Below the pieces are notes generated by a model. The model ran no database searches, had not been told where the DNA came from, and saw only the letters and a program-made list of their open reading frames with translations. A program made the translations under genes and the position numbers. 64,000 bases of DNA from a virus. Position 1 is the first letter of the stretch. The number at the start of each line of letters is the position of its first letter. Below are positions 1-64,000 of the stretch, one piece after another. Location of the stretch: IMG/VR virus record IMGVR_UViG_3300042353_000076, positions 3,267-67,266 of that record. One strand, written 5' to 3'.

Positions 1-1
1 A

Positions 2-64
2 AACATTACAAACATGGAGTTCAAGGGTAAGTTTAAACAGAAATACACAACCATTGACACTTAA
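2..64 (+). CDS. C-terminal end of tail tubular/nozzle protein B (gp12-like), partial
   Basis: Frame 2 reads NITNMEFKGKFKQKYTTIDT*, resembling the gp12 C-terminus (NI..xEG.Y). It lies just before the tail fibre gene, and the gp12 N-terminal part is at the window end, implying a circularly permuted contig. Confidence 0.65.
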   Translation, partial: NITNMEFKGKFKQKYTTIDT

Positions 65-75
65 CGGAGACATAC

Positions 76-3000
76 ATGTCAACATATGACAATTTAAATA
101 TAGCACAAGCCACAATTATCTTTGATTCAAATGGCAATACATCAGTAGGAGCCGGAGAGTTTGACTTAAGTACTATGGCATTCTTACCGAATGTTCCTTT
201 AATTGATCAGATTGAAGTTGAAAGAGTATTTGATACGGGAGCTGATACTAAATTTGGTGAGAATATTTTTACAGTTGCAGATCGCAGAGAGATGTTTATC
301 TTCCCAAAAAATTGGTATACAATCAATGAACAAACTAAGATACTAAAGTTTGTGGATTTAGATACAATCCCAACTGGTAGTGGTTTAGTTCCCCCTGTTT
401 ATTATCCACTCTCTAGATCATATAAATTATTACTACAGATTACTGATGAAGACGATCCTGAATACGGGAATACATTATTTATAAATATTCCACCAGTTCT
501 AAATACTACTTTTGAAGGACCACCAGTAAGACAATACGATAAAGTTTATATTCGGCGTAAGACCCCTTCAATAAACAGCATTGTAACTTTTGCTCCCGGT
601 ACTCGGCTAACTACTACACAGTTAAACCTACAGTTTGATCAGTTAAAGTATATTGTACAAGAACTACTGGCTAAAGTTAAAAATGAAATCATTCTAAAGT
701 ATGATGAAAATGCAATAGATGGTCCATTCTTAGGTAACACCGATCTTAAAATGAATAACAATTTCATTAAAGATGCGGGTACTAAGCAAATTACTGAAAC
801 GCTGACAATGTTTACAGGGCTTGACAATATACCCTTTTCAGGCGGCTCAGTTACCCCGAATGTTTTAGCAGTTAATAATGCTGTAACTAAGGGTTCACTT
901 TATCGGACAGGATTAGTTGGTTCACCAGCATCTTTTACTGGTGACTTTACAACTAGACTTCCAGATTCTGCAACAGATTATAAGATTACAAACTTAGCTC
1001 CGGGTACTGCTTCAACAGATGCGGTTAATTTGAGTCAGCTAAATGATGCAAATAATTTAACTACAGGTACAGTGCATGTTGATCGGCTTCCTAGTAGTAT
1101 TCCTCTAGCTAAACTTTCGAGTGGTGTTGGACAAGTTTATACTTTACCACTAGAAAATTTACCAAGCACATTAAGTACAAATATTGGTACATATGGTAAG
1201 TCAGCACCCGGTAATACTGATAATATGGTATATGCAACAGTTAATAATAAGGGTATACTAAGTGCTTTGGGTCATCGAAGCATGACAGCCGATGATCTGC
1301 CTACTGTATCTGGTCTATCTGCTACAGCATATGGTGGCACAGGTAAACTACTTACCGTTACTCCAGATACTAAAGGTCGCATTGTTTCTATTAGCTCTGC
1401 TTCTATAGTCAATGCGGATCTTCCAACTAGTACAGTTTCGCTAGGTACTTATGGTTCTGATAATGCAACTAATGCACTAGCTAAATTTACTGTTGATAAT
1501 AAAGGTATTATAACCTCTGCTTCTCATAGAGCTATTGCAGTAGCTGATCTACCCACTACTGGCGTTACTCAAGCCAGTACCTATGGTAAAGCTACAGCTA
1601 CTAATACTAACAATATGTTACAGATTGCTTATGATACTACAGGCAGAGTAACTCTTGCTAGTCATAGAAATATGGGTCATGATGATCTTCCTGCTAATAT
1701 TCCACTAAGTAAACTAAGCCCTAATGAGAATCAGGGTTTTCTGTTACCTAAGGATGCTATTGAAAATGGTTCTATTGTAGTTGCCAAGCTAAACACAACT
1801 TTAACAGGTCAATCTCCTTTCCCAGTAAGCTTCATACCTTCAGGTATTATCCTTAGTAAGATTGATCCTGCAACTCCCGGTAACTTTAAGTTACCCGATG
1901 CTTGTTTAAATGACACTGCAGTTGTACCTAATGCTTATAGTGCTGATCCGATTAAAGATATTACAGTAGATGCTAAAGGAAGAATAACATCTATTAGCCA
2001 ACGAGCTATTGGTAGTGGTGATATTCCTGCGTTGGGTGCTTCGGCTATTAGTATTACTACTTCTCCATTTGTTGATGCATTAATTCCACCTTTAGCTGTC
2101 TCTTCACAAGGTAGTTATGGTAGTACCACTACTATCCCTACATTTACTGTTGATACTAAAGGACGAGTTACTGTGGCTGCAAACTCTGTAGCCCTATCAA
2201 CAGCACATATCAATAATTTTGAGACTAACACCAATACTCTTATTGATGGAAGAGCAATCTCGCATGCTGGTGGAGCATTCTACAACGCAGGTACTAAAAA
2301 GATTAGTAATGTAGTTAACCCAGAAGCCGCTCAAGATGTAGTCACCAAGAATTATTTAGAAGCCAATGCAATCTATGCTACTGGCTCTAATCTTAGTGCA
2401 GGAAATAAATTTCTTACTAATTTAATTATGCGTCCGAGTGGTGCTTTAGCAGCCAATGATGCAGTTAACTTTGGTTATATTGAAACTGCAATTTTAAACG
2501 CAGGTGGACAGCAACTAGTTGGTACTTCTGCTCCTCAGGTTTTCAAACAAACTTGGGCATCTGCTAATGCTATTTCAGCTAATACACCAGCTACTACAAG
2601 TTATATACGCTATCAGTTTAATTTTGTAGATCCTACAAATGTACTATATGCAACTAGTGCAACAATGATGCTAGTTGAAGGTACTGGTGGTACTAGAATC
2701 TTTACGCCTAATTTAGCTAATGCTACCGCGTCTGGTGCTAATGCTGTATATGATGGTTACTTCTGGTTAGACACTAGTGGTGGTGCAACTAAAGTATTAA
2801 ATGTGTATGTTAATGCTACGCCAACAGGCGATATTACTATTAGAAACTTTGGTTTATCTCGTATTGTTGCTGGTGGAACAGCCACCGAAAGCGCAACTGG
2901 TTTAGTTTCTATTGTTCCTGGAACTGAAGGGGGTATTAGTGTATCTGGTGCGGGTGCTGTTGCTCTCAGACCTGCTACTGATTCTCAAATTGGTGGGGTT

Positions 3001-5328
3001 AAAGTAAACACTAGTACCGGTGGTTTGAAAAATACCGCTGGTCTTATTGCAGTAGACCTAAGCGATAGTGTTAGTAGTGCAAGTACTATACTTGTAGCTA
3101 ATTCAAAAGCGGTTAAAACGGCTTATGATAAAGCAGTTGATGTTCAAACAAATTTAACTGCAACTAATAGCAGCCTAGCTACTACAAATAGTAATGTAAC
3201 TGCTGCTCAAAATACTGCTAGTGCTGCCTTGCCAAAGGCTGGCGGTACAATGACGGGTATGATTCAGTTAGCTGGTAGTACTACTACACTATCTCCTTTA
3301 CGGTTTGTTGGTGGTACTGCTCCGACATCGCCTACAGCAGGTGATGTTTGGTTTGAAAGTAACACACTTAAAATGCGTATTGGTGTTACAACTAAAGATA
3401 TAGCATTTACTGATTCTGCTCTTACTGGAACTGCAGCAACGGCAACTAAGTTAGCTAATGCATATGCTATTCAGTTAACTGGTCCGATTACGGGTTCAGT
3501 TAATTTTGATGGCTCTCAGGCAGTCAGTATTGCTACTACAGTAGCCACTAATGCAATTGCTCTGGGTACTAATACTACTGGAGATTATATTGCATCTGCT
3601 ACAGGTACTGATGGTGTTTCAGTTACTGGTAGTGGTGGTGAAGGTGCTGGTATCACTATTGCTAATACTGATAAGGGTAGTTCACAAGCTATCTTTAAAA
3701 CTATTACTCCATCTTCTGGAACATCTGTTACAGCTTCTTCAAACACAAGTGTATTAAACCTTAATGGTAGTGGTAATATTACAGTTACTGGTTCTGGTTC
3801 AACAATCACCATTGCTAATACTGCTACAGCTCCCCTTTCCTTTGGAACAATTCAAGTCACAGGAACAGCAGGACAATCATCAGTAGTAGCAAATACTTCA
3901 GCTGCAACTCTAACACTTAATGCTGGTACTGGTATGAGCATTACTACTGATGCTGGTACTGATATTATAACTCTGGCTAATACAGGTATTACTAGTATTA
4001 GTGGTACAGGTAGTCAAGTAAATGTAAGTGCTGGTGCTACTCCAACAATTAGTTTACCACAGAATATCCATAATGGTGCTTCTCCAACATTTGCTGGAGC
4101 CACACTTGGATCTGTTATTATTGCTGCTGGTGCGGCTAATACACTTACAACAGGCACTAATCTAGATTTAATTTTAGATCCTAATGGTAGTGGTAAAATT
4201 AGTTTGCTGGCTAATGTAGACTGTTCTTCTAATACATTAAATGCTCTGGGTGCTTGTACTTTAGGCACTGTTTTATCTGATGCTATTACAATGAGAACTA
4301 CTGGTGCCAAGCTTAAATTTGGTTCAGCAGTAGCTACTACTATTGAAGCTAGTGCTGGTGCTAGTGCTGGTGTTTATGCTGTTGGGGATATGATACTGAG
4401 AGTCCCAGCATCTGGTAAAGCATTCTTAATTGCCGATCCTACTGCTGTTCCTACTGCAGGAACTGCATTGATCACAAAGACAGCTTTAGATGCTGCAGTT
4501 ACCTCAGCTATTACTGGTGGTAGTTTAATGCCAACAGCTGGTACTGTACATATAGCCGCTCAGACATTAGGTTGCAGTAATGGCTCATTCAATATACAAA
4601 CAGGTACAACACCTGTGAATAGATTGACTATTGTTAACGGAGGGGCTGCTACTTTCACTGGTGCTCTAACAGTTACTGGTGGCACAACTTTAGATAGTAC
4701 ACTTGTAGTTAACAATACAACAACATTGAACCAAGCAGTTACGGTTAATAGTACCTATAATGTTACTTCTGCTAAGGAACCAACTACTGGTAATCATTTA
4801 GCTAATAAGACTTATGTTGATGGTGCTATAAATAGTATAAGTGATAATGTAGGTGACATAGTACTTAAAAAACTATTGATGCAATATCCTATAAGAACTT
4901 ATACAATAGCACCTTTAGTTGATTCTGGTACGGCAACAGTTCATAGTACCAGCGGGATGGCTGATGGTGTTCCAAAATATTTTGCAACTAGACACAGCCA
5001 AGGAAGTGGAAGATCTGTATCTGTTAATGTAGCTGCAGGACATTCGATTATACTTTTGTATTTTGCAACTTCAAGTGACACTTGGAGAACTAGCTTTAGT
5101 ACTTTGGGACGCACCATAACTAATTTTCTTAGAGATCCATCTCCCATTGCTACAATGCTAGCCTTTAGGACAAGTTCGACTGCTATGAGTACTACCGGCA
5201 CATTCCCTTTGGTTGAATATGGATCTATTTTAAATGGCGGCGTAACTGGCGCAACATTTACAATTTGTACTGGTACTTTAAGTAATCCGCATACAACTGA
5301 TCTTATTTTACTTAAAATTCCAAGTTAA
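76..5328 (+). CDS. Tail fibre protein (T7 gp17-like N-terminal attachment domain, long repetitive shaft)
   Basis: 1750 aa. IRRKTP...LTTTQLNLQFDQLKYIVQEL matches the T7 tail-fibre N-terminal pattern. Multiple TYG...TVDxKGRIT shaft repeats, KITNLAPGT..DAVN motifs and T/G/A/S-rich composition. GGAG RBS at 66-69. Confidence 0.85.
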   Translation: MSTYDNLNIAQATIIFDSNGNTSVGAGEFDLSTMAFLPNVPLIDQIEVERVFDTGADTKFGENIFTVADRREMFIFPKNWYTINEQTKILKFVDLDTIPTGSGLVPPVYYPLSRSYKLLLQITDEDDPEYGNTLFINIPPVLNTTFEGPPVRQYDKVYIRRKTPSINSIVTFAPGTRLTTTQLNLQFDQLKYIVQELLAKVKNEIILKYDENAIDGPFLGNTDLKMNNNFIKDAGTKQITETLTMFTGLDNIPFSGGSVTPNVLAVNNAVTKGSLYRTGLVGSPASFTGDFTTRLPDSATDYKITNLAPGTASTDAVNLSQLNDANNLTTGTVHVDRLPSSIPLAKLSSGVGQVYTLPLENLPSTLSTNIGTYGKSAPGNTDNMVYATVNNKGILSALGHRSMTADDLPTVSGLSATAYGGTGKLLTVTPDTKGRIVSISSASIVNADLPTSTVSLGTYGSDNATNALAKFTVDNKGIITSASHRAIAVADLPTTGVTQASTYGKATATNTNNMLQIAYDTTGRVTLASHRNMGHDDLPANIPLSKLSPNENQGFLLPKDAIENGSIVVAKLNTTLTGQSPFPVSFIPSGIILSKIDPATPGNFKLPDACLNDTAVVPNAYSADPIKDITVDAKGRITSISQRAIGSGDIPALGASAISITTSPFVDALIPPLAVSSQGSYGSTTTIPTFTVDTKGRVTVAANSVALSTAHINNFETNTNTLIDGRAISHAGGAFYNAGTKKISNVVNPEAAQDVVTKNYLEANAIYATGSNLSAGNKFLTNLIMRPSGALAANDAVNFGYIETAILNAGGQQLVGTSAPQVFKQTWASANAISANTPATTSYIRYQFNFVDPTNVLYATSATMMLVEGTGGTRIFTPNLANATASGANAVYDGYFWLDTSGGATKVLNVYVNATPTGDITIRNFGLSRIVAGGTATESATGLVSIVPGTEGGISVSGAGAVALRPATDSQIGGVKVNTSTGGLKNTAGLIAVDLSDSVSSASTILVANSKAVKTAYDKAVDVQTNLTATNSSLATTNSNVTAAQNTASAALPKAGGTMTGMIQLAGSTTTLSPLRFVGGTAPTSPTAGDVWFESNTLKMRIGVTTKDIAFTDSALTGTAATATKLANAYAIQLTGPITGSVNFDGSQAVSIATTVATNAIALGTNTTGDYIASATGTDGVSVTGSGGEGAGITIANTDKGSSQAIFKTITPSSGTSVTASSNTSVLNLNGSGNITVTGSGSTITIANTATAPLSFGTIQVTGTAGQSSVVANTSAATLTLNAGTGMSITTDAGTDIITLANTGITSISGTGSQVNVSAGATPTISLPQNIHNGASPTFAGATLGSVIIAAGAANTLTTGTNLDLILDPNGSGKISLLANVDCSSNTLNALGACTLGTVLSDAITMRTTGAKLKFGSAVATTIEASAGASAGVYAVGDMILRVPASGKAFLIADPTAVPTAGTALITKTALDAAVTSAITGGSLMPTAGTVHIAAQTLGCSNGSFNIQTGTTPVNRLTIVNGGAATFTGALTVTGGTTLDSTLVVNNTTTLNQAVTVNSTYNVTSAKEPTTGNHLANKTYVDGAINSISDNVGDIVLKKLLMQYPIRTYTIAPLVDSGTATVHSTSGMADGVPKYFATRHSQGSGRSVSVNVAAGHSIILLYFATSSDTWRTSFSTLGRTITNFLRDPSPIATMLAFRTSSTAMSTTGTFPLVEYGSILNGGVTGATFTICTGTLSNPHTTDLILLKIPS

Positions 5329-5337
5329 GGATTTCCC

Positions 5338-5592
5338 ATGAATGAGAATAACATTGGTATCTATGTTTCGGTATTGCAATTAGCTATTCTCACCATTGGG
5401 GTAGTTACTGTTATTATACGCCTAGGCAAAAGGGAGGCTCAAATCGACAACAGCATGGCAGAACTTCTTCTATTAAAAGACATAACTAGAGATCTAGTTA
5501 AGACTGACATTGAATTAGGAAAGAACATGGTGGCTGTAATGGTTGAGTTGAAGGAACTACGGTATCGCATTGAGATGCTAGAAAGGGATTAA
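5338..5592 (+). CDS. Putative holin-like membrane protein
   Basis: 84 aa. One N-terminal hydrophobic helix (IGIYVSVLQLAILTIGVVTVII) then a coiled-coil. Sits between tail fibre and terminase, the T7 gp17.5 position. Confidence 0.5.
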   Translation: MNENNIGIYVSVLQLAILTIGVVTVIIRLGKREAQIDNSMAELLLLKDITRDLVKTDIELGKNMVAVMVELKELRYRIEMLERD

Positions 5593-6062
5593 TGCGTAAG
5601 ATATTCTTACTAGTTTTTCTTACAGGGTGTTCATCTGTTAATGAGATATCCACAAGCACTTATAAGATTCAAACAAATGCTTTACAGATATTAAATACAA
5701 ATGACATCGTAGTCGCCCACAAACATGCCCGTAATATCCTTGGTGAATCTGAGGATATTGCTGGTGTCTTAGGTAACATTAAAGACAGTACCCCTTGGTG
5801 GGCAGACCTACTTAGCTACGGCTTTATTGCTTTAGCTATATTAGGTGTATGTGTACTCTTGTGGTACACAGGAATTGGTACATTAATTAAGAAGGTAGTA
5901 TATTCTCTTGGGTTGTTTATCCCAGAGAAGAAGATTCAACAAGCTAAGTTGCTTGCTGAAGCCAAGGACGAATCAGATCCTACTACCATTAGAGAAGCAA
6001 TCGCAGCATTCAGAGCAGGAGATCCTGCCTTCGATGCTGCATATAAGAAAGTACAAGGATAA
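5592..6062 (+). CDS. Lipoprotein with internal TM helix; putative unimolecular spanin-like protein
   Basis: MRKIFLLVFLTG-C lipobox, ~55-aa spacer, TM segment LLSYGFIALAILGVCVLLW, then a soluble tail; lysis-cassette position. Confidence 0.5.
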   Translation: MRKIFLLVFLTGCSSVNEISTSTYKIQTNALQILNTNDIVVAHKHARNILGESEDIAGVLGNIKDSTPWWADLLSYGFIALAILGVCVLLWYTGIGTLIKKVVYSLGLFIPEKKIQQAKLLAEAKDESDPTTIREAIAAFRAGDPAFDAAYKKVQG

Positions 6063-6066
6063 TATT

Positions 6067-6180
6067 ATGGCATCATTTATTGGTTCAATTTGGTTTGCAT
6101 GTCTTCTTTGCGTGGTTGGCTATATTGCTGGATCAGTCGTTCCAGTGAGCAAGCTGCCTGAGCTGTTCAAGAAGAAGTGA
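6067..6180 (+). CDS. Small single-TM membrane protein
   Basis: 37 aa MASFIGSIWFACLLCVVGYIAGSVVPVSKLPELFKKK. ATG at 6067 after AAGGA; stop overlaps the next start (GTGA). Confidence 0.55.
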   Translation: MASFIGSIWFACLLCVVGYIAGSVVPVSKLPELFKKK

Positions 6181-6401
6181 ATAAAGAACTTATCACTCAA
6201 TTAAATGCTCGTCTTATTGAGCGTCTTCTAGACGATCTTCAGGACGATACAAAGAGTACCCCCGGTCTGTACCAAGTCATTCGTGGCGTGGTCAACGACA
6301 ACCGGGAAGCTCTAGATGGTATCCCTACGACCTCCCTTGACACCCTAGAGGTGGCAATGAAGGCTAAGATGCCATTCAAATTTAAGTCTACCCAGATTTA
6401 A
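6177..6401 (+). CDS. Putative terminase small subunit (gp18-like)
   Basis: 74-aa helical protein directly upstream of the large terminase; L...L++DL.....TP..YQ.I...+.DN pattern as in T7 gp18. Confidence 0.65.
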   Translation: MNKELITQLNARLIERLLDDLQDDTKSTPGLYQVIRGVVNDNREALDGIPTTSLDTLEVAMKAKMPFKFKSTQI

Positions 6402-6407
6402 CACAAC

Positions 6408-6439
6408 GGTTCCTAGGGGCAGGAATGCCCTTAGGAACC
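6408..6439 (+). terminator. Stable hairpin (14-bp stem, GGAA tetraloop) between terminase genes; terminator or processing site
   Basis: GGTTCCTAGGGGCA-GGAA-TGCCCTTAGGAACC followed by ATTTG; the U-tract is weak. Confidence 0.45.
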
Positions 6440-6524
6440 ATTTGATTGTACTTGGGCTAGCAAGATAGCCCATTGACTGAGAAACCGTTTATAGCCCCTG
6501 CTAGGGGGTTTAGAAAGGAAGCCC

Positions 6525-8210
6525 ATGAAAGCTCCCCCAGAAGTCCTAGAAGACTTTAGAAACCATCTTTACTTTTGTTTCAAGTACCTAGGCTTGGGTC
6601 AACCTACCCCTAAGCAGTATGCTATGGCACATCGGCTCCAAGTAGGAACCAAGGATATGCTCCTACAGGCAGGGCGTGGTGACGGCAAGTCTGTAATCAT
6701 GGCATGCTATGTCTCATGGTTACTCTTGTTGAATCACAATACTACAATACTTGTATTATCAGCAGGGGCTGACCGGGCTATTAAGTTTGTGTTCCAGACC
6801 AGAGCTATCCTAACTCAGGTTCCTTACATGAAGGATCTTGAGCCATTAGAGAATGACAAGGACAGTGCCTTTGGTTTTAATGTACATACCCGTACCCAGT
6901 TCGGACAGGATCTGTCAGTAACTGCTAAGGGTATTACCTCACAGATCACAGGTCTACATGCTGATCAGATCATTGGTGATGATGTTGAGATTGTAGAAAA
7001 CTCTGACTCCCCTCAGGCTAGAGAGAAACTCTGGGAGAGATGCTTGGAGTTAGAGAATGTAGTAAATAAAGTTGATGTGGCTAGTATCCGATTCTTGGGT
7101 ACACCACAATCTAAAGACTCTGTATATAATAAATTAGGTGGGATTTACCCCACCGTTAAGTTTCCGGCTGTCATGCCAGACTTAACTAACCCCGAAGAGA
7201 TAGAAAATGTTGATGAATATATTCTTGGTCTGGGCTTTGAGCCGGGAGAATCGACTCAGCCTGAAAGATTTCCCACAGAAAAGCTTGCTGAAATTGAAGC
7301 GAAGATTGGTCCGACCAACTTTGACTTACACTACAAGCTTAAGACATCGACTTCAGATGTCAAAAGATACCCCCTTAGATTAGAAGATTTGATTGTATTG
7401 GATGTAGATCCACAGGTCTTCCCAGTCAAGGTAGTTCATGCTAAGAGTGTAGTCAATAAAAGAGTCTCTTCATTTGGTATGAAGGGTGATCTTGTTTATG
7501 AGCCTATGCATATTGAACCAGCCTTTGCTCCCTATAATCAGACAATCTTATTTATAGATCCCTCTGGTCGTGGCGCAGATGAGACAGCCCTATGTGTGGC
7601 TTCCTTTGCTCATGGTTATATTGTAGTACATGAACTGACAGGAATCCAAGGGGGATACGATAGTGTTACCCTGATGAAGATCTGTAAGCTTATCAATCAG
7701 TATAAGATTAACCTTGTTAAGTATGAGTCTAACTATGGTGATGGTATGTTCGGTAAGATTATCCAGCCTGTCATTGCACAGAGTTGTGGGCAGATTGGAA
7801 TTGAAGAGTACAAGGTTACAGGCTCTAAAGAGAATAGAATCTTAAGTACACTTGAGCCAATCATGGCACAACACCGTCTTGTATTTGATGTTGGAGTTAT
7901 TCAAGACAAAGAGAATCAGATGCAGATCACTCGACTACAGAACAAGCGTGGTGCTCTTAAGCATGATGACCGTGTTGATGTACTGAGTGCTGCTGTGTCC
8001 CATTGGGTTAATGCTTTGGCTATTGATCCAGATAGAGAATTGATTTACAAACAACAGGAAGACTACAAGAATCAGATTAAAGATTGGATGGGAAACAAAA
8101 GAGTACTGGGTCTTCTAGGTGATAGAATCTCCGGTGCTGTTTTGTTAAATGGAAAAGATATTCCAAAGGGTAAGTTCGGTAAATCTATATTAAAAAGAAA
8201 TCGTCCATGA
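6525..8210 (+). CDS. terL: Terminase large subunit (gp19-like)
   Basis: 561 aa. LQAGRGDGKS Walker A, ITGLHADQIIGDDVE Walker B region, FLGTPQ coupling motif, IDPSGRGADET and HDDRVDVL nuclease motifs typical of T7 gp19. Confidence 0.95.
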   Translation: MKAPPEVLEDFRNHLYFCFKYLGLGQPTPKQYAMAHRLQVGTKDMLLQAGRGDGKSVIMACYVSWLLLLNHNTTILVLSAGADRAIKFVFQTRAILTQVPYMKDLEPLENDKDSAFGFNVHTRTQFGQDLSVTAKGITSQITGLHADQIIGDDVEIVENSDSPQAREKLWERCLELENVVNKVDVASIRFLGTPQSKDSVYNKLGGIYPTVKFPAVMPDLTNPEEIENVDEYILGLGFEPGESTQPERFPTEKLAEIEAKIGPTNFDLHYKLKTSTSDVKRYPLRLEDLIVLDVDPQVFPVKVVHAKSVVNKRVSSFGMKGDLVYEPMHIEPAFAPYNQTILFIDPSGRGADETALCVASFAHGYIVVHELTGIQGGYDSVTLMKICKLINQYKINLVKYESNYGDGMFGKIIQPVIAQSCGQIGIEEYKVTGSKENRILSTLEPIMAQHRLVFDVGVIQDKENQMQITRLQNKRGALKHDDRVDVLSAAVSHWVNALAIDPDRELIYKQQEDYKNQIKDWMGNKRVLGLLGDRISGAVLLNGKDIPKGKFGKSILKRNRP

Positions 8211-8704
8211 GTATATCTGTTGTGACAGGTATTGGTCCCCGTACTGGTACTTCATTTGTAATGCAAAGTGCTAAGAAGGCAGGACTCCCCATCATAGGGG
8301 AGGCATTCAATAACATAGTTGTTCCCAAACACAACCCTGAGGGCTACTGGGAAACAAACACACTTAATCCCAAAGAACTTAATAACCATATTGTTAAACT
8401 TTGGTATCCTAATTTAATCACCATTAACACAAACAGAATATCTCGTATTGTTGTCTTAGAAAGAAAAGATAAGCTGGCTCAGATGTATAGTATATATAAA
8501 GTCTTTAAAGACGAGTGTGAACTACATCCCGTCTTTCTTGATCTGATCAACCCAGTGGATATATTCTACGAGCATGCTACTTATTTAAATGAGTGGCTCA
8601 ATAAACAAAATCAAAATAAAATAATGCGGGTAAATACTGAGGATCTTACAGATTCAATACCAGATATCTTATCCTTCTTAGAAAGAGGACTCAAATGGGA
8701 GTAG
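8207..8704 (+). CDS. Sulfotransferase-like P-loop protein
   Basis: VVTGIGPRTGTSFVMQ resembles the 5'-PSB loop (G.PRSGTS). NPEGYWE, VKLW and VLERKDKLAQMYS (3'-PB-like R...S) follow. Confidence 0.65.
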   Translation: MSISVVTGIGPRTGTSFVMQSAKKAGLPIIGEAFNNIVVPKHNPEGYWETNTLNPKELNNHIVKLWYPNLITINTNRISRIVVLERKDKLAQMYSIYKVFKDECELHPVFLDLINPVDIFYEHATYLNEWLNKQNQNKIMRVNTEDLTDSIPDILSFLERGLKWE

Positions 8705-9411
8705 TAGCAGCAGGAGCAATGGGAGCAATGGCTTTGGCTTCAGGTGTTATGGGTGCATTAGGTTCAGCTAGCCAAGCTGACGCAGCAGCACAGGCAGCAG
8801 AAATCCAGCAAAGGAATGCAAACTTTCAGAACCAATGGGCAAAGGCAACGCAAGACAGAAATGTTATGCGTGAGTTTCAAGCCAATCTTCAGCGTAGTAC
8901 TCAGATTGAAAAGGGTGCTGCAACTGAACGAGCATTAGCAGAGTACTATTTAGACAAGTCATTCTCAAATCAAAAGAGTACACTAAGCAAGCAAACCTCA
9001 CAGGTCAATGCACAGTTCATTTCTTCAATGACAAGCCGTGGTATCACTGCAAACAGTGGAACGGCTAGAGCTATGCTTCGTCAAAACATTGAAGCCTTAG
9101 GTAGCAACATGGTAGCCCTTAAGCTAAACCATCGTAGTGCCTATCAGGATATTATTACACAACAGCAAACAAGACTAGGACAGCGAGGCAATGCCTTTGC
9201 TCCAGACCTTGGAGTATTTATTCCATCTAAGGGTGGTATTGCTAACAACTCCTCAACTGCATTAACCACTGGTTTAATTCAGGCTGGTCTGTCGGGAGCA
9301 TCTGTTGGTATTCAAGCAGGTATTCAATATACTACTAAACCCGGAACTACACCAAGTAGTGGTGGTAGCTTTATGCCTTTTGCAGGAAGACTAGGATTAC
9401 CTAATGGCTAA
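8695..9411 (+). CDS. Internal virion protein (gp14-like)
   Basis: 238 aa. Hydrophobic G/A-rich N-terminus, Q/A-rich helical middle, RGITANSG motif similar to the GV.G.S motif of gp14; first gene of the core-protein block. Confidence 0.7.
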   Translation: MGVVAAGAMGAMALASGVMGALGSASQADAAAQAAEIQQRNANFQNQWAKATQDRNVMREFQANLQRSTQIEKGAATERALAEYYLDKSFSNQKSTLSKQTSQVNAQFISSMTSRGITANSGTARAMLRQNIEALGSNMVALKLNHRSAYQDIITQQQTRLGQRGNAFAPDLGVFIPSKGGIANNSSTALTTGLIQAGLSGASVGIQAGIQYTTKPGTTPSSGGSFMPFAGRLGLPNG

Positions 9412-10453
9412 AAAAGATTTATACTCTTCATTGCAAAAGATTGCAACTGAAACAAACACCAATGCCGTTGATGCAGTTAACACTGAAGAGATGATTGACA
9501 AGCAAGACATTGCTAAGATTAATCAGATCACAGAGTTAGCTACTAAGATGTATCCTACTAACGCACAGAACAGATTCAATTACTGGAAGAATAATAATTC
9601 CCTCGACAGTCTTTCCAACACAAGTAGAAATTACTTCTGGAAAGAATACGAGAAGATGCATCCATCTGGTAAGGATGGGGCAGTCAGTGACTTTATCAAC
9701 ACCAGTCTCATTGAGTTAAACAATATTAGTGGAGTCTCCAGTAAGGAGTTTTTCCTACGAGATCGTATGGCTAACTCCCCTGAGTGGGCAAGATCAGCCC
9801 TCGCTCCGGAGTTAGCTAAACTATCAACTGTAGTGGCTACGGCTAACTTCAGTAAGGCTAGTCAGGTCTACTCCAATTCATTGAGTGGTAAGGTTAATCA
9901 ATTCCTTATGAAGAATGAACTAGACCCTGATGTATCTACTGATCAACATTCCGCTGACTTTATGAAGCTAGAACAAATGAACTTGTTTGATGTAGCCTCT
10001 GTAGTTAATGGTCGTATTGGTATCTACAATCAGAATGGAACCTTTATCCCAAGCTTTGGTCTACAGGATCGTAAGCAAGCTTTACCAAATGATGCTTATG
10101 GTGCTCCTTCGTTTGCTGAGCAAGTCTTAGTTAAAGACACAGCAACACAGCCAATCAAGGAAGCCATTGAGAATAAGATCTATTCCCAACGCAGTGTTAT
10201 CTCTAGACAAGAGAAGCAATCTGCAATGGAAGTCTCTAAGCTTTTAGAGTCAGGTCATTATAACATTGATAGATGGAATGAAGCCTTTGCAGTTAACCCA
10301 GAGTCTTCCGCTAAAGACCAAGTATATCGTGGTCTTCGTGGGGAGATTGCAGCTGGTAGAATTAAAACAACAAAAGAACTAACCGAAAGTATTTATACAG
10401 CTATGTCTAAGTACCCTAATATGTTTGGAGATACAACCAATGCCAGCACCTGA
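9404..10453 (+). CDS. Hypothetical protein, probable additional internal virion protein
   Basis: 349-aa ORF overlapping both neighbours, between the gp14-like and gp15-like genes; no recognisable motif. Confidence 0.55.
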   Translation: MAKKDLYSSLQKIATETNTNAVDAVNTEEMIDKQDIAKINQITELATKMYPTNAQNRFNYWKNNNSLDSLSNTSRNYFWKEYEKMHPSGKDGAVSDFINTSLIELNNISGVSSKEFFLRDRMANSPEWARSALAPELAKLSTVVATANFSKASQVYSNSLSGKVNQFLMKNELDPDVSTDQHSADFMKLEQMNLFDVASVVNGRIGIYNQNGTFIPSFGLQDRKQALPNDAYGAPSFAEQVLVKDTATQPIKEAIENKIYSQRSVISRQEKQSAMEVSKLLESGHYNIDRWNEAFAVNPESSAKDQVYRGLRGEIAAGRIKTTKELTESIYTAMSKYPNMFGDTTNAST

Positions 10454-13400
10454 GCTTAATCCATTACAACAGACCGTCTTTGAAGAAGGACCAAAGGCTG
10501 GCTTTGTGCCGCCTGAGTCCATCAACATGTACAAAGAAACCCAAACCCAATTCGGACAGCAACCTATTGGAGTTGAAGGTGCAGATATTGATTGGTATGC
10601 ATTAGGCGAGAATGGCTTTAAGATTGCTAATGAAACCTTTGGTGCTGTAGTTAATAATTTAATCTCATCTAAGGGTAATGCTATTGCAGAACTTAAGGAT
10701 GTATATTCAACTAAACTAAATAATGCATATATTGAACTCAATACAAAGCAAGCTGAAGCTAGAGCTAAAGGTATAGCAATAGACCAGCCAATCATGGATA
10801 GCTTAATTTCAAGAATTAATGAATATAAAACCGAGTGGAATGACAAGGCAAGAGATGTCGTAGAGAATAACAAGGGTGGTCTATTTGAACCTGCTATTGA
10901 TTACTGGGATGAAAAGCTAGACATTAAAAGCCTAGGCTCTAGGTATCAAGAACTCGCCTTAAGAGTTCGTTCATCCGATAGAGATATCTCTGCTGCAGCA
11001 ACAAAGCTTTTGTTTGATGCCCAATTCAATAACATTGGTAAGCAGAAGAAAGAGTTTGATGCTAAGCAAACAAAGTATGGCAATGTACCTTATAAGGCTG
11101 GTGATGTTGCAAATATGGTATTAGCTGGTGTTGCTCCATTGAATGCTGTAGGATCTCAATATCCCCCAGCTTCTCCAACTGATCCAACTAACACACCTTA
11201 TTTCTTTACACAACTAAAGGATGGTAAACTTACACCAAAAGTAGATGCTGCTGGTAACCAACTAGTAATCCTAGATCAAGCTACTGGTCAGTGGCTCTGG
11301 AATCCTGCAGCAGGGCAAGAGGGGTTAGATGAAAATGAGACTAAGCAACTTGTTGACTATGCTCAGTTTCATCCTTCTGCTCAATATAGAGATATCTCAG
11401 CTACTGCATCTTATCAAGGTATGTTTGCTCCAGATTCCGCGGATTTTATTAAGTCTGAATTTAATAAGCCCCTTGCTACAAGATCGCCACAAGCAATGCT
11501 TCGTGCTGGTCTGATGTTTAATCAACTTCCTGTTTCAACCCTAGCTGAAAACCTAAAGCAAATAGGCTTGAATGAAGAAGATGTTGGCATGGCTGTAATC
11601 CTTAGAGATGCTGTTCAAAAGGGCGGCACAATGCAGACTCTATCAGAATTAAAAAGCATAACCGCAGCAGATATTGGTGTAGCTAATGAAATTTTAGGTT
11701 ACACCCAACAATATAGTCCTTATGTAAAGGGTGCTGCAACTAAAGCTGATTTATTTACATACTCAAATAGTGTAGTTCGGCGTATTGTCGGACAGGCATT
11801 GGGTTTAAATGACGAACAACTTAAAGATTTACTAATAGAACAAAATGGGGATACTGTAAAGGATGCGGGTGGACCTGAAAGTCTTGTCCGTGTTTTAAAA
11901 AACAACCCCCAACTCCTTGCAACTTCTTTACGAGCTATAGCTTATGTTGAAGCTAACAGAGGTCAGTTTGTGGTAGCTGGTAAGGGTGGAGAATTAGATT
12001 CAGATAAGGTTGCTAAGTTTACTGATACTTTCAATAAGACACTTGCAAACCACCGTGGTATCACCGCTGTAAAAGGTGCTGATGGTAGTATGGTTTCTAC
12101 CGACAGTCCAGATTTATCTTGGACAAATACTCTTAAGCAAGAAGGAACAAAGACCGCCATACTTGATACACACTTTGCAAGTACATATAGCACCGATGAT
12201 GTAACCAACCCAACGGGTGTTAGAGACTCAGCAATTAAAACTGCAAAGGGTTTAGTCCCTGATTTGAATGAACGACTCTATACATCTTTTTTAGATAATA
12301 TGGCTGTTAATCAACCAACTAGTCTAACAGATAGAACACAAGTTTCTAGAGTTATTCCAGTGGGTGAGCAGGGTAGACTTGCCGTTGCTTGTAGTGCTGC
12401 CGTAATGAAACTCAATGGATATGTTCCAGTAGTAGGAGCAACAGCAGAAGCAGACTTTGCCGCACAACTAGCAGCAGTCAAAAAGGGTTATGCAAAGATT
12501 CCACCAATGTCACAATGGGGAATGGAATATAGTGTGAGTCCAAGAGATCAAGGCTTTATGACTTCATCAGCTGGCGGTCTTCCTCTTGGATACCGAAGGA
12601 TTATGATGGGTGATATAGATGTACTTCCATATCTTGCTCCTGCTTCTCAGGTTGATTCCAATGGTGTGTTTACCCCCCGTAAAAATGATGGCACTCCTAT
12701 ATTGAGAGTACCCGCATCAAGAGACAAGGGAGATGCATATCGTCAGACATTAGAAAACATAGAAAGCTATAGAACAACTAACACTCCCTCTTATACGATT
12801 GTTTCTAGCAGTGAAGCAGCAGGAATACTTCCACAAGATATAGGTCTTATTATGAGACAAGCAGAGCCTCAAGCCGTAAACGCTGTTGCTAGAATGTTTG
12901 CTAATCAAGAAGATATTTCAATAGCAGATCTGACTGCAGATTCTGCAAGCACTGTCTTTCTTGTTAATGCTGATAAAATTATGGCTATTGTTGAAGCTGA
13001 TCCTCGCCTCAAACAAATCAAGTATCTACTACAGAACGATATTACTGGAGAAAAAAAGACTGCTGTTTTTAGTCAAGAGAACTTTGGCGTAATGTTAGAA
13101 GACGCAAAGAAAAAAGGTCTTAAAACTGTTGCTGATTTTGTGTCTTATACTCTCGGCGTTGCCGTAGCTAAAGTAGAAAACAGACAAGACCAATCAGACT
13201 TTATGGAGGATGCTGCAGAAAATGCTTATAAGAGATCTGTAGCATCAGGTGCTCCTGCTATGCCAATTCACGAAGGTGATTCAGTAGTTCAGGTTGGTCC
13301 AGCTGCGGGTATGTCACTATACCGACCAAACTCAGATAGGTTTGTTCGTAATATGGATAGCTCAGCCCGTGGTGGTAGTAATATTTGGAAGCAAAAAGAT

Positions 13401-14654
13401 AGCAATGTATTCTATGTCTATCGTGCTGGAGAAGATGTTGATACTACAGAAATGGAGCCTTACTTTGAGGGGCGTAAGCCTAATGAAGATGAAGCTGCTT
13501 ATACTGCACGATTCAACAGCGTCTTTGGTTCTATCTTAACAGATAATAAAAACAAAGAAGCTGCTAAACAAACCAGTTTAGAAATGATTGGTCGTGGTGT
13601 TAGTATGCCAATTGAGGCATCTATTCAAAAGCAAACAATTCTTCCTTCATCAAAAGTTTCTGGCTTTAAAAAATCCTTTATAGAGTTTATGGATAACAAC
13701 CGTTTGGTTGGTTTAAATTCTCCTGCTAGTCTTCTTGAAATGAAGACCTATGATTTCACTGGTCTGTATTTTGATACAGGTGAACTACCAAAGGAATGGT
13801 CTGATCTTCCAGCAGAGTATGCACTTCCGGGTAATTCTCGCTATAGAAATAAAAATCTTAAAACAGATCCTGAAGTTATTAGAGAACAACTTGGCAATGC
13901 TATTAGCGATGCTTATTGGGAAAAAGTAACTGAGGATAAACAGGCAGATGTATTAAAAACTGCTAAATTAAAAGAAGTGGCTGACCAAGATAGTATGGAA
14001 GTTGTGTTAGCTGAAACTGTTGGTGATCCAATAGCTATTTTAAGAACACGCGATGAAGACACTAAACTTCCACGAGATGCATCAAACTTTATTTTAACAG
14101 CATTTGATAAACAAATGTCTGGTAGAGTTATTCAAGAAATTCTAGATGGGAATGAACAACCCATGTATGGTATTACTAAAGATTCTTACATGAAAATTAT
14201 GGTTGATTTTGTAGCAAAAAAATGGGAGCCAGCTGCTTTTGAATACCAAATTAGAACCGCTTTAAAAAAAGATAGACTAATAAAAGATCGACTTGGTTCA
14301 AAGAAATACATGACCGTCAATCAAACCATTGCTGCTCTAGATTCTTCTTCGTTCCTTTTAGATCCCGAAGTAGAAAAACAATGGAGAGAGACAGCATTAA
14401 AGGCTTGGGATTCTTATCAAGAGAGTCAAGTTAAATCAGTTCTTAATGAAGCAGACTATGATCCGCAAGAGCGTAATAAAAAGAGACAAGAAGCTACAAA
14501 AGAATTTGAAATGAAGTTAAAAGATCCTAGGGAATTTATAGATCTTCGACAAGACTTCTTAATGCACTGGTTACTTCCACAGAGTAGAACAACTAAATAT
14601 ACACCAGATGATCTCTGGCTTAAAACATTTACAAAACGATTGCTAGCAAAGTAA
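10440..14654 (+). CDS. Large internal virion protein (gp15-position)
   Basis: ~1400 aa, mostly helical, located between the gp14-like and gp16-like genes. ATG at 10440 follows GGAG at 10427 (ORF track starts at 10425). Confidence 0.6.
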   Translation: MPAPELNPLQQTVFEEGPKAGFVPPESINMYKETQTQFGQQPIGVEGADIDWYALGENGFKIANETFGAVVNNLISSKGNAIAELKDVYSTKLNNAYIELNTKQAEARAKGIAIDQPIMDSLISRINEYKTEWNDKARDVVENNKGGLFEPAIDYWDEKLDIKSLGSRYQELALRVRSSDRDISAAATKLLFDAQFNNIGKQKKEFDAKQTKYGNVPYKAGDVANMVLAGVAPLNAVGSQYPPASPTDPTNTPYFFTQLKDGKLTPKVDAAGNQLVILDQATGQWLWNPAAGQEGLDENETKQLVDYAQFHPSAQYRDISATASYQGMFAPDSADFIKSEFNKPLATRSPQAMLRAGLMFNQLPVSTLAENLKQIGLNEEDVGMAVILRDAVQKGGTMQTLSELKSITAADIGVANEILGYTQQYSPYVKGAATKADLFTYSNSVVRRIVGQALGLNDEQLKDLLIEQNGDTVKDAGGPESLVRVLKNNPQLLATSLRAIAYVEANRGQFVVAGKGGELDSDKVAKFTDTFNKTLANHRGITAVKGADGSMVSTDSPDLSWTNTLKQEGTKTAILDTHFASTYSTDDVTNPTGVRDSAIKTAKGLVPDLNERLYTSFLDNMAVNQPTSLTDRTQVSRVIPVGEQGRLAVACSAAVMKLNGYVPVVGATAEADFAAQLAAVKKGYAKIPPMSQWGMEYSVSPRDQGFMTSSAGGLPLGYRRIMMGDIDVLPYLAPASQVDSNGVFTPRKNDGTPILRVPASRDKGDAYRQTLENIESYRTTNTPSYTIVSSSEAAGILPQDIGLIMRQAEPQAVNAVARMFANQEDISIADLTADSASTVFLVNADKIMAIVEADPRLKQIKYLLQNDITGEKKTAVFSQENFGVMLEDAKKKGLKTVADFVSYTLGVAVAKVENRQDQSDFMEDAAENAYKRSVASGAPAMPIHEGDSVVQVGPAAGMSLYRPNSDRFVRNMDSSARGGSNIWKQKDSNVFYVYRAGEDVDTTEMEPYFEGRKPNEDEAAYTARFNSVFGSILTDNKNKEAAKQTSLEMIGRGVSMPIEASIQKQTILPSSKVSGFKKSFIEFMDNNRLVGLNSPASLLEMKTYDFTGLYFDTGELPKEWSDLPAEYALPGNSRYRNKNLKTDPEVIREQLGNAISDAYWEKVTEDKQADVLKTAKLKEVADQDSMEVVLAETVGDPIAILRTRDEDTKLPRDASNFILTAFDKQMSGRVIQEILDGNEQPMYGITKDSYMKIMVDFVAKKWEPAAFEYQIRTALKKDRLIKDRLGSKKYMTVNQTIAALDSSSFLLDPEVEKQWRETALKAWDSYQESQVKSVLNEADYDPQERNKKRQEATKEFEMKLKDPREFIDLRQDFLMHWLLPQSRTTKYTPDDLWLKTFTKRLLAK

Positions 14655-14691
14655 TCCTCTTTATGGCGCATTGCCCCCAGAAAGGATATGA

Positions 14692-17600
14692 ATGATTAAT
14701 TACACTAACAACTTTCCTATAGTACCGGAGACACCAGAAACACCGAGACTGCAACCACAATACTACACAACTGGTAATCAATTCCTGATGGCTTATCAGG
14801 GTGCTCCTAACTATGTTGATGTTGCAAGAATGCATGAACCAGGTTTTTGGGGACCACAGCCTAACACTCAAAAAGATACCTATAACAATTTATATGCGCT
14901 GACACAAGCAGAATCTATTAGCACAGGTGGCGCACAGGGCTATGCCCAAAAGATTGCTCAGTATATAGGTATGGGACCTAATGAGTTCCAAGACTATTCA
15001 TTTGGTGCATTCCAGCGTGGTATTCTAATGGGTCAGAAAGATGATCCTTTAGCTCCGGCAGAGTTTGGAGCCAGTCAGTTAACTCCTGAAGTACAAGATA
15101 ATCTCCGCTCCATACTTTCCAAGTTGTTACCTATTGCTAAACAAGAACCACAAGATCCTGAGAATCCTACTCCAACACAAAAAAGAGTGAATGCTATGAT
15201 GTACCAGCTTGCCTATGCAAAAGCAAGCGAGGTTACTAAAACGGATCTTGGTTTCTCTATGGTTGATGCCTTCCGCTCACAAGCAGAAGTCTATGGTAAG
15301 ATTCTAAATGCTTATACTTATGGAGCCGCAGGTGCTTTATATGATGGATACAATGCAGCTTATAATCCTACTAAGAATACTAAGATTGCTAGAGGCATTG
15401 ATGATATTCTAAAGATTCGTAACCGAGTTGATTTAACTTTTGATCCTGCTATATGGTGGAGTAATTTAGATCCTACTGTCAAGCAGGGTTTTATTGAAAA
15501 TGGTATCTCATCAAATACAATTAGAACAGCACTCAATGAAGATGAAGCTAACTTTAGAATTGGTGAGATCATCTTTAAGAGTGATACGCAAAAAAGAATT
15601 GAAGCATATGCTCCCGGTTATTTTGATAGTGGGAGATTAATAGCAGATAATTTGGTTGGTGGTATTCTAAATTCTTCGGATACCGTTCCATTTATTGCTT
15701 TAGAAGTTGCAGCCACAGTTGCTACTGGTGGTTTTAATTTGGTTGCTACAGCATATGCAGCCCCTACGGTTGCTGTTGCAAGCACAGGCTTTGCTGTTTT
15801 TAGAGCAGCTCGTAATGTTGCTTCAACAATTGCTAAACTTCCCCTTGGACTAAGCCCAACCTATGCTAAGAATCTTGGCATGCTTGGTACTTATACTTTA
15901 ACTGGTTCAATATTCGGAGTTGGTGCAGCCTTACAAGAGGCTACCAGACAAGAGAAACAAATTGCTTATAGTAATGCTCTTCTTTTTGCGGACCCAGAAA
16001 TGCAGAAGGATTATGATCTTTCAAGCATTGGCTGGGCTGGTGGTGAAGGCTTTGCAATCGGCTTCTTAGGTTTTGGTTTAGCACCCGGAGTTATGGGCAG
16101 TACGGCTGGGGCTTTTTTAAACAAACTCAGGGGTGTCAATGTTGCCCCTCTGGGGGAATCTGTAGTTCGTATGACCGGAGACAAACGCTTTACCTATGAA
16201 GGTACACGCCTTGGTGAGGCTCTGGGATTCTACAAAGGCAAGTTAAGTCGTAAGGATGTAGCAGTTGATCTGCCCCTCCATGAGAAGATCATTACCGAAG
16301 CCGAGCTAGAGGGTGTAAAGCCATCAGCACAGCAGCTGAGTAATGAAACCCAGACTGCAGTCAATAGAGCTGATGCTCGTGCTGCAGTAACTCCTGATGC
16401 CGCTAGAGCAACCCCTGATGTCCCTATGACCAGACGGTTGGATAACGAAACCAGACAAGCCTATGCTGAACGCACAGGTGCTAATGGTACTCTCAGCAAC
16501 ATCATTGAGTTTGTTACTGAGATATCCCGTAAGAACTCAGCGGGGGATGCGGTTAAAGAACGCGCTTCCCTTACTGGGACGGGTGATACCTTTGGTGACA
16601 TGGGAACTACAGATAGACTTCGGATTCTTTATGCATCCGAAGAACATCTGAATACAACCAGACTTAAGGAAAAGGAAGCAGGTAAGTTAACCCCTGCTCG
16701 TGAGAAAGCCTATGCGATTATGGAGTCGCAGCGGCGTAGTATGATTAAACAATACACTAAGTCTCTATCCAAGCCAGAGCGTAAGGCTCTCAGTGATAGT
16801 CTTGGTGGTGTCAAGAAACCTGTTAAGACTATTACGGAACATGTAGCTGATGCTAGATCTACCGTGATCTCTTCAGCAGCCAAGAATGATGCAGCTGAAA
16901 AGGCTGCAGTCAGCTTGCTGGGAACAGCGCGAGAGATCGTAGCTAATCCATCAAGGAAGGCTGAACTCCGTGCTGATCTTCCAAAGGAAGTCTTAGATAT
17001 TCTTGATGCCGCAATCACTGAAGTTGCTATTACTGGCACAGTCAGTCCAAGTACTGTTGAAGCCCTAAAGGCAGACATTAGTGGAGTGGCTCGTAAGCCA
17101 TCCAATAGACTGACAAACTCAATTAAGGAAGCCCTTAAGATTAAGAAGTTGAATCCAAAGCGAATGGCTTTGATCAACGCACTTAAGGATGACATTAATA
17201 AGTTCTCTTCATTAGTTTCTGGTAACCAAGTCAATGCTGAGAAGTTCTTTCAGTTCACCAATGATTTAGTAGAGAATGAAATCATTAATGAAATTGACCA
17301 AGCTATTCTATTGGCTTCTGTAGTTCATTTAAACTTTGACTCCAAGGCTTTTGCAGTAGACTTTAAGATTGAACCAATTCTAGATGTGGATGGGAACATT
17401 GAGTACACCACAATTGGTGCTTACTCCGCAGCGAATAAGACAATAGTAATGAACAGCTTATGGATTGGTAATGATTCAGAGCGAAGAGCTATCACAGTCT
17501 TGCATGAAATTGGACATGCTTATTTCCAATCAAGTGCAACAGCTGATATCTATGTAGACAATCTAAAGATGTACAATAGTCTCACTCGAAACTATGGACC

Positions 17601-20600
17601 ATCCTTATTGAATCTAGATGTGGCTAATATGTCTGATCCATTACTCTCCGCTAACTTCCTGAGTGTGTATCATCTTCAGAATGCTGAAGAAGTATTTGTT
17701 CAGTCCTTCTCAAAGATTCTATTTACTGAAGCACAGCTTGCTGTATCACAGATGGCTCCAATTGAAGTATCTTCTTTTAGATCTATCATCAACAGCATGG
17801 AACAGGGGATCATACTTGCAGCCAGTATGTTTGATACTTCAGATCATTACACTGTTGTTAATGGTTTGATTAATCGTCTGACTGAAATGGATACGGCTGC
17901 ATCTAAAGCTATCTCTGTTCCAGACTTATCAAGAGCATATGCAGCTGCAGTAAATGCACAGACAGTATCAAGTGATATTGCCCCTAATGTGTTTAATACT
18001 TTTGTAAAAGACTGGATGATTAAGAATCTACCAGAGCATAGTCCAGAAGTTGTTAAGAGAGCTATGTTAACTAGTGGTGAATATAATCTCATTATGAGAG
18101 GTGAGAGAGATCCTTCTCTAATTGTTGCACTGACAATCCTAAAGAGCAATGGTAGACAAGCTATTGACATGAAGGGCAATCCTACTGTATATATGAAAGA
18201 CTTGGTTGATGTCTATAGTACATATAAGCAAACCCAGTTTGGGTCTATGCTTATTAAAACTGCCTTCTTACTTACTACTCCAGACTATGCACAACTAGTT
18301 GGAATGAGTAAAAAGGATCGTATCAAGTTCATGCAACGAAGATTGTTTAGCATGGGAGCCGAATCTTTTGAGTCGGTTCAGGGTGGTGTTGAAACCATCT
18401 TAGCTGCTACTTATGAAGATCGTGGTCTAGCCCAGATGCAAGCTACTAATTATTTAGATCCTCTAAATAAACCTAGTCGATACTCACACACCTTCTGGGG
18501 AACCAAAGCTACTTCGCTTATTGAACTGCTAGACAAGTCTGTTGAAGGAACTGCTAAGAATAGTCTTAGTGAAACTGATAGACTTGCTTTATTAGAGCAA
18601 GTAAGAAATGATCCATACTTGAACCAACCGTTGATGCATACCTTGAAAGACTATTATAAAAATAATGGCTTTGCAGATATTGCTCATCTGGTTACTCTGG
18701 TACATCATAAGCATTACATTGATACGCTCAAGGCAGAGGGTGTCTTTGACACCGAAGGTTTAAACCGTTCTTACATTGAAGAAGTTACATCCACACCGGA
18801 GTTCAAAAAGTTCTTTGGGGACAGCAAAGCTGTTGATGAGAATGGTAAGCCTATTATTGTTTATCATGGCACAACAACCTTAGTTGACTTCAATAAATTT
18901 AAATTGGGTGGTGGTATGTTTGGAAGTGGTGTTTACACAACTACCAATCCATCTACTGCTAATAACTTTGCTTTAGTAAATCCAAGACAACCTAATGCAC
19001 CTACGGGTGCTCGCCTCTTTCCTTTATTTATTAGTATTGTTAATCCTTTGATTTTAGATTATAGTAAAGAACCAAAAAGAATCTTACAGGAAGTTTACAA
19101 GCTATTAAAAGAAAAGAATTTAACCGAAGAGTATAATGCATTAAAGGAAGCCACACGCCTAGGAAATATGGCTGATGGGGAAACAGTCCAAACAATCTTT
19201 AATACATCTTTGGCTAAAGCAGTGGCAGCTTTGGGTTATGATGGTTATCAAATTAAAATGGCTGAGGGTAATACTTACTGGATTGCCCTTAAGGTAGAAC
19301 AAGTTAAGTCTGTCTACAACGAAGGAACCTTTAATAAACTTGATCCCGATATTCGTAGGGATATAGATGCTGGTGTTGATAACAATCAAACCCGTAAAGC
19401 TTTCTTAGAGCGCGTTAAAGAAACTCCTGAGTTTAAGATTTACTTTGATGGTAGTAAAGTTGTTGATGAGAATGGTAATCCATTGATTATGTATCATGGT
19501 ACACGCAGTGGTGGTTATGATCAGTTTAAATTACCAGAGAATCCTGAGTTTGGTTTGTTTGGTCCGGGTTATTATTTTACGGCTAATCCAAGTATTGCTT
19601 CTGAGTATGCAGTTAAGCCGGGAACAAGACCTAGTAAGGGAGCCTCTATTTATCCTGTTTACTTATCTATCAAAAATCCAATTGATATGGATGCACCGTT
19701 TGATCGAAATCTTTGGTCATCAGTTGTAAGTAATTATCGTATTTCACCAGAGCTAAGAGAAAAGTTAACTGACGGTTTAAAATATAATGGTGACTTATTA
19801 GCTCAGATTGAACGCCAGATAGAAACTACTAGAAAAGAATTTTTAGGACTTCCTCTTGGATCTGAAGGTATGATTACGGCAAAAGGTCTTGTACTTGAAC
19901 CAACATCTTATACAAAACAGTTTGATACAAATGAATCAGCATTTAGACAGCTAGAAGATAATATTATTTCTTATGTTGAAGATGGTGATGACTATGTTTC
20001 TGCTATAGTAATGGATCTGTTTAAACAATCTCCTATTGATGGCATCACACATATGGGTGGTGGTCGGGTAAAGGCAGATAGTGTAAGACACCGTGTTTGG
20101 ATTGCCTTTGAACAACCACAAATTAAATCTACTTCCAACAGAGGAACATTCAGTGTTACTGATCCTATTATCACAAGAGACATGGATCTTCCTATCTGGT
20201 CTTCCAAGGATATTGCTATTGATTCGATTGCTGCATTCCTAAGCAACAAGGATATTACTCATCTGAGTATTCCTACTTTGCTTAAGAACATTGATGCAGC
20301 ATTGATTCAAAAGATAAGCGATACTCCAAACATGACTCCTGAAAAACTCTTAACTGGTATTCACACAATGATTACTAGTGGTAGTATTGTCTTAAATGAA
20401 ACTTCTGGTAAGTGGGAACTTCCTTCTACTAAGAAACCAAAGAAACCAAGTAAAGCTGCCAAGGCTGCTAAAACGCCTAGGGCAAAGAAAGCAGTTGCAG
20501 CAAAAGAAGCTAAGGTAAAGGAAGCCGCAACGCTTGCCGCTATTTCCGATGGTAGTGAAGAACTTACTGTAGATAATCTAGATGATGTTGTTATTAGATT

Positions 20601-23600
20601 GTTCACAGAAGGCAAACTTACAGACGAAGAACTTGGTCCTCTATATGAGAACCGCCCATATCTCATTAAGAGAATTGAAGCAGGTAAGTTACCGTCTGTA
20701 AAGCATCTGCTTCGTCTTGCTGGAACAATTAAGAGAAGAGATTTTCTATCTGAACAAAGAAAAGGTAAGGCTGGTAAGAAAGATCAGCAAGGAGAAACTG
20801 CAGAAGGTATCCTCAAAGAAGGATCTGTACCGAGTAAAAATGCTGGTGTGTTTGTACCAACTACTGATAAAGAATTTAGTGCTATTATGTTTGACAGAGC
20901 ATTAACATGGAATAATCTCACAAACAATACTCTCTTAACTCCAGAAGAAGTTACGCTAGCTAAAGCCTTGCTATTGGTTGAGTCCGATAAAGAATTAGCT
21001 TCTAAGTCAGCCGAGCTTCTTGGTAAGAAAGTAGAAGATAGAACTATTGGCAACCGCAGAAATGCGTTGTATAATAAGATGGTTGCTATTGGTAAAGCTA
21101 TTGAATATGATCCAAAGGCTAGACTAGTAGAAACTCAAGACTCTCTTCTAGCACATGTTAAGCAAATGGATCAGGTTGTTACTAAGGCAGTAGAAAAGCC
21201 AGAGTCAGTTAAGGCGATTGTTAAGCAAGCCGAAGCTGCGCCAACTCCAAAGCAAGTATCTAATCCTATTGATGCTGGAAGTCGCTTGCTAGAGAAGCAA
21301 GCCTTGGCTGCTAGAAGTAAAAAGACCGATGCATCTCCAGTTATGACACCTGTTACAAAGGTGGAAGAGGGTACATTGTTTAGAGCTACTTCGGAAGTTA
21401 CTGGTAATGTTCCAGAAGCTGTACTACGACCAGAGAAACAAGTTGATGCTATCATTGAAAACAGTGATGTGTCAACCAAAGAAGCTGTGTCGTTTGTTCC
21501 TAAGAAGCCACTAACAATGACCATGACCGCAGCTGAGTTCATGGCTAACGAAGTTAAGATGGCATCCACTATGAAGGTTGCAGATAGAATGGGCGTTGAT
21601 GCTCTCGTCTTCTCAGACGGTGTAGTAATGCCAATTCAAGCTGATGCATCTGTAGTTGTTAAGGGTGTTACTGAAACTAAGGTTAAGGCGGGTGTTCCTT
21701 CTGTAACAAAGATTAAGGTTAAGAAAGGTGTGCCAATAAAGACTGTAACAGCTGCCGTTGAACCTCCTAAGGTTGAGGTAGTAGAACCAACCACAACTCC
21801 AGCTCCGGCTGTAGCACCTGTGGAAGATTTACCTTCAACTCCGGTTCCACTTGCAGCCAGCGAAGGCGCACCAGTTAGAGTTACTAAGACAGGTGGCATT
21901 GCTCCCCCTGCTCCACGAAAGACTGTATCAGACGTTGTTAAGACTACTGAGACAGAAAGAATAGAGCGGGTTGTTAATGATGATAAGGATCTACTCCGTG
22001 ACAATGGAATGGACCAAGGGTTCTTAAAGTTATTCTTAAAGAACTACTGGACACGCATGAAGAATATAGATAAGGCAGTTGATACTTACTCTCCTACGCT
22101 GTTGTCGCTGTGGACAAAGTTTGTTACTATCAACAAAGCAATTGTTGAAGCTAACAGAGCTGTCTTTGGTGATGAGGGTATATCCAAGTTCTGGATTGCG
22201 GTAGATAAGCTACGGGCTGAAAATGTTCAGAAGCTTGCTACTGTTCCGGGTTTCAAGTCTTTATCAGAGCGTCAGCTTATGGTGCTTGCTGCTAAGGAAG
22301 TTGGAGATGCTTACATGCCTCCTATTCTTTTGGATGAATTAAATATTGTTAAATCATCTGAGGATGCTACTGCATTTACTTTAGTTGCCAAGGAGTCTAA
22401 GACTCCGCGAAAGAAAGTAAGTGATGCTACTAAAGCAGAGTCTCCTGTGCCTGTACCACCTGAGCCAACTCCAGCTCCAGCCCCTAAGGCTGGTGAGGAA
22501 GTTCCAGTTACGCCAGAAACTATTCCATTAGAACCTATAAAAGAAACACCTAGAGGTGATATGGGTAGAATCATTAATACTGCTACAAAGGACTCCGAAC
22601 AAAGTACATCAGTGCTCTTGCGTCAAGGAAGTCTTATTGGAGCAATCTTTGGTGGTAGTGAACGAGCATCTAGAAACTGGTGGAGAGCAATGAATAGTTG
22701 GATGGCTAATGCAACACAGGCTGCTAGTCAGACTGGTAAGACCATTAGAAATCTACAGAAGAATATTCGATTCTTATCTCGTTTGTTTGAAGACAACCGA
22801 GCACAGTCAGGACATTTAGTTGGAGCAGGTAAGGAAGCTTTCCGAACTGCAAGACAATGTAAGTCTGATGAAGCCCGGATGATTACTCGTATTGCTAGAC
22901 AACAACTCTTACTCAATAAAAAGTTAAAGGATAGTGGACTAGCTCTAGATAAGGTTAGAGCTGTTGGTGTACTAAGTTATACAAAGCTTTCAGAGGGTAC
23001 TATTATTGCCCCTGCTGATCTTGTTGCTCTTGGTCTATCTCCAGACCTAGCTAAGTCAATAGCTGTTGAAGCTAATTCATTATTACAAATTACAAGACAG
23101 ACCAATCAAACTATATTAGGTTTACAGAATGAGACAGGTTTGTTTAATAGCAATGCTGCTGATGGTACGCCATTTGATCCTATGAAGTATGCTCCAGTTC
23201 AGTTGAACCATGAAAGCTTCTCAGCTATGAGTCCAACTGATCGTGCTCTCTTTGTAGCGGGTCTTGTAAAGGCTCGTAGAACTCGTAAGTTAAAGTCACC
23301 AATCTTAGACATCAATACACTTATTGTTCTTGGTTGGCTAGACGTTGCTCCATCAAAAGAGGCGAGAGGTACTGCCTTGTTTGCTGGCAAGCGAGACTTT
23401 AGACCCGGTGAGTCAACTCAGAGCTTTAGCCCTGAGACTCTAGCTGGTCTAAAGATATCTGAACATCCAATTACTGTTGGTGAGAAAGGTGTTCTAGCTA
23501 CATTGGCTAATGGTTCTGACTCACAGAATTACTTTGTTCTTACAAATGATAAGAGTGGTGTTATCACATTATATCGAATGCCTAAGGTCATTAGTGAACT

Positions 23601-25914
23601 AGCTGATGCCGATAGAGTTCGTTACATTGAAGCAGTCAACGGCAATAAATCTTTGTATACCCAACGGTGGCAAGACTACCTAAAGGGTAGAGAGCTTATT
23701 GAAGTTGAGATGAATGAGATGTTAGACTATAAGACAAAGAAGGGTGCATACAGTGAGTACCAGAGAAACACTGGTACTAACATTGATAGACCTCTGATGG
23801 TAGTTGATCAGGCAGCGGAGACAGCTTTGGCTGTTCCCGGTTTGATTCCTGAAGAAGTACTATCCGATCCTGTTATTCTAAAACACATTAGAACCAATCT
23901 AGCTGAGTCTTATAATTACTTTATGAATGGTAGAGTATTTGAACTTATCTTCCAGAGAGAACTTGATAGACTCATGGGTTCTCGCAATGTAAGAATCACT
24001 GATGTGTTTCCTCATGTAGCTAGTGAAGCCAGAAGAGATATAGAGGCTATAGCTAAAGCTGAAAACTGGACACCCGGACAGCTAGCTGCAAGACTCCAAG
24101 ATGTTACGGAAGGTATTCAAAGACTTAAGGATGAGTATGCATCTAATGCAGATACTCTTCCTATGCTTCCTTATCAGGATCAAGCGGCTGCAAGAAGCCT
24201 ATTGGCATTGATGAAGATTAAGGTTGCTTCCGGTTACTACCTTGGGGCAATGACTGAGCTTATAATGGAAACTCTAAAGTCAAATCCTTTACATCTTCCG
24301 GGTAATCTCATTAGTACTTTAAGGTTTGTGGTCGGAGACTTTCGAGTCTCAAAGAACTCTCTTATGAATAACTCTGAGCTTGGGGATATGATCTTCGGTC
24401 TAGAAAATATTAAGTATGAGTTTAGTTCTCGATTCTTGGGTGAAGCAAATCAAGGAGCATTTGAATTAGATTCTACAATTGGATCTAAGATCAAGGGTAA
24501 ATTTATTAATCCCCGCCCTGCAACGGGTCTTGTGGATAGAGGCGTTCGTGTTCTAGAGTCTGGAGCTAGAGTTGCTGAGACTATTGGTTCGCTACAAGCG
24601 ATCACCAATATAACCAGATCAATGGCTAAGGTCCGACTACAGCGTATGATCTATGGTCATATTAAGAAAGGTAGAATTCAAAAGCTACTAGTAGCCCTAG
24701 AAGATCCTGCTATGATGAAACTCATGCAGGACTATATGGCAGCTGCAGAAACAAGCGCAGGAGCAGAGAATCAGCTCCGTAAACAATTCTATGCATTGGC
24801 TAGAAAGACTGGCTTCGGGTTCAACCCAAAGGAAGCTCTAGTCTTTATGAAGTATGGTTTAAACTCTGTCGAGAAGATTAAACATCTTGAATATTTAATT
24901 AAGAAGGTTGACAAGAAGGGTGAAGGTCGGGTTAATCTACACAACATGGTTGATGTATATTGGCATGCTACGACTCATCCTGTTGCTGGGATTAAACCAG
25001 AAGTATTAGAGCAAGTTATTAGTTCTTACGGACTTGCCCTAGAAGATCTGATTGTAAAGACATCTACACCTGAACCTATTGGTTTAGGTCGAGTTACTAC
25101 GATTGATTCCAAGACACCACTTGGTAAACTCTGGTATGCTCTTAGCTCCTACATCCGTGGGTTCCAAGATAATGTTATACTGGATTATGGTAGCCGCGAT
25201 ACACTTCGGTACTTAGCCGCTAACATAGTTCTCTATGGAACATTGGATGCCACTATCGGTCTACTCCGTGAGTGGCTAGCCGGAAGAGATGGCGAGGATA
25301 TCCTTGAAGAGTTCTCAGATAACCCACATGCCTTTGCTGTCCGTGTAGCTAAGTCTGCCCCTATCATGGGAATGTGGTCTGGTGCTCTAGAGGCTGGTTT
25401 AAGTGGTCTGAGCTACATGTCTGGTGGAACTTGGAAGTACTACGGTAGTCCAATGCAGTCCATTGGTATGGGAGCTGCTACCGGGGCTGTAGAGAGTATT
25501 GGTAGAGGCGTTAGTGAAGTTGTAGAAGGAGTCACGGGTGATGAAGAAGTTGATTACATGAAGGTTGCTAAGGGAGTTGGTGATATCACATCAGTTAACT
25601 CTTTGTTAAACCGAAGTCCAATTGCTGTGGCTGCTAGATCCCTAGAAGTCTCAGGAGCTTTGGAAGAAAAGGGAACATTGCAAACCTACATGAACATGAT
25701 TCACAAGAACCCACATCCTTATGCAAAGAGCCAAGGAAGAAAACAAAGTTCTTCTCAGTCGTTACCACCGATACCTAAGGTTGCCCCCCGCAACTTTGAG
25801 CTGGAAGCCCAAGCCCTTAAGAAGGCAAGAGCAGCCCAAGCCGGAGTCCGTTATGAAGACATGTCAAAGGGTGTATCAGGTTCCCTAGGGGATCTCTTAG
25901 ATAATGCCCAATAG
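14692..25914 (+). CDS. Giant internal virion/ejection protein (gp16-position), polyvalent: zincin metallopeptidase motif plus two ART-PolyVal-like ADP-ribosyltransferase domains
   Basis: 3740 aa. Hydrophobic G/A-rich segments near aa 335-480 and the C-terminus, as in gp16. VLHEIGH...NAEEVF at nt 17497-17697. Two copies of TPEFK.(F/Y)F..SK.VDENG.P...YHGT...G.FG.G.Y.T.NP..A...A...P+++SI.NP...DG...WIA....Q+KS..N.GTF...DP.I.RD at 18793-19365 and 19423-20181. Confidence 0.8.
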   Translation: MINYTNNFPIVPETPETPRLQPQYYTTGNQFLMAYQGAPNYVDVARMHEPGFWGPQPNTQKDTYNNLYALTQAESISTGGAQGYAQKIAQYIGMGPNEFQDYSFGAFQRGILMGQKDDPLAPAEFGASQLTPEVQDNLRSILSKLLPIAKQEPQDPENPTPTQKRVNAMMYQLAYAKASEVTKTDLGFSMVDAFRSQAEVYGKILNAYTYGAAGALYDGYNAAYNPTKNTKIARGIDDILKIRNRVDLTFDPAIWWSNLDPTVKQGFIENGISSNTIRTALNEDEANFRIGEIIFKSDTQKRIEAYAPGYFDSGRLIADNLVGGILNSSDTVPFIALEVAATVATGGFNLVATAYAAPTVAVASTGFAVFRAARNVASTIAKLPLGLSPTYAKNLGMLGTYTLTGSIFGVGAALQEATRQEKQIAYSNALLFADPEMQKDYDLSSIGWAGGEGFAIGFLGFGLAPGVMGSTAGAFLNKLRGVNVAPLGESVVRMTGDKRFTYEGTRLGEALGFYKGKLSRKDVAVDLPLHEKIITEAELEGVKPSAQQLSNETQTAVNRADARAAVTPDAARATPDVPMTRRLDNETRQAYAERTGANGTLSNIIEFVTEISRKNSAGDAVKERASLTGTGDTFGDMGTTDRLRILYASEEHLNTTRLKEKEAGKLTPAREKAYAIMESQRRSMIKQYTKSLSKPERKALSDSLGGVKKPVKTITEHVADARSTVISSAAKNDAAEKAAVSLLGTAREIVANPSRKAELRADLPKEVLDILDAAITEVAITGTVSPSTVEALKADISGVARKPSNRLTNSIKEALKIKKLNPKRMALINALKDDINKFSSLVSGNQVNAEKFFQFTNDLVENEIINEIDQAILLASVVHLNFDSKAFAVDFKIEPILDVDGNIEYTTIGAYSAANKTIVMNSLWIGNDSERRAITVLHEIGHAYFQSSATADIYVDNLKMYNSLTRNYGPSLLNLDVANMSDPLLSANFLSVYHLQNAEEVFVQSFSKILFTEAQLAVSQMAPIEVSSFRSIINSMEQGIILAASMFDTSDHYTVVNGLINRLTEMDTAASKAISVPDLSRAYAAAVNAQTVSSDIAPNVFNTFVKDWMIKNLPEHSPEVVKRAMLTSGEYNLIMRGERDPSLIVALTILKSNGRQAIDMKGNPTVYMKDLVDVYSTYKQTQFGSMLIKTAFLLTTPDYAQLVGMSKKDRIKFMQRRLFSMGAESFESVQGGVETILAATYEDRGLAQMQATNYLDPLNKPSRYSHTFWGTKATSLIELLDKSVEGTAKNSLSETDRLALLEQVRNDPYLNQPLMHTLKDYYKNNGFADIAHLVTLVHHKHYIDTLKAEGVFDTEGLNRSYIEEVTSTPEFKKFFGDSKAVDENGKPIIVYHGTTTLVDFNKFKLGGGMFGSGVYTTTNPSTANNFALVNPRQPNAPTGARLFPLFISIVNPLILDYSKEPKRILQEVYKLLKEKNLTEEYNALKEATRLGNMADGETVQTIFNTSLAKAVAALGYDGYQIKMAEGNTYWIALKVEQVKSVYNEGTFNKLDPDIRRDIDAGVDNNQTRKAFLERVKETPEFKIYFDGSKVVDENGNPLIMYHGTRSGGYDQFKLPENPEFGLFGPGYYFTANPSIASEYAVKPGTRPSKGASIYPVYLSIKNPIDMDAPFDRNLWSSVVSNYRISPELREKLTDGLKYNGDLLAQIERQIETTRKEFLGLPLGSEGMITAKGLVLEPTSYTKQFDTNESAFRQLEDNIISYVEDGDDYVSAIVMDLFKQSPIDGITHMGGGRVKADSVRHRVWIAFEQPQIKSTSNRGTFSVTDPIITRDMDLPIWSSKDIAIDSIAAFLSNKDITHLSIPTLLKNIDAALIQKISDTPNMTPEKLLTGIHTMITSGSIVLNETSGKWELPSTKKPKKPSKAAKAAKTPRAKKAVAAKEAKVKEAATLAAISDGSEELTVDNLDDVVIRLFTEGKLTDEELGPLYENRPYLIKRIEAGKLPSVKHLLRLAGTIKRRDFLSEQRKGKAGKKDQQGETAEGILKEGSVPSKNAGVFVPTTDKEFSAIMFDRALTWNNLTNNTLLTPEEVTLAKALLLVESDKELASKSAELLGKKVEDRTIGNRRNALYNKMVAIGKAIEYDPKARLVETQDSLLAHVKQMDQVVTKAVEKPESVKAIVKQAEAAPTPKQVSNPIDAGSRLLEKQALAARSKKTDASPVMTPVTKVEEGTLFRATSEVTGNVPEAVLRPEKQVDAIIENSDVSTKEAVSFVPKKPLTMTMTAAEFMANEVKMASTMKVADRMGVDALVFSDGVVMPIQADASVVVKGVTETKVKAGVPSVTKIKVKKGVPIKTVTAAVEPPKVEVVEPTTTPAPAVAPVEDLPSTPVPLAASEGAPVRVTKTGGIAPPAPRKTVSDVVKTTETERIERVVNDDKDLLRDNGMDQGFLKLFLKNYWTRMKNIDKAVDTYSPTLLSLWTKFVTINKAIVEANRAVFGDEGISKFWIAVDKLRAENVQKLATVPGFKSLSERQLMVLAAKEVGDAYMPPILLDELNIVKSSEDATAFTLVAKESKTPRKKVSDATKAESPVPVPPEPTPAPAPKAGEEVPVTPETIPLEPIKETPRGDMGRIINTATKDSEQSTSVLLRQGSLIGAIFGGSERASRNWWRAMNSWMANATQAASQTGKTIRNLQKNIRFLSRLFEDNRAQSGHLVGAGKEAFRTARQCKSDEARMITRIARQQLLLNKKLKDSGLALDKVRAVGVLSYTKLSEGTIIAPADLVALGLSPDLAKSIAVEANSLLQITRQTNQTILGLQNETGLFNSNAADGTPFDPMKYAPVQLNHESFSAMSPTDRALFVAGLVKARRTRKLKSPILDINTLIVLGWLDVAPSKEARGTALFAGKRDFRPGESTQSFSPETLAGLKISEHPITVGEKGVLATLANGSDSQNYFVLTNDKSGVITLYRMPKVISELADADRVRYIEAVNGNKSLYTQRWQDYLKGRELIEVEMNEMLDYKTKKGAYSEYQRNTGTNIDRPLMVVDQAAETALAVPGLIPEEVLSDPVILKHIRTNLAESYNYFMNGRVFELIFQRELDRLMGSRNVRITDVFPHVASEARRDIEAIAKAENWTPGQLAARLQDVTEGIQRLKDEYASNADTLPMLPYQDQAAARSLLALMKIKVASGYYLGAMTELIMETLKSNPLHLPGNLISTLRFVVGDFRVSKNSLMNNSELGDMIFGLENIKYEFSSRFLGEANQGAFELDSTIGSKIKGKFINPRPATGLVDRGVRVLESGARVAETIGSLQAITNITRSMAKVRLQRMIYGHIKKGRIQKLLVALEDPAMMKLMQDYMAAAETSAGAENQLRKQFYALARKTGFGFNPKEALVFMKYGLNSVEKIKHLEYLIKKVDKKGEGRVNLHNMVDVYWHATTHPVAGIKPEVLEQVISSYGLALEDLIVKTSTPEPIGLGRVTTIDSKTPLGKLWYALSSYIRGFQDNVILDYGSRDTLRYLAANIVLYGTLDATIGLLREWLAGRDGEDILEEFSDNPHAFAVRVAKSAPIMGMWSGALEAGLSGLSYMSGGTWKYYGSPMQSIGMGAATGAVESIGRGVSEVVEGVTGDEEVDYMKVAKGVGDITSVNSLLNRSPIAVAARSLEVSGALEEKGTLQTYMNMIHKNPHPYAKSQGRKQSSSQSLPPIPKVAPRNFELEAQALKKARAAQAGVRYEDMSKGVSGSLGDLLDNAQ

Positions 25915-25928
25915 TTGGGGCTACTAGA
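25907..25928 (+). promoter_or_regulatory. Putative phage RNAP promoter, copy 1 (right-end, phiOR-like)
   Basis: CCCAATAGTTGGGGCTACTAGA; the core ATAGTTGGGGCTA recurs within the copies at 29772, 38020 and 46482. Confidence 0.7.
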
Positions 25929-25932
25929 TAGA

Positions 25933-26075
25933 TACTTAAGGGATACCTTGAGTAACCTAGACTGTCTTTAAGTTTTTAAAATTATGTTATTATATTATAT
26001 AGTAATACATAGTCCCTTAGGTAACCTAAGGGTAACCCTAGTTAACCTAAGTGTTAATTTTAATATTATATAAAC
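25933..26075. repeat. AT-rich palindromic tract with TAACCT(A) repeats; putative right-end origin or maturation region
   Basis: TACTTAAGG..CCTTGAGTA and CCCTTAGGTAACCTAAGGG inverted repeats, four TAACC(C/T) units and very AT-rich runs, all directly downstream of promoter copy 1. Confidence 0.5.
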
Positions 26076-26080
26076 ATACA

Positions 26081-26112
26081 GATCCTAGGTCCCCGAAAGG
26101 GGATCTAGGATT
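26081..26112 (+). terminator. Strong hairpin with GAAA tetraloop
   Basis: GATCCTAGGTCCCC-GAAA-GGGGATCTAGGATT followed by ATTT. Confidence 0.55.
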
Positions 26113-26342
26113 ATTTAAGGAATAGAGCACTCCGGGGTTTACCCCCCGGTTAATCCCTTGTCGATTTCCTATGGGGTCCCCGGATCCCTCTGGGGCTACC
26201 GGAGGACATCAACACAAACAACCCCACACAGGGCAAGCTAGGGGGATCCCTACTCAATCTAGAAATCGACTAGAGGGGTCAAAAATTAGCGAAGGGGTAT
26301 CCCCCCTAAATCCCCCCGCGCAACCCCCCGTCATCCCGCCAT

Positions 26343-26435
26343 GTCCGATAACCTGAGGGGCGTGGCGCGTCCGATAACCTGTGGGGATCAAAGTCCGATA
26401 ACCTTGGTGGCGAGGGATAAAGTTATCGGACTTTG
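26343..26435. repeat. Three direct repeats of GTCCGATAACCT plus one inverted copy
   Basis: Direct copies at 26343, 26369 and 26393 (24-26 nt period). CAAAGTCCGATAAC (26389-26402) is perfectly inverted at 26422-26435. Confidence 0.85.
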
Positions 26436-26440
26436 CTGCC

Positions 26441-26995
26441 ATGCGTTGCGGATTTCCGCGGCTGATGCGTTGTAAAGTGTCAGCGAATACGAATCGCCGA
26501 CCTGATTGCACCTTACCGGATCTACCGCCCTCACGGGACATCGTAGCAGGTAAAGCCAACGCCCGAAGGGTTGTCGGAGGTGATGTCACGCAGACCGCGC
26601 GAACCCCGGCTTGAGTGCCGATGGATCCCTCACCGACATGAGGGGGGCAGTAGCGTCACAAGCGTGAATGTTATCAGAACTTCCCCTACGATATGGAACG
26701 CATCCAATAAGCCGTCCTAGTAGGTAACCCGATGAATCCTCGCACTTATGGTAAGCCGATGATTCTGACGTAAGGAAGTGGCACGAGGAGTGCTATGCCC
26801 ATAGGGCATCGTTCAATAAGCGTAACTTGCAGCCCCAAGAGGTGGAGCAAGTGAGGAGATTGAATAAGACTGAGGTATAGTAAAGGCGAAAGCGATAGAT
26901 ATCTCAGTACGTAAGATGGTGGATACTCTAGTTTGGCACTAGAGTACCCTCTAGAATCCCCTGCGTTCTTTCGTAGGGTATTGCTAGAGGGTAGA
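26441..26995 (+). ncRNA. Candidate large structured non-coding RNA (unclassified)
   Basis: No credible ORF, visibly GC-richer than the coding regions, and at least 10 consecutive stems with G-U pairs (listed in findings). Confidence 0.5.
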
Positions 26996-27035
26996 ATTGT
27001 TCTATCCTTTCATCCTCTTTCGGAGAATAATCACT

Positions 27036-27335
27036 ATGGATAAGAATACTCTCATTACTTTCATGAACAAGGGTCGTTCTGCTGATATGGAAACCGCCGG
27101 AGCGGTGTATGATTACTTGTACTGCAAGGCTAAGAATGCCAAGCATACTACGCAAGGCATTGCATCGTCTGTCTTTGGTCAGATGAATGCTCTGTTGGTT
27201 CGCGGTGGTCATCTTGGCTTTGATCGTGATGAACGGGCTGAGTTCAATTCGTGGGTTGGTCTACCTGCTCCCGGTACTAACAAGAGCAATGCTGCTAATG
27301 AAGCATCGAATGTTCTTGCTGAGTTTGGTCTGTAA
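27036..27335 (+). CDS. Early hypothetical protein (first early gene)
   Basis: ATG 27036 after GGAG; 99 aa. Confidence 0.65.
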   Translation: MDKNTLITFMNKGRSADMETAGAVYDYLYCKAKNAKHTTQGIASSVFGQMNALLVRGGHLGFDRDERAEFNSWVGLPAPGTNKSNAANEASNVLAEFGL

Positions 27336-27353
27336 GGTATGATCTAATCTATC

Positions 27354-27385
27354 GGATGGTAGGGGTGAAATATCCCCTATCATCC
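27354..27385 (+). other. Intergenic hairpin (RNase III site or terminator candidate)
   Basis: GGATGGTAGGGG-TGAAATAT-CCCCTATCATCC, 12-bp stem, no U-tract. Confidence 0.45.
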
Positions 27386-27401
27386 ATTCAAGGAGGTTAC
27401 T

Positions 27402-27590
27402 ATGGCTACTAAGACGATTGATACGGTTGGTCGGCAGTTGTTGTTGAATGCAGGGAATTCATCTCAGGATGAACTGAAGGCATTCCAATACCTTCGGGGT
27501 ATGGGGTTGAATGAGAAGGCTGTTATCATTGCACTCCGTAAGGTTGGAGTGTTTACTAAGATTCGTATCAATAAGAAAGTAGGCAAGTAA
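27402..27590 (+). CDS. Early hypothetical protein
   Basis: 62 aa; strong AGGAGGT RBS. Confidence 0.65.
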   Translation: MATKTIDTVGRQLLLNAGNSSQDELKAFQYLRGMGLNEKAVIIALRKVGVFTKIRINKKVGK

Positions 27591-27847
27591 TGTCAGTAGT
27601 AGGAACACAGACATTGAACGGTATCTCTAAGGAGTTTAATCGTGGTGGTGTCATTGTTATTAAGGAGATCAAGGATGAGCAAGATTACTGTGGATACCGT
27701 ATGTATCCTTTGGTTGATCCTTGTGATTATGTTGATGTAGTCTATGCTGAGACTGCCATTAAGTATCTCGGTCGTATTGCCGATGAGAATGCGTATGAGA
27801 TTCGTTATAACAATGGAACTATGTTTGCTAAGAAAGTAGGAAAGTAA
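27590..27847 (+). CDS. Early hypothetical protein
   Basis: 85 aa; TAATG coupling to the upstream gene. Confidence 0.6.
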   Translation: MSVVGTQTLNGISKEFNRGGVIVIKEIKDEQDYCGYRMYPLVDPCDYVDVVYAETAIKYLGRIADENAYEIRYNNGTMFAKKVGK

Positions 27848-27848
27848 C

Positions 27849-28121
27849 ATGATCGTAGTAACAAGTCGGAGTCTTGAGGTACTCACCGCGCATGGTGATA
27901 AGGGAACGCTTCCCCTTGGTGTCTTTAGTGATATGAAGGATGTACAAGAGAGTCGATTGGCTGATATGGTTGCTGAATCATTGCCGGGATGGGCTAGGGA
28001 TTCAATTAAGATTGAGATGCGACAAGTGTCTGCTAATCAGTGGATTAGTATATGTCATGATGATGGAGCGTGTATGCATGTTAATATGTTGGACATTACA
28101 TCTGTCCTTCACTATGTCTAA
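27849..28121 (+). CDS. Early hypothetical protein
   Basis: 90 aa; abuts the previous stop codon. Confidence 0.55.
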   Translation: MIVVTSRSLEVLTAHGDKGTLPLGVFSDMKDVQESRLADMVAESLPGWARDSIKIEMRQVSANQWISICHDDGACMHVNMLDITSVLHYV

Positions 28122-28152
28122 GACTTACTTTCTTTCCTATAAAGGAGACACT

Positions 28153-28437
28153 ATGAACGAAACAGAAGTAAAGAAGATGTTGACTGCAGCACAAGCGTAC
28201 ATCGTACACCTTGAGGCTGTTCAGTCTGAGTTCTCTGATAAGATTGGAGAGTTAGTCGAGGCTAATAAGAGACTACAAGATGCTAATGCTATCTTGAAGA
28301 CGGGCAATGAAGGGTTTACTAATACCCTTAAGTATTATGCCGCTACTGTGGGTAAACTTGAGGAGTATGTAGACTCACTTAAGAAGACTATCAATAAAAT
28401 GAATGGTGTTAGTAAGTGGACGGAGGTAGAGGTATGA
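28153..28437 (+). CDS. Early coiled-coil hypothetical protein
   Basis: ATG 28153 after AAAGGAG (the ORF-track start at 27940 is probably too long); heptad-rich. Confidence 0.65.
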   Translation: MNETEVKKMLTAAQAYIVHLEAVQSEFSDKIGELVEANKRLQDANAILKTGNEGFTNTLKYYAATVGKLEEYVDSLKKTINKMNGVSKWTEVEV

Positions 28438-28538
28438 TTGGTATCATATTCCCTATCATAGGTGGTGCTATTGGTGTGCTCATTGTAGCATGCCTACTCT
28501 ATTGTATTGATGAGAACAAGGAAATTAATAAGCAATGA
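28434..28538 (+). CDS. Small single-TM early protein
   Basis: 34 aa MIGIIFPIIGGAIGVLIVACLLYCIDENKEINKQ; GGAGG RBS and ATGA coupling; not in the ORF track. Confidence 0.5.
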   Translation: MIGIIFPIIGGAIGVLIVACLLYCIDENKEINKQ

Positions 28539-28621
28539 TTATGATGGTTGCATCATGGGTTATTGTATGTATTGTATTGAGTTGTTATATTAACTACCTC
28601 TTTACTGATAAGGAATATTAA
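28535..28621 (+). CDS. Small single-TM early protein
   Basis: 28 aa MIMMVASWVIVCIVLSCYINYLFTDKEY; coupled at both ends (ATGA, TAATG). Confidence 0.45.
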   Translation: MIMMVASWVIVCIVLSCYINYLFTDKEY

Positions 28622-28845
28622 TGAAAGTAACTATTGAAGGAGAGGATGTGCTAGTAGTACTGTGTCTCCTTCGGGAATCCATTAGTGAGTATGGTACTAA
28701 TCTAAATCACAACTATCGTGATAGTTTCGATACCGATGCGGAGTATGAGATTGCACACATGAGTAACATTGCTACCATTGGTGCATTGTGTAATGTGTAC
28801 ACTAAGATGTTTACTAGCATGGAATATCCGGAGGCTACGCAATGA
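28621..28845 (+). CDS. Early hypothetical protein
   Basis: 74 aa; AAGGA RBS. Confidence 0.6.
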   Translation: MKVTIEGEDVLVVLCLLRESISEYGTNLNHNYRDSFDTDAEYEIAHMSNIATIGALCNVYTKMFTSMEYPEATQ

Positions 28846-29015
28846 CACTATGGAATGTACTGATTATCTATGATGATAGGGATGAAATGTTACAACAAGA
28901 GTTCATGAGTCTATGGGCTGTGGATCGGTTAGATGTAATCATCTCTATCGGTTACATCTATAGTAAGCGTAAGGATCATCTCCGTTCTGTTATCTTTGAC
29001 CAACTGGAGGATTAA
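28842..29015 (+). CDS. Early hypothetical protein
   Basis: 57-aa open frame with GGAGG RBS, coupled at both ends; not in the ORF track. Confidence 0.55.
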   Translation: MTLWNVLIIYDDRDEMLQQEFMSLWAVDRLDVIISIGYIYSKRKDHLRSVIFDQLED

Positions 29016-29221
29016 TGCAAGAGTTAGCCCCGTATAATGTTGTTGTTATATATAACCCATCTATTAAAGGAGAGGGTGAGATCTTTATTGAATGCTCACA
29101 CTTTGTATTGGCTGGGTCTACTAAACAAGTAAGTAAGGGATTGCGTTATCTATATAGAGATGTTGAGATCATCGCCATTATCTTTGGAGACAAGTATGAA
29201 AACCTTGAAGCAGAAGTCTAA
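29015..29221 (+). CDS. Early hypothetical protein
   Basis: 68 aa; GGAGG RBS and TAATG coupling. Confidence 0.6.
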   Translation: MQELAPYNVVVIYNPSIKGEGEIFIECSHFVLAGSTKQVSKGLRYLYRDVEIIAIIFGDKYENLEAEV

Positions 29222-29384
29222 GACTAAACAGACTACTAGCCCATGCTATGTAGTAAAGATGAATGGACAAGTGCGTCTTATCCTTGACAGTAAGCATGAC
29301 GCTAAGCGTTATGCTATTACTCTCGGACTGACATATGCAGGTGCTGACATTGAACTATACTCTTACCCAATGGTGAACCCATGA
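29196..29384 (+). CDS. Early hypothetical protein
   Basis: ATG 29196 after GGAG; 62 aa. Confidence 0.5.
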   Translation: MKTLKQKSKTKQTTSPCYVVKMNGQVRLILDSKHDAKRYAITLGLTYAGADIELYSYPMVNP

Positions 29385-29527
29385 AAATCTATATGGTTGT
29401 AGAGATCCCAGAGATTGATGATGTTGACTCACAAGATGCAGACAATGCATTGATGATGATTACTGATGCAATGCAACACTTTCCTTATCCATATTACATT
29501 GATGAGGTAACTGCAGATGAAGTATGA
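29381..29527 (+). CDS. Small acidic early protein
   Basis: 48 aa MKIYMVVEIPEIDDVDSQDADNALMMITDAMQHFPYPYYIDEVTADEV; ATGA coupling; not in the ORF track. Confidence 0.5.
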   Translation: MKIYMVVEIPEIDDVDSQDADNALMMITDAMQHFPYPYYIDEVTADEV

Positions 29528-29717
29528 GATTGTCAAGGCGTTGTATCAAGGAGAGATGTGGTATAATGTCACAGTAGATGGAGTATATGTCAATGGATTC
29601 AGAGACAAGACAGATGCCCTATCCTATGGATGGTGGTATACAAATTATGGTAAAGCCGTTGCCGATGGGGACGAAGATCATATGGGTAGGGTGCGTACTA
29701 ACCTACAACAATCCTAG
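29517..29717 (+). CDS. Early hypothetical protein
   Basis: 66 aa; GAGGT RBS. Confidence 0.55.
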   Translation: MKYEIVKALYQGEMWYNVTVDGVYVNGFRDKTDALSYGWWYTNYGKAVADGDEDHMGRVRTNLQQS

Positions 29718-29771
29718 ATGGTATCCGGTGTGCGCCGGAGAAACACAAAGCCTTGCACTATCGGCAACCTG

Positions 29772-29793
29772 CCGAATAGTTGGGGCTACTGAT
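29772..29793 (+). promoter_or_regulatory. Putative phage RNAP promoter, copy 2
   Basis: CCGAATAGTTGGGGCTACTGAT in an intergenic gap. Confidence 0.7.
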
Positions 29794-29817
29794 AAGTAAC
29801 TTTAGGGAGAACTTGAA

Positions 29818-30081
29818 ATGAGAATTAATAATCACACTATGAATATCTATACTGAAGACTATGGTAACATTGATGTAGACTTTAGCATTGAGTGGACTAT
29901 TGAGGATGGGGAATGGGAGATGGGTACTGTAGATATCAAAGACTTCTACCCTACTATAGTTGACTATGATACAATCAAAGGGTTGTTAGATAATGTTATT
30001 GAAGAGTTAAACTTTAATCCATTGACACCTTACCGTGGTGAAGAGGATACCTATGACACCTTACCATCAGGAGCAGACTAA
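29818..30081 (+). CDS. Acidic hypothetical protein
   Basis: 87 aa, D/E-rich; GGGAG RBS; first gene after promoter copy 2. Confidence 0.6.
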   Translation: MRINNHTMNIYTEDYGNIDVDFSIEWTIEDGEWEMGTVDIKDFYPTIVDYDTIKGLLDNVIEELNFNPLTPYRGEEDTYDTLPSGAD

Positions 30082-30293
30082 TGTCACCGTCTACTACAAT
30101 CATCTCTGATAACATTAAGTTTATTAAAGAAGTGGCTGCTGTCTTTCATTATTGGATCGAAGATCCTAAGAAGAGAGATGATGCTCAGCGTATGCTGAAT
30201 GACTTTGATACTATGACAGTCGATAAGTTTTATCTTACTGAAGATGAAGAATTGTTTATTAACCAACTTGACCACTTACTGGAGACACAATGA
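30081..30293 (+). CDS. Hypothetical protein
   Basis: 70 aa; AGGAG RBS and TAATG coupling. Confidence 0.6.
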   Translation: MSPSTTIISDNIKFIKEVAAVFHYWIEDPKKRDDAQRMLNDFDTMTVDKFYLTEDEELFINQLDHLLETQ

Positions 30294-30505
30294 ATAACGA
30301 ACTAGATACTGCTGTTAAGACTCTCGTTGACCTGATCACTAAGGACTTGACGGGTAAGATTAATCTAATCTGTGAGCATGCTGTTACCGCATACCTTGAG
30401 AGTAGTGATTGTAAGTACCTTATCAAGGATGCTATTAGTGAGAAGGTTACTGAGTTGGTTGATGATGCTGTCTCTGATATCTCCCTTTCAATTAGTATCG
30501 ACTAA
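30290..30505 (+). CDS. Hypothetical protein
   Basis: 71 aa; GGAG RBS and ATGA coupling. Confidence 0.6.
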   Translation: MNNELDTAVKTLVDLITKDLTGKINLICEHAVTAYLESSDCKYLIKDAISEKVTELVDDAVSDISLSISID

Positions 30506-30717
30506 TGGATATTATCACCGCATATATGATTGTCCTTCTTACTGAGAAGGGCATTGATCCGGGTGAAATCCCCGCTGATAAGTTTGATGCATGGACTAAG
30601 AACATGCATGCTAATTTTAAATCATATGTTAGTGGCATGATCCCTGAAGATTGGTATATCCCACCAACTTATGAATGGACTGAAGAACTACCTGATATTA
30701 ATGGAGAAGAAGACTAA
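30505..30717 (+). CDS. Hypothetical protein
   Basis: 70 aa; TAATG coupling. Confidence 0.55.
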   Translation: MDIITAYMIVLLTEKGIDPGEIPADKFDAWTKNMHANFKSYVSGMIPEDWYIPPTYEWTEELPDINGEED

Positions 30718-30935
30718 TGGATATCCCGCTACTGATTCTAATGTTTGGATTTATTGCACATGTTGTTATAAATATTGTTAGTGACATCTTAAGTCGTAGG
30801 CATTATGATACTCGACTACATGAAGTGAATGAACGCTGTGATGGTTTGATTAAGTGGTGTCAACTATTAGACAACCAACTTAGTGGTATGCGTATGGATA
30901 ACAGAACTGTCCCTCTCAAGAAGAAGAAGAAGTAA
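30717..30935 (+). CDS. Hypothetical membrane-anchored protein
   Basis: 72 aa; N-terminal TM helix and poly-Lys end. Confidence 0.55.
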   Translation: MDIPLLILMFGFIAHVVINIVSDILSRRHYDTRLHEVNERCDGLIKWCQLLDNQLSGMRMDNRTVPLKKKKK

Positions 30936-30939
30936 ACAG

Positions 30940-31015
30940 AGAAGGGTGGCTGAAACGCAGTTATAGCGCACACCTTATAAGTGTGAGTATGTGGGTGCAA
31001 CTCCCGCCCCTTCTA
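30940..31015 (+). tRNA. tRNA-Ile(UAU), atypical D and T loops
   Basis: Acceptor AGAAGGG/CCCTTCT plus A73; D stem GCTG/TAGC; anticodon arm CACAC-CTTATAA-GTGTG (TAT at 30976-30978); T arm GTGGG-TGCAACT-CCCGC; no encoded CCA. Confidence 0.8.
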
Positions 31016-31028
31016 TTAAAGGAACCTT

Positions 31029-31253
31029 ATGATCTTACCCGACTTAGATGCTAATGAAACTATCTATGAGACTGCTGATCGTATGTATGATTGGCTCCGT
31101 CTTCATGGGTTTGCTGTTACTATACTTACGCCTGATGATTTAGAAGTTGAACCTAAACAGGATAAGATTAATAGAGAGACAGTAGAACTTGAGATGCAAG
31201 CGGCTGCTACTAACTACATTGAATGGCTTAAGGAAGGATACTACAATGGCTGA
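31029..31253 (+). CDS. Hypothetical protein (paralogue of the next gene)
   Basis: 74 aa; shares E.I.E....Y.W+R..G+AV...TP++ with 31246-31524. Confidence 0.6.
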   Translation: MILPDLDANETIYETADRMYDWLRLHGFAVTILTPDDLEVEPKQDKINRETVELEMQAAATNYIEWLKEGYYNG

Positions 31254-31524
31254 TGTCTTTGTGTATAATAAGGATGAAAGTATTGAAGAGAATGTATACC
31301 AAGCATACTCTTGGATTCGTAAGCAAGGGTATGCCGTTGCTATGTGGACACCTGAAGAGATGACACTAGACCCTAAGCATTACAAGGAGACTGATGGGTA
31401 TGTTACCTTTAGGGAAGACCATCTTGAAAGTGCAATGATTACTGCGGGTTATGAATATATTACTGAGATGAAGCGTGTTCTCTCTATTGATCCTAACTAT
31501 AAGGAAGATGACAATGAAGATTGA
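31246..31524 (+). CDS. Hypothetical protein (paralogue of the previous gene)
   Basis: ATG 31246 after AAGGA; 92 aa. Confidence 0.6.
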   Translation: MADVFVYNKDESIEENVYQAYSWIRKQGYAVAMWTPEEMTLDPKHYKETDGYVTFREDHLESAMITAGYEYITEMKRVLSIDPNYKEDDNED

Positions 31525-31939
31525 TATTGCTAAGCAATGGGTTGATGCTCTTAAGTCTGGTACTTATCAGCAAGGGCAAGGTAAACTACATGCCACAGAT
31601 ATTAATGGGACATGTATGTACTGCTGCCTTGGTGTACTGTGTGATCTGTATATGCAACAGAACCCTGATGAATTAGATGTTAAGGTTGTTACTCGTAAGT
31701 CAGATGTGAACCTTCAACACACTCAGATGTTGAGTATAGGTGATGACTCTATCACTGTCTATGATAATGATAGTCTTGTGTTACCATTGCGTGTTCGTGA
31801 ATGGGCAGGTATGCACGATGCACTTGGACGATTCACTAATGCATCACATGCACAAGACTCTTTGGCAGAACTGAATGATCATGGTATGTCATTCGCTAAA
31901 CTTGCTGATGTTATTGATGTGCATGTTGCTGAACTTTAA
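31514..31939 (+). CDS. Conserved phage hypothetical protein
   Basis: W..AL.SG.Y.QG...L...CCLGVLCDL...L..LND.G.SF...AD.I pattern, seen in many phages; function unknown. Confidence 0.7.
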   Translation: MKIDIAKQWVDALKSGTYQQGQGKLHATDINGTCMYCCLGVLCDLYMQQNPDELDVKVVTRKSDVNLQHTQMLSIGDDSITVYDNDSLVLPLRVREWAGMHDALGRFTNASHAQDSLAELNDHGMSFAKLADVIDVHVAEL

Positions 31940-31945
31940 ACCACT

Positions 31946-32019
31946 GTCCTTGTATCTCAATTGGATAGAGGCATCGGTTTCTACCCGATAGGTTACTGGT
32001 TCGAGTCCAGTCAGGGACG
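31946..32019 (+). tRNA. tRNA-Arg(UCU)
   Basis: GTCCTTG/CAGGGAC acceptor; D loop with GG; ATCGG-TTTCTAC-CCGAT anticodon arm; ACTGG-TTCGAGT-CCAGT T arm; no CCA. Confidence 0.92.
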
Positions 32020-32023
32020 CTTT

Positions 32024-32074
32024 GGTAGGTGCATATACAATAGGCTTTGACCCTATCATGCTATGTATCCTACC
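32024..32074 (+). ncRNA. Armless tRNA-Gln(UUG)-like hairpin (degenerate tRNA or anticodon-stem-loop mimic)
   Basis: GGTAGG/CCTACC and TGCATA/TATGTA stems topped by ATAGG-CTTTGAC-CCTAT, a canonical 5-bp stem and 7-nt loop with TTG. No D or T arm; fills the gap between two tRNAs. Confidence 0.6.
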
Positions 32075-32077
32075 TAT

Positions 32078-32150
32078 GGCACGGTAGACCAATGGCAGAG
32101 TCTACAGACTTAAAATCTGTGTAGTGTGGGTTCGACTCCCACCCGTGCTA
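32078..32150 (+). tRNA. tRNA-Leu(UAA) with short variable loop
   Basis: GGCACGG/CCGTGCT acceptor plus A73; ACAGA-CTTAAAA-TCTGT anticodon arm; 5-nt variable loop; GTGGG-TTCGACT-CCCAC T arm. Confidence 0.88.
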
Positions 32151-32155
32151 CTATA

Positions 32156-32227
32156 GGGATTGTAGCTCAATGGTAGAGCAGTCGGCTTTTAACCGATTGG
32201 TTAAGAGTTCAAGTCTCTTCTGTCCCA
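32156..32227 (+). tRNA. tRNA-Lys(UUU)
   Basis: GGGATTG/CTGTCCC acceptor (one T-T mismatch); GCTC-AATGGTA-GAGC D arm; GTCGG-CTTTTAA-CCGAT anticodon arm; AAGAG-TTCAAGT-CTCTT T arm. Confidence 0.92.
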
Positions 32228-32245
32228 CTAAGAAAGGATACTATC

Positions 32246-32515
32246 ATGGTGTTTGATACTGAGTTAGAGAAACTGATTAACGCAATTGTTATTATCGAAT
32301 GGGAAGATATCTCTGGGTATGCTGACTCATGGATGGATAAGAAAGACATCTATGATATGCACCCTCATCAATGTATAAGTATTGCTAAACTCTATGAGTG
32401 TAATCAAGAGTACATTACTGTTGCTGCTACTTGGGATGATGTTGGTTCTATTGTATCGGATGTTAATTGCATACCGATTGGCTGTATAAAATCTATCAAG
32501 AAGGTAAAGATATGA
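32246..32515 (+). CDS. Conserved phage hypothetical protein
   Basis: 89 aa; IEWEDI...W...C.S...L...IP...I..I pattern common in phage small proteins. Confidence 0.65.
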   Translation: MVFDTELEKLINAIVIIEWEDISGYADSWMDKKDIYDMHPHQCISIAKLYECNQEYITVAATWDDVGSIVSDVNCIPIGCIKSIKKVKI

Positions 32516-32814
32516 ATGAGACATTCACTAAGACATTAACAATTGACCAAGATAATTATACTGTGCTACAGTTTATGCTTATTGAACCATCTCGTTTCAG
32601 TGAGCCTGAAGCGGTGTATGATGTGGTATTCTCCATTCTCAATGTGAGAAACGGCGAAGTTGCTTCAATGAACCAGCGTATTAATATTAAGGATATTGAA
32701 TCACTATGGACTATGCAATGGGATTGCAAGCGTACTTATGAAGCAAGACAAAAGCAAATGGCTGAAGAAAGAACTCAAGCCAAAGAAGAAGTTACCTCCG
32801 TACAAGCGGACTAA
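32512..32814 (+). CDS. Hypothetical protein
   Basis: ATG 32512 coupled (ATGA) to the previous gene; 100 aa. Confidence 0.55.
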   Translation: MNETFTKTLTIDQDNYTVLQFMLIEPSRFSEPEAVYDVVFSILNVRNGEVASMNQRINIKDIESLWTMQWDCKRTYEARQKQMAEERTQAKEEVTSVQAD

Positions 32815-32868
32815 GATACGGCATCTTGATACACAAGACCGTGATGATGATAACACTAAAGGAAACTA

Positions 32869-33849
32869 ATGGCACATAACATTACAGATACTGATGGTGC
32901 AGTCTATAGTAAGACTGCCGCATGGCATGGACTTGGCTTGGTTATTCAGGAAGATATGTCACCTACTGAGGCAATGAAGATTGCTGGTCTTGATTGGACT
33001 GTTAGTAAGGTCGGTCCAGTAACCGCAGGTGATGCTACCTCTGATGACTACAATGCTATTGTTCGTAGTGACAACAATGCTATCTTGTCTATTCAATCAC
33101 CTGACTATCAGATCGTACAGAATAGTGAAGTCTTTGAGATGGCATACAATCTTGGTGCTGACATTAAGATTGAGTCTGCTCTAAGTATGGGTGGTGGTAA
33201 GCGTTTGGTTGTCTTGTGTAAGACAGGTGAGATTGATGGTGTCAATGGACATGATCCTATCGCACAGTATATGGCACTCATTAACAGTCATGATGGTACT
33301 CTTGCTGAGCAAGCACTACCTACTACTGTTCGTATCGTATGTCAGAATACATTGAGCATGGCTATGGCAGGTGGTAAGAAGTCCTTCCGTATTGTACACT
33401 CAGGTGACATGAAGAAGAAGCGTGAGGCTATGGCATCAGCCCTTAAGTTCTACGCTATGTCCGGTAAACTCTTTGAAGATAAGGTACAAACTCTTGTTCG
33501 TAAGGAACTTACTAAGTCAGAGATCCAGAAGTTCTGGTTGGATGTATGGGGTATGGTTGAAGAGCCAGTTGTGGCTAATCCAACATTACCCGATGACTAT
33601 GAGAACTATCTCCGCGCTACTGTAACCATCCGCAAGTGGGCTGATACCTTTGATGCTGAACGGGCTGAGTTAAATGGATGTAGTGCTAACCTTTGGCTTG
33701 CTGCTAATGCAGTAACCAAGGAACTTCAGCACCGTATCCCTGCTCGTGGTCGTAAGCCATCGTTTGAATCGTCTGCCTTTAGTAATCTTCTTGGTAAGAA
33801 TCAAGAGACTACTATGGATGTAATGAAGTTTGCACTTACCCTCGTATAA
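32869..33849 (+). CDS. DUF932 family phage/plasmid protein
   Basis: AWHGLG, AGLDWTV, Y..VQN.E.F, ESA..+.GGK, NSHDGT and T.VRIVCQNTL motifs. Confidence 0.9.
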   Translation: MAHNITDTDGAVYSKTAAWHGLGLVIQEDMSPTEAMKIAGLDWTVSKVGPVTAGDATSDDYNAIVRSDNNAILSIQSPDYQIVQNSEVFEMAYNLGADIKIESALSMGGGKRLVVLCKTGEIDGVNGHDPIAQYMALINSHDGTLAEQALPTTVRIVCQNTLSMAMAGGKKSFRIVHSGDMKKKREAMASALKFYAMSGKLFEDKVQTLVRKELTKSEIQKFWLDVWGMVEEPVVANPTLPDDYENYLRATVTIRKWADTFDAERAELNGCSANLWLAANAVTKELQHRIPARGRKPSFESSAFSNLLGKNQETTMDVMKFALTLV

Positions 33850-33872
33850 GAATCTAATAACCAAGGAGATAC

Positions 33873-36344
33873 ATGTCTAAACTGTGGGATTCATTATCTA
33901 AAGAAGAACAAGATAAAAGAACTGCACTACAAGTTATCTCTGAGGAAGATATGCTTTGTCTGTCGGAACATAAATACTGGGATGCATACAATGCTAACCC
34001 TGATGAGGGTATCCCTGAGCAAACATTGATTGACGCATGTGTCATCCATCTTACACCCTTCTACCAGCAATGGATAGATACGGTATCACAGAATAGGAAG
34101 ACACCTGAATGGGCATTCCCTTTGTTTGCTGTTGGTGCTGCTAAGATGGCAGACATTACTATTAGATCACTGATTCTCGAATGGTTTAACTCTGCTTTCT
34201 GGGAGCGTAAGTATGAGAACGATCTGTTCCCATTGCCTACTGCTCAACACATAGCACATGTTATATCTGAGATGGTAGTGGAGATTGTAGCCTATCAACA
34301 GGCTAAGAAACAATTCCGTGAGGATTGGCTCAAGCAATCCCACTACCAGAAGAAGTGGACTACTAAGCGATGCAAGGCGTTTGCCTATAAGATGGGTACT
34401 CTTAATAAGAAAACCTTCTCAAGGAAACAACGCGAAGACTTTGGTCATCACATGCTACGCATAGCGGAGATGTCTGAGGTCATTAACTTAAAGAACATTC
34501 GTAAGCATACAGGCAAGCGATGGAGTGAGCGTGTAGTAGTTACCTTTACTGATGACATATTGAGTGAACTTAATAAGCGTCATCAGGATGTGATTGCTAC
34601 CGCTGCCCTGCTGTATCGACCAATGATTATCCCACCAATTAAACATACTCTAAGTAGTAGTGGTGGGAATCTACTACCCCATATCCGTAAGCCTGTAGTA
34701 CAGAAGTTTAAGGATGTGATGTGGGATGAGAAGGTACACCAGAATGGTAGCCTTCCATCAGAGATAGTAGTCACTGGTCTTAATGCTATGATGCATACCG
34801 AATGGTCTATCAATGAGCGGGTGCTAGAGATAATGACTGCACTCTTTAAGAACAACACACGAGATGCTAACCTTCCCGTGTATGACTTCTCAGCCTTTGA
34901 CTTTGCTGATCCCTATCCTAAGGATGGGACTAAAGAAGAGAAGGCTAAGTGGTGTCAGCTCAAGGAAGAAACATATAGCAATTGGTATAAGGAAGAACGA
35001 TCACGAGGTCGTATGCTTGTCCGGATTAAACTGGCGCAATCATTAATCCCTCTGAAGTTCTTCTACCATATTTATACCTGTGACTTCCGTGGTCGTGCTA
35101 ATGCAGCATGTGATCTACTTAGTCCACAGTCAAGTGACTTTGATCGTGGTCTTATTCAGTTTGCTCAGCCAAGGAAACAAACATCCATTGGTTTGTATTG
35201 GTTAAAGATTCATGTCGCTAATCTATTCGATCAGGACAAGACAACCTTTGATCAACGAGTTAAGTGGGTCGATGATAACATGGACATGCTTAAGAGAATC
35301 AATGATGATCCCTATGCTACCCGCTCTGAGTGGGTATCACATAAGAAGAAAAAGAATCCAAGCTTCCAGCGTATCGCTGCTGTCTTTGATCTGTGTCGTA
35401 CTGATGGGTTAACTCAAGTGCCTGTGCAAATGGATGGTTCATGTAACGGTGTTCAGCATTGGGCTGCACTTATGCGTGACCCTTATCTTGCCAAGAAGGT
35501 TAACCTCATACACACTAACAAGCCCGAAGATCTGTATCAGTATGTTGCTGATGTGATGACATCTAATATGGTGTCAGTACAGGATGCAGATACTAACAAT
35601 GGAAAATGGGCGAAAAAATTTATAGAGTATTGGGAGGGTGACATTGACCGCTCTGTTTGTAAGAGAGCAGTAATGACTGATCCCTATGGTGTTACCTTCT
35701 ATGGTATTCGCAGGTACTGTAAGACTGAGGGTCACCTTGATTGGGTTGGTAAGGATGAGATTGCTGGTGCTGTTGTCGAGTTAGCTACCTTCATTGATGC
35801 TGCCCTCAAGGGTACATTGGTCGAGGCTAACAAGGGCAAGGCATGGCTCAAGGTGGTGGCTGATATGGCTAGTGAACTAGGTAAGAATGTTGAGTGGACT
35901 ACCCCGTGTGGGTTTAAAGTAGTACATCAATACTATGAGATACTAACTAGACGATCAGTCGCTAAGCTATTCGATATGAAAGAGTTACACTTTGGCTCAC
36001 CCGATAAGGAAACAATTGATGGTGGCTCAGTTAATCTAGCCATCTCCCCTAACTATATTCACTCACTTGATGCAAGTCATATGTGGTGTACCATATATAG
36101 AATGGTTGGTGCTGGTATTGAACAGTTCAGTATGATCCATGATTCATATGGTTGTCCTGCACCTGATGTTAATCTAATGCGTATGTTTACTAATGAAGAG
36201 TTCTGTGCTATGCATACGACCAATCTATTAGATGACATGCGGATCGAAGTATCAAAAGCATTGAAGATTACAGTACCTGATGCACCACCTACTGGTTCAT
36301 TAAACATTAAGGATGTTTTAGATGCGGAGTATTTCTTCCAATGA
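33873..36344 (+). CDS. Single-subunit DNA-directed RNA polymerase (T7 gp1-like)
   Basis: 823 aa. PMIIPP, DFRGR, motif A DGSCNGVQH, motif B RSVCKRAVMTDPYG, SPNYIHSLDASH and motif C IHDS. Confidence 0.97.
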   Translation: MSKLWDSLSKEEQDKRTALQVISEEDMLCLSEHKYWDAYNANPDEGIPEQTLIDACVIHLTPFYQQWIDTVSQNRKTPEWAFPLFAVGAAKMADITIRSLILEWFNSAFWERKYENDLFPLPTAQHIAHVISEMVVEIVAYQQAKKQFREDWLKQSHYQKKWTTKRCKAFAYKMGTLNKKTFSRKQREDFGHHMLRIAEMSEVINLKNIRKHTGKRWSERVVVTFTDDILSELNKRHQDVIATAALLYRPMIIPPIKHTLSSSGGNLLPHIRKPVVQKFKDVMWDEKVHQNGSLPSEIVVTGLNAMMHTEWSINERVLEIMTALFKNNTRDANLPVYDFSAFDFADPYPKDGTKEEKAKWCQLKEETYSNWYKEERSRGRMLVRIKLAQSLIPLKFFYHIYTCDFRGRANAACDLLSPQSSDFDRGLIQFAQPRKQTSIGLYWLKIHVANLFDQDKTTFDQRVKWVDDNMDMLKRINDDPYATRSEWVSHKKKKNPSFQRIAAVFDLCRTDGLTQVPVQMDGSCNGVQHWAALMRDPYLAKKVNLIHTNKPEDLYQYVADVMTSNMVSVQDADTNNGKWAKKFIEYWEGDIDRSVCKRAVMTDPYGVTFYGIRRYCKTEGHLDWVGKDEIAGAVVELATFIDAALKGTLVEANKGKAWLKVVADMASELGKNVEWTTPCGFKVVHQYYEILTRRSVAKLFDMKELHFGSPDKETIDGGSVNLAISPNYIHSLDASHMWCTIYRMVGAGIEQFSMIHDSYGCPAPDVNLMRMFTNEEFCAMHTTNLLDDMRIEVSKALKITVPDAPPTGSLNIKDVLDAEYFFQ

Positions 36345-36580
36345 CTAAAGTATTTAAAGTTACTAGTGAGGGTGAACTAGAAGAGGCAGTAAGATTGTTC
36401 ACTGCGTTGGCTGCATCTGTTAAGAAGAAAAAGAAAATATCCTTTTGGTTTCCAACGGAAGCCCTTAGTGATATCTTCTTACAAGCTGCGTACCTAGACT
36501 TCTCTATGCGTAACATAGAGCCGCAACCGAACATGAATGTAGAAATTTTTATTGAAGGAGAACCTGATGACAGCGATTAA
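36341..36580 (+). CDS. Hypothetical protein
   Basis: 79 aa; ATGA coupling to the RNAP gene. Confidence 0.55.
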   Translation: MTKVFKVTSEGELEEAVRLFTALAASVKKKKKISFWFPTEALSDIFLQAAYLDFSMRNIEPQPNMNVEIFIEGEPDDSD

Positions 36581-36794
36581 GATGACTGTGTTACAGAACT
36601 TGAAGCCACATAGGCGATTGACAGGACAGAAGTGGAGAGATGGTGATCTCTACGATAGTTGGAATCAACTGCAGAAGGATCACTTTGATGGACTCATTGA
36701 TCTCTATGCACCTATTGTTGAAGAGGGTCGTGAGCCTATGCCATCTGTTGCACAGCAATGGAAAGATGCATACAAGTGGAGAAACCATAAGTGA
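36567..36794 (+). CDS. Hypothetical protein
   Basis: ATG 36567 after AAGGAG; 75 aa. Confidence 0.55.
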   Translation: MTAIKMTVLQNLKPHRRLTGQKWRDGDLYDSWNQLQKDHFDGLIDLYAPIVEEGREPMPSVAQQWKDAYKWRNHK

Positions 36795-37447
36795 GTAGAG
36801 TACTAGTAATTGGAGACACTCACTTCCCTGCTGTGCTTGATGGTTACCTTCAGTTCGTGAAGGATATCAAGGCAGAGTATAAGTGTGATACCATCGTACA
36901 TATTGGTGACATTGTTGACCATCATTGCATTAGCTTCCATGCTAAGCATCCGGATCATCCGGGTGCGGTGAGTGAGTACCGCAATGCAATGGAACAGATT
37001 AAGGAATGGAAGTCTACCTTTAAGAACATGGTAGTTACCATTGGTAACCATGATGAGCGTGTGCTTCGCCTTGCAGGTGATGCAGGTATCCCTGACTTTT
37101 ACTTGAAGACTTATAATGAGGTCTACAATACTAAGTGGTCATGGGTAAAGAACCACACCGTTGATAGAGTCTTCTATCATCATGGTACTGGTGGCTCTAG
37201 TATGTACCCCTCGTTCAACACAGCCAAGGCACTTGGTATGTCCGTTGTAGCAGGACACCATCACTCATGTGCAGGTATCAACTGGCAGGTCAGCCCTCTC
37301 AATGCTATCTTCGGTATGAATGTAGGCTGTGGTGTAGATCGCAAGCACATCGGTATGAAGTACGGTGAGAACAATATCAAGAAGCCCGTGATTAGTTGTG
37401 GTGTTGTCATTAATGGCGCACCATATTTAGAACTGATGCCATTATGA
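36791..37447 (+). CDS. Calcineurin-like metallophosphoesterase
   Basis: GDTH, GDIVD, GNHD, HHG and GHHH metal-binding motifs. Confidence 0.9.
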   Translation: MSRVLVIGDTHFPAVLDGYLQFVKDIKAEYKCDTIVHIGDIVDHHCISFHAKHPDHPGAVSEYRNAMEQIKEWKSTFKNMVVTIGNHDERVLRLAGDAGIPDFYLKTYNEVYNTKWSWVKNHTVDRVFYHHGTGGSSMYPSFNTAKALGMSVVAGHHHSCAGINWQVSPLNAIFGMNVGCGVDRKHIGMKYGENNIKKPVISCGVVINGAPYLELMPL

Positions 37448-38013
37448 AAATAACAATTGACCTACCCTATGTAGTTGAACCGCATGGTTCTATTAATCAC
37501 CAAGTCTTATTAAACATGGTGATAGAAGCACATGCTAACTCAGCAAGGAATAATCCTAACGCTAGTTCAATGGCATGTCTTAACGCGAGTGGTACAACAG
37601 GACGCTTAGAGAATGCATTAGCTTCGGCTATCTTAACTCTTGGTGTCTATCATGCACCTATCTCTGAGGCTCGTCTGATGTTGATCACATCTACTAGAGA
37701 TATAGTAGACATCCTCAATAGGAAGATTCCTATTGCTGGCTTTGGTAATTCATTCTATAAGGATGGCATTGACCCAGCTTGGCAAGATGTAGCAAACTAT
37801 ATCGAAGCGTACCATCCGTGGTATCACTTTAGAATACAAGAGATCAAGAGTATTATTGGTCAGCAAACTCAGAAAAACATTTACCCCAACGCTGCTATGT
37901 ATAGTGCAGTCTTATGTGAGATCCTAGGATTTAAGGAAGGCACAGAGATTTCTCTGTTCATCCTTGCCCGGATCCCTACATGGACAGACATGGTGGTAAA
38001 TCAAAAGACTTAA
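37444..38013 (+). CDS. Citrate synthase-fold protein (short, catalytically divergent)
   Basis: H...NAS, LGVYH (cf. GPLH), GFGNSFY...DP (cf. GFGHxVY...DPR), YPNAAMYS (cf. YPNVDFYS) and LFILARIPTW (cf. FA.AR..GW), in the correct order and spacing. Confidence 0.75.
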   Translation: MKITIDLPYVVEPHGSINHQVLLNMVIEAHANSARNNPNASSMACLNASGTTGRLENALASAILTLGVYHAPISEARLMLITSTRDIVDILNRKIPIAGFGNSFYKDGIDPAWQDVANYIEAYHPWYHFRIQEIKSIIGQQTQKNIYPNAAMYSAVLCEILGFKEGTEISLFILARIPTWTDMVVNQKT

Positions 38014-38019
38014 CATTAG

Positions 38020-38041
38020 CCCTATAGTTGGGGCTATAGAA
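38020..38041 (+). promoter_or_regulatory. Putative phage RNAP promoter, copy 3
   Basis: CCCTATAGTTGGGGCTATAGAA in the gap upstream of the SSB cluster. Confidence 0.7.
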
Positions 38042-38068
38042 GATATTATTTTTTAGAAAGGAGGAAAT

Positions 38069-38305
38069 ATGAATACTGAAACTAATACCGAGACTGAAAC
38101 AAAGGAACAAGTTCCTGCTATCCGTACCGATAGTGTTGTTGCGTATCTTAGTCAGCTTTCGGCTGGCTTAAGTCAGCTCGCATCTGGCATGAATACTATT
38201 GTAATGGATTTGAATATGCAAGTTGACAATATCAACGCATCATTAAAGAAGGAAACTACGAATGAACAAGAGCAAGTTAAAGAAGATGCCACAGTTTGTA
38301 ACTGA
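38069..38305 (+). CDS. Hypothetical protein
   Basis: 78 aa; strong AAGGAGG RBS. Confidence 0.6.
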   Translation: MNTETNTETETKEQVPAIRTDSVVAYLSQLSAGLSQLASGMNTIVMDLNMQVDNINASLKKETTNEQEQVKEDATVCN

Positions 38306-38804
38306 AGTAGTCGAAGTTAAGTGGAGCAATCTACTTAAGCCAGACATTGCTTTCGGTGAGGCATCTGCCAACCATAACATTACTGTTGTCTTAGACAAGA
38401 CACTTGATAAAGTTCTCAAGGATATCCTTAAGAAGTCAGGTGCTACTAAGATCAATGGTATCATGGAGAAGGATGGATTGCGTACCTTCAAGGCTAAGAG
38501 CCGAGTACATGTTGAGGAAGGTAAGTTCCCTTGTGTTGATTCACAGGCTACCCCAACCGATACCGTACCGTTTGGTGGAGATAAGGTAAGACTTAAGCTT
38601 TCACCATGTGTTATCACACGAGACAATAGTCTTAGTGTGTACTTAAATGGCATTCAGATCATTGAGAAGAATGCCAACAACATTACAGGTGGTTCAGGTT
38701 TTGATGCAGTAGATGGGGGCTTCGTGTCAACCGCTGCTCCAACTAAGTCTGCACCAGCACTTGTTAATGTTGAGGAAACAGAGGATGAAGATCTCCCATT
38801 CTAA
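38262..38804 (+). CDS. Single-stranded DNA-binding protein (gp2.5-like)
   Basis: L.KPD..F, +S+YL..+Q+IE OB-fold pattern and acidic tail ending EDEDLPF. Confidence 0.85.
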   Translation: MNKSKLKKMPQFVTEVVEVKWSNLLKPDIAFGEASANHNITVVLDKTLDKVLKDILKKSGATKINGIMEKDGLRTFKAKSRVHVEEGKFPCVDSQATPTDTVPFGGDKVRLKLSPCVITRDNSLSVYLNGIQIIEKNANNITGGSGFDAVDGGFVSTAAPTKSAPALVNVEETEDEDLPF

Positions 38805-39177
38805 TCAATGGAGATTTAATCTGAATCCAGTTGCCGCATCAAGACCTAGGGTCGGTAAATGGGGAGCGTATTACACAGGTACTTATAAAGAGTTCAGAGA
38901 GAAAGCAGCAGAGGTAGTATGGGATATACTAGGCACAGACCTAGTACCCCTTACTGGTTCTCTTGCTGTTGACATTGAACTCTATGTTAAGAAGCCTAAG
39001 TCTACTGAGTTAGATGCTCCTCGCCCTGATATTGATAACTTTGCTAAAGCTATACTTGATACAATGAACAAGAAGGTTTGGGAAGATGACTCTCAAATCA
39101 TTTCCCTAAATGTAACAAAGCAATGGGCAGCAACAGGTGAAGATGGTTACTTCACTCTGTCAGTAAGCAACCTATAA
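38785..39177 (+). CDS. rusA: RusA-family Holliday junction resolvase
   Basis: PVAASRPR, RPDIDNFAKAILD and WEDDSQI motifs. Probable ATG at 38785 (GAGG ~9 nt upstream). Confidence 0.88.
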   Translation: MKISHSNQWRFNLNPVAASRPRVGKWGAYYTGTYKEFREKAAEVVWDILGTDLVPLTGSLAVDIELYVKKPKSTELDAPRPDIDNFAKAILDTMNKKVWEDDSQIISLNVTKQWAATGEDGYFTLSVSNL

Positions 39178-39262
39178 CTGGTGTATTGATCGGTCTTAGT
39201 CCAAGCAGTCCGGCACTTGTTGACTGAGATAGATCCGTTGACTTTATTGTCACCACCATAGG

Positions 39263-39294
39263 AAGGAAGGGGGAGAAATCCCCCTTCCTTTTTT
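39263..39294 (+). terminator. Intrinsic terminator
   Basis: AAGGAAGGGGGA-GAAA-TCCCCCTTCCTT followed by TTTT. Confidence 0.85.
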
Positions 39295-39326
39295 CTAAGT
39301 AAAACACTTATCGGAGAAACAAAAGT

Positions 39327-39986
39327 ATGATATACGAAGAGATGTCCGTAAAACACTTACTCAAAATGGGTAGTGATAATACCGTAGTAGATGCTGCTCG
39401 TGTTTCTTTCGCTAAGGAAGCAGCCAACTACACTGAGCTACAGAATATAAAGCTTATTACTTATCTCGCTAAGCATAAGCATTGGAGTCCGTTTGCCCAT
39501 TGTACCCTGCAGTTCCATATTAAGGCTCCGATCTTTGTTGCAAGGCAGCTAGCCAAGCATCAGGTTGGCTTTGCATGGAACGAAGTTAGTAGACGGTATG
39601 TAGACTATGAGCCTACCTTCTGGTCACCACAGAGCAACTGGAGGGCAGCAGCAGAGAACAAGAAGCAAGGCTCCTCCTCTGAGTATGTGAAGGATAGCGC
39701 ATTAGTACAACAGTGTTATAATGAATCAATCAAATCTTCTCTCAGTACATACAGGCTCATGCTGTATGAGGGTGTCTGTCCTGAGCAAGCAAGGACAGTA
39801 CTACCACAGTCTATGATGACTGAGTGGTATTGGACTGGCTCCCTCTATGGTTTCAACAGGGTATGTCAGCTCCGTCTTGACCCACACGCACAGGATGAGT
39901 GCCGACAAGTAGCACTAGCAATCTCAGACTGCTGTGCCAAAGCCTTTCCTATATCATGGATGGCATTGAATGGATCACTGGGTTAA
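39327..39986 (+). CDS. thyX: Flavin-dependent thymidylate synthase
   Basis: AARVSF, HWSPF, APIFVARQLAKH, NEVSRRY, EQAR.VLP and LRLDPHAQ.E motifs. Confidence 0.95.
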   Translation: MIYEEMSVKHLLKMGSDNTVVDAARVSFAKEAANYTELQNIKLITYLAKHKHWSPFAHCTLQFHIKAPIFVARQLAKHQVGFAWNEVSRRYVDYEPTFWSPQSNWRAAAENKKQGSSSEYVKDSALVQQCYNESIKSSLSTYRLMLYEGVCPEQARTVLPQSMMTEWYWTGSLYGFNRVCQLRLDPHAQDECRQVALAISDCCAKAFPISWMALNGSLG

Positions 39987-40009
39987 TTGTTGGCTATAGG
40001 TAGTAATAA

Positions 40010-40261
40010 TTGGCAGACATACCCAAAAAGTGTAAAGTATATTTAATGGATAAACTAAATGATTTAAAATTACAGGGTACTTCCCATATGGAAGGAACTT
40101 CTCAACAAGATTTAATCACACTCCTACAAGAGGAACGCGATGCTGCTCGTACTGAACTGCTTGCGTATGATTCCTTGCATGGCAGGATAACACTAAAGCA
40201 AGCAGCTAAACTAAGACAATGGGGATACCTAATAAAGGAGGATTCAATTGGCAAAAGATAA
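40010..40261 (+). CDS. Hypothetical protein
   Basis: Up to 83 aa; the true start is uncertain. Confidence 0.45.
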   Translation: MADIPKKCKVYLMDKLNDLKLQGTSHMEGTSQQDLITLLQEERDAARTELLAYDSLHGRITLKQAAKLRQWGYLIKEDSIGKR

Positions 40262-40406
40262 ACCTTGGCTCAAAGCTAAGAAGCGTGACAAGTCACAGTC
40301 AGGTAAGGGTGATAAGTATCGCCCCGTTGATCGTGAAACTTATGAAAAAAATTATGAAGCTATCTTTGGTAAACCAAAAGAAATAAATAAAGATGAATCT
40401 AAATGA
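40248..40406 (+). CDS. Small basic conserved phage protein
   Basis: TTG start after GGAGG; 52 aa with GKGDKYRP...Y..NY..IF, a pattern common in aquatic phages; not in the ORF track. Confidence 0.55.
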   Translation: MAKDKPWLKAKKRDKSQSGKGDKYRPVDRETYEKNYEAIFGKPKEINKDESK

Positions 40407-40602
40407 ACTGGAAGAACTGGTATATGATCTGGCAGCACTTAGTCACAAGCTTGGTCGTATTGAAACGGATGGTACGACAAGTCAAAACAAGTATGATAAA
40501 TTGGTTGACGAGCGTAACGATATCAAGGCATTAATTAAATCTGGCTTTAATCAAATGTCAGACAACACCACCTTAGGGTGGGGCAAGGGTAAAGATGAGT
40601 GA
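40393..40602 (+). CDS. Hypothetical protein
   Basis: 69-aa helical ORF. Confidence 0.5.
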   Translation: MNLNELEELVYDLAALSHKLGRIETDGTTSQNKYDKLVDERNDIKALIKSGFNQMSDNTTLGWGKGKDE

Positions 40603-40876
40603 ACTAGATGGATGGTTGCAAATGAATTTTCCTGTTGGCTCTTTCATAGTACACTCTGATGCTGCAGGTATTGGTGGTGATGATAGATTATACCTCCGCA
40701 TACAGATGTCTAATAAGAATGTTAACTTTATTGTTTACGAATCTGAGGATCCTAATGGATATCGAACAGATGAAGATCAGGCTATAGCAAGCTTTTGTTT
40801 TAGCCCAGAGTTTCTTATTAAGCTAGCAAAGATCGGATCAATTGATTTAAATGAGTCTATTCCAAAGCAAGACTGA
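40595..40876 (+). CDS. Hypothetical protein
   Basis: 93 aa; overlaps both neighbours. Confidence 0.5.
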   Translation: MSELDGWLQMNFPVGSFIVHSDAAGIGGDDRLYLRIQMSNKNVNFIVYESEDPNGYRTDEDQAIASFCFSPEFLIKLAKIGSIDLNESIPKQD

Positions 40877-42581
40877 GTGTCCACGCTGTGTACAGAATGG
40901 TGCAGATCGTAGTGGTGACAACCTTGCAGTCTATGATGATCATGTGTATTGTTTTAAATGCAAGTATTACCGCTCTTCTAAAGGAACAGAGATGACAGAT
41001 GAACTTACTACAACAACCCCTAAAGAATTTAAAGTGCTCACTGGTTCTTACATTGATCTTGAGGATCGCGGCGTTACGGAAAAGACTTGCCGCATGTATG
41101 GCTATCAGGTAGCCAAGATCAATGGTAAGGAAGTACACATTGCTAACTACTATCAAAGTGGTGAGCTATTAGGACAACACCTTCGTGGTCCTAACAAACA
41201 GTTTGCTTGGCGTGGTAGTGCCAAAGGTTTAGAACTCTTTGGTCAGAACCTATGGAAGGCAGGAGGCAAGCGGCTTATCATTACTGAGGGTGAGATTGAT
41301 TGTATGACAGTCAACCAAGTACTCGGTGGTACATGGGCTGTCGTGTCTATCCCCAATGGTGCTACCTCTGCAGCCAAGTCTATCAAAGAGAATCTTGAGT
41401 TCATTAACTCATACGCTGAAGTTGTCCTATGCTTTGATATGGATGAGGCAGGACAGAAAGCTACTATGGAAGTTGCTGATCTACTTCCTCCGGGTAAGTG
41501 CAAGATTGCTAAGCTTCCGTACAAGGATGCTAGTGAGTGCTACATGAATGCTCAGACCAAGCAATTGGTATCAGCACTATGGGAAGCACAGCAGTATTCT
41601 CCTGATGAGATCATGCACATCTCTAAAGTTATCACAGACTCACAGTCTATGAACCATGCTCGTGTCTATCCCTTCCCTTACGATGGTCTATCAGAGTTCC
41701 TGATTGGTCAGCGTAGTGGAGAGATTACACTATGGGCATCCGGTACTGGGTCTGGTAAGTCTACTATACTTCGTGAGCTTATGATGCATCACTTAGTAGA
41801 GGGTCGTAGTGTTGGGTGTATCATGCTTGAGGAATCTCCACAGGAAACTATGGATGATATGATCAGCTTGATACTTAACAAACCAGTCCGTGCTATTAGA
41901 GCAGGACGAATGATGAATGAATTGCGTACCATGCTTGGCAAGAAACAAATCAACATGGCTATGGTTGATGATCTTACTGATGAGGAATACGCAGCAGCTA
42001 AGGCACAACTGTGTGGCACAAACTTCTATGTGTATGACCACTTAGGTAACAGTGCAATGGCTAATCTGCTGGCTCGTATGGAGTTCATGGCAACCTCCCT
42101 CAAGGTGGATGTTATTGTGCTTGACCATATTACCGCTGCTGCTGCAGGACTTATGAGTATGCAGACTAAGGATGTCGAGGGTGGTAACTCAGAGCGTATC
42201 ATTATTGATACACTCATGAAGGAACTCCGTGCTATTGCTGTGCGTACAGGTGTGCATGTAGACATCGTATCACAACTCAAGAAGAGTGACAAGGCATACG
42301 AAGAGGGTGATCGCATTACCCTGCAAGATCTGCGTGGCTCAGGTGCATTGGCATCTGTACCCAACACAGTCATTGCCTTGGAGAGAGATCGACAGAACAC
42401 AGACGAGAAGATTGCTAACACTACACTAGTGCGTGTACTCAAGAACCGTCTGACTGGTCGAGCAGGTATTGCAAGTACATTATATTATGACCATGTGTCA
42501 GGCAGACTAGAAGAAATTGGATTCGCTATTGCTGAGGATGGCTCAGTAGTGTTTGAACCCGAACAACAACAGGAGTTCTAA
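40851..42581 (+). CDS. DNA primase-helicase (gp4-like)
   Basis: CxxC...CxxC zinc finger, TOPRIM ITEGEIDC / FDMDEAG, Walker A GTGSGKST, LDHI, DLRGSG and KNRLTG. Confidence 0.96.
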   Translation: MSLFQSKTECPRCVQNGADRSGDNLAVYDDHVYCFKCKYYRSSKGTEMTDELTTTTPKEFKVLTGSYIDLEDRGVTEKTCRMYGYQVAKINGKEVHIANYYQSGELLGQHLRGPNKQFAWRGSAKGLELFGQNLWKAGGKRLIITEGEIDCMTVNQVLGGTWAVVSIPNGATSAAKSIKENLEFINSYAEVVLCFDMDEAGQKATMEVADLLPPGKCKIAKLPYKDASECYMNAQTKQLVSALWEAQQYSPDEIMHISKVITDSQSMNHARVYPFPYDGLSEFLIGQRSGEITLWASGTGSGKSTILRELMMHHLVEGRSVGCIMLEESPQETMDDMISLILNKPVRAIRAGRMMNELRTMLGKKQINMAMVDDLTDEEYAAAKAQLCGTNFYVYDHLGNSAMANLLARMEFMATSLKVDVIVLDHITAAAAGLMSMQTKDVEGGNSERIIIDTLMKELRAIAVRTGVHVDIVSQLKKSDKAYEEGDRITLQDLRGSGALASVPNTVIALERDRQNTDEKIANTTLVRVLKNRLTGRAGIASTLYYDHVSGRLEEIGFAIAEDGSVVFEPEQQQEF

Positions 42582-44272
42582 TGAAAGTATGTGTACTTGA
42601 TATTGAAGGAAATGGTTTAGCTGAGTTGATATTAGATTCTAAAGGTAATCCTCACAAGGAAGTTACTCGTGTATTATGTGCAGCCACCAAGATTCCTAAT
42701 CAAGAACCAGTACTTTGGTTAGAACATCAGATGCCTGAGCTTGTAAATTACCTCAAACAATTTGATGTTATTATCGGTCACAACATCTTGGGGTATGACT
42801 ACCCGGTCATGCGTAGACTGTACAACATGACTATGCCTAAGCGTATTGTTGATACACTTATCATCAGCAAGCTAATGCATCCAGACATCAACACCCACCC
42901 ATTCAAAGACAACTCACTTAAGTCATGGGGTATACATCTTAACTTTCCTAAGTCAGAGTATACCTTAGGCTGGACTAGTTACAACCTAGAGATGGGCAAG
43001 TACTGTCAGCAGGACACTCGACTTGGCGAAGCTATCTTCAATAAACAAAAGAGTTTTATATCAGACAACAAAGCTATTGTATCTTTCGAGCATACAGTAT
43101 CTACAATATTAATGGAGCAAGTGTGCAATGGATTTAATTATGACCTTGATGCCGGAGAAGAGTTGTATAAAAACCTTATGCTGGAAAAACTTGGTATCGA
43201 AGATGAAATGCGTCAAGTCTTCCCTGACCGGGTTATCATTAGACATTCGCCCAAGACAGGCAAGAGACTCAAAGACAAAGTAGATACCTTTAATCCCGGT
43301 TCTCGACAACAAATAGCTAACCGTCTTACCGAAAGGTATGGATGGAAACCACAAGAAACTGAGAAGGGAAACCCAAAGGTAGATGAATCCGTGTTGGCTG
43401 TGTTAGACTATCCAGAAGCAAAGACACTCGTAAAGTATTTCAATGCAATCAAGTTAATGGGTATGGTTGAGGACTGGAACAGTCGATCAATCAATAGTCG
43501 AGACAAGCGTATACATGGCAACATCAATCCACAGGGTGCAGCGACAGGTCGTTGTACCCATAGTCAGCCCAACATAGCACAGGTAAGTGGTGACCACAGA
43601 GCAAGAGAACTCTGGCTATGTGATCCCAAGCAGGTGTTAGTTGGTGCTGACTTGTCGGGGCTAGAGCTTCGTATGCTTGCCCACTTCATGGCTAAGTATG
43701 ACAACGGTGAATATGGTAAAGTACTCCTAACAGGAGACATTCATACACACAATCAGAAGGCAGCTGGACTCAGCTCACGAGCATTAGCAAAGTCTTTTAT
43801 CTATGCGTACCTCTATGGTGCGGGTGACAAGAAGATTGCTTTAGTTTGTAGTTGTAGTATTGGTGAGGCTAGAGGATTACGAGAACGCTTTCAGAAAGAA
43901 ATCCCTGCCCTTACTAAGGTACAGGACATGGTAAAGTATGAGGCACTCAAGCACAAGGGTGTGCTCCTGCCTGATGGTAGGCGTGTACCCGTGCGTAGCG
44001 AACACGCTGCCCTCAACACCCTGCTGCAGGGTTCAGGAGCTATCGTAAGCAAGTACTGGATGGTCGAGGCGTTCAAGGCTATCAAGCCCGCAGGAGCCAA
44101 GCAGCTGGCTTATGTGCATGACGAACTACAGTACTCATGTCCGGCAGATACTGCCGATGTATTTGGTAAGGCTGTTACTGCCGCTGCTACGGCAGCAGGT
44201 GAGATGTTAAAGATGAATATTCGTATTGATGCAGAGTACTGCATTGGTAAGTGCTGGGCTGATACACATTAA
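42581..44272 (+). CDS. Family A DNA polymerase (gp5-like)
   Basis: Exo motifs DIEG, GHN...YD, YC.QD; motif A DLSGLELR; motif B RALAKSFIYAYLYG (Tyr at the 762-equivalent site); motif C VHDE. Confidence 0.96.
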   Translation: MKVCVLDIEGNGLAELILDSKGNPHKEVTRVLCAATKIPNQEPVLWLEHQMPELVNYLKQFDVIIGHNILGYDYPVMRRLYNMTMPKRIVDTLIISKLMHPDINTHPFKDNSLKSWGIHLNFPKSEYTLGWTSYNLEMGKYCQQDTRLGEAIFNKQKSFISDNKAIVSFEHTVSTILMEQVCNGFNYDLDAGEELYKNLMLEKLGIEDEMRQVFPDRVIIRHSPKTGKRLKDKVDTFNPGSRQQIANRLTERYGWKPQETEKGNPKVDESVLAVLDYPEAKTLVKYFNAIKLMGMVEDWNSRSINSRDKRIHGNINPQGAATGRCTHSQPNIAQVSGDHRARELWLCDPKQVLVGADLSGLELRMLAHFMAKYDNGEYGKVLLTGDIHTHNQKAAGLSSRALAKSFIYAYLYGAGDKKIALVCSCSIGEARGLRERFQKEIPALTKVQDMVKYEALKHKGVLLPDGRRVPVRSEHAALNTLLQGSGAIVSKYWMVEAFKAIKPAGAKQLAYVHDELQYSCPADTADVFGKAVTAAATAAGEMLKMNIRIDAEYCIGKCWADTH

Positions 44273-44280
44273 GGAGACAC

Positions 44281-44613
44281 ATGTCTAAGTTAGAATTATA
44301 TATTGCTGGTCCTATGAGAGGGTATCCTAACCATAACTTTGAGGCTTTCTATAAGGCTGAGAAGAAGTGGACTAAGAATCCTGTGGTTGGTAAGATCCAC
44401 AATCCCGCTAAGATGGATGAGGATGAGGGGTTTGATCCCTCTACTGTTGAGGATTCATTAGATCATCTTCGTGCTTGCATGAAGCGTGACATTGATGCTA
44501 TCCTTCAATGTACTGGGATGGTAATGCTCTGTGGTTGGGAGCATTCGGAAGGTGCGAGGGTTGAACATTCACTAGCTACATATCTAGGAATGCCGATCTT
44601 CTATGAAAGTTAA
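44281..44613 (+). CDS. DUF4406 / nucleoside 2-deoxyribosyltransferase-fold protein
   Basis: YIAGPM.G...N...F, NPA, D+..+..C and GWE.S.GA..E motifs. Confidence 0.8.
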   Translation: MSKLELYIAGPMRGYPNHNFEAFYKAEKKWTKNPVVGKIHNPAKMDEDEGFDPSTVEDSLDHLRACMKRDIDAILQCTGMVMLCGWEHSEGARVEHSLATYLGMPIFYES

Positions 44614-45106
44614 TGGAAGAATTGTATTCTACAACTTCAAGAAGGTACAAGGGTGGCGATACTATGCCATTCGTTTACTATCTTGGAGCCGTCATACTCA
44701 TGCTCACATTGAGTTTGATCTAAGTATACCATTTGCTTTTGTAGTGGTAGATCGTAAGCCAGTAAAGGTAATGAGACTTGCCAATCTTAAACAACTAAAA
44801 ATAAGCAAGTACTATGAGTTTGATCTAGGATCTATGGACATGAGTGAAGAAGATATTATCTTTGCTTACAAATATAAACCACTCAATAGTTATAAGATGC
44901 TAGTGTATACACTCATAGGTAAACACATTGGTATGAAACAACCAACCAATTGTATTACTTTTATATGTGACTATTTAAAATTCAAAGGTTGGGATACACC
45001 CAATCTGTTCAACCCTAAACAACTATGGGAAAGCTTACATGATAACGATAATGATCGGTGGACAAGCAAGAGTCGGGAAGACAACACTAGCAAAGTGGAT
45101 CAGTGA
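44603..45106 (+). CDS. Hypothetical protein, possible permuted papain/NlpC-P60-like fold
   Basis: S.HTHAHIEF near the N-terminus and NCITFICDYL...P..L near the C-terminus (His before Cys). Confidence 0.45.
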   Translation: MKVNGRIVFYNFKKVQGWRYYAIRLLSWSRHTHAHIEFDLSIPFAFVVVDRKPVKVMRLANLKQLKISKYYEFDLGSMDMSEEDIIFAYKYKPLNSYKMLVYTLIGKHIGMKQPTNCITFICDYLKFKGWDTPNLFNPKQLWESLHDNDNDRWTSKSREDNTSKVDQ

Positions 45107-45779
45107 GTACGCTTATAACAATAAGTATACACCAGTGATTGTTCCCTTTGCTGCTGCCCTTAAGGAAGAGGCGGCTAAGAAGGGATACACTAAGGATACC
45201 AATCAAGAAGAGTATCGTGAGTTCTGTCAGACCCTTGGCTCTACTATGAGAGAACAAGATCCAGACTACTGGGTTAAACAATTCCGTATTAAGATTAAGA
45301 AACTCTATGAGGAAGAACAAGCAGCCCTAAAGGCTGACCCATCTATCTGGCATGAGAAGGTTGTCATTGTAGATGACTGTCGCTATACCAATGAGATTGC
45401 TGCTGCTCGTGACATCCGTGCTCTTACAGTCTTTGTATCAGCAGGTGAGCGTGAACTCCCTGAGGAGTTTGCAGAGTGGAGAACACATGAGTCTGAAGCA
45501 CTAGCAATTGCTATTGAGACAGGCAACAAACAATATGAAGATATGTTTCACTACACTCTAAAGAATGATGAGAGTGAGGCAGCATTCAAAACTAAATGCA
45601 ATACAAAGTTTGATGAATGGTTTCACCTACTCTCCGAATCAATGTTAGATGATTTGTGTAACTGTGAGCTGTGCCTATCCTCAAGAGAAGACAGACTACC
45701 TGATGGAGATACTGTGTTCAAAGAGATCATGGAAATTTTTATAGATAAGGAAGACGATGATAAGCCAACCAAGACCTGA
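45039..45779 (+). CDS. Deoxynucleoside monophosphate kinase-like P-loop kinase
   Basis: GGQARVGKTT, FA..LK, R...Q.LG...R......WV, DDCRY.NE and H.SE motifs. Confidence 0.8.
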   Translation: MITIMIGGQARVGKTTLAKWISEYAYNNKYTPVIVPFAAALKEEAAKKGYTKDTNQEEYREFCQTLGSTMREQDPDYWVKQFRIKIKKLYEEEQAALKADPSIWHEKVVIVDDCRYTNEIAAARDIRALTVFVSAGERELPEEFAEWRTHESEALAIAIETGNKQYEDMFHYTLKNDESEAAFKTKCNTKFDEWFHLLSESMLDDLCNCELCLSSREDRLPDGDTVFKEIMEIFIDKEDDDKPTKT

Positions 45780-46536
45780 TACTGCTGTGCTTGACGGAGA
45801 CATCATTGCCTATCGTGCTGCCTTTTGGGCAGACCAAGAAGGCATTGAGTACCTTGCGGAGCGCATCGAACATGATGTCAAGGCATGGACTCCAGTAGGA
45901 GTAACGAAAGTATATGTGGCTATCTCCTGTGATCGTAAGGATAACTTCCGTAGACAGGTGTGGGAACCATATAAAGCCCATCGGGATGTGAAGAAACAAG
46001 CACCAGATTGTTTATCATATGCTGTTGATTTAATTAAACAGAACGACATACTCTTTGTTCCTACCCTAGAGGCTGATGATATTATGGGACTTATGGCTTC
46101 AGGCAATAAGGCTATTGCCGTAACCATTGACAAGGATCTCCGGTCTGTACCGGGGTGGCATTGGAACCCAGACAAAGAAGTTAAACCTCTGGAACTTGAT
46201 ACTTATACCGCTGACTTTAACTTCCACAAGCAGTGGATCATGGGTGATACGACTGATAATATCCCCGGTATCTGGAAGTGGGGACCTGCCAAGGCAGAGA
46301 AGTGGCTTAAGTATGTCCATCCAAGGAACTGGACAGCCGCCGTATTGGCAGCTTATGACCAAGCTAAGCCTCAGGAAATGGATAGATATGGATATGATTA
46401 CTGTCTCGCTATGGCTAGGTGTGTACGCATCCTTAGACATGGTGAATATAACAAGAAAACTAAGTCCGTACTATTGTTTGACCCAATAGTTGGGGCTACT
46501 AAGAGTGATACTCAAGGGAACACTAATGAACACTGA
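45757..46536 (+). CDS. 5'-3' exonuclease (gp6-like)
   Basis: LDGDII.Y, NFR...YKAHR, LEADD, DKDL and GDTTDNIPG motifs. Confidence 0.93.
   Translation: MISQPRPDTAVLDGDIIAYRAAFWADQEGIEYLAERIEHDVKAWTPVGVTKVYVAISCDRKDNFRRQVWEPYKAHRDVKKQAPDCLSYAVDLIKQNDILFVPTLEADDIMGLMASGNKAIAVTIDKDLRSVPGWHWNPDKEVKPLELDTYTADFNFHKQWIMGDTTDNIPGIWKWGPAKAEKWLKYVHPRNWTAAVLAAYDQAKPQEMDRYGYDYCLAMARCVRILRHGEYNKKTKSVLLFDPIVGATKSDTQGNTNEH
46482..46503 (+). promoter_or_regulatory. Putative phage RNAP promoter, copy 4
   Basis: CCCAATAGTTGGGGCTACTAAG within the 3' end of the exonuclease gene; 20-nt identity with copy 1. Confidence 0.7.
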
Positions 46537-47038
46537 TGTAAACCAATACAACACTGAGTCTATAACTATTGTTAATCCAAACAATTACAATACTTCTACT
46601 TATACCCATACCGATTCTAAGATCCCTATGGTACTCCATGATAGAGACTGTGCTCCAGCCTACCATACCAAGGGTGCAGCCGGGGCTGATCTTAAGATCA
46701 CTACGGACACTACGCTACTCCCCGGAGTAGTAACTAGAGTACCCACAGGGGTTAGCTTAGCTATCCCTGAGGGCTATGTAGGTTTACTCTTTATGAGATC
46801 AGGTCTTTCTAACAAGGGAATCAACTTAGCCAACTCAGTTGGTGTCATTGATTCTGATTATCGTGGTGAGATTTGGTTACCACTTATTAACAATTCAACA
46901 ATAACACACACTCTTAAACGGGGTGATCGTGTTGCACAGATTGCCTTCATGCCCGTTACACAGTTCTCGTTTGTCTCTGTAGATAAACTTCCTAATACTG
47001 TGCGGGGCGAAGGTAAGTTTGGGAGTACAGGAGTCTAA
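46526..47038 (+). CDS. dut: Trimeric dUTPase
   Basis: AAGADL, RSGL, GVIDSDYRGE, GDRVAQ and RGEGKFGSTG motifs; probable ATG at 46526. Confidence 0.95.
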   Translation: MNTDVNQYNTESITIVNPNNYNTSTYTHTDSKIPMVLHDRDCAPAYHTKGAAGADLKITTDTTLLPGVVTRVPTGVSLAIPEGYVGLLFMRSGLSNKGINLANSVGVIDSDYRGEIWLPLINNSTITHTLKRGDRVAQIAFMPVTQFSFVSVDKLPNTVRGEGKFGSTGV

Positions 47039-48927
47039 TGGATACATTTCAAAAGTTTATTGCTATCAGTCGCTACAGTCGTTGGCTTGATAAAGAAAAT
47101 CGTAGAGAGACTTGGGATGAGACTGTCGATAGATGGTGGAATTACTTTACTGGTAAAGCCCCTGTCCTTTTGACACGGACAGATATCAGAGATGCTATTC
47201 TTAATCTTGAAGTACTGCCAAGTATGCGGGGGTTGATGACCGCAGGTCCAGCATTGGATCGTGATCATACTGCCCTATACAATTGCTCATACATTGAGAT
47301 TAATAAAACAACTTCCTTCTCCAATCTCATGTACATTCTTATGTGCGGTACTGGAGTAGGCTATACGGTTGAGCGTAGATGCACCGACAAATTTGGGACT
47401 ATCCCAACAATACATAAGATGTTTGATACAGTTATGTTTGTTGAGGATAGCCGCGAGGGTTGGTGTGATGCACTTAACAATCTACTTGACAATCTTTACA
47501 AGGGTATCCACATTAAGTGGGACACAAGTAAGATTCGTAAGTCAGGTGAAAGACTAAAGACCTTTGGTGGTAGAGCAAGCGGTCCTGCCCCACTAGAAGA
47601 AGTCTTTAGATTTGTAGTACAGACATTCTATTCTGCCCAAGGTCGTAGACTTACGCCCCTTGAGTGCCATGATATCTGCTGCAAGATTGCTCAGTCAGTC
47701 ATCGTGGGTGGTGTACGCCGCTCCGCTATGATCTCTCTAAGCGACCTAGCAGACCGTGAGATGGCTACTTGCAAGAGTGGTGCGTGGTGGCAAGCCTCAA
47801 GTCATCGTGCCTTAGCAAACAACTCAGCCATCTACAATGGCAGACCATCAATGGGTCAGTTCCTTGAAGAGTGGACAGACTTATACAACTCCCATAGTGG
47901 AGAGCGTGGTCTTTGTAATCGTGATGCAATGAAGAACATTGCTGTCAAGGCAGAGCGTGGTGAGGATCATTACTATGGAACGAATCCATGTAGTGAGATC
48001 ATCCTACGCCCTAATCAATTTTGTAATCTATCTACTGTTGTTGTCAATGCAACTGATACACAAGAGTCGTTAGAAAAGAAAATTGAAATGGCTACCATCA
48101 TTGGCACTATCCAAAGCATGTTCACTTATTTTCCTTACCTAGCCAAAGATAAGACATGGCAAGATAACTGTGAAGAAGAGAGACTGCTTGGTGTATCCAT
48201 GACAGGTATCTTTGATAACAAGTTGATGTCCGGTCTACTAGGACATGGCAGACTTAAGTATGTCCTTGAGGATCTACGAGAGACAGCCATCAAGACTAAC
48301 CTTGACTGGTCTAAGAAGCTGGGTATCAACCCAAGTAAATCAATTACTTGTATTAAACCAGAAGGTACAACTTCATGTCTTGCTTCGTCAGCCAGCGGAT
48401 TACATCCCCGGTATGCTGAGCATTACTTTAGAAGAGTCCGTATCGACAAGAAGGATCCACTCTACTTTATGATGCGAGATGCCCAAGTACCAGTAGAAGA
48501 CTGTGTAATGAATGCGGATTCAACTGCAGTCTTTACCTTTGTTCAGGCTGCTCCATCGGGATCACTAACTCAGAATGAACTATCAGCTATTGATCATCTT
48601 AACTTATGGTTAACCTATCAAGAGCATTACTGTCAGCACAAGCCAAGCATTACTGTTAACTATGCTGACAATGAATTCCTACCTGTTGGACAATGGGTAT
48701 GGGAAAACTTTGATAAGATCTCTGGTATATCTTTCTTACCAAAGTCAGATCATATCTATGCACAAGCTCCCTTTGAATCTATATCACTAGAAACTTACAA
48801 TTCGTTTCCTGTTATAGATGTAGACTTTAATCATCTCTCTTTATATGAGAAGACAGACACAACAACATCATCTCACACTTTAGCCTGTACTGCAGGAGCT
48901 TGTGAGATAATAGATTTAACAGGATAA
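47038..48927 (+). CDS. nrdJ: Class II (B12-dependent) ribonucleotide reductase
   Basis: PSMR, NCSY, GGVRRSAMI, TNPCSEI, CNL, KPEGT and C-terminal ACTAGACE; no beta-subunit gene nearby. Confidence 0.9.
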   Translation: MDTFQKFIAISRYSRWLDKENRRETWDETVDRWWNYFTGKAPVLLTRTDIRDAILNLEVLPSMRGLMTAGPALDRDHTALYNCSYIEINKTTSFSNLMYILMCGTGVGYTVERRCTDKFGTIPTIHKMFDTVMFVEDSREGWCDALNNLLDNLYKGIHIKWDTSKIRKSGERLKTFGGRASGPAPLEEVFRFVVQTFYSAQGRRLTPLECHDICCKIAQSVIVGGVRRSAMISLSDLADREMATCKSGAWWQASSHRALANNSAIYNGRPSMGQFLEEWTDLYNSHSGERGLCNRDAMKNIAVKAERGEDHYYGTNPCSEIILRPNQFCNLSTVVVNATDTQESLEKKIEMATIIGTIQSMFTYFPYLAKDKTWQDNCEEERLLGVSMTGIFDNKLMSGLLGHGRLKYVLEDLRETAIKTNLDWSKKLGINPSKSITCIKPEGTTSCLASSASGLHPRYAEHYFRRVRIDKKDPLYFMMRDAQVPVEDCVMNADSTAVFTFVQAAPSGSLTQNELSAIDHLNLWLTYQEHYCQHKPSITVNYADNEFLPVGQWVWENFDKISGISFLPKSDHIYAQAPFESISLETYNSFPVIDVDFNHLSLYEKTDTTTSSHTLACTAGACEIIDLTG

Positions 48928-48930
48928 ACA

Positions 48931-49761
48931 ATGGCAAGAAAAAAGAAACCAACAATGGAAGAAAGAACAGCTTCTATTGCTGCTCTCACTGCACAACAGA
49001 CTGAACTCAAAGAAGATATTGCTGGTGTTCAAGGTGGTCTTTTAAACATGACAGATGTAGGACAAGCGTCTTATTTCTCTGCCACTAAAGAGACTGCCCT
49101 GACTAAGAAAGACCAGCTTAATTTTGCTGATGTCTACAATCCTCTCTATGAAAAGATGAAGGATGTTCGTTTTACTGTGGGTGAGGATATAACCACAGCA
49201 AATAATGATGCTGCCTTCTATGTGTTTAATCCAGAGACTGAAGCAAAGCGACAAACTGATGAGCAGATGGGTGCAATTACCAAACAGAATGAAGAATTTG
49301 ATCTACAGCAGCAACGCATCACTGAGTTTCTAAAACAAAAAGGTGAAGCACAAAAGGTTGGTGTTCTAGAACAATATCTTTCATCAGTAACAAAGAATGC
49401 ACAAACAGGGTATAGTAGAAGCACAGATGCTGGCTTTGATATGGATGCATACAAGGCAGCTAGGAATAAAGATAAAAGCTTTAGCTACGATGCTAATAGA
49501 AATAAAATCTATAGCTATAAGCTACCCGAAGAAGTAGCCGCTGCTAAACTACAGACTCTTAGAGATGTAGAAACGCTACGCTTTAGATCTGATCCTACTT
49601 TACAGAATACCCAAACAGAAAAATACGAAACAGTACTTGAAAAACAATTAGCTCAGTTGAATAAATCAATTGCTAAACAAACCAAGCAGCAAACTAAAGC
49701 TGCAAATAAGCAAGCAAAGCAAGCAGCTAAGGCTGCAAAGAAAGCCAGTAAGAACACATGA
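48931..49761 (+). CDS. Hypothetical protein with K/A-rich C-terminus
   Basis: 276 aa; AGGA RBS. Confidence 0.6.
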   Translation: MARKKKPTMEERTASIAALTAQQTELKEDIAGVQGGLLNMTDVGQASYFSATKETALTKKDQLNFADVYNPLYEKMKDVRFTVGEDITTANNDAAFYVFNPETEAKRQTDEQMGAITKQNEEFDLQQQRITEFLKQKGEAQKVGVLEQYLSSVTKNAQTGYSRSTDAGFDMDAYKAARNKDKSFSYDANRNKIYSYKLPEEVAAAKLQTLRDVETLRFRSDPTLQNTQTEKYETVLEKQLAQLNKSIAKQTKQQTKAANKQAKQAAKAAKKASKNT

Positions 49762-49946
49762 TTACTAATATTCAACAATCGAAGACTCGCTTAGCTTTAT
49801 CTACCCCAATAGATTTACCTGAAGTTAAACAGTTGATTAAAGATCTCTATGTTCAGATAGAAGAGTTAAAAAATGAAATCAGAAAAGTATCCGAGAATAG
49901 ACCCAGACCTGATAAAAATTCTGGAAGAACTATACAAGCCCCTTGA
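49758..49946 (+). CDS. Hypothetical protein
   Basis: 62 aa; ATGA coupling. Confidence 0.45.
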   Translation: MITNIQQSKTRLALSTPIDLPEVKQLIKDLYVQIEELKNEIRKVSENRPRPDKNSGRTIQAP

Positions 49947-50064
49947 ATACGATGCTGACTGTGAAGAAAGCAAGTTTGCAAGACGATCTGCATTTAGGGC
50001 AGGGCAAATAGAAGTCGTAAACAAATTAAAAGCTGTGCTAAAGCAACAGCAAGGAGGCAAGTAA
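49873..50064 (+). CDS. Conserved small pre-portal protein
   Basis: 63 aa; P.I...L+..LE..Y.P...AGQ..VV..LK pattern seen upstream of the portal in T7-like phages. Confidence 0.6.
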   Translation: MKSEKYPRIDPDLIKILEELYKPLEYDADCEESKFARRSAFRAGQIEVVNKLKAVLKQQQGGK

Positions 50065-50065
50065 C

Positions 50066-50398
50066 ATGGGTGGAAGCCCTAGTATTAGTGGTGGTATGAC
50101 ATATAATGAACAAAAGAAACTGATGGATGACGAACGCGCCTTCCAAAAGGAACAAGAAGAAGAGCGTAGAAAAGCAGCAGAAGATTCCGAGACTCGCCGT
50201 GTTGCTAGAGAAGCTATTGCTATGGCTAGAACCAAGGCAGATGAGCAAGCAGCAGTCCAGACATCTACGGCTGCAGAACAAGAAGCAATCATGGAAGCTC
50301 AGTCACAGTCTGAAGCACAGAGTACTAGAGGTATTCAAGGTGGTAACGCTAAGGCATTAGATTTTTATTCCGCATTATATAATGGTGTATCTACATAA
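50066..50398 (+). CDS. Putative virion assembly protein (gp6.7/7.3-position)
   Basis: 110 aa starting MGGSP, charged helical; strong AGGAGG RBS; immediately before the portal. Confidence 0.55.
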   Translation: MGGSPSISGGMTYNEQKKLMDDERAFQKEQEEERRKAAEDSETRRVAREAIAMARTKADEQAAVQTSTAAEQEAIMEAQSQSEAQSTRGIQGGNAKALDFYSALYNGVST

Positions 50399-50408
50399 AG
50401 GAGTGTAA

Positions 50409-52022
50409 ATGAAAAACAATCTTGTTGAACGCTTCCGAATGTTAGATGCAATGCGAACATCTAAACTATACCGTGCTCGGCTATGTGCCGCACTAACTGT
50501 TCCAAGTCTTCTCCCACCTTCGGGTTGGACGGAAGAGATGGAACTACCACAGCCAACATCCTCTGTTGGTGCGAGAGGTGTGACTTCATTAGCTAGTCGA
50601 ATGCTGTCAGCAATGATGCCTTTGAATGACACACCCTTTTTTAAATTTGGTCTTCGGTCTGGTGTAGAACCAACCGCAGAAATTGGACAGTATCTTGAGA
50701 CTATGAGTTATCAAGTCTATCGCAAACTTATTGGTACTAACCTAAGAGAAACAATCTTTCAAACAATACAAAATTTAATTGTAGTTGGAGATTGTTTAGT
50801 ACATGAGATGGATGACTTTAAGTTTAGAGTTACTCGTCTAGATAACTATGCTGTACAGCGTACCGTTGCTGGAGATGTCAATGAAATTATTCATATTGAA
50901 TATGATCTTGTAGACCCAGAAGCAATTAGTCCTCACTTCTCTTTACCCGAATCCGCTAAGAGAGGTTACAAAAAAACATATTGTCAATATCTCAAGGAGG
51001 ACAACCTATGGAAGTACACAAAGGAAGACGGCGATGGGAACCTACTGACAAGCGGTGTCTACGAAGTATGTCCTGTGACGGTACTACGGTGGTACGGCAT
51101 ACCCGGAGAAAACTACGGGAGATCGCACTGCGAAGATATCCTAGGCGACCTATCAAGTCTTGATGGTTATACTAAGGCATTGCTTGATGGCATGGCAGCA
51201 GCCTCAGCCTTCTGGATGGGCATTGATCCATCCGGTATTACTGAGGTAGACGATGTTGCTGATGCACCCAATGGCTCATGGATTCCCGTGAGACAAGCAG
51301 ATGTGTTTGTACTGTCACCATCACAGACAATGAACCCACAGATTTCAGCTGCTCAGACCGCTGTTGAAACTATGCGTAGAGAAATTGGTCAGGCATTCTT
51401 AATGTCTGCCTCCTCACTACCAAGTGGTGACCGCGTGACTGCTACCGCTGTTCGTATGATTGGTTCTGAACTTGAGACAGTCTTAGGTGGAGCATTCAGT
51501 GCTATCGCTAGAGATCTCATGGAACCAATTGTCAAGCGATCTGTATTTTTAATGATTGAAAACGAAGAACTTGATACAAGAATGTATGAACAGTTCTTTG
51601 ATGATGAAGGTGTATTATCTATTGAAGTAATTACTGGTCTTCAAGCCCTAAGTCGTGACACTGATTTGCAAAAGCTTATGCAGATGGGCGAGATGGTTCG
51701 CAATCTACCTGAGCAAGCAGCCGCTGCGTTTAAATGGGAAGAGTATGCTAGAGCGTTGATTACTTCTCTTGGCTTTGATGCCCGTAATTGGGTACGATCA
51801 GCTGAAGATATTCAGCAAGAGCAAATGATGATGCAACAACAACAGGCTCAGCAGCAGATGGCTCAGGCTTCCACACAGGCAACTGCTGGAGCAATGGGTA
51901 ACATCATGGCACAGGCAGGACAACAAGATCTCGCACAGAATGGTGGACAAGGTATCATGAATGTTCTTCAGAACTCTGGTGCTGACATGTCTGCATTTAC
52001 AGGAGGACAACCTAATGGCTAA
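50409..52022 (+). CDS. Portal (head-to-tail connector, gp8-like)
   Basis: LTVPSL, SVGARGV..LAS+, GENYGRS..E...GDL and RVTAT.VR....ELE..LGG motifs. Confidence 0.96.
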   Translation: MKNNLVERFRMLDAMRTSKLYRARLCAALTVPSLLPPSGWTEEMELPQPTSSVGARGVTSLASRMLSAMMPLNDTPFFKFGLRSGVEPTAEIGQYLETMSYQVYRKLIGTNLRETIFQTIQNLIVVGDCLVHEMDDFKFRVTRLDNYAVQRTVAGDVNEIIHIEYDLVDPEAISPHFSLPESAKRGYKKTYCQYLKEDNLWKYTKEDGDGNLLTSGVYEVCPVTVLRWYGIPGENYGRSHCEDILGDLSSLDGYTKALLDGMAAASAFWMGIDPSGITEVDDVADAPNGSWIPVRQADVFVLSPSQTMNPQISAAQTAVETMRREIGQAFLMSASSLPSGDRVTATAVRMIGSELETVLGGAFSAIARDLMEPIVKRSVFLMIENEELDTRMYEQFFDDEGVLSIEVITGLQALSRDTDLQKLMQMGEMVRNLPEQAAAAFKWEEYARALITSLGFDARNWVRSAEDIQQEQMMMQQQQAQQQMAQASTQATAGAMGNIMAQAGQQDLAQNGGQGIMNVLQNSGADMSAFTGGQPNG

Positions 52023-52311
52023 GAAAGTTAATAAAGCTAGCATGTCTTGTAACAAACCCACTAAGTCTCCTAACCCCAATAAGAAGCGGGTAGTAAAGGC
52101 TTGTGCTAATGGGCAAGAGAAGATCATTCATTATGGAGCAGCAGGATATGGTAACAACTATAGTCCTGAAGCTCGTAAGTCTTTCAAGGCTAGACATAAG
52201 TGTGATTCCGCAAGTAATAAACTCACTGCTAAATACTGGGCATGCAAAGACCTATGGGGTGGACCCGGTAAGTCTAAGACATCATGTCCTAAAAATAGAA
52301 AATGTAAGTAA
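52015..52311 (+). CDS. Basic conserved phage protein
   Basis: ATG 52015 after AGGAGG; RKSFKARH.C...K.TA.YW+C..LW motif, widespread in aquatic phages. Confidence 0.65.
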   Translation: MAKKVNKASMSCNKPTKSPNPNKKRVVKACANGQEKIIHYGAAGYGNNYSPEARKSFKARHKCDSASNKLTAKYWACKDLWGGPGKSKTSCPKNRKCK

Positions 52312-53651
52312 TGAGTACCAGTAAAGCATTACAACAGCAGCAATTATTAAATAAGAAATTACAAACTCTGTTATCTTCTTCTTTAAAAAAAACAGCTGAG
52401 CTTACAGTTGCTTTAGAAACTAAAGTTCAAACCACAAAGTTTGAAGGAATGTTAGCAGAAAAAGCAGAGGTAACACATACACACACATTATCCAATTTAA
52501 CGCAAAGTGGAGCTACTTTAAATCAAGTACCCCAATGGAATGGAAGCGCATGGGCGGCGGCAACCGTAGCGGGTGGGGGCGGTGTTGGATTAGGTGGTAC
52601 AAATGTTTGGACTGCTCTTAACACCTTCTCTACTACAACCGCATCAACATCGTCTGCTACGGGTGCTTTGCTTGTTTCGGGTGGTGTTGGTATTGCTAAA
52701 GATTCCTACATCAACGGACACAAGATTGGTCGTGGTGCGGGAGACTTCGATACCAACATTGCAATCGGTCGGCTTGCGCTTGGCACAAATTCTGGCACAA
52801 GTGTTACGGCTATTGGTGTTCAGGCGGCAGATGTAAACACGGGGAATACTGTGTTGGCGTTTGGGTATCAAGCGGCGTACCAAAATAAATCCAATGATCT
52901 AGTTGCTATTGGTCCCGGTTCAGGAGTTTCTAACACAGGCGTAAACAATGTTTTTGTAGGTGGCAATGCAGGAACTGCCAACAACGCCGCAAACTGCATT
53001 GCGATTGGTTTTAATGCCGGTGCAAGCAATCTTGGTGCTGGTCTTACGGCTATTGGCTCTGCGGCAGGTGCTGCAAACAAGGTAGGCGGTCAATTCTTAG
53101 TTGCTATTGGAGCAAGTGCAGGATATGGCAATGCTGGATACGGAAGTACGGCAATCGGATATGTGGCACTAAGTGCTAGTTGTTCAGGAAATCGAAATAC
53201 TGTAATCGGTAGTAATGCTATGGATGCTGCCACAACAGCAACCAACAATACTGCTCTGGGCGCACACTCGCTTGGTGCAGTAACAACAGGCGCAAGCAAT
53301 ACGGCATTGGGTGGCTACGCTTGTGACTTGCTTACTACAGGCAGCAACAATGTAGTCATTGGATTTGAATCCGATGTTGCCGCTGTCGGTGACACTAACT
53401 CAATCGTCATCGGCAAGGGCGCAGTTGGGCTTGGAACTAACACAACTGTCATCGGCGTAACTGCAACAACATCCACCAAACTGTTTGGCTCGTTGCTGAT
53501 TACAGGTGACACCGTATCGGTTGCCACTCAGAAGACCCCAGCCTCTGCTACAGCAACAGGCACCAAGGGGGACATCGTTCACGACACCAACTACATCTAT
53601 GTCTGCACGGCTACCAACACTTGGAAGCGTGTAGCAATCTCTACTTGGTAA
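52311..53651 (+). CDS. Fibre/adhesin-like protein with YadA-head-like 14-residue repeats
   Basis: Repeated NxAIG..A units; C-terminal TPASATATGTKGDI..D.NYIYVCTATNTWKR fibre-tip motif. Confidence 0.75.
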   Translation: MSTSKALQQQQLLNKKLQTLLSSSLKKTAELTVALETKVQTTKFEGMLAEKAEVTHTHTLSNLTQSGATLNQVPQWNGSAWAAATVAGGGGVGLGGTNVWTALNTFSTTTASTSSATGALLVSGGVGIAKDSYINGHKIGRGAGDFDTNIAIGRLALGTNSGTSVTAIGVQAADVNTGNTVLAFGYQAAYQNKSNDLVAIGPGSGVSNTGVNNVFVGGNAGTANNAANCIAIGFNAGASNLGAGLTAIGSAAGAANKVGGQFLVAIGASAGYGNAGYGSTAIGYVALSASCSGNRNTVIGSNAMDAATTATNNTALGAHSLGAVTTGASNTALGGYACDLLTTGSNNVVIGFESDVAAVGDTNSIVIGKGAVGLGTNTTVIGVTATTSTKLFGSLLITGDTVSVATQKTPASATATGTKGDIVHDTNYIYVCTATNTWKRVAISTW

Positions 53652-53654
53652 AAC

Positions 53655-53753
53655 ATGGCAAAAAAAACATACAAATGTAACTGTGGTAAGACTACCACAT
53701 GCACGGGCAAAGACGCTACAAAGATAGTGTACCCAAAGAAAGATAAAAAATAA
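53655..53753 (+). CDS. Small basic Cys-containing peptide
   Basis: 32 aa MAKKTYKCNCGKTTTCTGKDATKIVYPKKDKK; TAATG coupling to the next gene; not in the ORF track. Confidence 0.45.
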   Translation: MAKKTYKCNCGKTTTCTGKDATKIVYPKKDKK

Positions 53754-54268
53754 TGATTCATACACACACAATGTCACAGTTAAAGACTGTGCAAGAGCCA
53801 ATGAAGCTTTTAAAAGCAACTAATGTAACTAATGTAGCTGCTGCTTCTTTACCTATTGAAGTACCTACATTAACAGCTCCAATAACTACTGGTAGTTGTG
53901 TTGTTATTTCTTCATCTGCTTTAAACTATTTAAAATTAGTTCCTATTTTAAGCACAAATACAGTACCTACTGGACAAGCTATTAGAGTAACAGGTTATTC
54001 AATCTCTGATGCTGGTTTCTATATACCACAATTGTTATTCTATGGTTCTGCTAGTGCTATGAATACAACTGCAACCACAACGGTTGGAGGGAGTATTATG
54101 TATGCAGTAGCAACATTAAATAAAACTGAAGGTGATGCTAAAATTTATAGCTCAACTACAAGCAAATCAACATCGTTCTTGCTTATAGATACACTTGGTT
54201 GCCAACTTTTAAAGATTGAATTTGTTGGTGCATCAGGCACAAGTAATGCTTTCTATGGAGCAATGTAA
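53753..54268 (+). CDS. Hypothetical virion-associated protein
   Basis: 171 aa, beta-rich T/S/A composition; coupled at both ends. Confidence 0.55.
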   Translation: MIHTHTMSQLKTVQEPMKLLKATNVTNVAAASLPIEVPTLTAPITTGSCVVISSSALNYLKLVPILSTNTVPTGQAIRVTGYSISDAGFYIPQLLFYGSASAMNTTATTTVGGSIMYAVATLNKTEGDAKIYSSTTSKSTSFLLIDTLGCQLLKIEFVGASGTSNAFYGAM

Positions 54269-57200
54269 TGCATCGTAATCGAACATGGACTTTAGATCCT
54301 CCTGAATGGAGGACACAACGGAATCGTTTACTTCCTATAGAGGGAGGAGATGGTTCTACATTGAACTTAGATTTTACTAAGGGTATACTTGATCCACGGC
54401 TGACCTTCAGCAGAGCCAGTACTGCGACCTTTGTGAACTCAAGTGGGTATATGGAGTACGCAGGGGCTAACACTGCTCCGTATTCTGAATTGCTAACTAC
54501 AGGCTTAGGCTACACCGATAATGCAATCCTATCGCGGTCAACCACTACATCACCAACAGGCAACACTGCTGTTGTGTTCTATCCAACACTAGTTTCGGAT
54601 TATCATCGACTGCAATTCGGCGCACCAATTGCAATGGTTGGCGCAACAACAATTAGTGTTTATGTAAAGCAAATTGGATCAGATTACCGAGTTGGTATTA
54701 ACGCAACTGGATATGTGGCTGCTTCTGTAATCTTTAGTTTAGTTGGTGCTGGGAGTGTGATAGGGGCAGTTGGTGGAACTGCGCCAAACCGAGCAGCGAC
54801 AATTACTAAGGTAACTGATGACGGTTGGTATCGAATTACACTTACGGGAACTTATACCTCACTTTCAAGTGTATATGTGTTCATGGCTTCTTCCACAGCA
54901 ACAGACCCCACAGGCTTAAATTTTATTGGTGTTGAAGCCCAAGGCGTTGCCATTTGGGGCTTGCAGATAAACCCCGGATCCACCGCTCAAACCTACTACC
55001 CAACAACCACAGCGGCATATCACGCCCCTCGCTTCGACTACAGCCCTACGACCATTGGGGAGCCAAGGGGACTGCTGATTGAAGGGCAAGCGACAAATTT
55101 GGCGCGTTTTAGCGAAAATTGTGGAAACACCGCAAATGGTTGGTGGTCGCTCACAGGCGCTGGTAGTACATTAAACAGCCAGACCAAGACATCCCCGGCG
55201 AACACTAGTACAGCGAGTGAAATATCATTCGGTACATCGACAAACTCTAATACTTATGTTTATGTTGGTACTTCTGCAATAACTTACACAGGTTCAATAT
55301 ATGTACGGCTTGTAAGTGGCAACCCGGCGATCAATATACGAGTCTATAACAGCACTACCGGAATCGCTACTTTTACTCCGATTACTGTCACATCCACATG
55401 GGCAAAATATTCGGTTTCGTTTACTGGCGGTGCATCCTTTGTTGAGTTCGGTGTCCAATCGCCACACGCAACAACGGTAGTAGTGGACGTTTGGGGCGCA
55501 CAAGTCGAAGTAGGTTCCGGCGCATCCTCCTACATCCCTACGGGTGCGAGTGGGGTCACGCGGAATGCGGATGGTGTTGTGATGTCAGACATATCTAGTC
55601 TTTCGTTCAACCAATCTAAAGGAACTATTTACTCGCAACTTGAGATTCGTGAAAGAGACAGAGACACATTCCCCGCATACGGGGTGTTTAATGCTAGCGC
55701 AGGAAGTCGTTGTTGGTGGTTTATGCGACATAATCACAGTAATGCATCAGGGCAACGCATACTCGGAAACGCATTTAACACTGCTAATACTAGTATTATT
55801 AATGGCTCCTCTCTTTCGCATCCTCAGACTGGCGTATTTAGGTTTGCCACATCACTTGATACATCTGCTTCAAGAATGGTCTATGTTGCTAATGGTGAAT
55901 CTCCGGACATAAATACAGCGGCAAGTTTTACTTTGGCAACAGCAGTAGAGATGAGCATAAACAAGAACCCTGATTTAGCGGCTACTGAACTTGGTTCTAT
56001 GTGGCTTCAAACTCTTAAGTATTTTCCTACTGCTCTTTCGGATACACAACTTAAAACCATTACCAATCCTACATATGTTGCACCTACTTTAGATTTAGAT
56101 TTTGTACCTATGACTACTGGTGCAGACCTAACAAATAAAGGAATAACTTTTACCCGGCTTAGTAATGCAACCTTTATAAACTCAAGCGGATATGTAGATC
56201 ATGCTGGTGCGAACTTGTTGTTGTATTCCGCATATGCAGATACAAATTGGATTCCTTACGGTACTTATGCAAAGGCATACACCACAGGAATTACAAGTCC
56301 AATAGGTGATACAACTGCTGCGCGTATTACTTTTAATAATGTTACTAATGGGTTGTACTACAACAGTGCTTCTTTAGGATCTCCAAATATTGTGGGTGCA
56401 ACATACACAATGAGTGCATGGATTCGCGCTACTGACACAACAGCAAATCCCGCTATAAGATTTGGTGATTCAGGAGTAGCTGCTGGAGCAAATATTCCAA
56501 TTACTACTACTTGGACTCGTTATTCATACACTTATAATAATGCAGTATCTGCTAGTTCTCCATTAATACAGAGTGCATCAGGAACAGCAACTGGTCAGTT
56601 TGAGATGTGGGGGTTCCAACTTAACCCCGGCTCTACCGCTCAAACCTACTACCCAACGACCACAGCGGCATACTACGCCCCTCGGTTTGACAGTTCAATT
56701 CTTACAAGCCGTACTAATTTAATATTACAATCCAATAACTTTACTATAGCAGGAGGTACACCTTGGGCGCAAAAAAATGGCACACACTCTGTAACTCTTA
56801 CAGCTGATACAGCACCACCCGGATTTAGTGGTACTGCTACAAAACTAACAGCAAGTAATGTTAATGCTGGTATAATACAAGCACTTAGTGTTCCAGCTAT
56901 TTCTGGTAAGACAGCAAGAATTTCATTTTATGCAAAATCAAATGCACTTACTGAACAAACCTGTTTTTTACAACAGGCTTCTAGTTTGTTGTCTGCTGTA
57001 ACAATACCTACAACATGGACAAGAATAGATCTGTCAGTCGGAACTAATGCTATCACTGAAATTACTTTAAAAGGATTTATAGATCCACTTGATATATCTA
57101 TTTATGGTATGCAAGTTGAATATGTAACAAGTGGTGGAGCTACCGACTATATCCCAACAACAACAGCCTCAGTTACAGTCAATACAACAGAACCGAAAGG

Positions 57201-58257
57201 GTTGTTGATTGAGGGAGCAACTACTAATTTATGTACATATAGTAACGACTTTAACAACGCTAACTGGACTAGGGATGGTGTAGCAAATGGTGCGCTTGAT
57301 CCTGTAGTTACTCCGCTATATCCTTCTACTGGTCCTGACGGTGCATTAACTGTAACACGCATTGTTTTTGACAAAATAAATGGCGCATCCGGTGTTAACG
57401 GCATATTTTCCCGTATTCGCCGTACCATATTATCTGTACCAAGTAACACATATACCATGTCCGTTTGGATGAAAGCAAATATAGCAAACGGTGCAGCAGG
57501 TATCCAAAATGTTGGTCTAAGAATGGGATCAAGTGCCGGAGTTAACTGCGTAGTTACCACAACGTGGCAACGGTTTACTCATACGTTTGCAGTTACAGAC
57601 GGTAGTGCTGAGTTCCAAATCATGCTTTGGGATAACATTACTGGACCACCTGTCAACAGCGAAACCGCAGACATTCTTGTCTACGGCGCACAAACGGAAC
57701 TAGGTTTTGGCGCAAGTTCATACATCCCTACAGGTTCAACAAGCACAGTGCTACGAGTTGCGGATCACTGCACAATCCCTACTTCCTCATTCATTTCTGG
57801 GAAACCTTATCCGCAGACCTTGTTTGTTGACTGCATCCCAAATACACCAAGCGGTGCGTTCCTTGACATTGCTCGTATCTTTGATCGCACGGCAGGTGGT
57901 GCTTTCTCTTATGGAACAGAGATCTATTACTACACCGCTTCGACAATGACAATATCTCGAAAGATTGCAGCATCAACAAATACTGAACGCAATTTTGCTA
58001 GTGGACTTGCATACGGAACTCGTCATAAGTTGGCACTTTCAATTGATGCATCTTCATTCTCCGGTTCATATGACGGGGTTACTAGTTTGGGCGTAGCAAC
58101 TGCTCCAACTGCATTGGCAAGCGTGGCAACACATTTGGGTGTTGGGTGTTCAGGAGATTCGGCTCCAAATGCAGTTATGTTTGGAACAATTAGACAGATT
58201 AAGTTCTATCCAACTGCATTGACGCAAACGCAAATTAATGCACTAACGGTTTTATAA
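54268..58257 (+). CDS. Head-spike/fibre protein with repeated carbohydrate-binding-like modules
   Basis: 1329 aa; two LDF...TFxRxSxATF+NSSG units, PRFD, GLLIEG..TNL, WG.Q+..G and SYIPT motifs repeated. Confidence 0.75.
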   Translation: MHRNRTWTLDPPEWRTQRNRLLPIEGGDGSTLNLDFTKGILDPRLTFSRASTATFVNSSGYMEYAGANTAPYSELLTTGLGYTDNAILSRSTTTSPTGNTAVVFYPTLVSDYHRLQFGAPIAMVGATTISVYVKQIGSDYRVGINATGYVAASVIFSLVGAGSVIGAVGGTAPNRAATITKVTDDGWYRITLTGTYTSLSSVYVFMASSTATDPTGLNFIGVEAQGVAIWGLQINPGSTAQTYYPTTTAAYHAPRFDYSPTTIGEPRGLLIEGQATNLARFSENCGNTANGWWSLTGAGSTLNSQTKTSPANTSTASEISFGTSTNSNTYVYVGTSAITYTGSIYVRLVSGNPAINIRVYNSTTGIATFTPITVTSTWAKYSVSFTGGASFVEFGVQSPHATTVVVDVWGAQVEVGSGASSYIPTGASGVTRNADGVVMSDISSLSFNQSKGTIYSQLEIRERDRDTFPAYGVFNASAGSRCWWFMRHNHSNASGQRILGNAFNTANTSIINGSSLSHPQTGVFRFATSLDTSASRMVYVANGESPDINTAASFTLATAVEMSINKNPDLAATELGSMWLQTLKYFPTALSDTQLKTITNPTYVAPTLDLDFVPMTTGADLTNKGITFTRLSNATFINSSGYVDHAGANLLLYSAYADTNWIPYGTYAKAYTTGITSPIGDTTAARITFNNVTNGLYYNSASLGSPNIVGATYTMSAWIRATDTTANPAIRFGDSGVAAGANIPITTTWTRYSYTYNNAVSASSPLIQSASGTATGQFEMWGFQLNPGSTAQTYYPTTTAAYYAPRFDSSILTSRTNLILQSNNFTIAGGTPWAQKNGTHSVTLTADTAPPGFSGTATKLTASNVNAGIIQALSVPAISGKTARISFYAKSNALTEQTCFLQQASSLLSAVTIPTTWTRIDLSVGTNAITEITLKGFIDPLDISIYGMQVEYVTSGGATDYIPTTTASVTVNTTEPKGLLIEGATTNLCTYSNDFNNANWTRDGVANGALDPVVTPLYPSTGPDGALTVTRIVFDKINGASGVNGIFSRIRRTILSVPSNTYTMSVWMKANIANGAAGIQNVGLRMGSSAGVNCVVTTTWQRFTHTFAVTDGSAEFQIMLWDNITGPPVNSETADILVYGAQTELGFGASSYIPTGSTSTVLRVADHCTIPTSSFISGKPYPQTLFVDCIPNTPSGAFLDIARIFDRTAGGAFSYGTEIYYYTASTMTISRKIAASTNTERNFASGLAYGTRHKLALSIDASSFSGSYDGVTSLGVATAPTALASVATHLGVGCSGDSAPNAVMFGTIRQIKFYPTALTQTQINALTVL

Positions 58258-58296
58258 ACACAAACTGTATCCTTTGCAAAACCTAAGAAAGATATC

Positions 58297-58608
58297 ATGG
58301 ATTATCAATTACGAACAGATACTAAAGAAGAAACCGATGCCGCTCTCGTGGCTGCAGGTATTCTTGCTGAACAAGTACACGAAGGTGTGACAACCCTAGT
58401 TCCTACTGGTTTAGTAGCTATTGATTATATCGGCTCAATTTCAAAGCCACCAATTACAGATGAAGAGGGTGTTGTTATTACACCCGGCACAACTGACTCA
58501 CGATTCCATACAAACATCCGTGTTTGTTTTGAGATGACTGAAGAACAGATTGAGTTGCTTCCTGTTGTTGATCCCGCACCAGCGATTCCATATCGCGTAT
58601 TCGCATAA
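58297..58608 (+). CDS. Hypothetical protein associated with the fibre gene
   Basis: 103 aa; D.IG.I...H.N+R...P..P.RVFA pattern often found after such fibre genes. Confidence 0.6.
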   Translation: MDYQLRTDTKEETDAALVAAGILAEQVHEGVTTLVPTGLVAIDYIGSISKPPITDEEGVVITPGTTDSRFHTNIRVCFEMTEEQIELLPVVDPAPAIPYRVFA

Positions 58609-58620
58609 GAAAGGAATACT

Positions 58621-58716
58621 ATGAAGAAGAAACCAGCTAAGAAGATGATGATGGATAAGAAGATGGACAAGAAGATGGCAGTTAAGAAAGCCGCTTCCAA
58701 GAAGAAGCCTTATTAA
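58621..58716 (+). CDS. Small Lys/Met-rich basic peptide
   Basis: 31 aa MKKKPAKKMMMDKKMDKKMAVKKAASKKKPY; AAGGA RBS; not in the ORF track. Confidence 0.55.
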   Translation: MKKKPAKKMMMDKKMDKKMAVKKAASKKKPY

Positions 58717-58737
58717 ATTTAACGAAAGATACACAAT

Positions 58738-59667
58738 ATGAATGAAGAGACTCCCGATATGATGGAACAATCCTCCGAGACTCCAATCATGTCTTCGGAA
58801 CAATCTCTTACATCGACTCCAGAGGATGCTCAGCTTGCTCGTGAGAAAGTAGCCTTTGATGCTTATGTAAGAAACCAAGGTATGGCTGTCCCTGAAAACT
58901 TCAAGGATGCCGGAGCTTGGTTTGAGAGTTTAAAGACTGCTCAAAAAGGATACACTCAGTCACGACAAGAAGTCGCAGACCTGAAGAAGAAGTATGAAGC
59001 AACCCCGTCAACTACTAATCCAGTTACGGGACAACCTGTGGTAGAACCTGTGAAGGAAGCAATTCCTTTGTTACCAGAGGTCTTAAAGATTCCAGAGAAC
59101 AAGGTTGAAGAGGTAGCCAAGGTAGAAAACATCCCGGCATCCTCAGATGATTGGAAGCAGTGGACCATTGAGTTCACGGCTAACAATGATCTTTCGGCTG
59201 AGACATTGGAAGTTATTAAGAAGAAGACTGGTCTTCCTGATTATGTTGTTAATGAATATATGCAGGGACAGAAGGCTAAGATTGAGATGGCTTATACTAA
59301 GGCATCTGAGTTAGTTGGTGGTCGAGAAGAGTTGAGTAAACTCTTTGTCTGGGCTAGCAAGAACCTCAGTGCTGCAGAACAAGCTTCAGTCAATCAAAAC
59401 CTAGCATCGGCATCTTGGGATGTAGCCCTCTATGGGCTTCAGGCTAAGTATGCTAAGACCACACAGACAAGCAAGGGTGCAGAACCCAAGCCAAGTGCAA
59501 AAGGACAGATCCCGATTGCATCGACTCAACAGGGAATTGCTGGTTACCAAACTAGGCGTGAGTTCTCTGCAGAGCGTAATCATCCGGGCTTCAATGCCGA
59601 TCCTAAGTATCGTGCATATGTTGAGCAGCGGATGATGCGAACTGATTTTGAAAAATTACCCAAATAA
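58738..59667 (+). CDS. Capsid scaffolding protein (gp9-like)
   Basis: Acidic N-terminus, VGG.E....+..WA..NLS..E and C-terminal DP.YR..VE.R motifs; precedes the capsid gene. Confidence 0.88.
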   Translation: MNEETPDMMEQSSETPIMSSEQSLTSTPEDAQLAREKVAFDAYVRNQGMAVPENFKDAGAWFESLKTAQKGYTQSRQEVADLKKKYEATPSTTNPVTGQPVVEPVKEAIPLLPEVLKIPENKVEEVAKVENIPASSDDWKQWTIEFTANNDLSAETLEVIKKKTGLPDYVVNEYMQGQKAKIEMAYTKASELVGGREELSKLFVWASKNLSAAEQASVNQNLASASWDVALYGLQAKYAKTTQTSKGAEPKPSAKGQIPIASTQQGIAGYQTRREFSAERNHPGFNADPKYRAYVEQRMMRTDFEKLPK

Positions 59668-59751
59668 TCCGTAACAAGACAACGGATCGACTGAGGTTAG
59701 CCAAAGGGTAAATCCCCCTTTATGGTAATGGATGACCCTTGGCTAAACTCA
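59668..59751 (+). promoter_or_regulatory. Structured capsid-mRNA leader (long irregular hairpin)
   Basis: TCCGT/ACGGA hairpin, then TGAG-GTTAGCCAA-AGGGT...ACCCT-TGGCTAA-ACTCA stem (59692-59751). Confidence 0.45.
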
Positions 59752-59852
59752 CTCAACAAAAAGACTCCCTTAGGAATAATCAAACGGTTGAGAACTTTTT
59801 GTCTTACAATTTGATATGAATGATATGATCTTTTTTAAGAAAGAATACTACA

Positions 59853-61106
59853 ATGGCAGCAACTACTTTCGCTAGCACAAATGTCCCCTTTGGAGACTTT
59901 ACACTTCCTCGTACTGCAGCAGCAGATGGCACTTCAGGTGGATCAACTCCACTTAATAAGCTTTGGTTACCACTTTGGTCGGGTGAAGTCATCAATGCAT
60001 ATGATCAATTTAATATGTTTGAAAACATGATTACCACCAAGACTCTTACTGGTGGATTCTCTTATGAATTCCCAATTACGGGTACTGTTGGTCTTAACCC
60101 ATCTTGGAATTCGGGTGTTGAACTCGGTGGTTACAGTGGTGACACGAATTCTACCTCGACCACTATCAAGGTCAATCTTGATAAGCGTCCAATGGCAGCT
60201 CACTTTGAAACTGACAATGTTGACTTGCTCGTTACTCAGTGGGATTACCGCTCTGAGTTGGCTCGTCAGGCTGGACTCACCCTTGCTAGCACCCGTGATC
60301 GTCAGATTCTGATGGCACTCGTAGCCGCAGGTGCTCTGGCTCCAGTAACCGGAGATCCGCGTGGTCTTGCAGCCGCTGCATTCCATATTCCAAGTCAAGT
60401 TGCAACTGGAACTGTTTCTACTCTTGTTTCATTAACTTCAGATACTGAAGGACTTCTCATTCTACAAGCAATTGAGGATTACCTCGTTACTTGTCAGGAG
60501 AACGATGTTGCCGTTGGTAGCGTCTATTGCGCTGTACCTCCAAAGGTATTCCAAGTCATCCGTGCGCTTGGTATTCCGCGCTCACCATTCTCTGCTATTA
60601 CAAGTTCAGGTGTTGTTGGGACCAGTGCCGTAGTTGCCGCAACTAACAACTATACCAATAACCCATTGTTTGAGGGTGCTCCAGTTTCACAGGGTATGAA
60701 CGCAATGACTGACAGCCTTGATTACATGGGTGTCAGAATTGTTAAGACTAACCATATTCCAAAGATCAATCATATCACCGCTGCTAATAACATTGGTGGT
60801 TCCAAGTATAACTTGGATTGCTCTGCATTTGCACTTTATGGTATTATCTTCCAGTCAGAAGCCATTGCTGGTCTTTCCCTCATGGGCATGAAGGTTGACA
60901 CCGTGCAGGATGTTCGCCGTAATACTCAGTTTACCGTAGGCAGCATGCTTAAGGGTACTGGTGTCATTAAGCCTGAGATGGTCAAGCTTATTACTGGTCA
61001 TGGTACGGCTGCAGCTGTTAATACCCGCCTTGAGATTCGTGATCTTTTAAAGGCTGGTACAGACAATCTCACTGGTGGCTTCGGCGCAGAATACTTCACA
61101 AGCTAA
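59853..61106 (+). CDS. Major capsid protein (gp10-like)
   Basis: L+L.++SGEV..A+, FP.TG, D.RSE...Q.G..LA...D and G+.+++TNH+P motifs. Confidence 0.93.
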   Translation: MAATTFASTNVPFGDFTLPRTAAADGTSGGSTPLNKLWLPLWSGEVINAYDQFNMFENMITTKTLTGGFSYEFPITGTVGLNPSWNSGVELGGYSGDTNSTSTTIKVNLDKRPMAAHFETDNVDLLVTQWDYRSELARQAGLTLASTRDRQILMALVAAGALAPVTGDPRGLAAAAFHIPSQVATGTVSTLVSLTSDTEGLLILQAIEDYLVTCQENDVAVGSVYCAVPPKVFQVIRALGIPRSPFSAITSSGVVGTSAVVAATNNYTNNPLFEGAPVSQGMNAMTDSLDYMGVRIVKTNHIPKINHITAANNIGGSKYNLDCSAFALYGIIFQSEAIAGLSLMGMKVDTVQDVRRNTQFTVGSMLKGTGVIKPEMVKLITGHGTAAAVNTRLEIRDLLKAGTDNLTGGFGAEYFTS

Positions 61107-61171
61107 TGATTACTCTTCTCCTTCATAACAAGTTTCTAGTACTAGTTTGAATCGGAGGTGATCGTTTATCT

Positions 61172-61209
61172 ACCCCCGGCTCCCTTAAGTGGGAGTCGGT
61201 GGGTTTTTT
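61172..61209 (+). terminator. Tphi-like terminator after the capsid gene
   Basis: ACCC-CCGGCTCCC-TTAAGT-GGGAGTCGG-T-GGGT followed by TTTTT. Confidence 0.85.
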
Positions 61210-61231
61210 CTAACAACTAAAGGAGGCTACT

Positions 61232-61909
61232 ATGGGCTTAATAACTAAGCTACAGGCAATTAATCATATGCTACTGGCTTCAGGTGAGAACCTTGTAGCT
61301 GACCTTGAAGGTGAGTCGGGTATTGATACTGGTATTGCTGATACTCTACTTGAACAAGCAAGCATTGACCATCAGTTAAGAGGTCTTGCTAACAATAAAT
61401 ATATTCGTAAGTTTACTTTAACAGCAGATGGTTACATTCCTCTGCCTACCCCAGACTCTGATGAGTCAGGTATTCTAGCTGCTGAATTAATCTCACAACA
61501 TATTAGTCCAGAACTTGGATTGATCAAAGCAAGAGTATTAAACAATGCATCTCCTGCTCGTATGTGGAATGTAACTGATGATACTGATGTATGGAAGTCT
61601 GCTGATGGTCCATATTATATTGAATTCACAATGAAGTTACCTTGGGAGAACCTAGAGACTTCAGTACAGAGAGCCATCATGGCTACTGCTATGCGTCACT
61701 ACCAGAGTATTACTCAGGGTGATGAAGCTACTGATGCTTTCTTGGGATACCAAGAGCAACTCTTTACTCTCAAGAGCAAAGCAGCAGATATGAATGACAA
61801 GAAGAAAAACATCTTCGGTAATAACAATCTAGCTAGAAGTTCAGCAATGCGTTCTCGTAATTTAAGTGATCCAAATCGGTTTAGGTACTTTCGTACCGGA
61901 GGTTTTTAA
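61232..61909 (+). CDS. Tail tubular protein A (gp11-like adaptor)
   Basis: TKLQAINHML...GE..V N-terminus and +P+E.L....+..I...A.R.+Q motif. Confidence 0.9.
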   Translation: MGLITKLQAINHMLLASGENLVADLEGESGIDTGIADTLLEQASIDHQLRGLANNKYIRKFTLTADGYIPLPTPDSDESGILAAELISQHISPELGLIKARVLNNASPARMWNVTDDTDVWKSADGPYYIEFTMKLPWENLETSVQRAIMATAMRHYQSITQGDEATDAFLGYQEQLFTLKSKAADMNDKKKNIFGNNNLARSSAMRSRNLSDPNRFRYFRTGGF

Positions 61910-64000
61910 TGGCTATTCGCAGACGCAGCCCACAGGCTGGCTATGCCTCAACCAAACTTCCTGTCTTCACAACTAACTCTGTTGGTAGACAGTCGCCTAA
62001 TAGACGGCAACCAAACGAAGCAGAGAATATTGACAATGCTTTAGTTTCCCTAGAACGTAACTTTGAGAAGCGACCCGGCTTTGAGATTGTACCGCAGAAG
62101 TCTGCAGCCGAAGCTACTTCATGGGATACCTCATCCAATGCTATTCGATTGGATTTATATTCTTTAGCAGCTGTGCCATCAACCCATGATCTATGGTACT
62201 ACTGGTACAGTATTAATGAAGAGAATACATTCCTTGTTGTGGTTGACTTTAGTGCAACCACAACTGCTCATAATTTATTTTATATTTTTAGAGTCTACCC
62301 TACAGGTAAGTGGGAAGATCTAACTCCAGCTAATCAGAATACTGAGGCTGTAGTCAGTGCAACTAGCCGTGCTTATATTACACACAATCCAAACAGCAAG
62401 ACAGCCAAGGAATCCCTTAAGGCTGTATCACTGGGATCAAGCGTGGTTGTTCTTAATAAAAATGTACGAGCGGGATTTAGTTCTGATGTTACTGGGGATG
62501 TAAATACTGATGGTATGTTATTTGATTTAAATGGAGATGTTACTGCAACTCCAGATGTCAATGGTCGTAAGATTAAATACTATACGGCAGCTAAGGTTGC
62601 CAAGGTATTTGACACGGGTGTGGATACCCTACCAAGTACAGAAGATGATGTCTTACTTGGATGGCGACCTGCGCTAGTAACTGGTATATCACAAACAGTA
62701 GGTGGTGGTGCTCACACTACGCATATTCATTTATCTAATGCAGCTTCTAATGTAGATGATGCTTATAATTGGATGACAATTAGGGCAACTTTTGCTAATG
62801 GAGAAGTAAGTGAAGCACTTAGAATAGCAGACTATGTTGGTGCAACTAGACAAGCCACACTTGTTACTGGACTTCACTTTCCACAAGACACTCATAATGC
62901 AACGACAAAATACACAATTGATATTGCATCATTAGAAGTTAAAGGAAACTTAGCTGCTACTTCGGTTGTTACAGCAACCACAATACAATTAGCATCTTCA
63001 GCGTCTATTATTAATGATGCTTATAAAGGACAGTCAATTGTTCTTGCTAATGGTGGTGGAGGGACATACACTATAACAGGATATGTAGGTCAAACTAAAA
63101 TAGCCACCATTTCTCCTGCCATTACTGGTAGCAATGCAACTACAAGTACTACTTACACGATTAATATAACCAATGCAGATTATATTTCTGCTGATGACTA
63201 CTATTACTATAACACAGCTCAGGCTTACTTAGGAAGTCGTGTTGATGATTTATCTACCATTAGACTACCACCTGAAAAGGATGATTGGTTTTCTAATAAC
63301 TCAAAATTAACTAGTACTCAGGATGTTACTGCAAGAAATATGCTTCGCTCTCTTTATGATAGTGATACACTTCTTAATGGTATTATTGATGGTCGAGGTA
63401 AAATATTTTTTACACTCAATCCATACCTAAATACAACAAGTGGATACTATAGAGTCATTGGTTGGAACCCAACCGAGCAAACTTATTATTATAACAATAG
63501 TACTAAAAATATCTATCCTTACTCAGGAACAACTGCAGGTGAAGCACACACAACCGTAGTACCAACTACAGGTAGACCTTATCTTCAAAAGATTAGAACA
63601 CCTGATGAACACTCTTACATTGATCCTAAAAGAATGCCACAGAAGCTTGTGGTGTCCATTGATTCATCCAATGTAACCGCATGGAACATGGAGCCAATCA
63701 AATGGTCTGCTAGAACTACAGGTGACAAGACAACTAATCCGGGACCAAGTATCTTTAAGACCGTAGACCGCAAAAAGCTTAAGCATGTAAAGATTAATTC
63801 TATCGCAGTCTTTAAAGATAGACTATGGTTCTCCGCTGATGATGTTATTTTCTCATCTGAGATGGGTGAATATGAATCACTCTTCCTTAAGGATGCAGAG
63901 AATATTATCACCACAGATCCGATTGACATTCGTGTTTCCTCAAATAGCTACTGTGAGATCACAAGTATGACTCCCTTTGAAGAGTATATGTTTATCAATA
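61909..64000 (+). CDS. Tail tubular protein B (gp12-like nozzle), N-terminal part, runs off the window
   Basis: ATG 61909 (TAATG). Reads MAIRRRSP...VGRQSPNRR...NALVSLERNFEKRPG, later MPQKLV, W..R..GD..TNP.PS, FKDRLWF and DPIDI. Missing from the ORF track because there is no stop in the window. Confidence 0.9.
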   Translation, partial: MAIRRRSPQAGYASTKLPVFTTNSVGRQSPNRRQPNEAENIDNALVSLERNFEKRPGFEIVPQKSAAEATSWDTSSNAIRLDLYSLAAVPSTHDLWYYWYSINEENTFLVVVDFSATTTAHNLFYIFRVYPTGKWEDLTPANQNTEAVVSATSRAYITHNPNSKTAKESLKAVSLGSSVVVLNKNVRAGFSSDVTGDVNTDGMLFDLNGDVTATPDVNGRKIKYYTAAKVAKVFDTGVDTLPSTEDDVLLGWRPALVTGISQTVGGGAHTTHIHLSNAASNVDDAYNWMTIRATFANGEVSEALRIADYVGATRQATLVTGLHFPQDTHNATTKYTIDIASLEVKGNLAATSVVTATTIQLASSASIINDAYKGQSIVLANGGGGTYTITGYVGQTKIATISPAITGSNATTSTTYTINITNADYISADDYYYYNTAQAYLGSRVDDLSTIRLPPEKDDWFSNNSKLTSTQDVTARNMLRSLYDSDTLLNGIIDGRGKIFFTLNPYLNTTSGYYRVIGWNPTEQTYYYNNSTKNIYPYSGTTAGEAHTTVVPTTGRPYLQKIRTPDEHSYIDPKRMPQKLVVSIDSSNVTAWNMEPIKWSARTTGDKTTNPGPSIFKTVDRKKLKHVKINSIAVFKDRLWFSADDVIFSSEMGEYESLFLKDAENIITTDPIDIRVSSNSYCEITSMTPFEEYMFIN

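Follow-up and report, generated by a model that had tools for sequence, protein, structure and literature searches.

The window, i.e., the whole stretch of DNA analysed here (64,000 nucleotides), corresponds to bases 3267-67266 of a phage record of 67,266 bases, which is estimated to be 99% complete and is classed as linear without end repeats. The source phage is an uncultured freshwater T7-like podovirus, and the runs containing the stretch, X1-X19 with 53-100% of its words, are lake-water metagenomes. All the ORFs of at least 200 aa in the window are located on the + strand. Apart from a T7-type single-subunit RNA polymerase, the window carries genes for primase/helicase, DNA polymerase, ribonucleotide reductase, portal, major head, tail and terminase, as well as four tRNA genes (Rfam scan). 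In general terms, its gene order is: (i) small early ORFs; (ii) tRNAs; (iii) the RNA polymerase; (iv) replication genes; and (v) structural genes. The last late gene and the first early ORF are separated by a gap of 1.1 kb (25914 to the ATG at 27036), inside which the stretch under study, 26441-26995, is found. Because of the gene order, this gap has the end of the expression programme on one side and its start on the other and, by analogy with T7, genome ends and an early control region are expected in such a gap. The genes of reference are the following:

14692-25914, + strand: last late gene, 3740 aa, with an ART-PolyVal domain (PF18760, 3.8e-36, residues 1382-1544)
27015-27335, + strand: ribosome-binding site (RBS) region (GGAGA) and first early ORF, gene 1 (ATG 27036, 99 aa, no known family)
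33873-36344, + strand: T7-type single-subunit RNA polymerase (phrog_414, 4e-143; PF00940, 1.8e-83)

The ADP-ribosyltransferase domain of the 3740-aa protein is of the kind found in polyvalent proteins, and this protein probably belongs to the virion and is ejected from it. When the early ORFs of the window and of two relatives (L005 and L006) were compared with Pfam and PHROGs, no family passed, the sole marginal PHROG match (28621-28845, E 0.0079) being to a function-unknown family. A blastn search in distant mode against 50,697 phage records gave no cultured phage match to 26000-27100, and the nearest cultured RNA polymerases show <28% identity. The first-pass annotation had regarded the stretch as the first early transcript, made right after entry. 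The stretch does adjoin the first early gene of a T7-like phage, a position given by gene order only, from which the early timing is likewise deduced.

Sixteen distinct versions of the gap were collected from IMG/VR and metagenome contigs by means of protein and motif scans. The order of the elements is common to all of them:

first, a motif resembling a phage promoter, placed at the giant gene's stop codon
second, an AT-rich stretch with CCTAAG-type repeats
third, a 14-bp hairpin in the closest relatives of the window, this stretch being missing in more distant ones (L009 and the like)
fourth, a C-rich block, strongly conserved in sequence
fifth, direct and inverted copies of an iteron (GTCCGATAACC in the window)
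sixth, a variable ORF-free stretch, hereafter the cassette
seventh, a conserved hairpin set around CCCCTGCGTTCTTTCG, hereafter the 3' module
eighth, the ribosome-binding site, followed by gene 1

Other scans added little to this set. A profile search with gene 1 found only the L007 contig, and scans of GTDB genomes with two patterns gave 0 matches each. The 16-mer matches L008 and L014-L016 turned out to be unrelated on inspection; most of the 31 loci of a 16-mer scan do not match the region, and all 29 loci of a further scan were due to chance. Within the region, the contigs of the relatives end at scattered places, which are probably assembly breaks at the variable part and not genome ends.

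The upstream half of the gap contains several elements that might control transcription or act as DNA:

25907-25924, 29772-29789, 38020-38037 and 46482-46499, all + strand: copies of the 18-nt motif CCNAATAGTTGGGGCTAC, intergenic or at gene ends
26081-26112, + strand: 14-bp perfect hairpin with a GAAA loop (z -6.45), followed by UUAUUU
26343-26431: GTCCGATAACC iterons, three direct and one inverted (4 copies vs 0.31 expected)
26474-26479, + strand: TANNNT element, at the cassette border

The 18-nt motif is present four times in the window against 0.12 expected. Its copy at the stop of the giant gene is kept in distant relatives and points, from 25907, into the non-coding gap. CCNAATAGTTGGGGCTAC is likely to be a promoter of the phage's own RNA polymerase, and the region could also be transcribed later from the copy at 25907. 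Sigma-70-like sites are absent from 26100-27035 and occur only in the AT-rich 25975-26069. Just past this AT-rich part, and ~160 nt downstream of the promoter-like motif, the hairpin at 26081-26112 could be a terminator or a 5' stabiliser. Counted from the last iteron, the TANNNT element of the window falls in a band of 38-48 nt; 7 of 14 relatives have one in this band, whereas L007 has none, and the TTGC.. element 20-22 nt upstream of it is too far away for a promoter. A terminator-like site with a weak T tail is located further downstream, at 26986-27010.

The block ~26118-26340, which includes GCACTCCGGGGTTTACCCCCCGG, GGGGTCAAAAATTAGCGAAGGGGTATCCCCCC and three phased C6 runs (G-runs on the - strand), retains 85-93% identity even in cases where the protein of the adjacent gene is down to 72%. 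It may be a terminal-repeat or packaging region. For the conserved block 26130-26440 as a whole, the signals of RNA structure are mixed and strand-inconsistent, with no consistent conservation signal, and the block looks like a sequence-level, probably DNA-level, element. The iterons vary in number and orientation among relatives, their copies co-varying in L051 and L053, and they look like protein-binding sites for an operator, packaging or replication function.

It could be proposed that the hairpins of the neighbouring stretch also act in DNA, where concatemers join or the genome ends, with a role in packaging, in the arrest of ejection or in replication. This proposal, which we consider improbable, is favoured by its location (T7-like genome ends are expected in this region) and by the adjacent 25900-26485, which carries the iterons, lacks consistent structure conservation and is 85-93% identical though the neighbouring gene region is only 75-78% identical at the DNA level (in L006, the gene beside it stands at 72% at the protein level). 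The points that speak against it arise from the cassette and the 3' module, and are given below.

The stretch 26441-26995 had been described as a GC-rich, ORF-free block tiled by stems. Its GC content is indeed high (0.46-0.585 over 26300-26999, against 0.32-0.44 in the flanks), and the ten stems listed are correct in sequence and place, most of them appearing also in the minimum free energy (MFE) folds of the + strand. Taken literally, the stretch is not ORF-free, since three small ORFs overlap it, but none of them is conserved and the region is non-coding:

26441-26614, + strand: 57-aa ORF, whose ATG at 26441 is lost in L007
26571-26720, + strand: 49-aa ORF, broken by a 1-nt insertion at ~26661 in the comparison with L007
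26254-26589, - strand: 111-aa ORF, with a 4-nt indel near 26340 between the window and L005

As had been anticipated from the letters, the stretch does not correspond to a known RNA family: Rfam 15 (4227 models) gave no match in it. Over the whole window, the gathering threshold was reached by 4 matches, all tRNA. With E<=10, there were 9 weak matches in 25900-27100, the best of them with 25.1 bits against a cut-off of 122, and 0 within 26460-27100. Nothing was found in the leaders of the relatives, that is, in 12 of them at the gathering threshold and in 9 at E<=0.5.

The folding energy of the 555 nt is better than that of shuffles on the + strand (MFE -197.3 kcal/mol, z -2.90, 0/100 shuffles as low), but the - strand performs equally (-194.8 kcal/mol, z -3.75) and the variable stretch alone is weak (z -1.16 for 482 nt, with bounds taken from motif matches, ~26435-26915). 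Perfect stems of at least 8 bp number 2 against 0.2 expected (maximum 2), and other 555-nt windows of the genome reach 2-3. Thermodynamics alone makes a modest case, and the decisive support is comparative. The weak z of the variable part and the unexceptional count of perfect stems would suit a functionless spacer, whose stems would have arisen by chance or as a side effect of recombination and of a GC-rich sequence; so would the fact that one relative, L049, dispenses with the cassette. We regard such a spacer as very improbable in view of the compensatory changes described below.

Comparison with the relatives divides the stretch and its continuation up to the RBS as follows:

26441-26485, + strand: end of the family-conserved block, with the hairpin GCTGATGC/GTGTCAGC at 26461-26484
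26486-26868, + strand: lineage-specific structured cassette, including a three-way domain (26580-26675) and tandem units (26723-26738 and 26750-26765)
26869-27014, + strand: family-conserved 3' module

The leader is composed of a fast-evolving, exchangeable multi-hairpin cassette (~26486-26868) and a family-conserved module (26869-27014). BLAST homology ends at 26485-26486 in L002, L005 and L006, and the hairpin at 26461-26484 is only partly kept in the latter two. The homology between the window and most relatives stops at 26485/26486 and resumes only at ~27850-28130; therefore, the variable stretch makes up one exchangeable unit with the three or four early ORFs that come first, the cassette being inherited together with the first few early genes. 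Over its final 500 residues, the protein of the 3740-aa gene is 97-98% identical in L002 and L005, whose leaders are unrelated after 26485; at the DNA level, the adjacent late gene of L005 is 95% identical to that of the window. The length of the cassette ranges from 79 to ~530 nt (527 nt is the longest among the 12 relatives scored), the shortest being that of L049, in which the motif of the 3' module and the RBS are nonetheless kept.

These data are relevant for two known types of phage RNA. GOLLD and ROOL are families of large RNAs, found in a phage context, which have a conserved core across many members. The stretch studied here is likewise large, ORF-free, rich in helices and located in a phage, but it has no Rfam match and a large part of it is unconserved even among sister phages. 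Its assignment to a conserved class of large ornate ncRNAs (GOLLD/ROOL-like) was rejected, inasmuch as no core is shared and the cassette is unrelated even among near-identical phages. Accordingly, the suggestion of a new large ncRNA stands as regards a non-coding region with selected pairing and no known family, but not as regards a conserved, stand-alone ornate RNA of ~550 nt. The second type is the prohead RNA of phi29, a structured RNA encoded where the early region begins and showing little sequence identity from one relative to another. A structured RNA has the same position here; nevertheless, no Rfam family (that of the prohead RNA included, if in the library) reached E<=10 in 26460-27100. 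A packaging RNA of phi29 type was also rejected: co-inheritance with packaging or structural genes is not observed in L002 and L005. Since it has been exchanged between phages whose late gene end is 97-98% identical, the cassette is not co-evolving with virion genes. That the cassette is swapped with early genes, and not with packaging genes, also argues against hairpins acting at the DNA level.

Besides the window, only L007/L012 have the window-type cassette sequence, at 96% identity. The comparison comprises three sequences, two of them near-identical, and the stems in 26486-26868 outside 26580-26675 are mostly without informative variation. From 26445 to 27035, 24 substitutions and one insertion separate L007 from the window. 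According to the MFE fold of the window, 12 of these substitutions are unpaired, 9 keep pairing and 3 break a pair (two at helix ends, together with 26458, which is internal). The changes that keep pairing consist of three wobble changes and three double-compensated pairs, the latter being (i) 26589/26664, C-G to U-A; (ii) 26591/26662, C-G to G-C; and (iii) 26599/26654, G-C to A-U. All three are located in the following domain:

26580-26675, + strand: three-way junction domain, with compensatory changes with respect to L007; both sequences fold alike

When L007 was threaded on the MFE helices of the window, an energy of -194.9 was obtained, against -172.7 +/- 6.0 for random mutants, with 0/2000 as good; in other words, threading costs L007 10.5 kcal/mol, and random mutants with the same changes ~33. 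The reciprocal threading on the folds of L007 itself is weaker (z -1.92 for the + strand, z -2.76 for the - strand). In another cassette type, represented by the leaders of L005 and L025, 12 of 73 pairs are changed on both sides. The base pairing of the region is under selection. It is this evidence (i.e., compensatory changes and threading between the window and L007, together with covariation in L005/L025 and in the 3' module) that a functionless spacer does not account for. The covariation that had been called for does exist, in the form of compensatory pairs with L007, with the distant relative L058 and among seven relatives, but most cassette stems have no informative variation.

At 26801-26803, the loop closed by ATGCCC/GGGCAT reads ATA in the window and TAT in L007. 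This exact loop inversion is a mark of template switching within an inverted repeat.

Regarding short motifs, none is common to the ten leader types: no 6-8-mers exceed shuffles. The reuse of motifs noticed in the unpaired parts finds no support in the window, where RTAAGNCG is not enriched (8 matches vs 7.6 expected), but GGTAAGAC does recur four times in the distant relative L058. The unit CGCAC..AUGG(G)UAAGNCG occurs once in the window (26741-26758) and is unique in the 64 kb; in L058, the unit CGCAC..AUGGGUAAGACG is repeated four times. The possibility that CGCAC..ATGGTAAG.CG is a genome-wide phage promoter was discarded, as there is only 1 exact copy.

The relatives that were compared share a single part of the leader: the only family-wide part is a four-way junction around CCCCUGCGUUCUUUCG, in the last ~100-150 nt. 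The elements of the 3' module, and the hairpin that follows gene 1, are:

26869-26908, + strand: hairpin D7 (ACUGAGGUAU/AUAUCUCAGU), with a GC-GAAA-GC tip and a counterpart at the same place in L058
26915-27014, + strand: four-way junction (MFE z -5.15)
26915-26919 (GAUGG) with 27010-27014 (UCAUC), + strand: P0, closing helix
26924-26946, + strand: Hx, helix of the four-way junction
26946-26992, + strand: H1', interrupted helix of 8+3+7 pairs
26959-26973, + strand: motif CCCTGCGTTCTTTCG, 5' arm and loop of H1', unique in the window
26992-27004, + strand: H3, helix of the four-way junction
27354-27385, + strand: post-gene-1 hairpin of the window, 12 bp, z -3.6
L053 ~12015-12070, L017 ~7590-7640, L005 ~7060-7105 and L025 ~3300-3350: post-gene-1 hairpins of relatives

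The distant window-type relative L058, whose gene 1 homologue is 40% identical and whose 3' part is 79% identical to 26915-26994, has D7, Hx, H1', H3 and P0. Compared with the window, its H1' shows two double-compensated pairs and its H3 is different in sequence and still paired; its D7 stem is wholly different (AGAAUAACC/GGUUAUUCU), the inner sequences being alike (AAAGGC...AGCGAUAG). Of the 12 complete relatives, 7 carry the exact 15-mer CCCTGCGTTCTTTCG, as does the partial L048; the seventh base of the motif differs in L025, L046, L054 and the partial L050, and in L046 and L049 it ends in C or T instead of G. In seven type-A modules, 91.3% of 208 cells are paired (82.1 +/- 1.4 in shuffles, 0/500) and 10 of 30 pairs are changed on both sides (3.5 +/- 1.2 in shuffles, 0/500), with slid controls at 33-50%. 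The MFE z of the module goes from -4.7 to -9.2 in 10 complete copies. A covariance model built from seven other relatives finds the window at 26947-27048 (26.1 bits, E 8.7e-6).

In every relative, the module is placed directly before the RBS. The covariance model also matches hairpins just 3' of gene 1 in 5 relatives; these are hairpins of ~20 bp, almost fully paired, which carry CUAGGGUA and are located between genes 1 and 2. As for the size criterion of RNase III (~20-22 bp of dsRNA), both the interrupted H1' of the window, with its 8+3+7 pairs, and its post-gene-1 hairpin, with 12 bp, are short. The complementarity of the UUCUUUCG loop to purine-rich RBSs, which might suggest an anti-Shine-Dalgarno role, is expected anyway.

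In the early region of L046, ~1 kb downstream of the start of gene 1, a match to the self-cleaving Pistol ribozyme was observed (RF02679; 2350-2421 on the - strand of the locus, which is the direction of its genes; 38.9 bits vs a cut-off of 34.5). The Rfam scan found no Pistol ribozyme in the window.

HK022 put and lambda nut also have conserved RNA hairpins that follow the early promoter region and precede the first gene, and a cis-acting antitermination RNA of this kind, whose junction would modify the host polymerase for ~9 kb of early read-through, has to be considered. It would agree with the adjacent conserved hairpins, whose invariant sequence is found just upstream of gene 1 in all relatives, with the distance to the phage RNA polymerase gene (33873-36344), 6.8 kb downstream, and with the C-rich, G-poor stretch upstream (26200-26340). 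Nevertheless, no similarity to an Rfam family was found, and comparable hairpins are found here after gene 1 as well, a recurrence that fits processing better than a single polymerase-loading site. We give antitermination a small chance.

The idea that G-U pairs favour the + strand does not hold for the window's own energies, but it does for the 3' module of the relatives, in which 26 G·U cells are found against 5 A·C cells (type-A module). This G·U excess points to an RNA of the + strand. The composition-corrected energy asymmetry favours the + strand in 9 of 12 cases, with p<=0.03 in 4, and is not significant for the window, L007 and L058. For the window type, MFE values by strand are -205.4 (+) and -207.2 (-), a strand call from the energies of the variable part is not significant, and threading was rejected as specific of the + strand, as the - strand is preserved equally on mirrored helices (z -3.64). 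All the genes run on the + strand, which, we infer, would be that of the RNA of the window type too. The failure of window-type thermodynamics and threading to separate the strands is a further point for hairpins that act in DNA. The opposite is true of the G·U excess in the covarying 3' module and of the composition-corrected strand bias (a cruciform needs both strands paired), as it is of a module that directly adjoins the RBS.

Contigs from RNA libraries provide additional information, bearing in mind that they are assembled contigs with one depth figure each, without strand or true ends. In library X21, a short contig covers 26569-26686 and 26774-26937 with a depth of 77.9, other phage contigs having 4-13; in library X22, a short contig covers 26569-26686 and 26774-26915 with a depth of 14.7, other phage contigs having 2.3-3.6. 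Both libraries come from one study, and DNA carry-over is possible. In these contigs, 55 nt take the place of 87 nt in the tandem-unit region, so further window-type variants exist. They give no cover at 26050-26568 and 27015-27800, although absence in contigs proves nothing. In X20, another RNA library, a contig extends over 26902-27103, across the module and into gene 1. These contigs suggest, albeit weakly, that RNA from part of the leader is abundant, as a ~350-nt piece 5-6x deeper.

Such a piece would be expected if the cassette were cut or terminated off the early transcript and released as a stable RNA of ~350-550 nt that acts in trans on a host or phage protein, for instance as a decoy or sponge against a defence system or a nuclease, with an arms race driving the exchange of cassettes. 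We deem this RNA, and likewise its decoy role, unlikely. Besides the deep short contigs of X21/X22, the hypervariability of the cassette, its exchange together with the first early genes, and the units CGCAC..AUGG(G)UAAGNCG (once in the window, four times in L058) speak for it, as do the candidate ncRNAs derived from 5' UTRs that PMC10914365 describes for virulent Pseudomonas phages. On the other hand, X21 and X22 are assembled contigs from one study with possible DNA carry-over, the X20 contig runs through the module into gene 1, L049 is almost without a cassette, and the leader types have no common motif. Equally doubtful, in our opinion, is the full scheme in which exchangeable RNA cassettes at the first-entering end of the DNA are cut at the four-way junction, remain stable and act in trans on host factors.

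The reading that we prefer, to which we grant an even chance, is that 26441-26995 makes up most of a modular, structured 5' leader of the early operon, whose conserved 3' module is probably a processing or translation-control site. The left-end layout of T7 serves as a reference in this respect. Its early leader and RNase III sites (R0.3 and those between early genes) are comparable in the several-hundred-nt untranslated stretch that goes from the entry end to gene 1, and its early transcript also contains long hairpins before gene 1 and between early genes. There are differences as well: no sequence or model similarity to the T7 leader exists, and what is seen here is a conserved four-way junction with an invariant 16-nt motif plus an exchangeable cassette with selected helices, cleavage being predicted.

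A leader with processing sites is suggested because the module adjoins the RBS, the hairpins recur after gene 1, L049 retains the motif and the RBS although its cassette measures only 79 nt, RNase III accommodates ~22 bp of dsRNA (PMC6212723), and cuts at five sites turn the T7 early precursor into mature messages (PMC4858673). According to this reading, the leader would be transcribed on the + strand along with the early genes, and the long hairpins of the 3' module and between early genes would be RNase III-type processing or stabilising sites, much as the early precursor of T7 has five RNase III sites. Such processing would free the gene 1 message of its leader and determine how gene 1 is translated, and the dense folding of the cassette might protect it from nucleases or premature termination. 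The promoter, the timing, the cleavage and the effect on gene 1 are presumptive parts of this scheme.

A second term of comparison is provided by the ncRNA candidates of Pseudomonas phages detected by ONT-cappable-seq, which, in the part of PMC10914365 devoted to them, are also structured pieces from the 5' UTRs of operons. Those candidates are described there as <250 nt long, produced by premature termination and conserved in sequence within a genus (PMC10914365). Compared with that description (PMC10914365), the leader studied here is longer and is hypervariable between near-identical phages. What is unusual in the present case is the combination of a hypervariable structured cassette and a family-wide four-way junction across a group of uncultured lake phages.

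The early regions of T7-like phages are known for their fast-changing sets of small host-takeover proteins. In these phages, modularity extends to the untranslated RNA ahead of the early genes, whose fold is under selection and which near-identical phages exchange. Should the cassettes be released to act in trans, they would constitute a new class of phage early RNAs, and their swapping would be the RNA-level counterpart of the swapping of early anti-defence genes. If they are leaders only, the conserved junction would still be a new cis-regulatory or processing element. The junction is also a practical landmark of the point where the early operon begins in these genomes.

What the first reader, a model, noticed from the sequence alone, without database searches (positions are those of the whole stretch)
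32024..32074. Armless tRNA-Gln(UUG) mimic between tRNA-Arg and tRNA-Leu
Seen: the spacer between two tRNAs folds into one rod: GGTAGG/CCTACC, TGCATA/TATGTA, an internal loop, then a perfect anticodon arm ATAGG-CTTTGAC-CCTAT (C32 U33 UUG A37 C38, as in bacterial tRNA-Gln). The D- and T-arm positions pair with each other instead of forming arms, which looks selected rather than decayed. Processing of the flanking tRNAs would release it as a ~55-nt RNA. Established: armless tRNAs are known from some animal mitochondria; anticodon nucleases recognise mainly the anticodon stem-loop. Inference: a decoy for anticodon nucleases or tRNA-modifying enzymes, or a minimal tRNA. Standard tRNA scanners would probably miss it.
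Basis: partly seen in the sequence, partly recalled or inferred. Interest (0 to 1): 0.7.

Follow-up and report, generated by a model that had tools for sequence, protein, structure and literature searches.

The report
Armless tRNA-Gln-like hairpin RNA in phage
A lake-water phage and its relatives keep, between two of their tRNA genes, a small conserved hairpin whose tip copies the anticodon arm of a glutamine tRNA but lacks the rest of a tRNA, so it looks like a tRNA-derived small RNA of unknown, possibly decoy, function.

Summary
It lies between tRNA-Arg(UCU) and a short tRNA-Leu(UAA) in a 67-kb T7-like lake phage.

The rod is under selection:
- 17 distinct variants from related viral and metagenome contigs keep the same two helices: 92.7% of cells paired against 29-47% in slid controls, and 12 of 15 pairs carry double changes. 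RNAalifold finds the same helices.
- The unpaired parts are the best conserved.
- It is single-copy in the window.
- It always lies between tRNA-Arg (or its remnant) and tRNA-Leu.

The apex plus junction nucleotides (ACA, 5 bp, CUUUGAC, 5 bp, CA) match real tRNA-Gln(UUG) anticodon arms almost base for base. These phages have no real tRNA-Gln.

It is not a canonical tRNA, promoter, terminator or Rfam family.

My best reading, at confidence 0.4, is a tRNA-derived armless small RNA that is freed when the flanking tRNAs are processed and that mimics the tRNA-Gln anticodon arm. Release, stability and any decoy function are untested. 5 of 17 variants have non-canonical loops.

The parts
30940..31015 (+). 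tRNA-Ile(UAU), first tRNA of the phage's set
   Evidence: ARAGORN; Rfam tRNA 53.2 bits
31946..32020 (+). tRNA-Arg(UCU), 5' neighbour. No encoded CCA. Its 3' processing would define the 5' end of the hairpin RNA (inferred).
   Evidence: sequence
32021..32023 (+). 5' single-stranded tail UUU
   Evidence: fold
32024..32035 (+). 5' strand of the 12-bp outer helix (GGTAGG + TGCATA)
   Evidence: The proximal six pairs align with the covarying outer helix of the relatives. G32029-C32069 becomes G.U in L006/L007.
32036..32039 (+). 5' connector UACA. The ACA is invariant in all 17 variants and is typical of the nucleotides that precede the anticodon stem of real tRNA-Gln(UUG).
32040..32044 (+). 5' strand of the 5-bp anticodon-like stem (ATAGG)
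   Evidence: It covaries as ATAGG, GATGG, GCGGG and GTAGG with matching 3' strands.
32045..32051 (+). 7-nt loop CUUUGAC (C32 U33 U34 U35 G36 A37 C38 in tRNA numbering), i.e. a tRNA-Gln(UUG) anticodon loop
32052..32056 (+). 3' strand of the anticodon-like stem (CCTAT)
32057..32061 (+). 3' connector CAUGC (CAAGG in most relatives). It has the length of a 5-nt tRNA variable loop.
32062..32074 (+). 3' strand of the outer helix (TATGTA, bulged U32068, CCTACC)
32075..32077 (+). 3' tail UAU. RNase P cleavage at G32078 would leave it as the 3' end (inferred).
   Evidence: sequence; established tRNA processing
32078..32151 (+). tRNA-Leu(UAA), 74 nt, without a long variable arm; the 3' neighbour. Its anticodon loop is complementary to the hairpin loop.
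32156..32228 (+). tRNA-Lys(UUU), last tRNA of the cluster, 4 nt after tRNA-Leu

Best explanation
The 57-nt 'spacer' is a gene in its own right: a single-copy, tRNA-derived, armless tRNA-like small RNA.

Anatomy (shown):
- a 12-bp outer helix;
- two short conserved connectors (UACA and CAUGC in the window; CAAGG in most relatives);
- an apical arm that matches, almost base for base, the anticodon arm of a tRNA-Gln(UUG) with its junction nucleotides (ACA, 5 bp, CUUUGAC, 5 bp, CA).

Biogenesis (inferred): it is transcribed with the tRNA cluster. The cuts that mature tRNA-Arg at its 3' end and tRNA-Leu at its 5' end (RNase P) free it as a hairpin of about 57 nt with 3-nt tails, which should resist exonucleases.

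Action (inferred, not shown): it has no D arm, no T arm and no acceptor end, so it cannot decode. Its conserved single-stranded nucleotides are the working surface. It most likely imitates the tRNA-Gln(UUG) anticodon arm and occupies a protein that reads that arm. That protein could be a host anticodon-loop nuclease of an anti-phage system, or an enzyme that modifies U34 or A37. The effect would be to spare or divert the real tRNA.
For: - **Structure under selection.** 92.7% of cells are paired against 28.6-46.7% in slid controls, and 12 of 15 pairs have double changes. 0 of 500 shuffles reach the observed value on four of five measures. RNAalifold finds the same helices, with 11 of 13 pairs compensatory. 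11 of 11 variants folded give the same outer-helix and apical-arm rod, with an extra 3-bp hairpin in L026.
- **Sequence selection on the unpaired parts.** Mean pairwise identity is 0.945 for the 5' connector, 0.829 for the loop and 0.847 for the 3' connector. The stems score 0.51-0.72 and the flanks 0.42-0.69.
- **Conservation among close relatives.** 1 of 57 spacer columns varies, against 71 of 465 in the upstream ORF and 0 of 222 in the three tRNAs. The one change keeps the pair, G-C to G.U.
- **tRNA-Gln identity of the apex.** Loops CUUUGAC and CUUUGAA occur in 7 and 3 of 20 distinct real phage tRNA-Gln(UUG). A scan of one genome per prokaryote species found 93 stretches, 25 of which have ACA, a paired stem and CUUUGAC. 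These include ACA-GCGGG-CUUUGAC-CCCGC, identical to the L024-type arm, and ACA-GUAGG-CUUUGAC-CCUAU-CA, 1 nt from the window.
- **Its own gene, not a generic signal.** The covariance model finds one copy in the window (64.1 bits; next best 13.1). In 92 other loci it finds only the syntenic copies (28 matches).
- **A structured spacer is not needed for processing.** Leu-Lys are 4 nt apart here, and Ile-Arg are 4 nt apart in the 82% group.
- **A Gln slot is plausible.** tRNA-Gln(UUG) directly precedes the same kind of tRNA-Leu in unrelated phage arrays such as L160 and L096. CAA is used 363 times (57% of Gln codons), as often as AAA (363) and more than UUA (351), AGA (248) and AUA (171), which do have phage tRNAs. 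The nearly complete records of element-bearing phages hold only the four cluster tRNAs.
- **RNA-library cover.** A contig from an RNA library spans 31871-32159, that is Arg, hairpin and Leu.
Against: - No read-level evidence exists for a discrete 57-nt RNA. The RNA-library data are contigs, and DNA carry-over is possible.
- 5 of 17 distinct variants have loops that a tRNA mimic should not tolerate: CCUUGAA (C33), CUUUGUC twice (U37), CCUUUAA (C33, U36) and an 8-nt ACUUUCAA.
- At pair 31-39, 8 of 17 cells do not form a standard pair. In seven variants this is an A31.C39 mismatch that opens the loop to 9 nt in the MFE fold.
- The G.U evidence for the + strand is modest. Overall 92.7% are paired on + and 90.2% on -. 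The outer helix favours + (18 G.U against 4 A.C), while the inner helix has 8 A.C.
- No partner was identified: no tRNA-related enzyme among the 27 ORFs scanned, and the host is unknown.
- I know of no bacterial defence nuclease shown to be specific for tRNA-Gln(UUG).
- The element is confined to one subclade. Relatives with 45-68% RNA polymerase identity lack it in the DNA fetched.
Confidence: 0.4

Rival explanations
1. A cis-acting structural spacer. On this reading the hairpin descends from a tRNA-Gln and is kept only because a stable rod between tRNA-Arg and tRNA-Leu helps the polycistronic precursor fold or be cut correctly. It would have no role once released.
For: - It usually ends 3-6 nt before tRNA-Leu (distance from the inner stem to Leu is 18-21 nt in 13 of 17 variants).
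- It stays next to tRNA-Leu when an ORF is inserted after tRNA-Arg, as in L024 and L214.
- Both helices are maintained by compensatory change.
Against: - Other tRNA junctions of the same cluster need only 2-4 nt.
- The unpaired nucleotides, not the stems, are the most conserved part, which a purely structural role does not explain.
- In L026, L195 and L198 the hairpin sits 42-68 nt from tRNA-Leu.
Confidence: 0.22
2. An anticodon-complementary partner of the neighbouring tRNA-Leu. The loop UUUGA is the exact complement of U33-A37 of tRNA-Leu(CAA), and pairs with one G.U to tRNA-Leu(UAA). The hairpin would then kiss the tRNA-Leu anticodon loop, like a presented UUG codon. This could mask the loop from a nuclease or time its maturation.
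For: - Loop-loop complementarity of 5 contiguous pairs (G.U allowed) is seen in 13 of 17 variants.
- L195, whose loop lost UUG, regains 5 Watson-Crick pairs to its tRNA-Leu(UAA) in a shifted register.
- The hairpin is always linked to tRNA-Leu.
- Gln(UUG)-Leu(YAA) adjacency recurs in unrelated phage arrays.
Against: - Any tRNA-Gln(UUG)-like loop is complementary to a Leu(YAA) loop by the structure of the genetic code, so the match is not independent evidence.
- The switch from UAA to CAA is not accompanied by a compensating change: G36 is kept in both.
- L026/L199 and L198 pair less well, at 3-4 pairs.
Confidence: 0.1
3. A decaying tRNA-Gln(UUG) pseudogene without present function, conserved only because the relatives are recent.
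For: - Non-canonical loops occur in 5 of 17 variants and A31.C39 mismatches in seven.
- The same clade shows other tRNA reduction: a D-armless tRNA-Arg in L026.
- The folds of L195, L198 and L026 are weak, with z of -1.9, -2.0 and -0.9.
Against: - 12 of 15 pairs carry compensatory double changes, which neutral decay does not produce.
- The stems have turned over completely between subclades while ACA and the loop stayed the same.
- The outer helix has been built up to 12 bp rather than eroded.
- 1 of 57 columns varies where the flanking coding DNA varies at 15%.
Confidence: 0.08
4. A working minimal tRNA-Gln that is charged and decodes CAA, like the armless mitochondrial tRNAs of some nematodes.
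For: - The secondary structure has the same plan: acceptor-like helix, two connectors and an anticodon arm (PMC12221289 passages).
- The phage uses CAA 363 times and has no other tRNA-Gln.
Against: - The outer helix is 8-13 bp, not 7.
- The 3' tail is UAU or AUAU, with no discriminator-CCA geometry.
- E. coli EF-Tu showed no interaction with an armless aminoacyl-tRNA, and armless tRNAs need co-evolved EF-Tu and CCA-adding enzyme (PMC12221289 passages).
- No such factor was found among the 27 ORFs scanned.
- Some variants carry C33, U37 or 8-9-nt loops.
Confidence: 0.03
5. A generic signal rather than an RNA gene: a sigma-70 promoter (the loop holds TTGAC), an intrinsic terminator, an RNase III site of the T7 kind, or a DNA hairpin.
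For: - The phage is T7-like, and T7 early RNA is cut at irregular hairpins with an internal loop (recalled).
- The loop contains TTGACC.
- Pairing on the minus strand is nearly as good, 90.2%.
Against: - The consensus scan calls no promoter or terminator at the element.
- No U-tract follows it.
- The spacing from TTGACC to any TATA-like hexamer varies between subclades and would start transcription inside tRNA-Leu (reading).
- It is single-copy.
- The upper stem is only 5 bp, and RNase III does not read loop sequence, yet the loop is conserved.
- The outer helix has 18 G.U pairs that would be C.A on the other strand.
Confidence: 0.05

Closest known systems
Armless, hairpin-like mitochondrial tRNAs of the nematode Romanomermis culicivorax (PMC12221289; passages seen)
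   Same: They share the secondary-structure plan. One terminal helix is joined by two short single-stranded connectors to a 5-bp, 7-nt anticodon arm, with no D arm and no T arm.
   Different: The nematode RNAs are real, charged tRNAs that rely on co-evolved EF-Tu and CCA-adding enzyme. Here the terminal helix is 8-13 bp, there is no acceptor-end geometry, the setting is a bacteriophage, and decoding is unlikely.
RNAC and RNAD, the two small RNAs transcribed from the phage T4 tRNA region, whose roles are unknown (PMC3014915; passage seen)
   Same: Both are small non-tRNA RNAs encoded inside a phage tRNA cluster, presumably freed by the tRNA-processing enzymes, with unknown function.
   Different: No sequence or structure relationship was tested, because no T4 sequence was fetched. 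From recall, the T4 RNAs are longer and are not described as anticodon-arm mimics.
Phage-encoded full tRNAs that defeat tRNA-cleaving defences: the T5 tRNA against PARIS (PMC11464382) and phage tRNAs against retron effectors (PMC11555353). Abstracts only, from the listings.
   Same: Both are phage tRNA-cluster products proposed to act against host attack on anticodon loops. The window's own set (Lys UUU, Arg UCU, Leu UAA, Ile UAU) fits that theme.
   Different: Those work by replacing the cleaved tRNA with a resistant, functional one. The hairpin cannot replace a tRNA and could only compete or bind.
Anticodon-arm mimics in mRNA leaders, such as the E. coli thrS operator bound by ThrRS (recalled, not looked up)
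   Same: In both, a hairpin copies a tRNA anticodon arm and is read by a protein that normally reads that tRNA.
   Different: The thrS operator is a cis regulatory site in a cellular mRNA. This element is a free-standing unit between tRNAs, with no adjacent translation start.
Canonical tRNA-Gln(UUG) genes of phages and bacteria
   Same: The central 22-25 nt (ACA, 5-bp stem ending GG, CUUUGAC or CUUUGAA, stem, CA) are identical or differ by 1 nt. In other phage arrays a tRNA-Gln(UUG) occupies the same slot upstream of tRNA-Leu.
   Different: Everything outside the anticodon domain is missing and is replaced by one long helix.

Membership tests
Canonical tRNA (Rfam RF00005) | Cloverleaf with D arm and T arm that scores above the family threshold | tested here: not met
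   No tRNA match at 32021-32077 even at E<=10. Standard ARAGORN does not call it. No T-loop motif in the sequence.
Canonical tRNA (Rfam RF00005) | 5-bp anticodon stem with a 7-nt loop, pyrimidine-32, U33 and purine-37 | tested here: met
   The window has ATAGG-CUUUGAC-CCUAU. 12 of 17 variants keep it and 5 of 17 break it.
Canonical tRNA (Rfam RF00005) | 7-bp acceptor stem followed by a discriminator base and CCA (encoded or added) | tested here: not met
   The outer helix is 12 bp in the window and 8-13 bp in relatives. The 3' tail is UAU or AUAU and abuts tRNA-Leu. CCA addition cannot be tested here.
Armless mitochondrial-type tRNA | Terminal helix, two single-stranded connectors and an anticodon arm, with no D or T arms | tested here: met
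   Folds. The connectors are 4 and 5 nt.
Armless mitochondrial-type tRNA | Aminoacylated and used in translation with adapted EF-Tu and CCA-adding enzyme | not testable with these tools
   No such factor among the 27 phage ORFs scanned. E. coli EF-Tu does not bind armless aa-tRNA (PMC12221289 passage).
tRNA-Gln(UUG) anticodon domain | Loop with U34 U35 G36 and the flanking nucleotides seen in real tRNA-Gln(UUG) | tested here: met
   CUUUGAC and CUUUGAA are 7 and 3 of 20 real phage tRNA-Gln loops. 25 cellular tRNA-Gln have ACA, stem and CUUUGAC; one is identical to the L024-type arm and one is 1 nt from the window arm.
Intrinsic terminator | GC-rich hairpin followed by a U-tract | tested here: not met
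   No call at the element. UAUGGCAC follows it.
Sigma-70 promoter | -35 and -10 hexamers at 16-18 bp spacing | tested here: not met
   No call at the element. 8 sites were found in the region against 7.9 expected.
RNase III processing hairpin (T7 type) | About two helical turns of dsRNA around an internal loop, repeated between genes, with loop sequence irrelevant | tested here: inconclusive
   The rod with an internal loop fits. The upper stem is only 5 bp, it is single-copy by covariance model, and its loop is conserved. Cleavage is not testable here.
Any described RNA family (Rfam 15) | A match to a curated covariance model | tested here: not met
   Nothing overlaps 32021-32077 at E<=10 in window 29000-35000.

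The most novel reading that the evidence does not exclude
A phage encodes the first armless tRNA-like RNA known outside animal mitochondria. It would be a stand-alone tRNA-Gln(UUG) anticodon arm on a 12-bp handle, cut out of the tRNA operon by RNase P and the 3' tRNA nuclease. It would work as a decoy that soaks up a host anticodon-loop nuclease or an anticodon-modifying enzyme. Alternatively it caps the complementary anticodon of tRNA-Leu. That would be a new RNA-based counter-defence, alongside the known strategy of replacing cleaved tRNAs.
Probability: 0.25. Interest if true: 0.85.

Novelty: new variant of a known kind. Interest (0 to 1): 0.64.

Why it matters
tRNAs are now known to be frequent targets of bacterial anti-phage systems, and phage tRNA clusters are seen as replacements for cleaved host tRNAs. 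This hairpin is conserved, supported by covariation, and keeps only the anticodon arm of tRNA-Gln. It therefore suggests a second strategy, mimicry or titration, which can be tested directly with a 57-nt RNA.

It also shows that tRNA scanners miss selected tRNA-derived genes inside phage tRNA arrays. And it gives a natural example of how far a tRNA can be reduced outside mitochondria.

If it proves to be only a processing spacer, it still documents an unusual fate for a tRNA gene, rebuilt into a rod while keeping its anticodon arm.

Five literature searches found no description of an armless tRNA-like RNA or an anticodon-arm decoy in a phage. The library searched does not hold most subscription journals.

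Tried and rejected
- **Named relatives.** A megablast of 31000-33000 against named phages gave no match. A distant blastn found only generic tRNA similarity. The phage RNA polymerase has at most 29% identity (best full-length match 28%) to any named phage, so there is no named relative and no host.
- **Other copies.** A covariance-model search of the window found no second copy. A search of 92 loci found no member beyond those used to build the model. The tRNA region of a complete 68%-group genome has none.
- **Promoter and terminator scan.** Nothing at the element.
- **ARAGORN mitochondrial modes.** These gave only a poor overlapping cloverleaf, which I rejected as a tRNA.
- **RNA evidence.** Four metatranscriptome runs were laid, all as contigs. 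One 290-nt contig of X19 bridges 31871-32159. A contig of X20 ends at 32019, the 3' end of tRNA-Arg, but only in that one study. No starts, ends or levels can be read, and DNA carry-over is possible. This is therefore no evidence for or against a discrete RNA.
- **Other arrays.** I surveyed 45 distinct inter-tRNA spacers of 35-130 nt in all fetched loci for similar anticodon-like rods. 9 qualified. 5 are this element, 3 are an uncalled cloverleaf tRNA, and 1 looks like a decayed tRNA-Tyr. No second family of this kind was found.
- **Host clue.** The scan of cellular genomes spreads the matching tRNA-Gln arms over many phyla, so no host can be named.
- **Partner genes.** 27 window ORFs were scanned against PHROGs. 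They show T7-like replication and structural genes and no tRNA-related enzyme. The many small early ORFs were not all scanned.
- **Supplements.** Supplementary files of papers were not consulted.
Full report
**What is there**

- GGTAGG 32024-32029 pairs with CCTACC 32069-32074.
- TGCATA 32030-32035 pairs with TATGTA 32062-32067, with one G.U pair and a bulged U32068.
- The connectors are TACA 32036-32039 and CATGC 32057-32061.
- ATAGG 32040-32044 pairs with CCTAT 32052-32056 around the loop CTTTGAC 32045-32051.

ARAGORN and Rfam place tRNA-Arg(UCU) at 31946-32020, a 74-nt tRNA-Leu(UAA) at 32078-32151 and tRNA-Lys(UUU) at 32156-32228. tRNA-Ile(UAU) lies at 30940-31015. The 57-nt spacer folds into the rod at -18.8 kcal/mol (z -3.07; 1 of 200 shuffles folds as well). 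Nothing in Rfam matches it at E<=10. Standard ARAGORN does not call it. The mitochondrial mode forces a poor cloverleaf that overlaps both neighbours.

**Context**

The window is 64 kb of a 67,266-bp viral record estimated to be 99% complete. All large ORFs are on the + strand. PHROGs matches show a T7-like phage:
- single-subunit RNA polymerase at 33873-36344;
- primase-helicase, DNA polymerase, a gp2.5-like SSB and an exonuclease;
- portal (head-tail adaptor family), scaffold, major head protein, tail protein and large terminase.

The best named phage hit to the RNA polymerase is at most 29% identical, 28% for the best full-length match. DNA searches of named phages found nothing close. Public runs that hold the stretch are lake-water metagenomes. 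The tRNA cluster sits at the end of a block of small ORFs just upstream of the polymerase gene, where T7 has its early region. No tRNA-related enzyme was seen among the 27 ORFs scanned.

**Relatives and conservation**

The upstream 154-aa protein retrieved 8 viral contigs at 87-97% amino-acid identity. All have the same four tRNAs and a 57-nt spacer. Across these 9 sequences:
- the spacer varies at 1 of 57 columns;
- the three flanking tRNAs vary at 0 of 222;
- the upstream ORF varies at 71 of 465, and the downstream ORF at 21 of 270.

The one change turns G32029-C32069 into G.U.

The polymerase retrieved 40 loci at 45-100% identity. In the 80-82% identity groups the slot between tRNA-Arg and tRNA-Leu again holds a rod, with quite different stems but the same loop.

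To sample the clade without using the hairpin itself, I searched for its particular tRNA-Leu in viral contigs and metagenome contigs. In one search the window's own type was deliberately excluded. That tRNA-Leu type occurs with 33 distinct upstream contexts:
- 17 carry the hairpin, with tRNA-Arg(UCU) or its remnant further upstream in the loci checked;
- 15 belong to GC-rich phages with a protein gene directly upstream and no hairpin;
- 1 is cut by a contig end.

**Covariation**

The 17 distinct variants were aligned by MAFFT. For the two helices, 92.7% of cells form standard pairs against 28.6-46.7% when partners are slid by 1-3 columns. 12 of 15 pairs have changes on both sides. 0 of 500 shuffles reach the observed percentage paired, number of double-change pairs, number of double-change cells or covariation score. 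16 of 500 reach the count of further pair types.

The inner stem occurs as AUAGG/CCUAU, GAUGG/CCAUC, GCGGG/CCCGC and GUAGG/CCUAC. The outer helix has turned over completely between subclades. RNAalifold predicts the same two helices on its own, with 11 of 13 pairs compensatory. Eleven variants folded singly all give the same outer helix and apical arm (L026 with an extra 3-bp hairpin). Eight have z from -3.1 to -5.6; L195, L198 and L026 are weaker at -1.9, -2.0 and -0.9.

These variants are related sequences, so cell counts overstate the number of independent events. The several pair types at single positions still require repeated double substitutions.

**What is conserved**

The unpaired nucleotides are more conserved than the stems. 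Mean pairwise identity:

| Part | Identity |
|---|---|
| 5' connector (ACA invariant) | 0.945 |
| Loop | 0.829 |
| 3' connector | 0.847 |
| Stems | 0.51-0.72 |
| Flanks | 0.42-0.69 |

The loops are CUUUGAC in 7 variants and CUUUGAA in 5. The remaining five are CCUUGAA (1), CUUUGUC (2), CCUUUAA (1) and an 8-nt ACUUUCAA (1). So 12 of 17 keep a canonical Gln(UUG) loop and 5 do not. At pair 31-39, 8 of 17 cells do not form a standard pair; in seven variants this is an A31.C39 mismatch.

The deviating copies come from lineages where the hairpin lies 42-68 nt from tRNA-Leu (the exception is CCUUGAA in L202, which keeps the usual 21-nt spacing), or where the cluster is otherwise reduced. L026 has a D-armless tRNA-Arg and no tRNA-Lys.

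**Is the apex really a tRNA-Gln arm?**

Among 504 distinct tRNAs in the fetched loci, the 20 tRNA-Gln(UUG) have loops CUUUGAC (7), UUUUGAU (4), CUUUGAA (3) and UUUUGGU (3). ACA directly before the anticodon stem occurs in 5 of these 20.

I then scanned one genome per prokaryote species for the loop with its two closing G-C pairs and a T-loop at tRNA distance. This found 93 stretches. 25 of them have ACA, a fully paired stem and CUUUGAC. One, from a Bdellovibrionota MAG (L268), reads ACA-GCGGG-CUUUGAC-CCCGC, identical to the L024-type hairpin arm. Another, from a Polyangiaceae MAG (L291), reads ACA-GUAGG-CUUUGAC-CCUAU-CA, one nucleotide from the window. The central 22-25 nt of the element therefore match a real tRNA-Gln(UUG) anticodon domain identically or within 1 nt.

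In unrelated phage arrays a full tRNA-Gln(UUG) sits directly upstream of the same kind of tRNA-Leu, as in L160 and L096. The element-bearing phages have only the four cluster tRNAs in records that are 93-100% complete. The window uses CAA 363 times, as often as AAA and more than UUA, AGA or AUA, which do have phage tRNAs. Descent from a tRNA-Gln(UUG) gene in that slot is the simplest origin. This is an inference.

**What it is not**

- It is single-copy in the window: 64.1 bits, with the next match at 13.1 bits.
- It is absent from the other loci searched apart from the syntenic copies.
- It is absent from the tRNA region of a complete genome of the 68% group.
- No promoter-like or terminator-like site is called at it.
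- Neighbouring tRNAs in the same cluster are separated by only 2-4 nt, so a structured spacer is not required for processing.
- The outer helix has 18 G.U cells against 4 A.C, which favours the transcribed + strand. Overall the difference is small, 92.7% against 90.2%, because of the A.C cells in the inner helix.

**Expression**

Four lake metatranscriptome runs hold parts of the region, all as contigs. One 290-nt contig spans 31871-32159, that is tRNA-Arg, hairpin and tRNA-Leu together. This shows presence in an RNA library and is compatible with co-transcription. Ends and levels cannot be read, and DNA carry-over cannot be excluded.

**Mechanism**

Shown: a selected, single-copy, + strand hairpin whose apex is a tRNA-Gln(UUG) anticodon arm, embedded in a tRNA operon.

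Inferred from established tRNA processing: RNase P at G32078 and 3' maturation of tRNA-Arg (which has no encoded CCA) would release an RNA of about 57 nt with 3-nt tails.

Inferred from anatomy: with no D or T arms and no acceptor end it cannot decode. E. coli EF-Tu does not bind an armless aminoacyl-tRNA (PMC12221289, passages).

The conserved single-stranded nucleotides point to sequence-specific recognition. My preferred reading, at confidence 0.4, is an anticodon-arm mimic that occupies a protein that reads tRNA-Gln. The rivals are:
- a cis structural spacer (0.22);
- a kissing partner of the complementary tRNA-Leu anticodon (0.10);
- a functionless relic (0.08);
- a generic signal or DNA element (0.05);
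- a real minimal tRNA (0.03).

**Comparison and novelty**

The closest structural analogues are the armless mitochondrial tRNAs of Romanomermis. The closest phage analogues are T4 RNAC and RNAD, small RNAs from the tRNA region with unknown roles (PMC3014915, passage). The closest functional theme is phage tRNAs that counter tRNA-cleaving defences (PMC11464382 and PMC11555353, abstracts only).

Five full-text searches found no phage armless tRNA-like RNA or anticodon-arm decoy. I rate it a new variant of a known kind (tRNA-derived small RNA), with interest 0.64.

Noticed in passing
window 32078-32151; loci L050-L229: The phage tRNA-Leu(UAA/CAA) is only 73-76 nt long and has a 4-5-nt variable loop in place of the long variable arm of bacterial tRNA-Leu. 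The same type is widespread. How it is charged is unclear.
   Followed up: partly
L026:1259-1334 (also L179, L199): The tRNA-Arg(UCU) of this subclade lacks a D arm: 4 nt stand in place of 15 model positions. It carries a 17-nt insert in the variable region that contains a D-loop-like AAUUGGAU. It scores 31.0 bits against the Rfam tRNA threshold of 29 and is missed by ARAGORN. This is a second reduced tRNA in the same cluster, which also lacks tRNA-Lys.
   Followed up: partly
window 32078-32151 compared with L019:1383-1457: The tRNA-Leu anticodon differs between subclades. It is UAA in the window group, L026, L195 and L198, and CAA in the 82% group. The rest of the tRNA stays closely similar.
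   Followed up: partly
L019:1301-1329, L020:1555-1583, L207:924-953: In the 82% group a second hairpin (GUAAGAAA ... UUUCUUAC, with a variable loop) precedes the rod, which makes the Arg-Leu gap 82-86 nt. In L024/L025, L214/L219 and L203 an ORF of about 96 codons is inserted between tRNA-Arg and these hairpins, and its stop codon lies in a GUAAG-UUUUU-CUUAC hairpin.
   Followed up: no
L165, L061, L120 (spacer between tRNA-Ile(gat) and tRNA-Cys(gca)): A cloverleaf of 74-75 nt ends in ACCA. It has an 8-bp anticodon stem and the loop CUCAUAA (anticodon CAU). ARAGORN does not call it. It is probably an unusual tRNA-Met/Ile2-like gene.
   Followed up: no
L050, L057, L069, L082, L110, L166, L169, L171, L172, L178, L181, L184, L186, L190, L192, L194, L197 (about 110 nt upstream of the short tRNA-Leu): In other phage groups a different conserved, apparently structured region precedes the same tRNA-Leu type. 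Its shared blocks look like ..GGCUACA..UUUAAAU..GAGGCACA..AAUCAACCUC..UGUAGUCGG... A third conserved leader is shared by L062, L075, L080, L084, L095, L115 and L130. Neither was analysed.
   Followed up: no
window 14692-25914: A single ORF of 3,740 codons, with further ORFs of 1,750, 1,409 and 1,329 codons, lies in a phage that otherwise has T7-like replication and head genes. The giant ORFs were not searched.
   Followed up: no
L088, L146: ARAGORN labels 3 tRNAs with anticodon CUA as 'tRNA-Pyl'. These are amber-suppressor-type tRNAs, found in large phage tRNA arrays.
   Followed up: no
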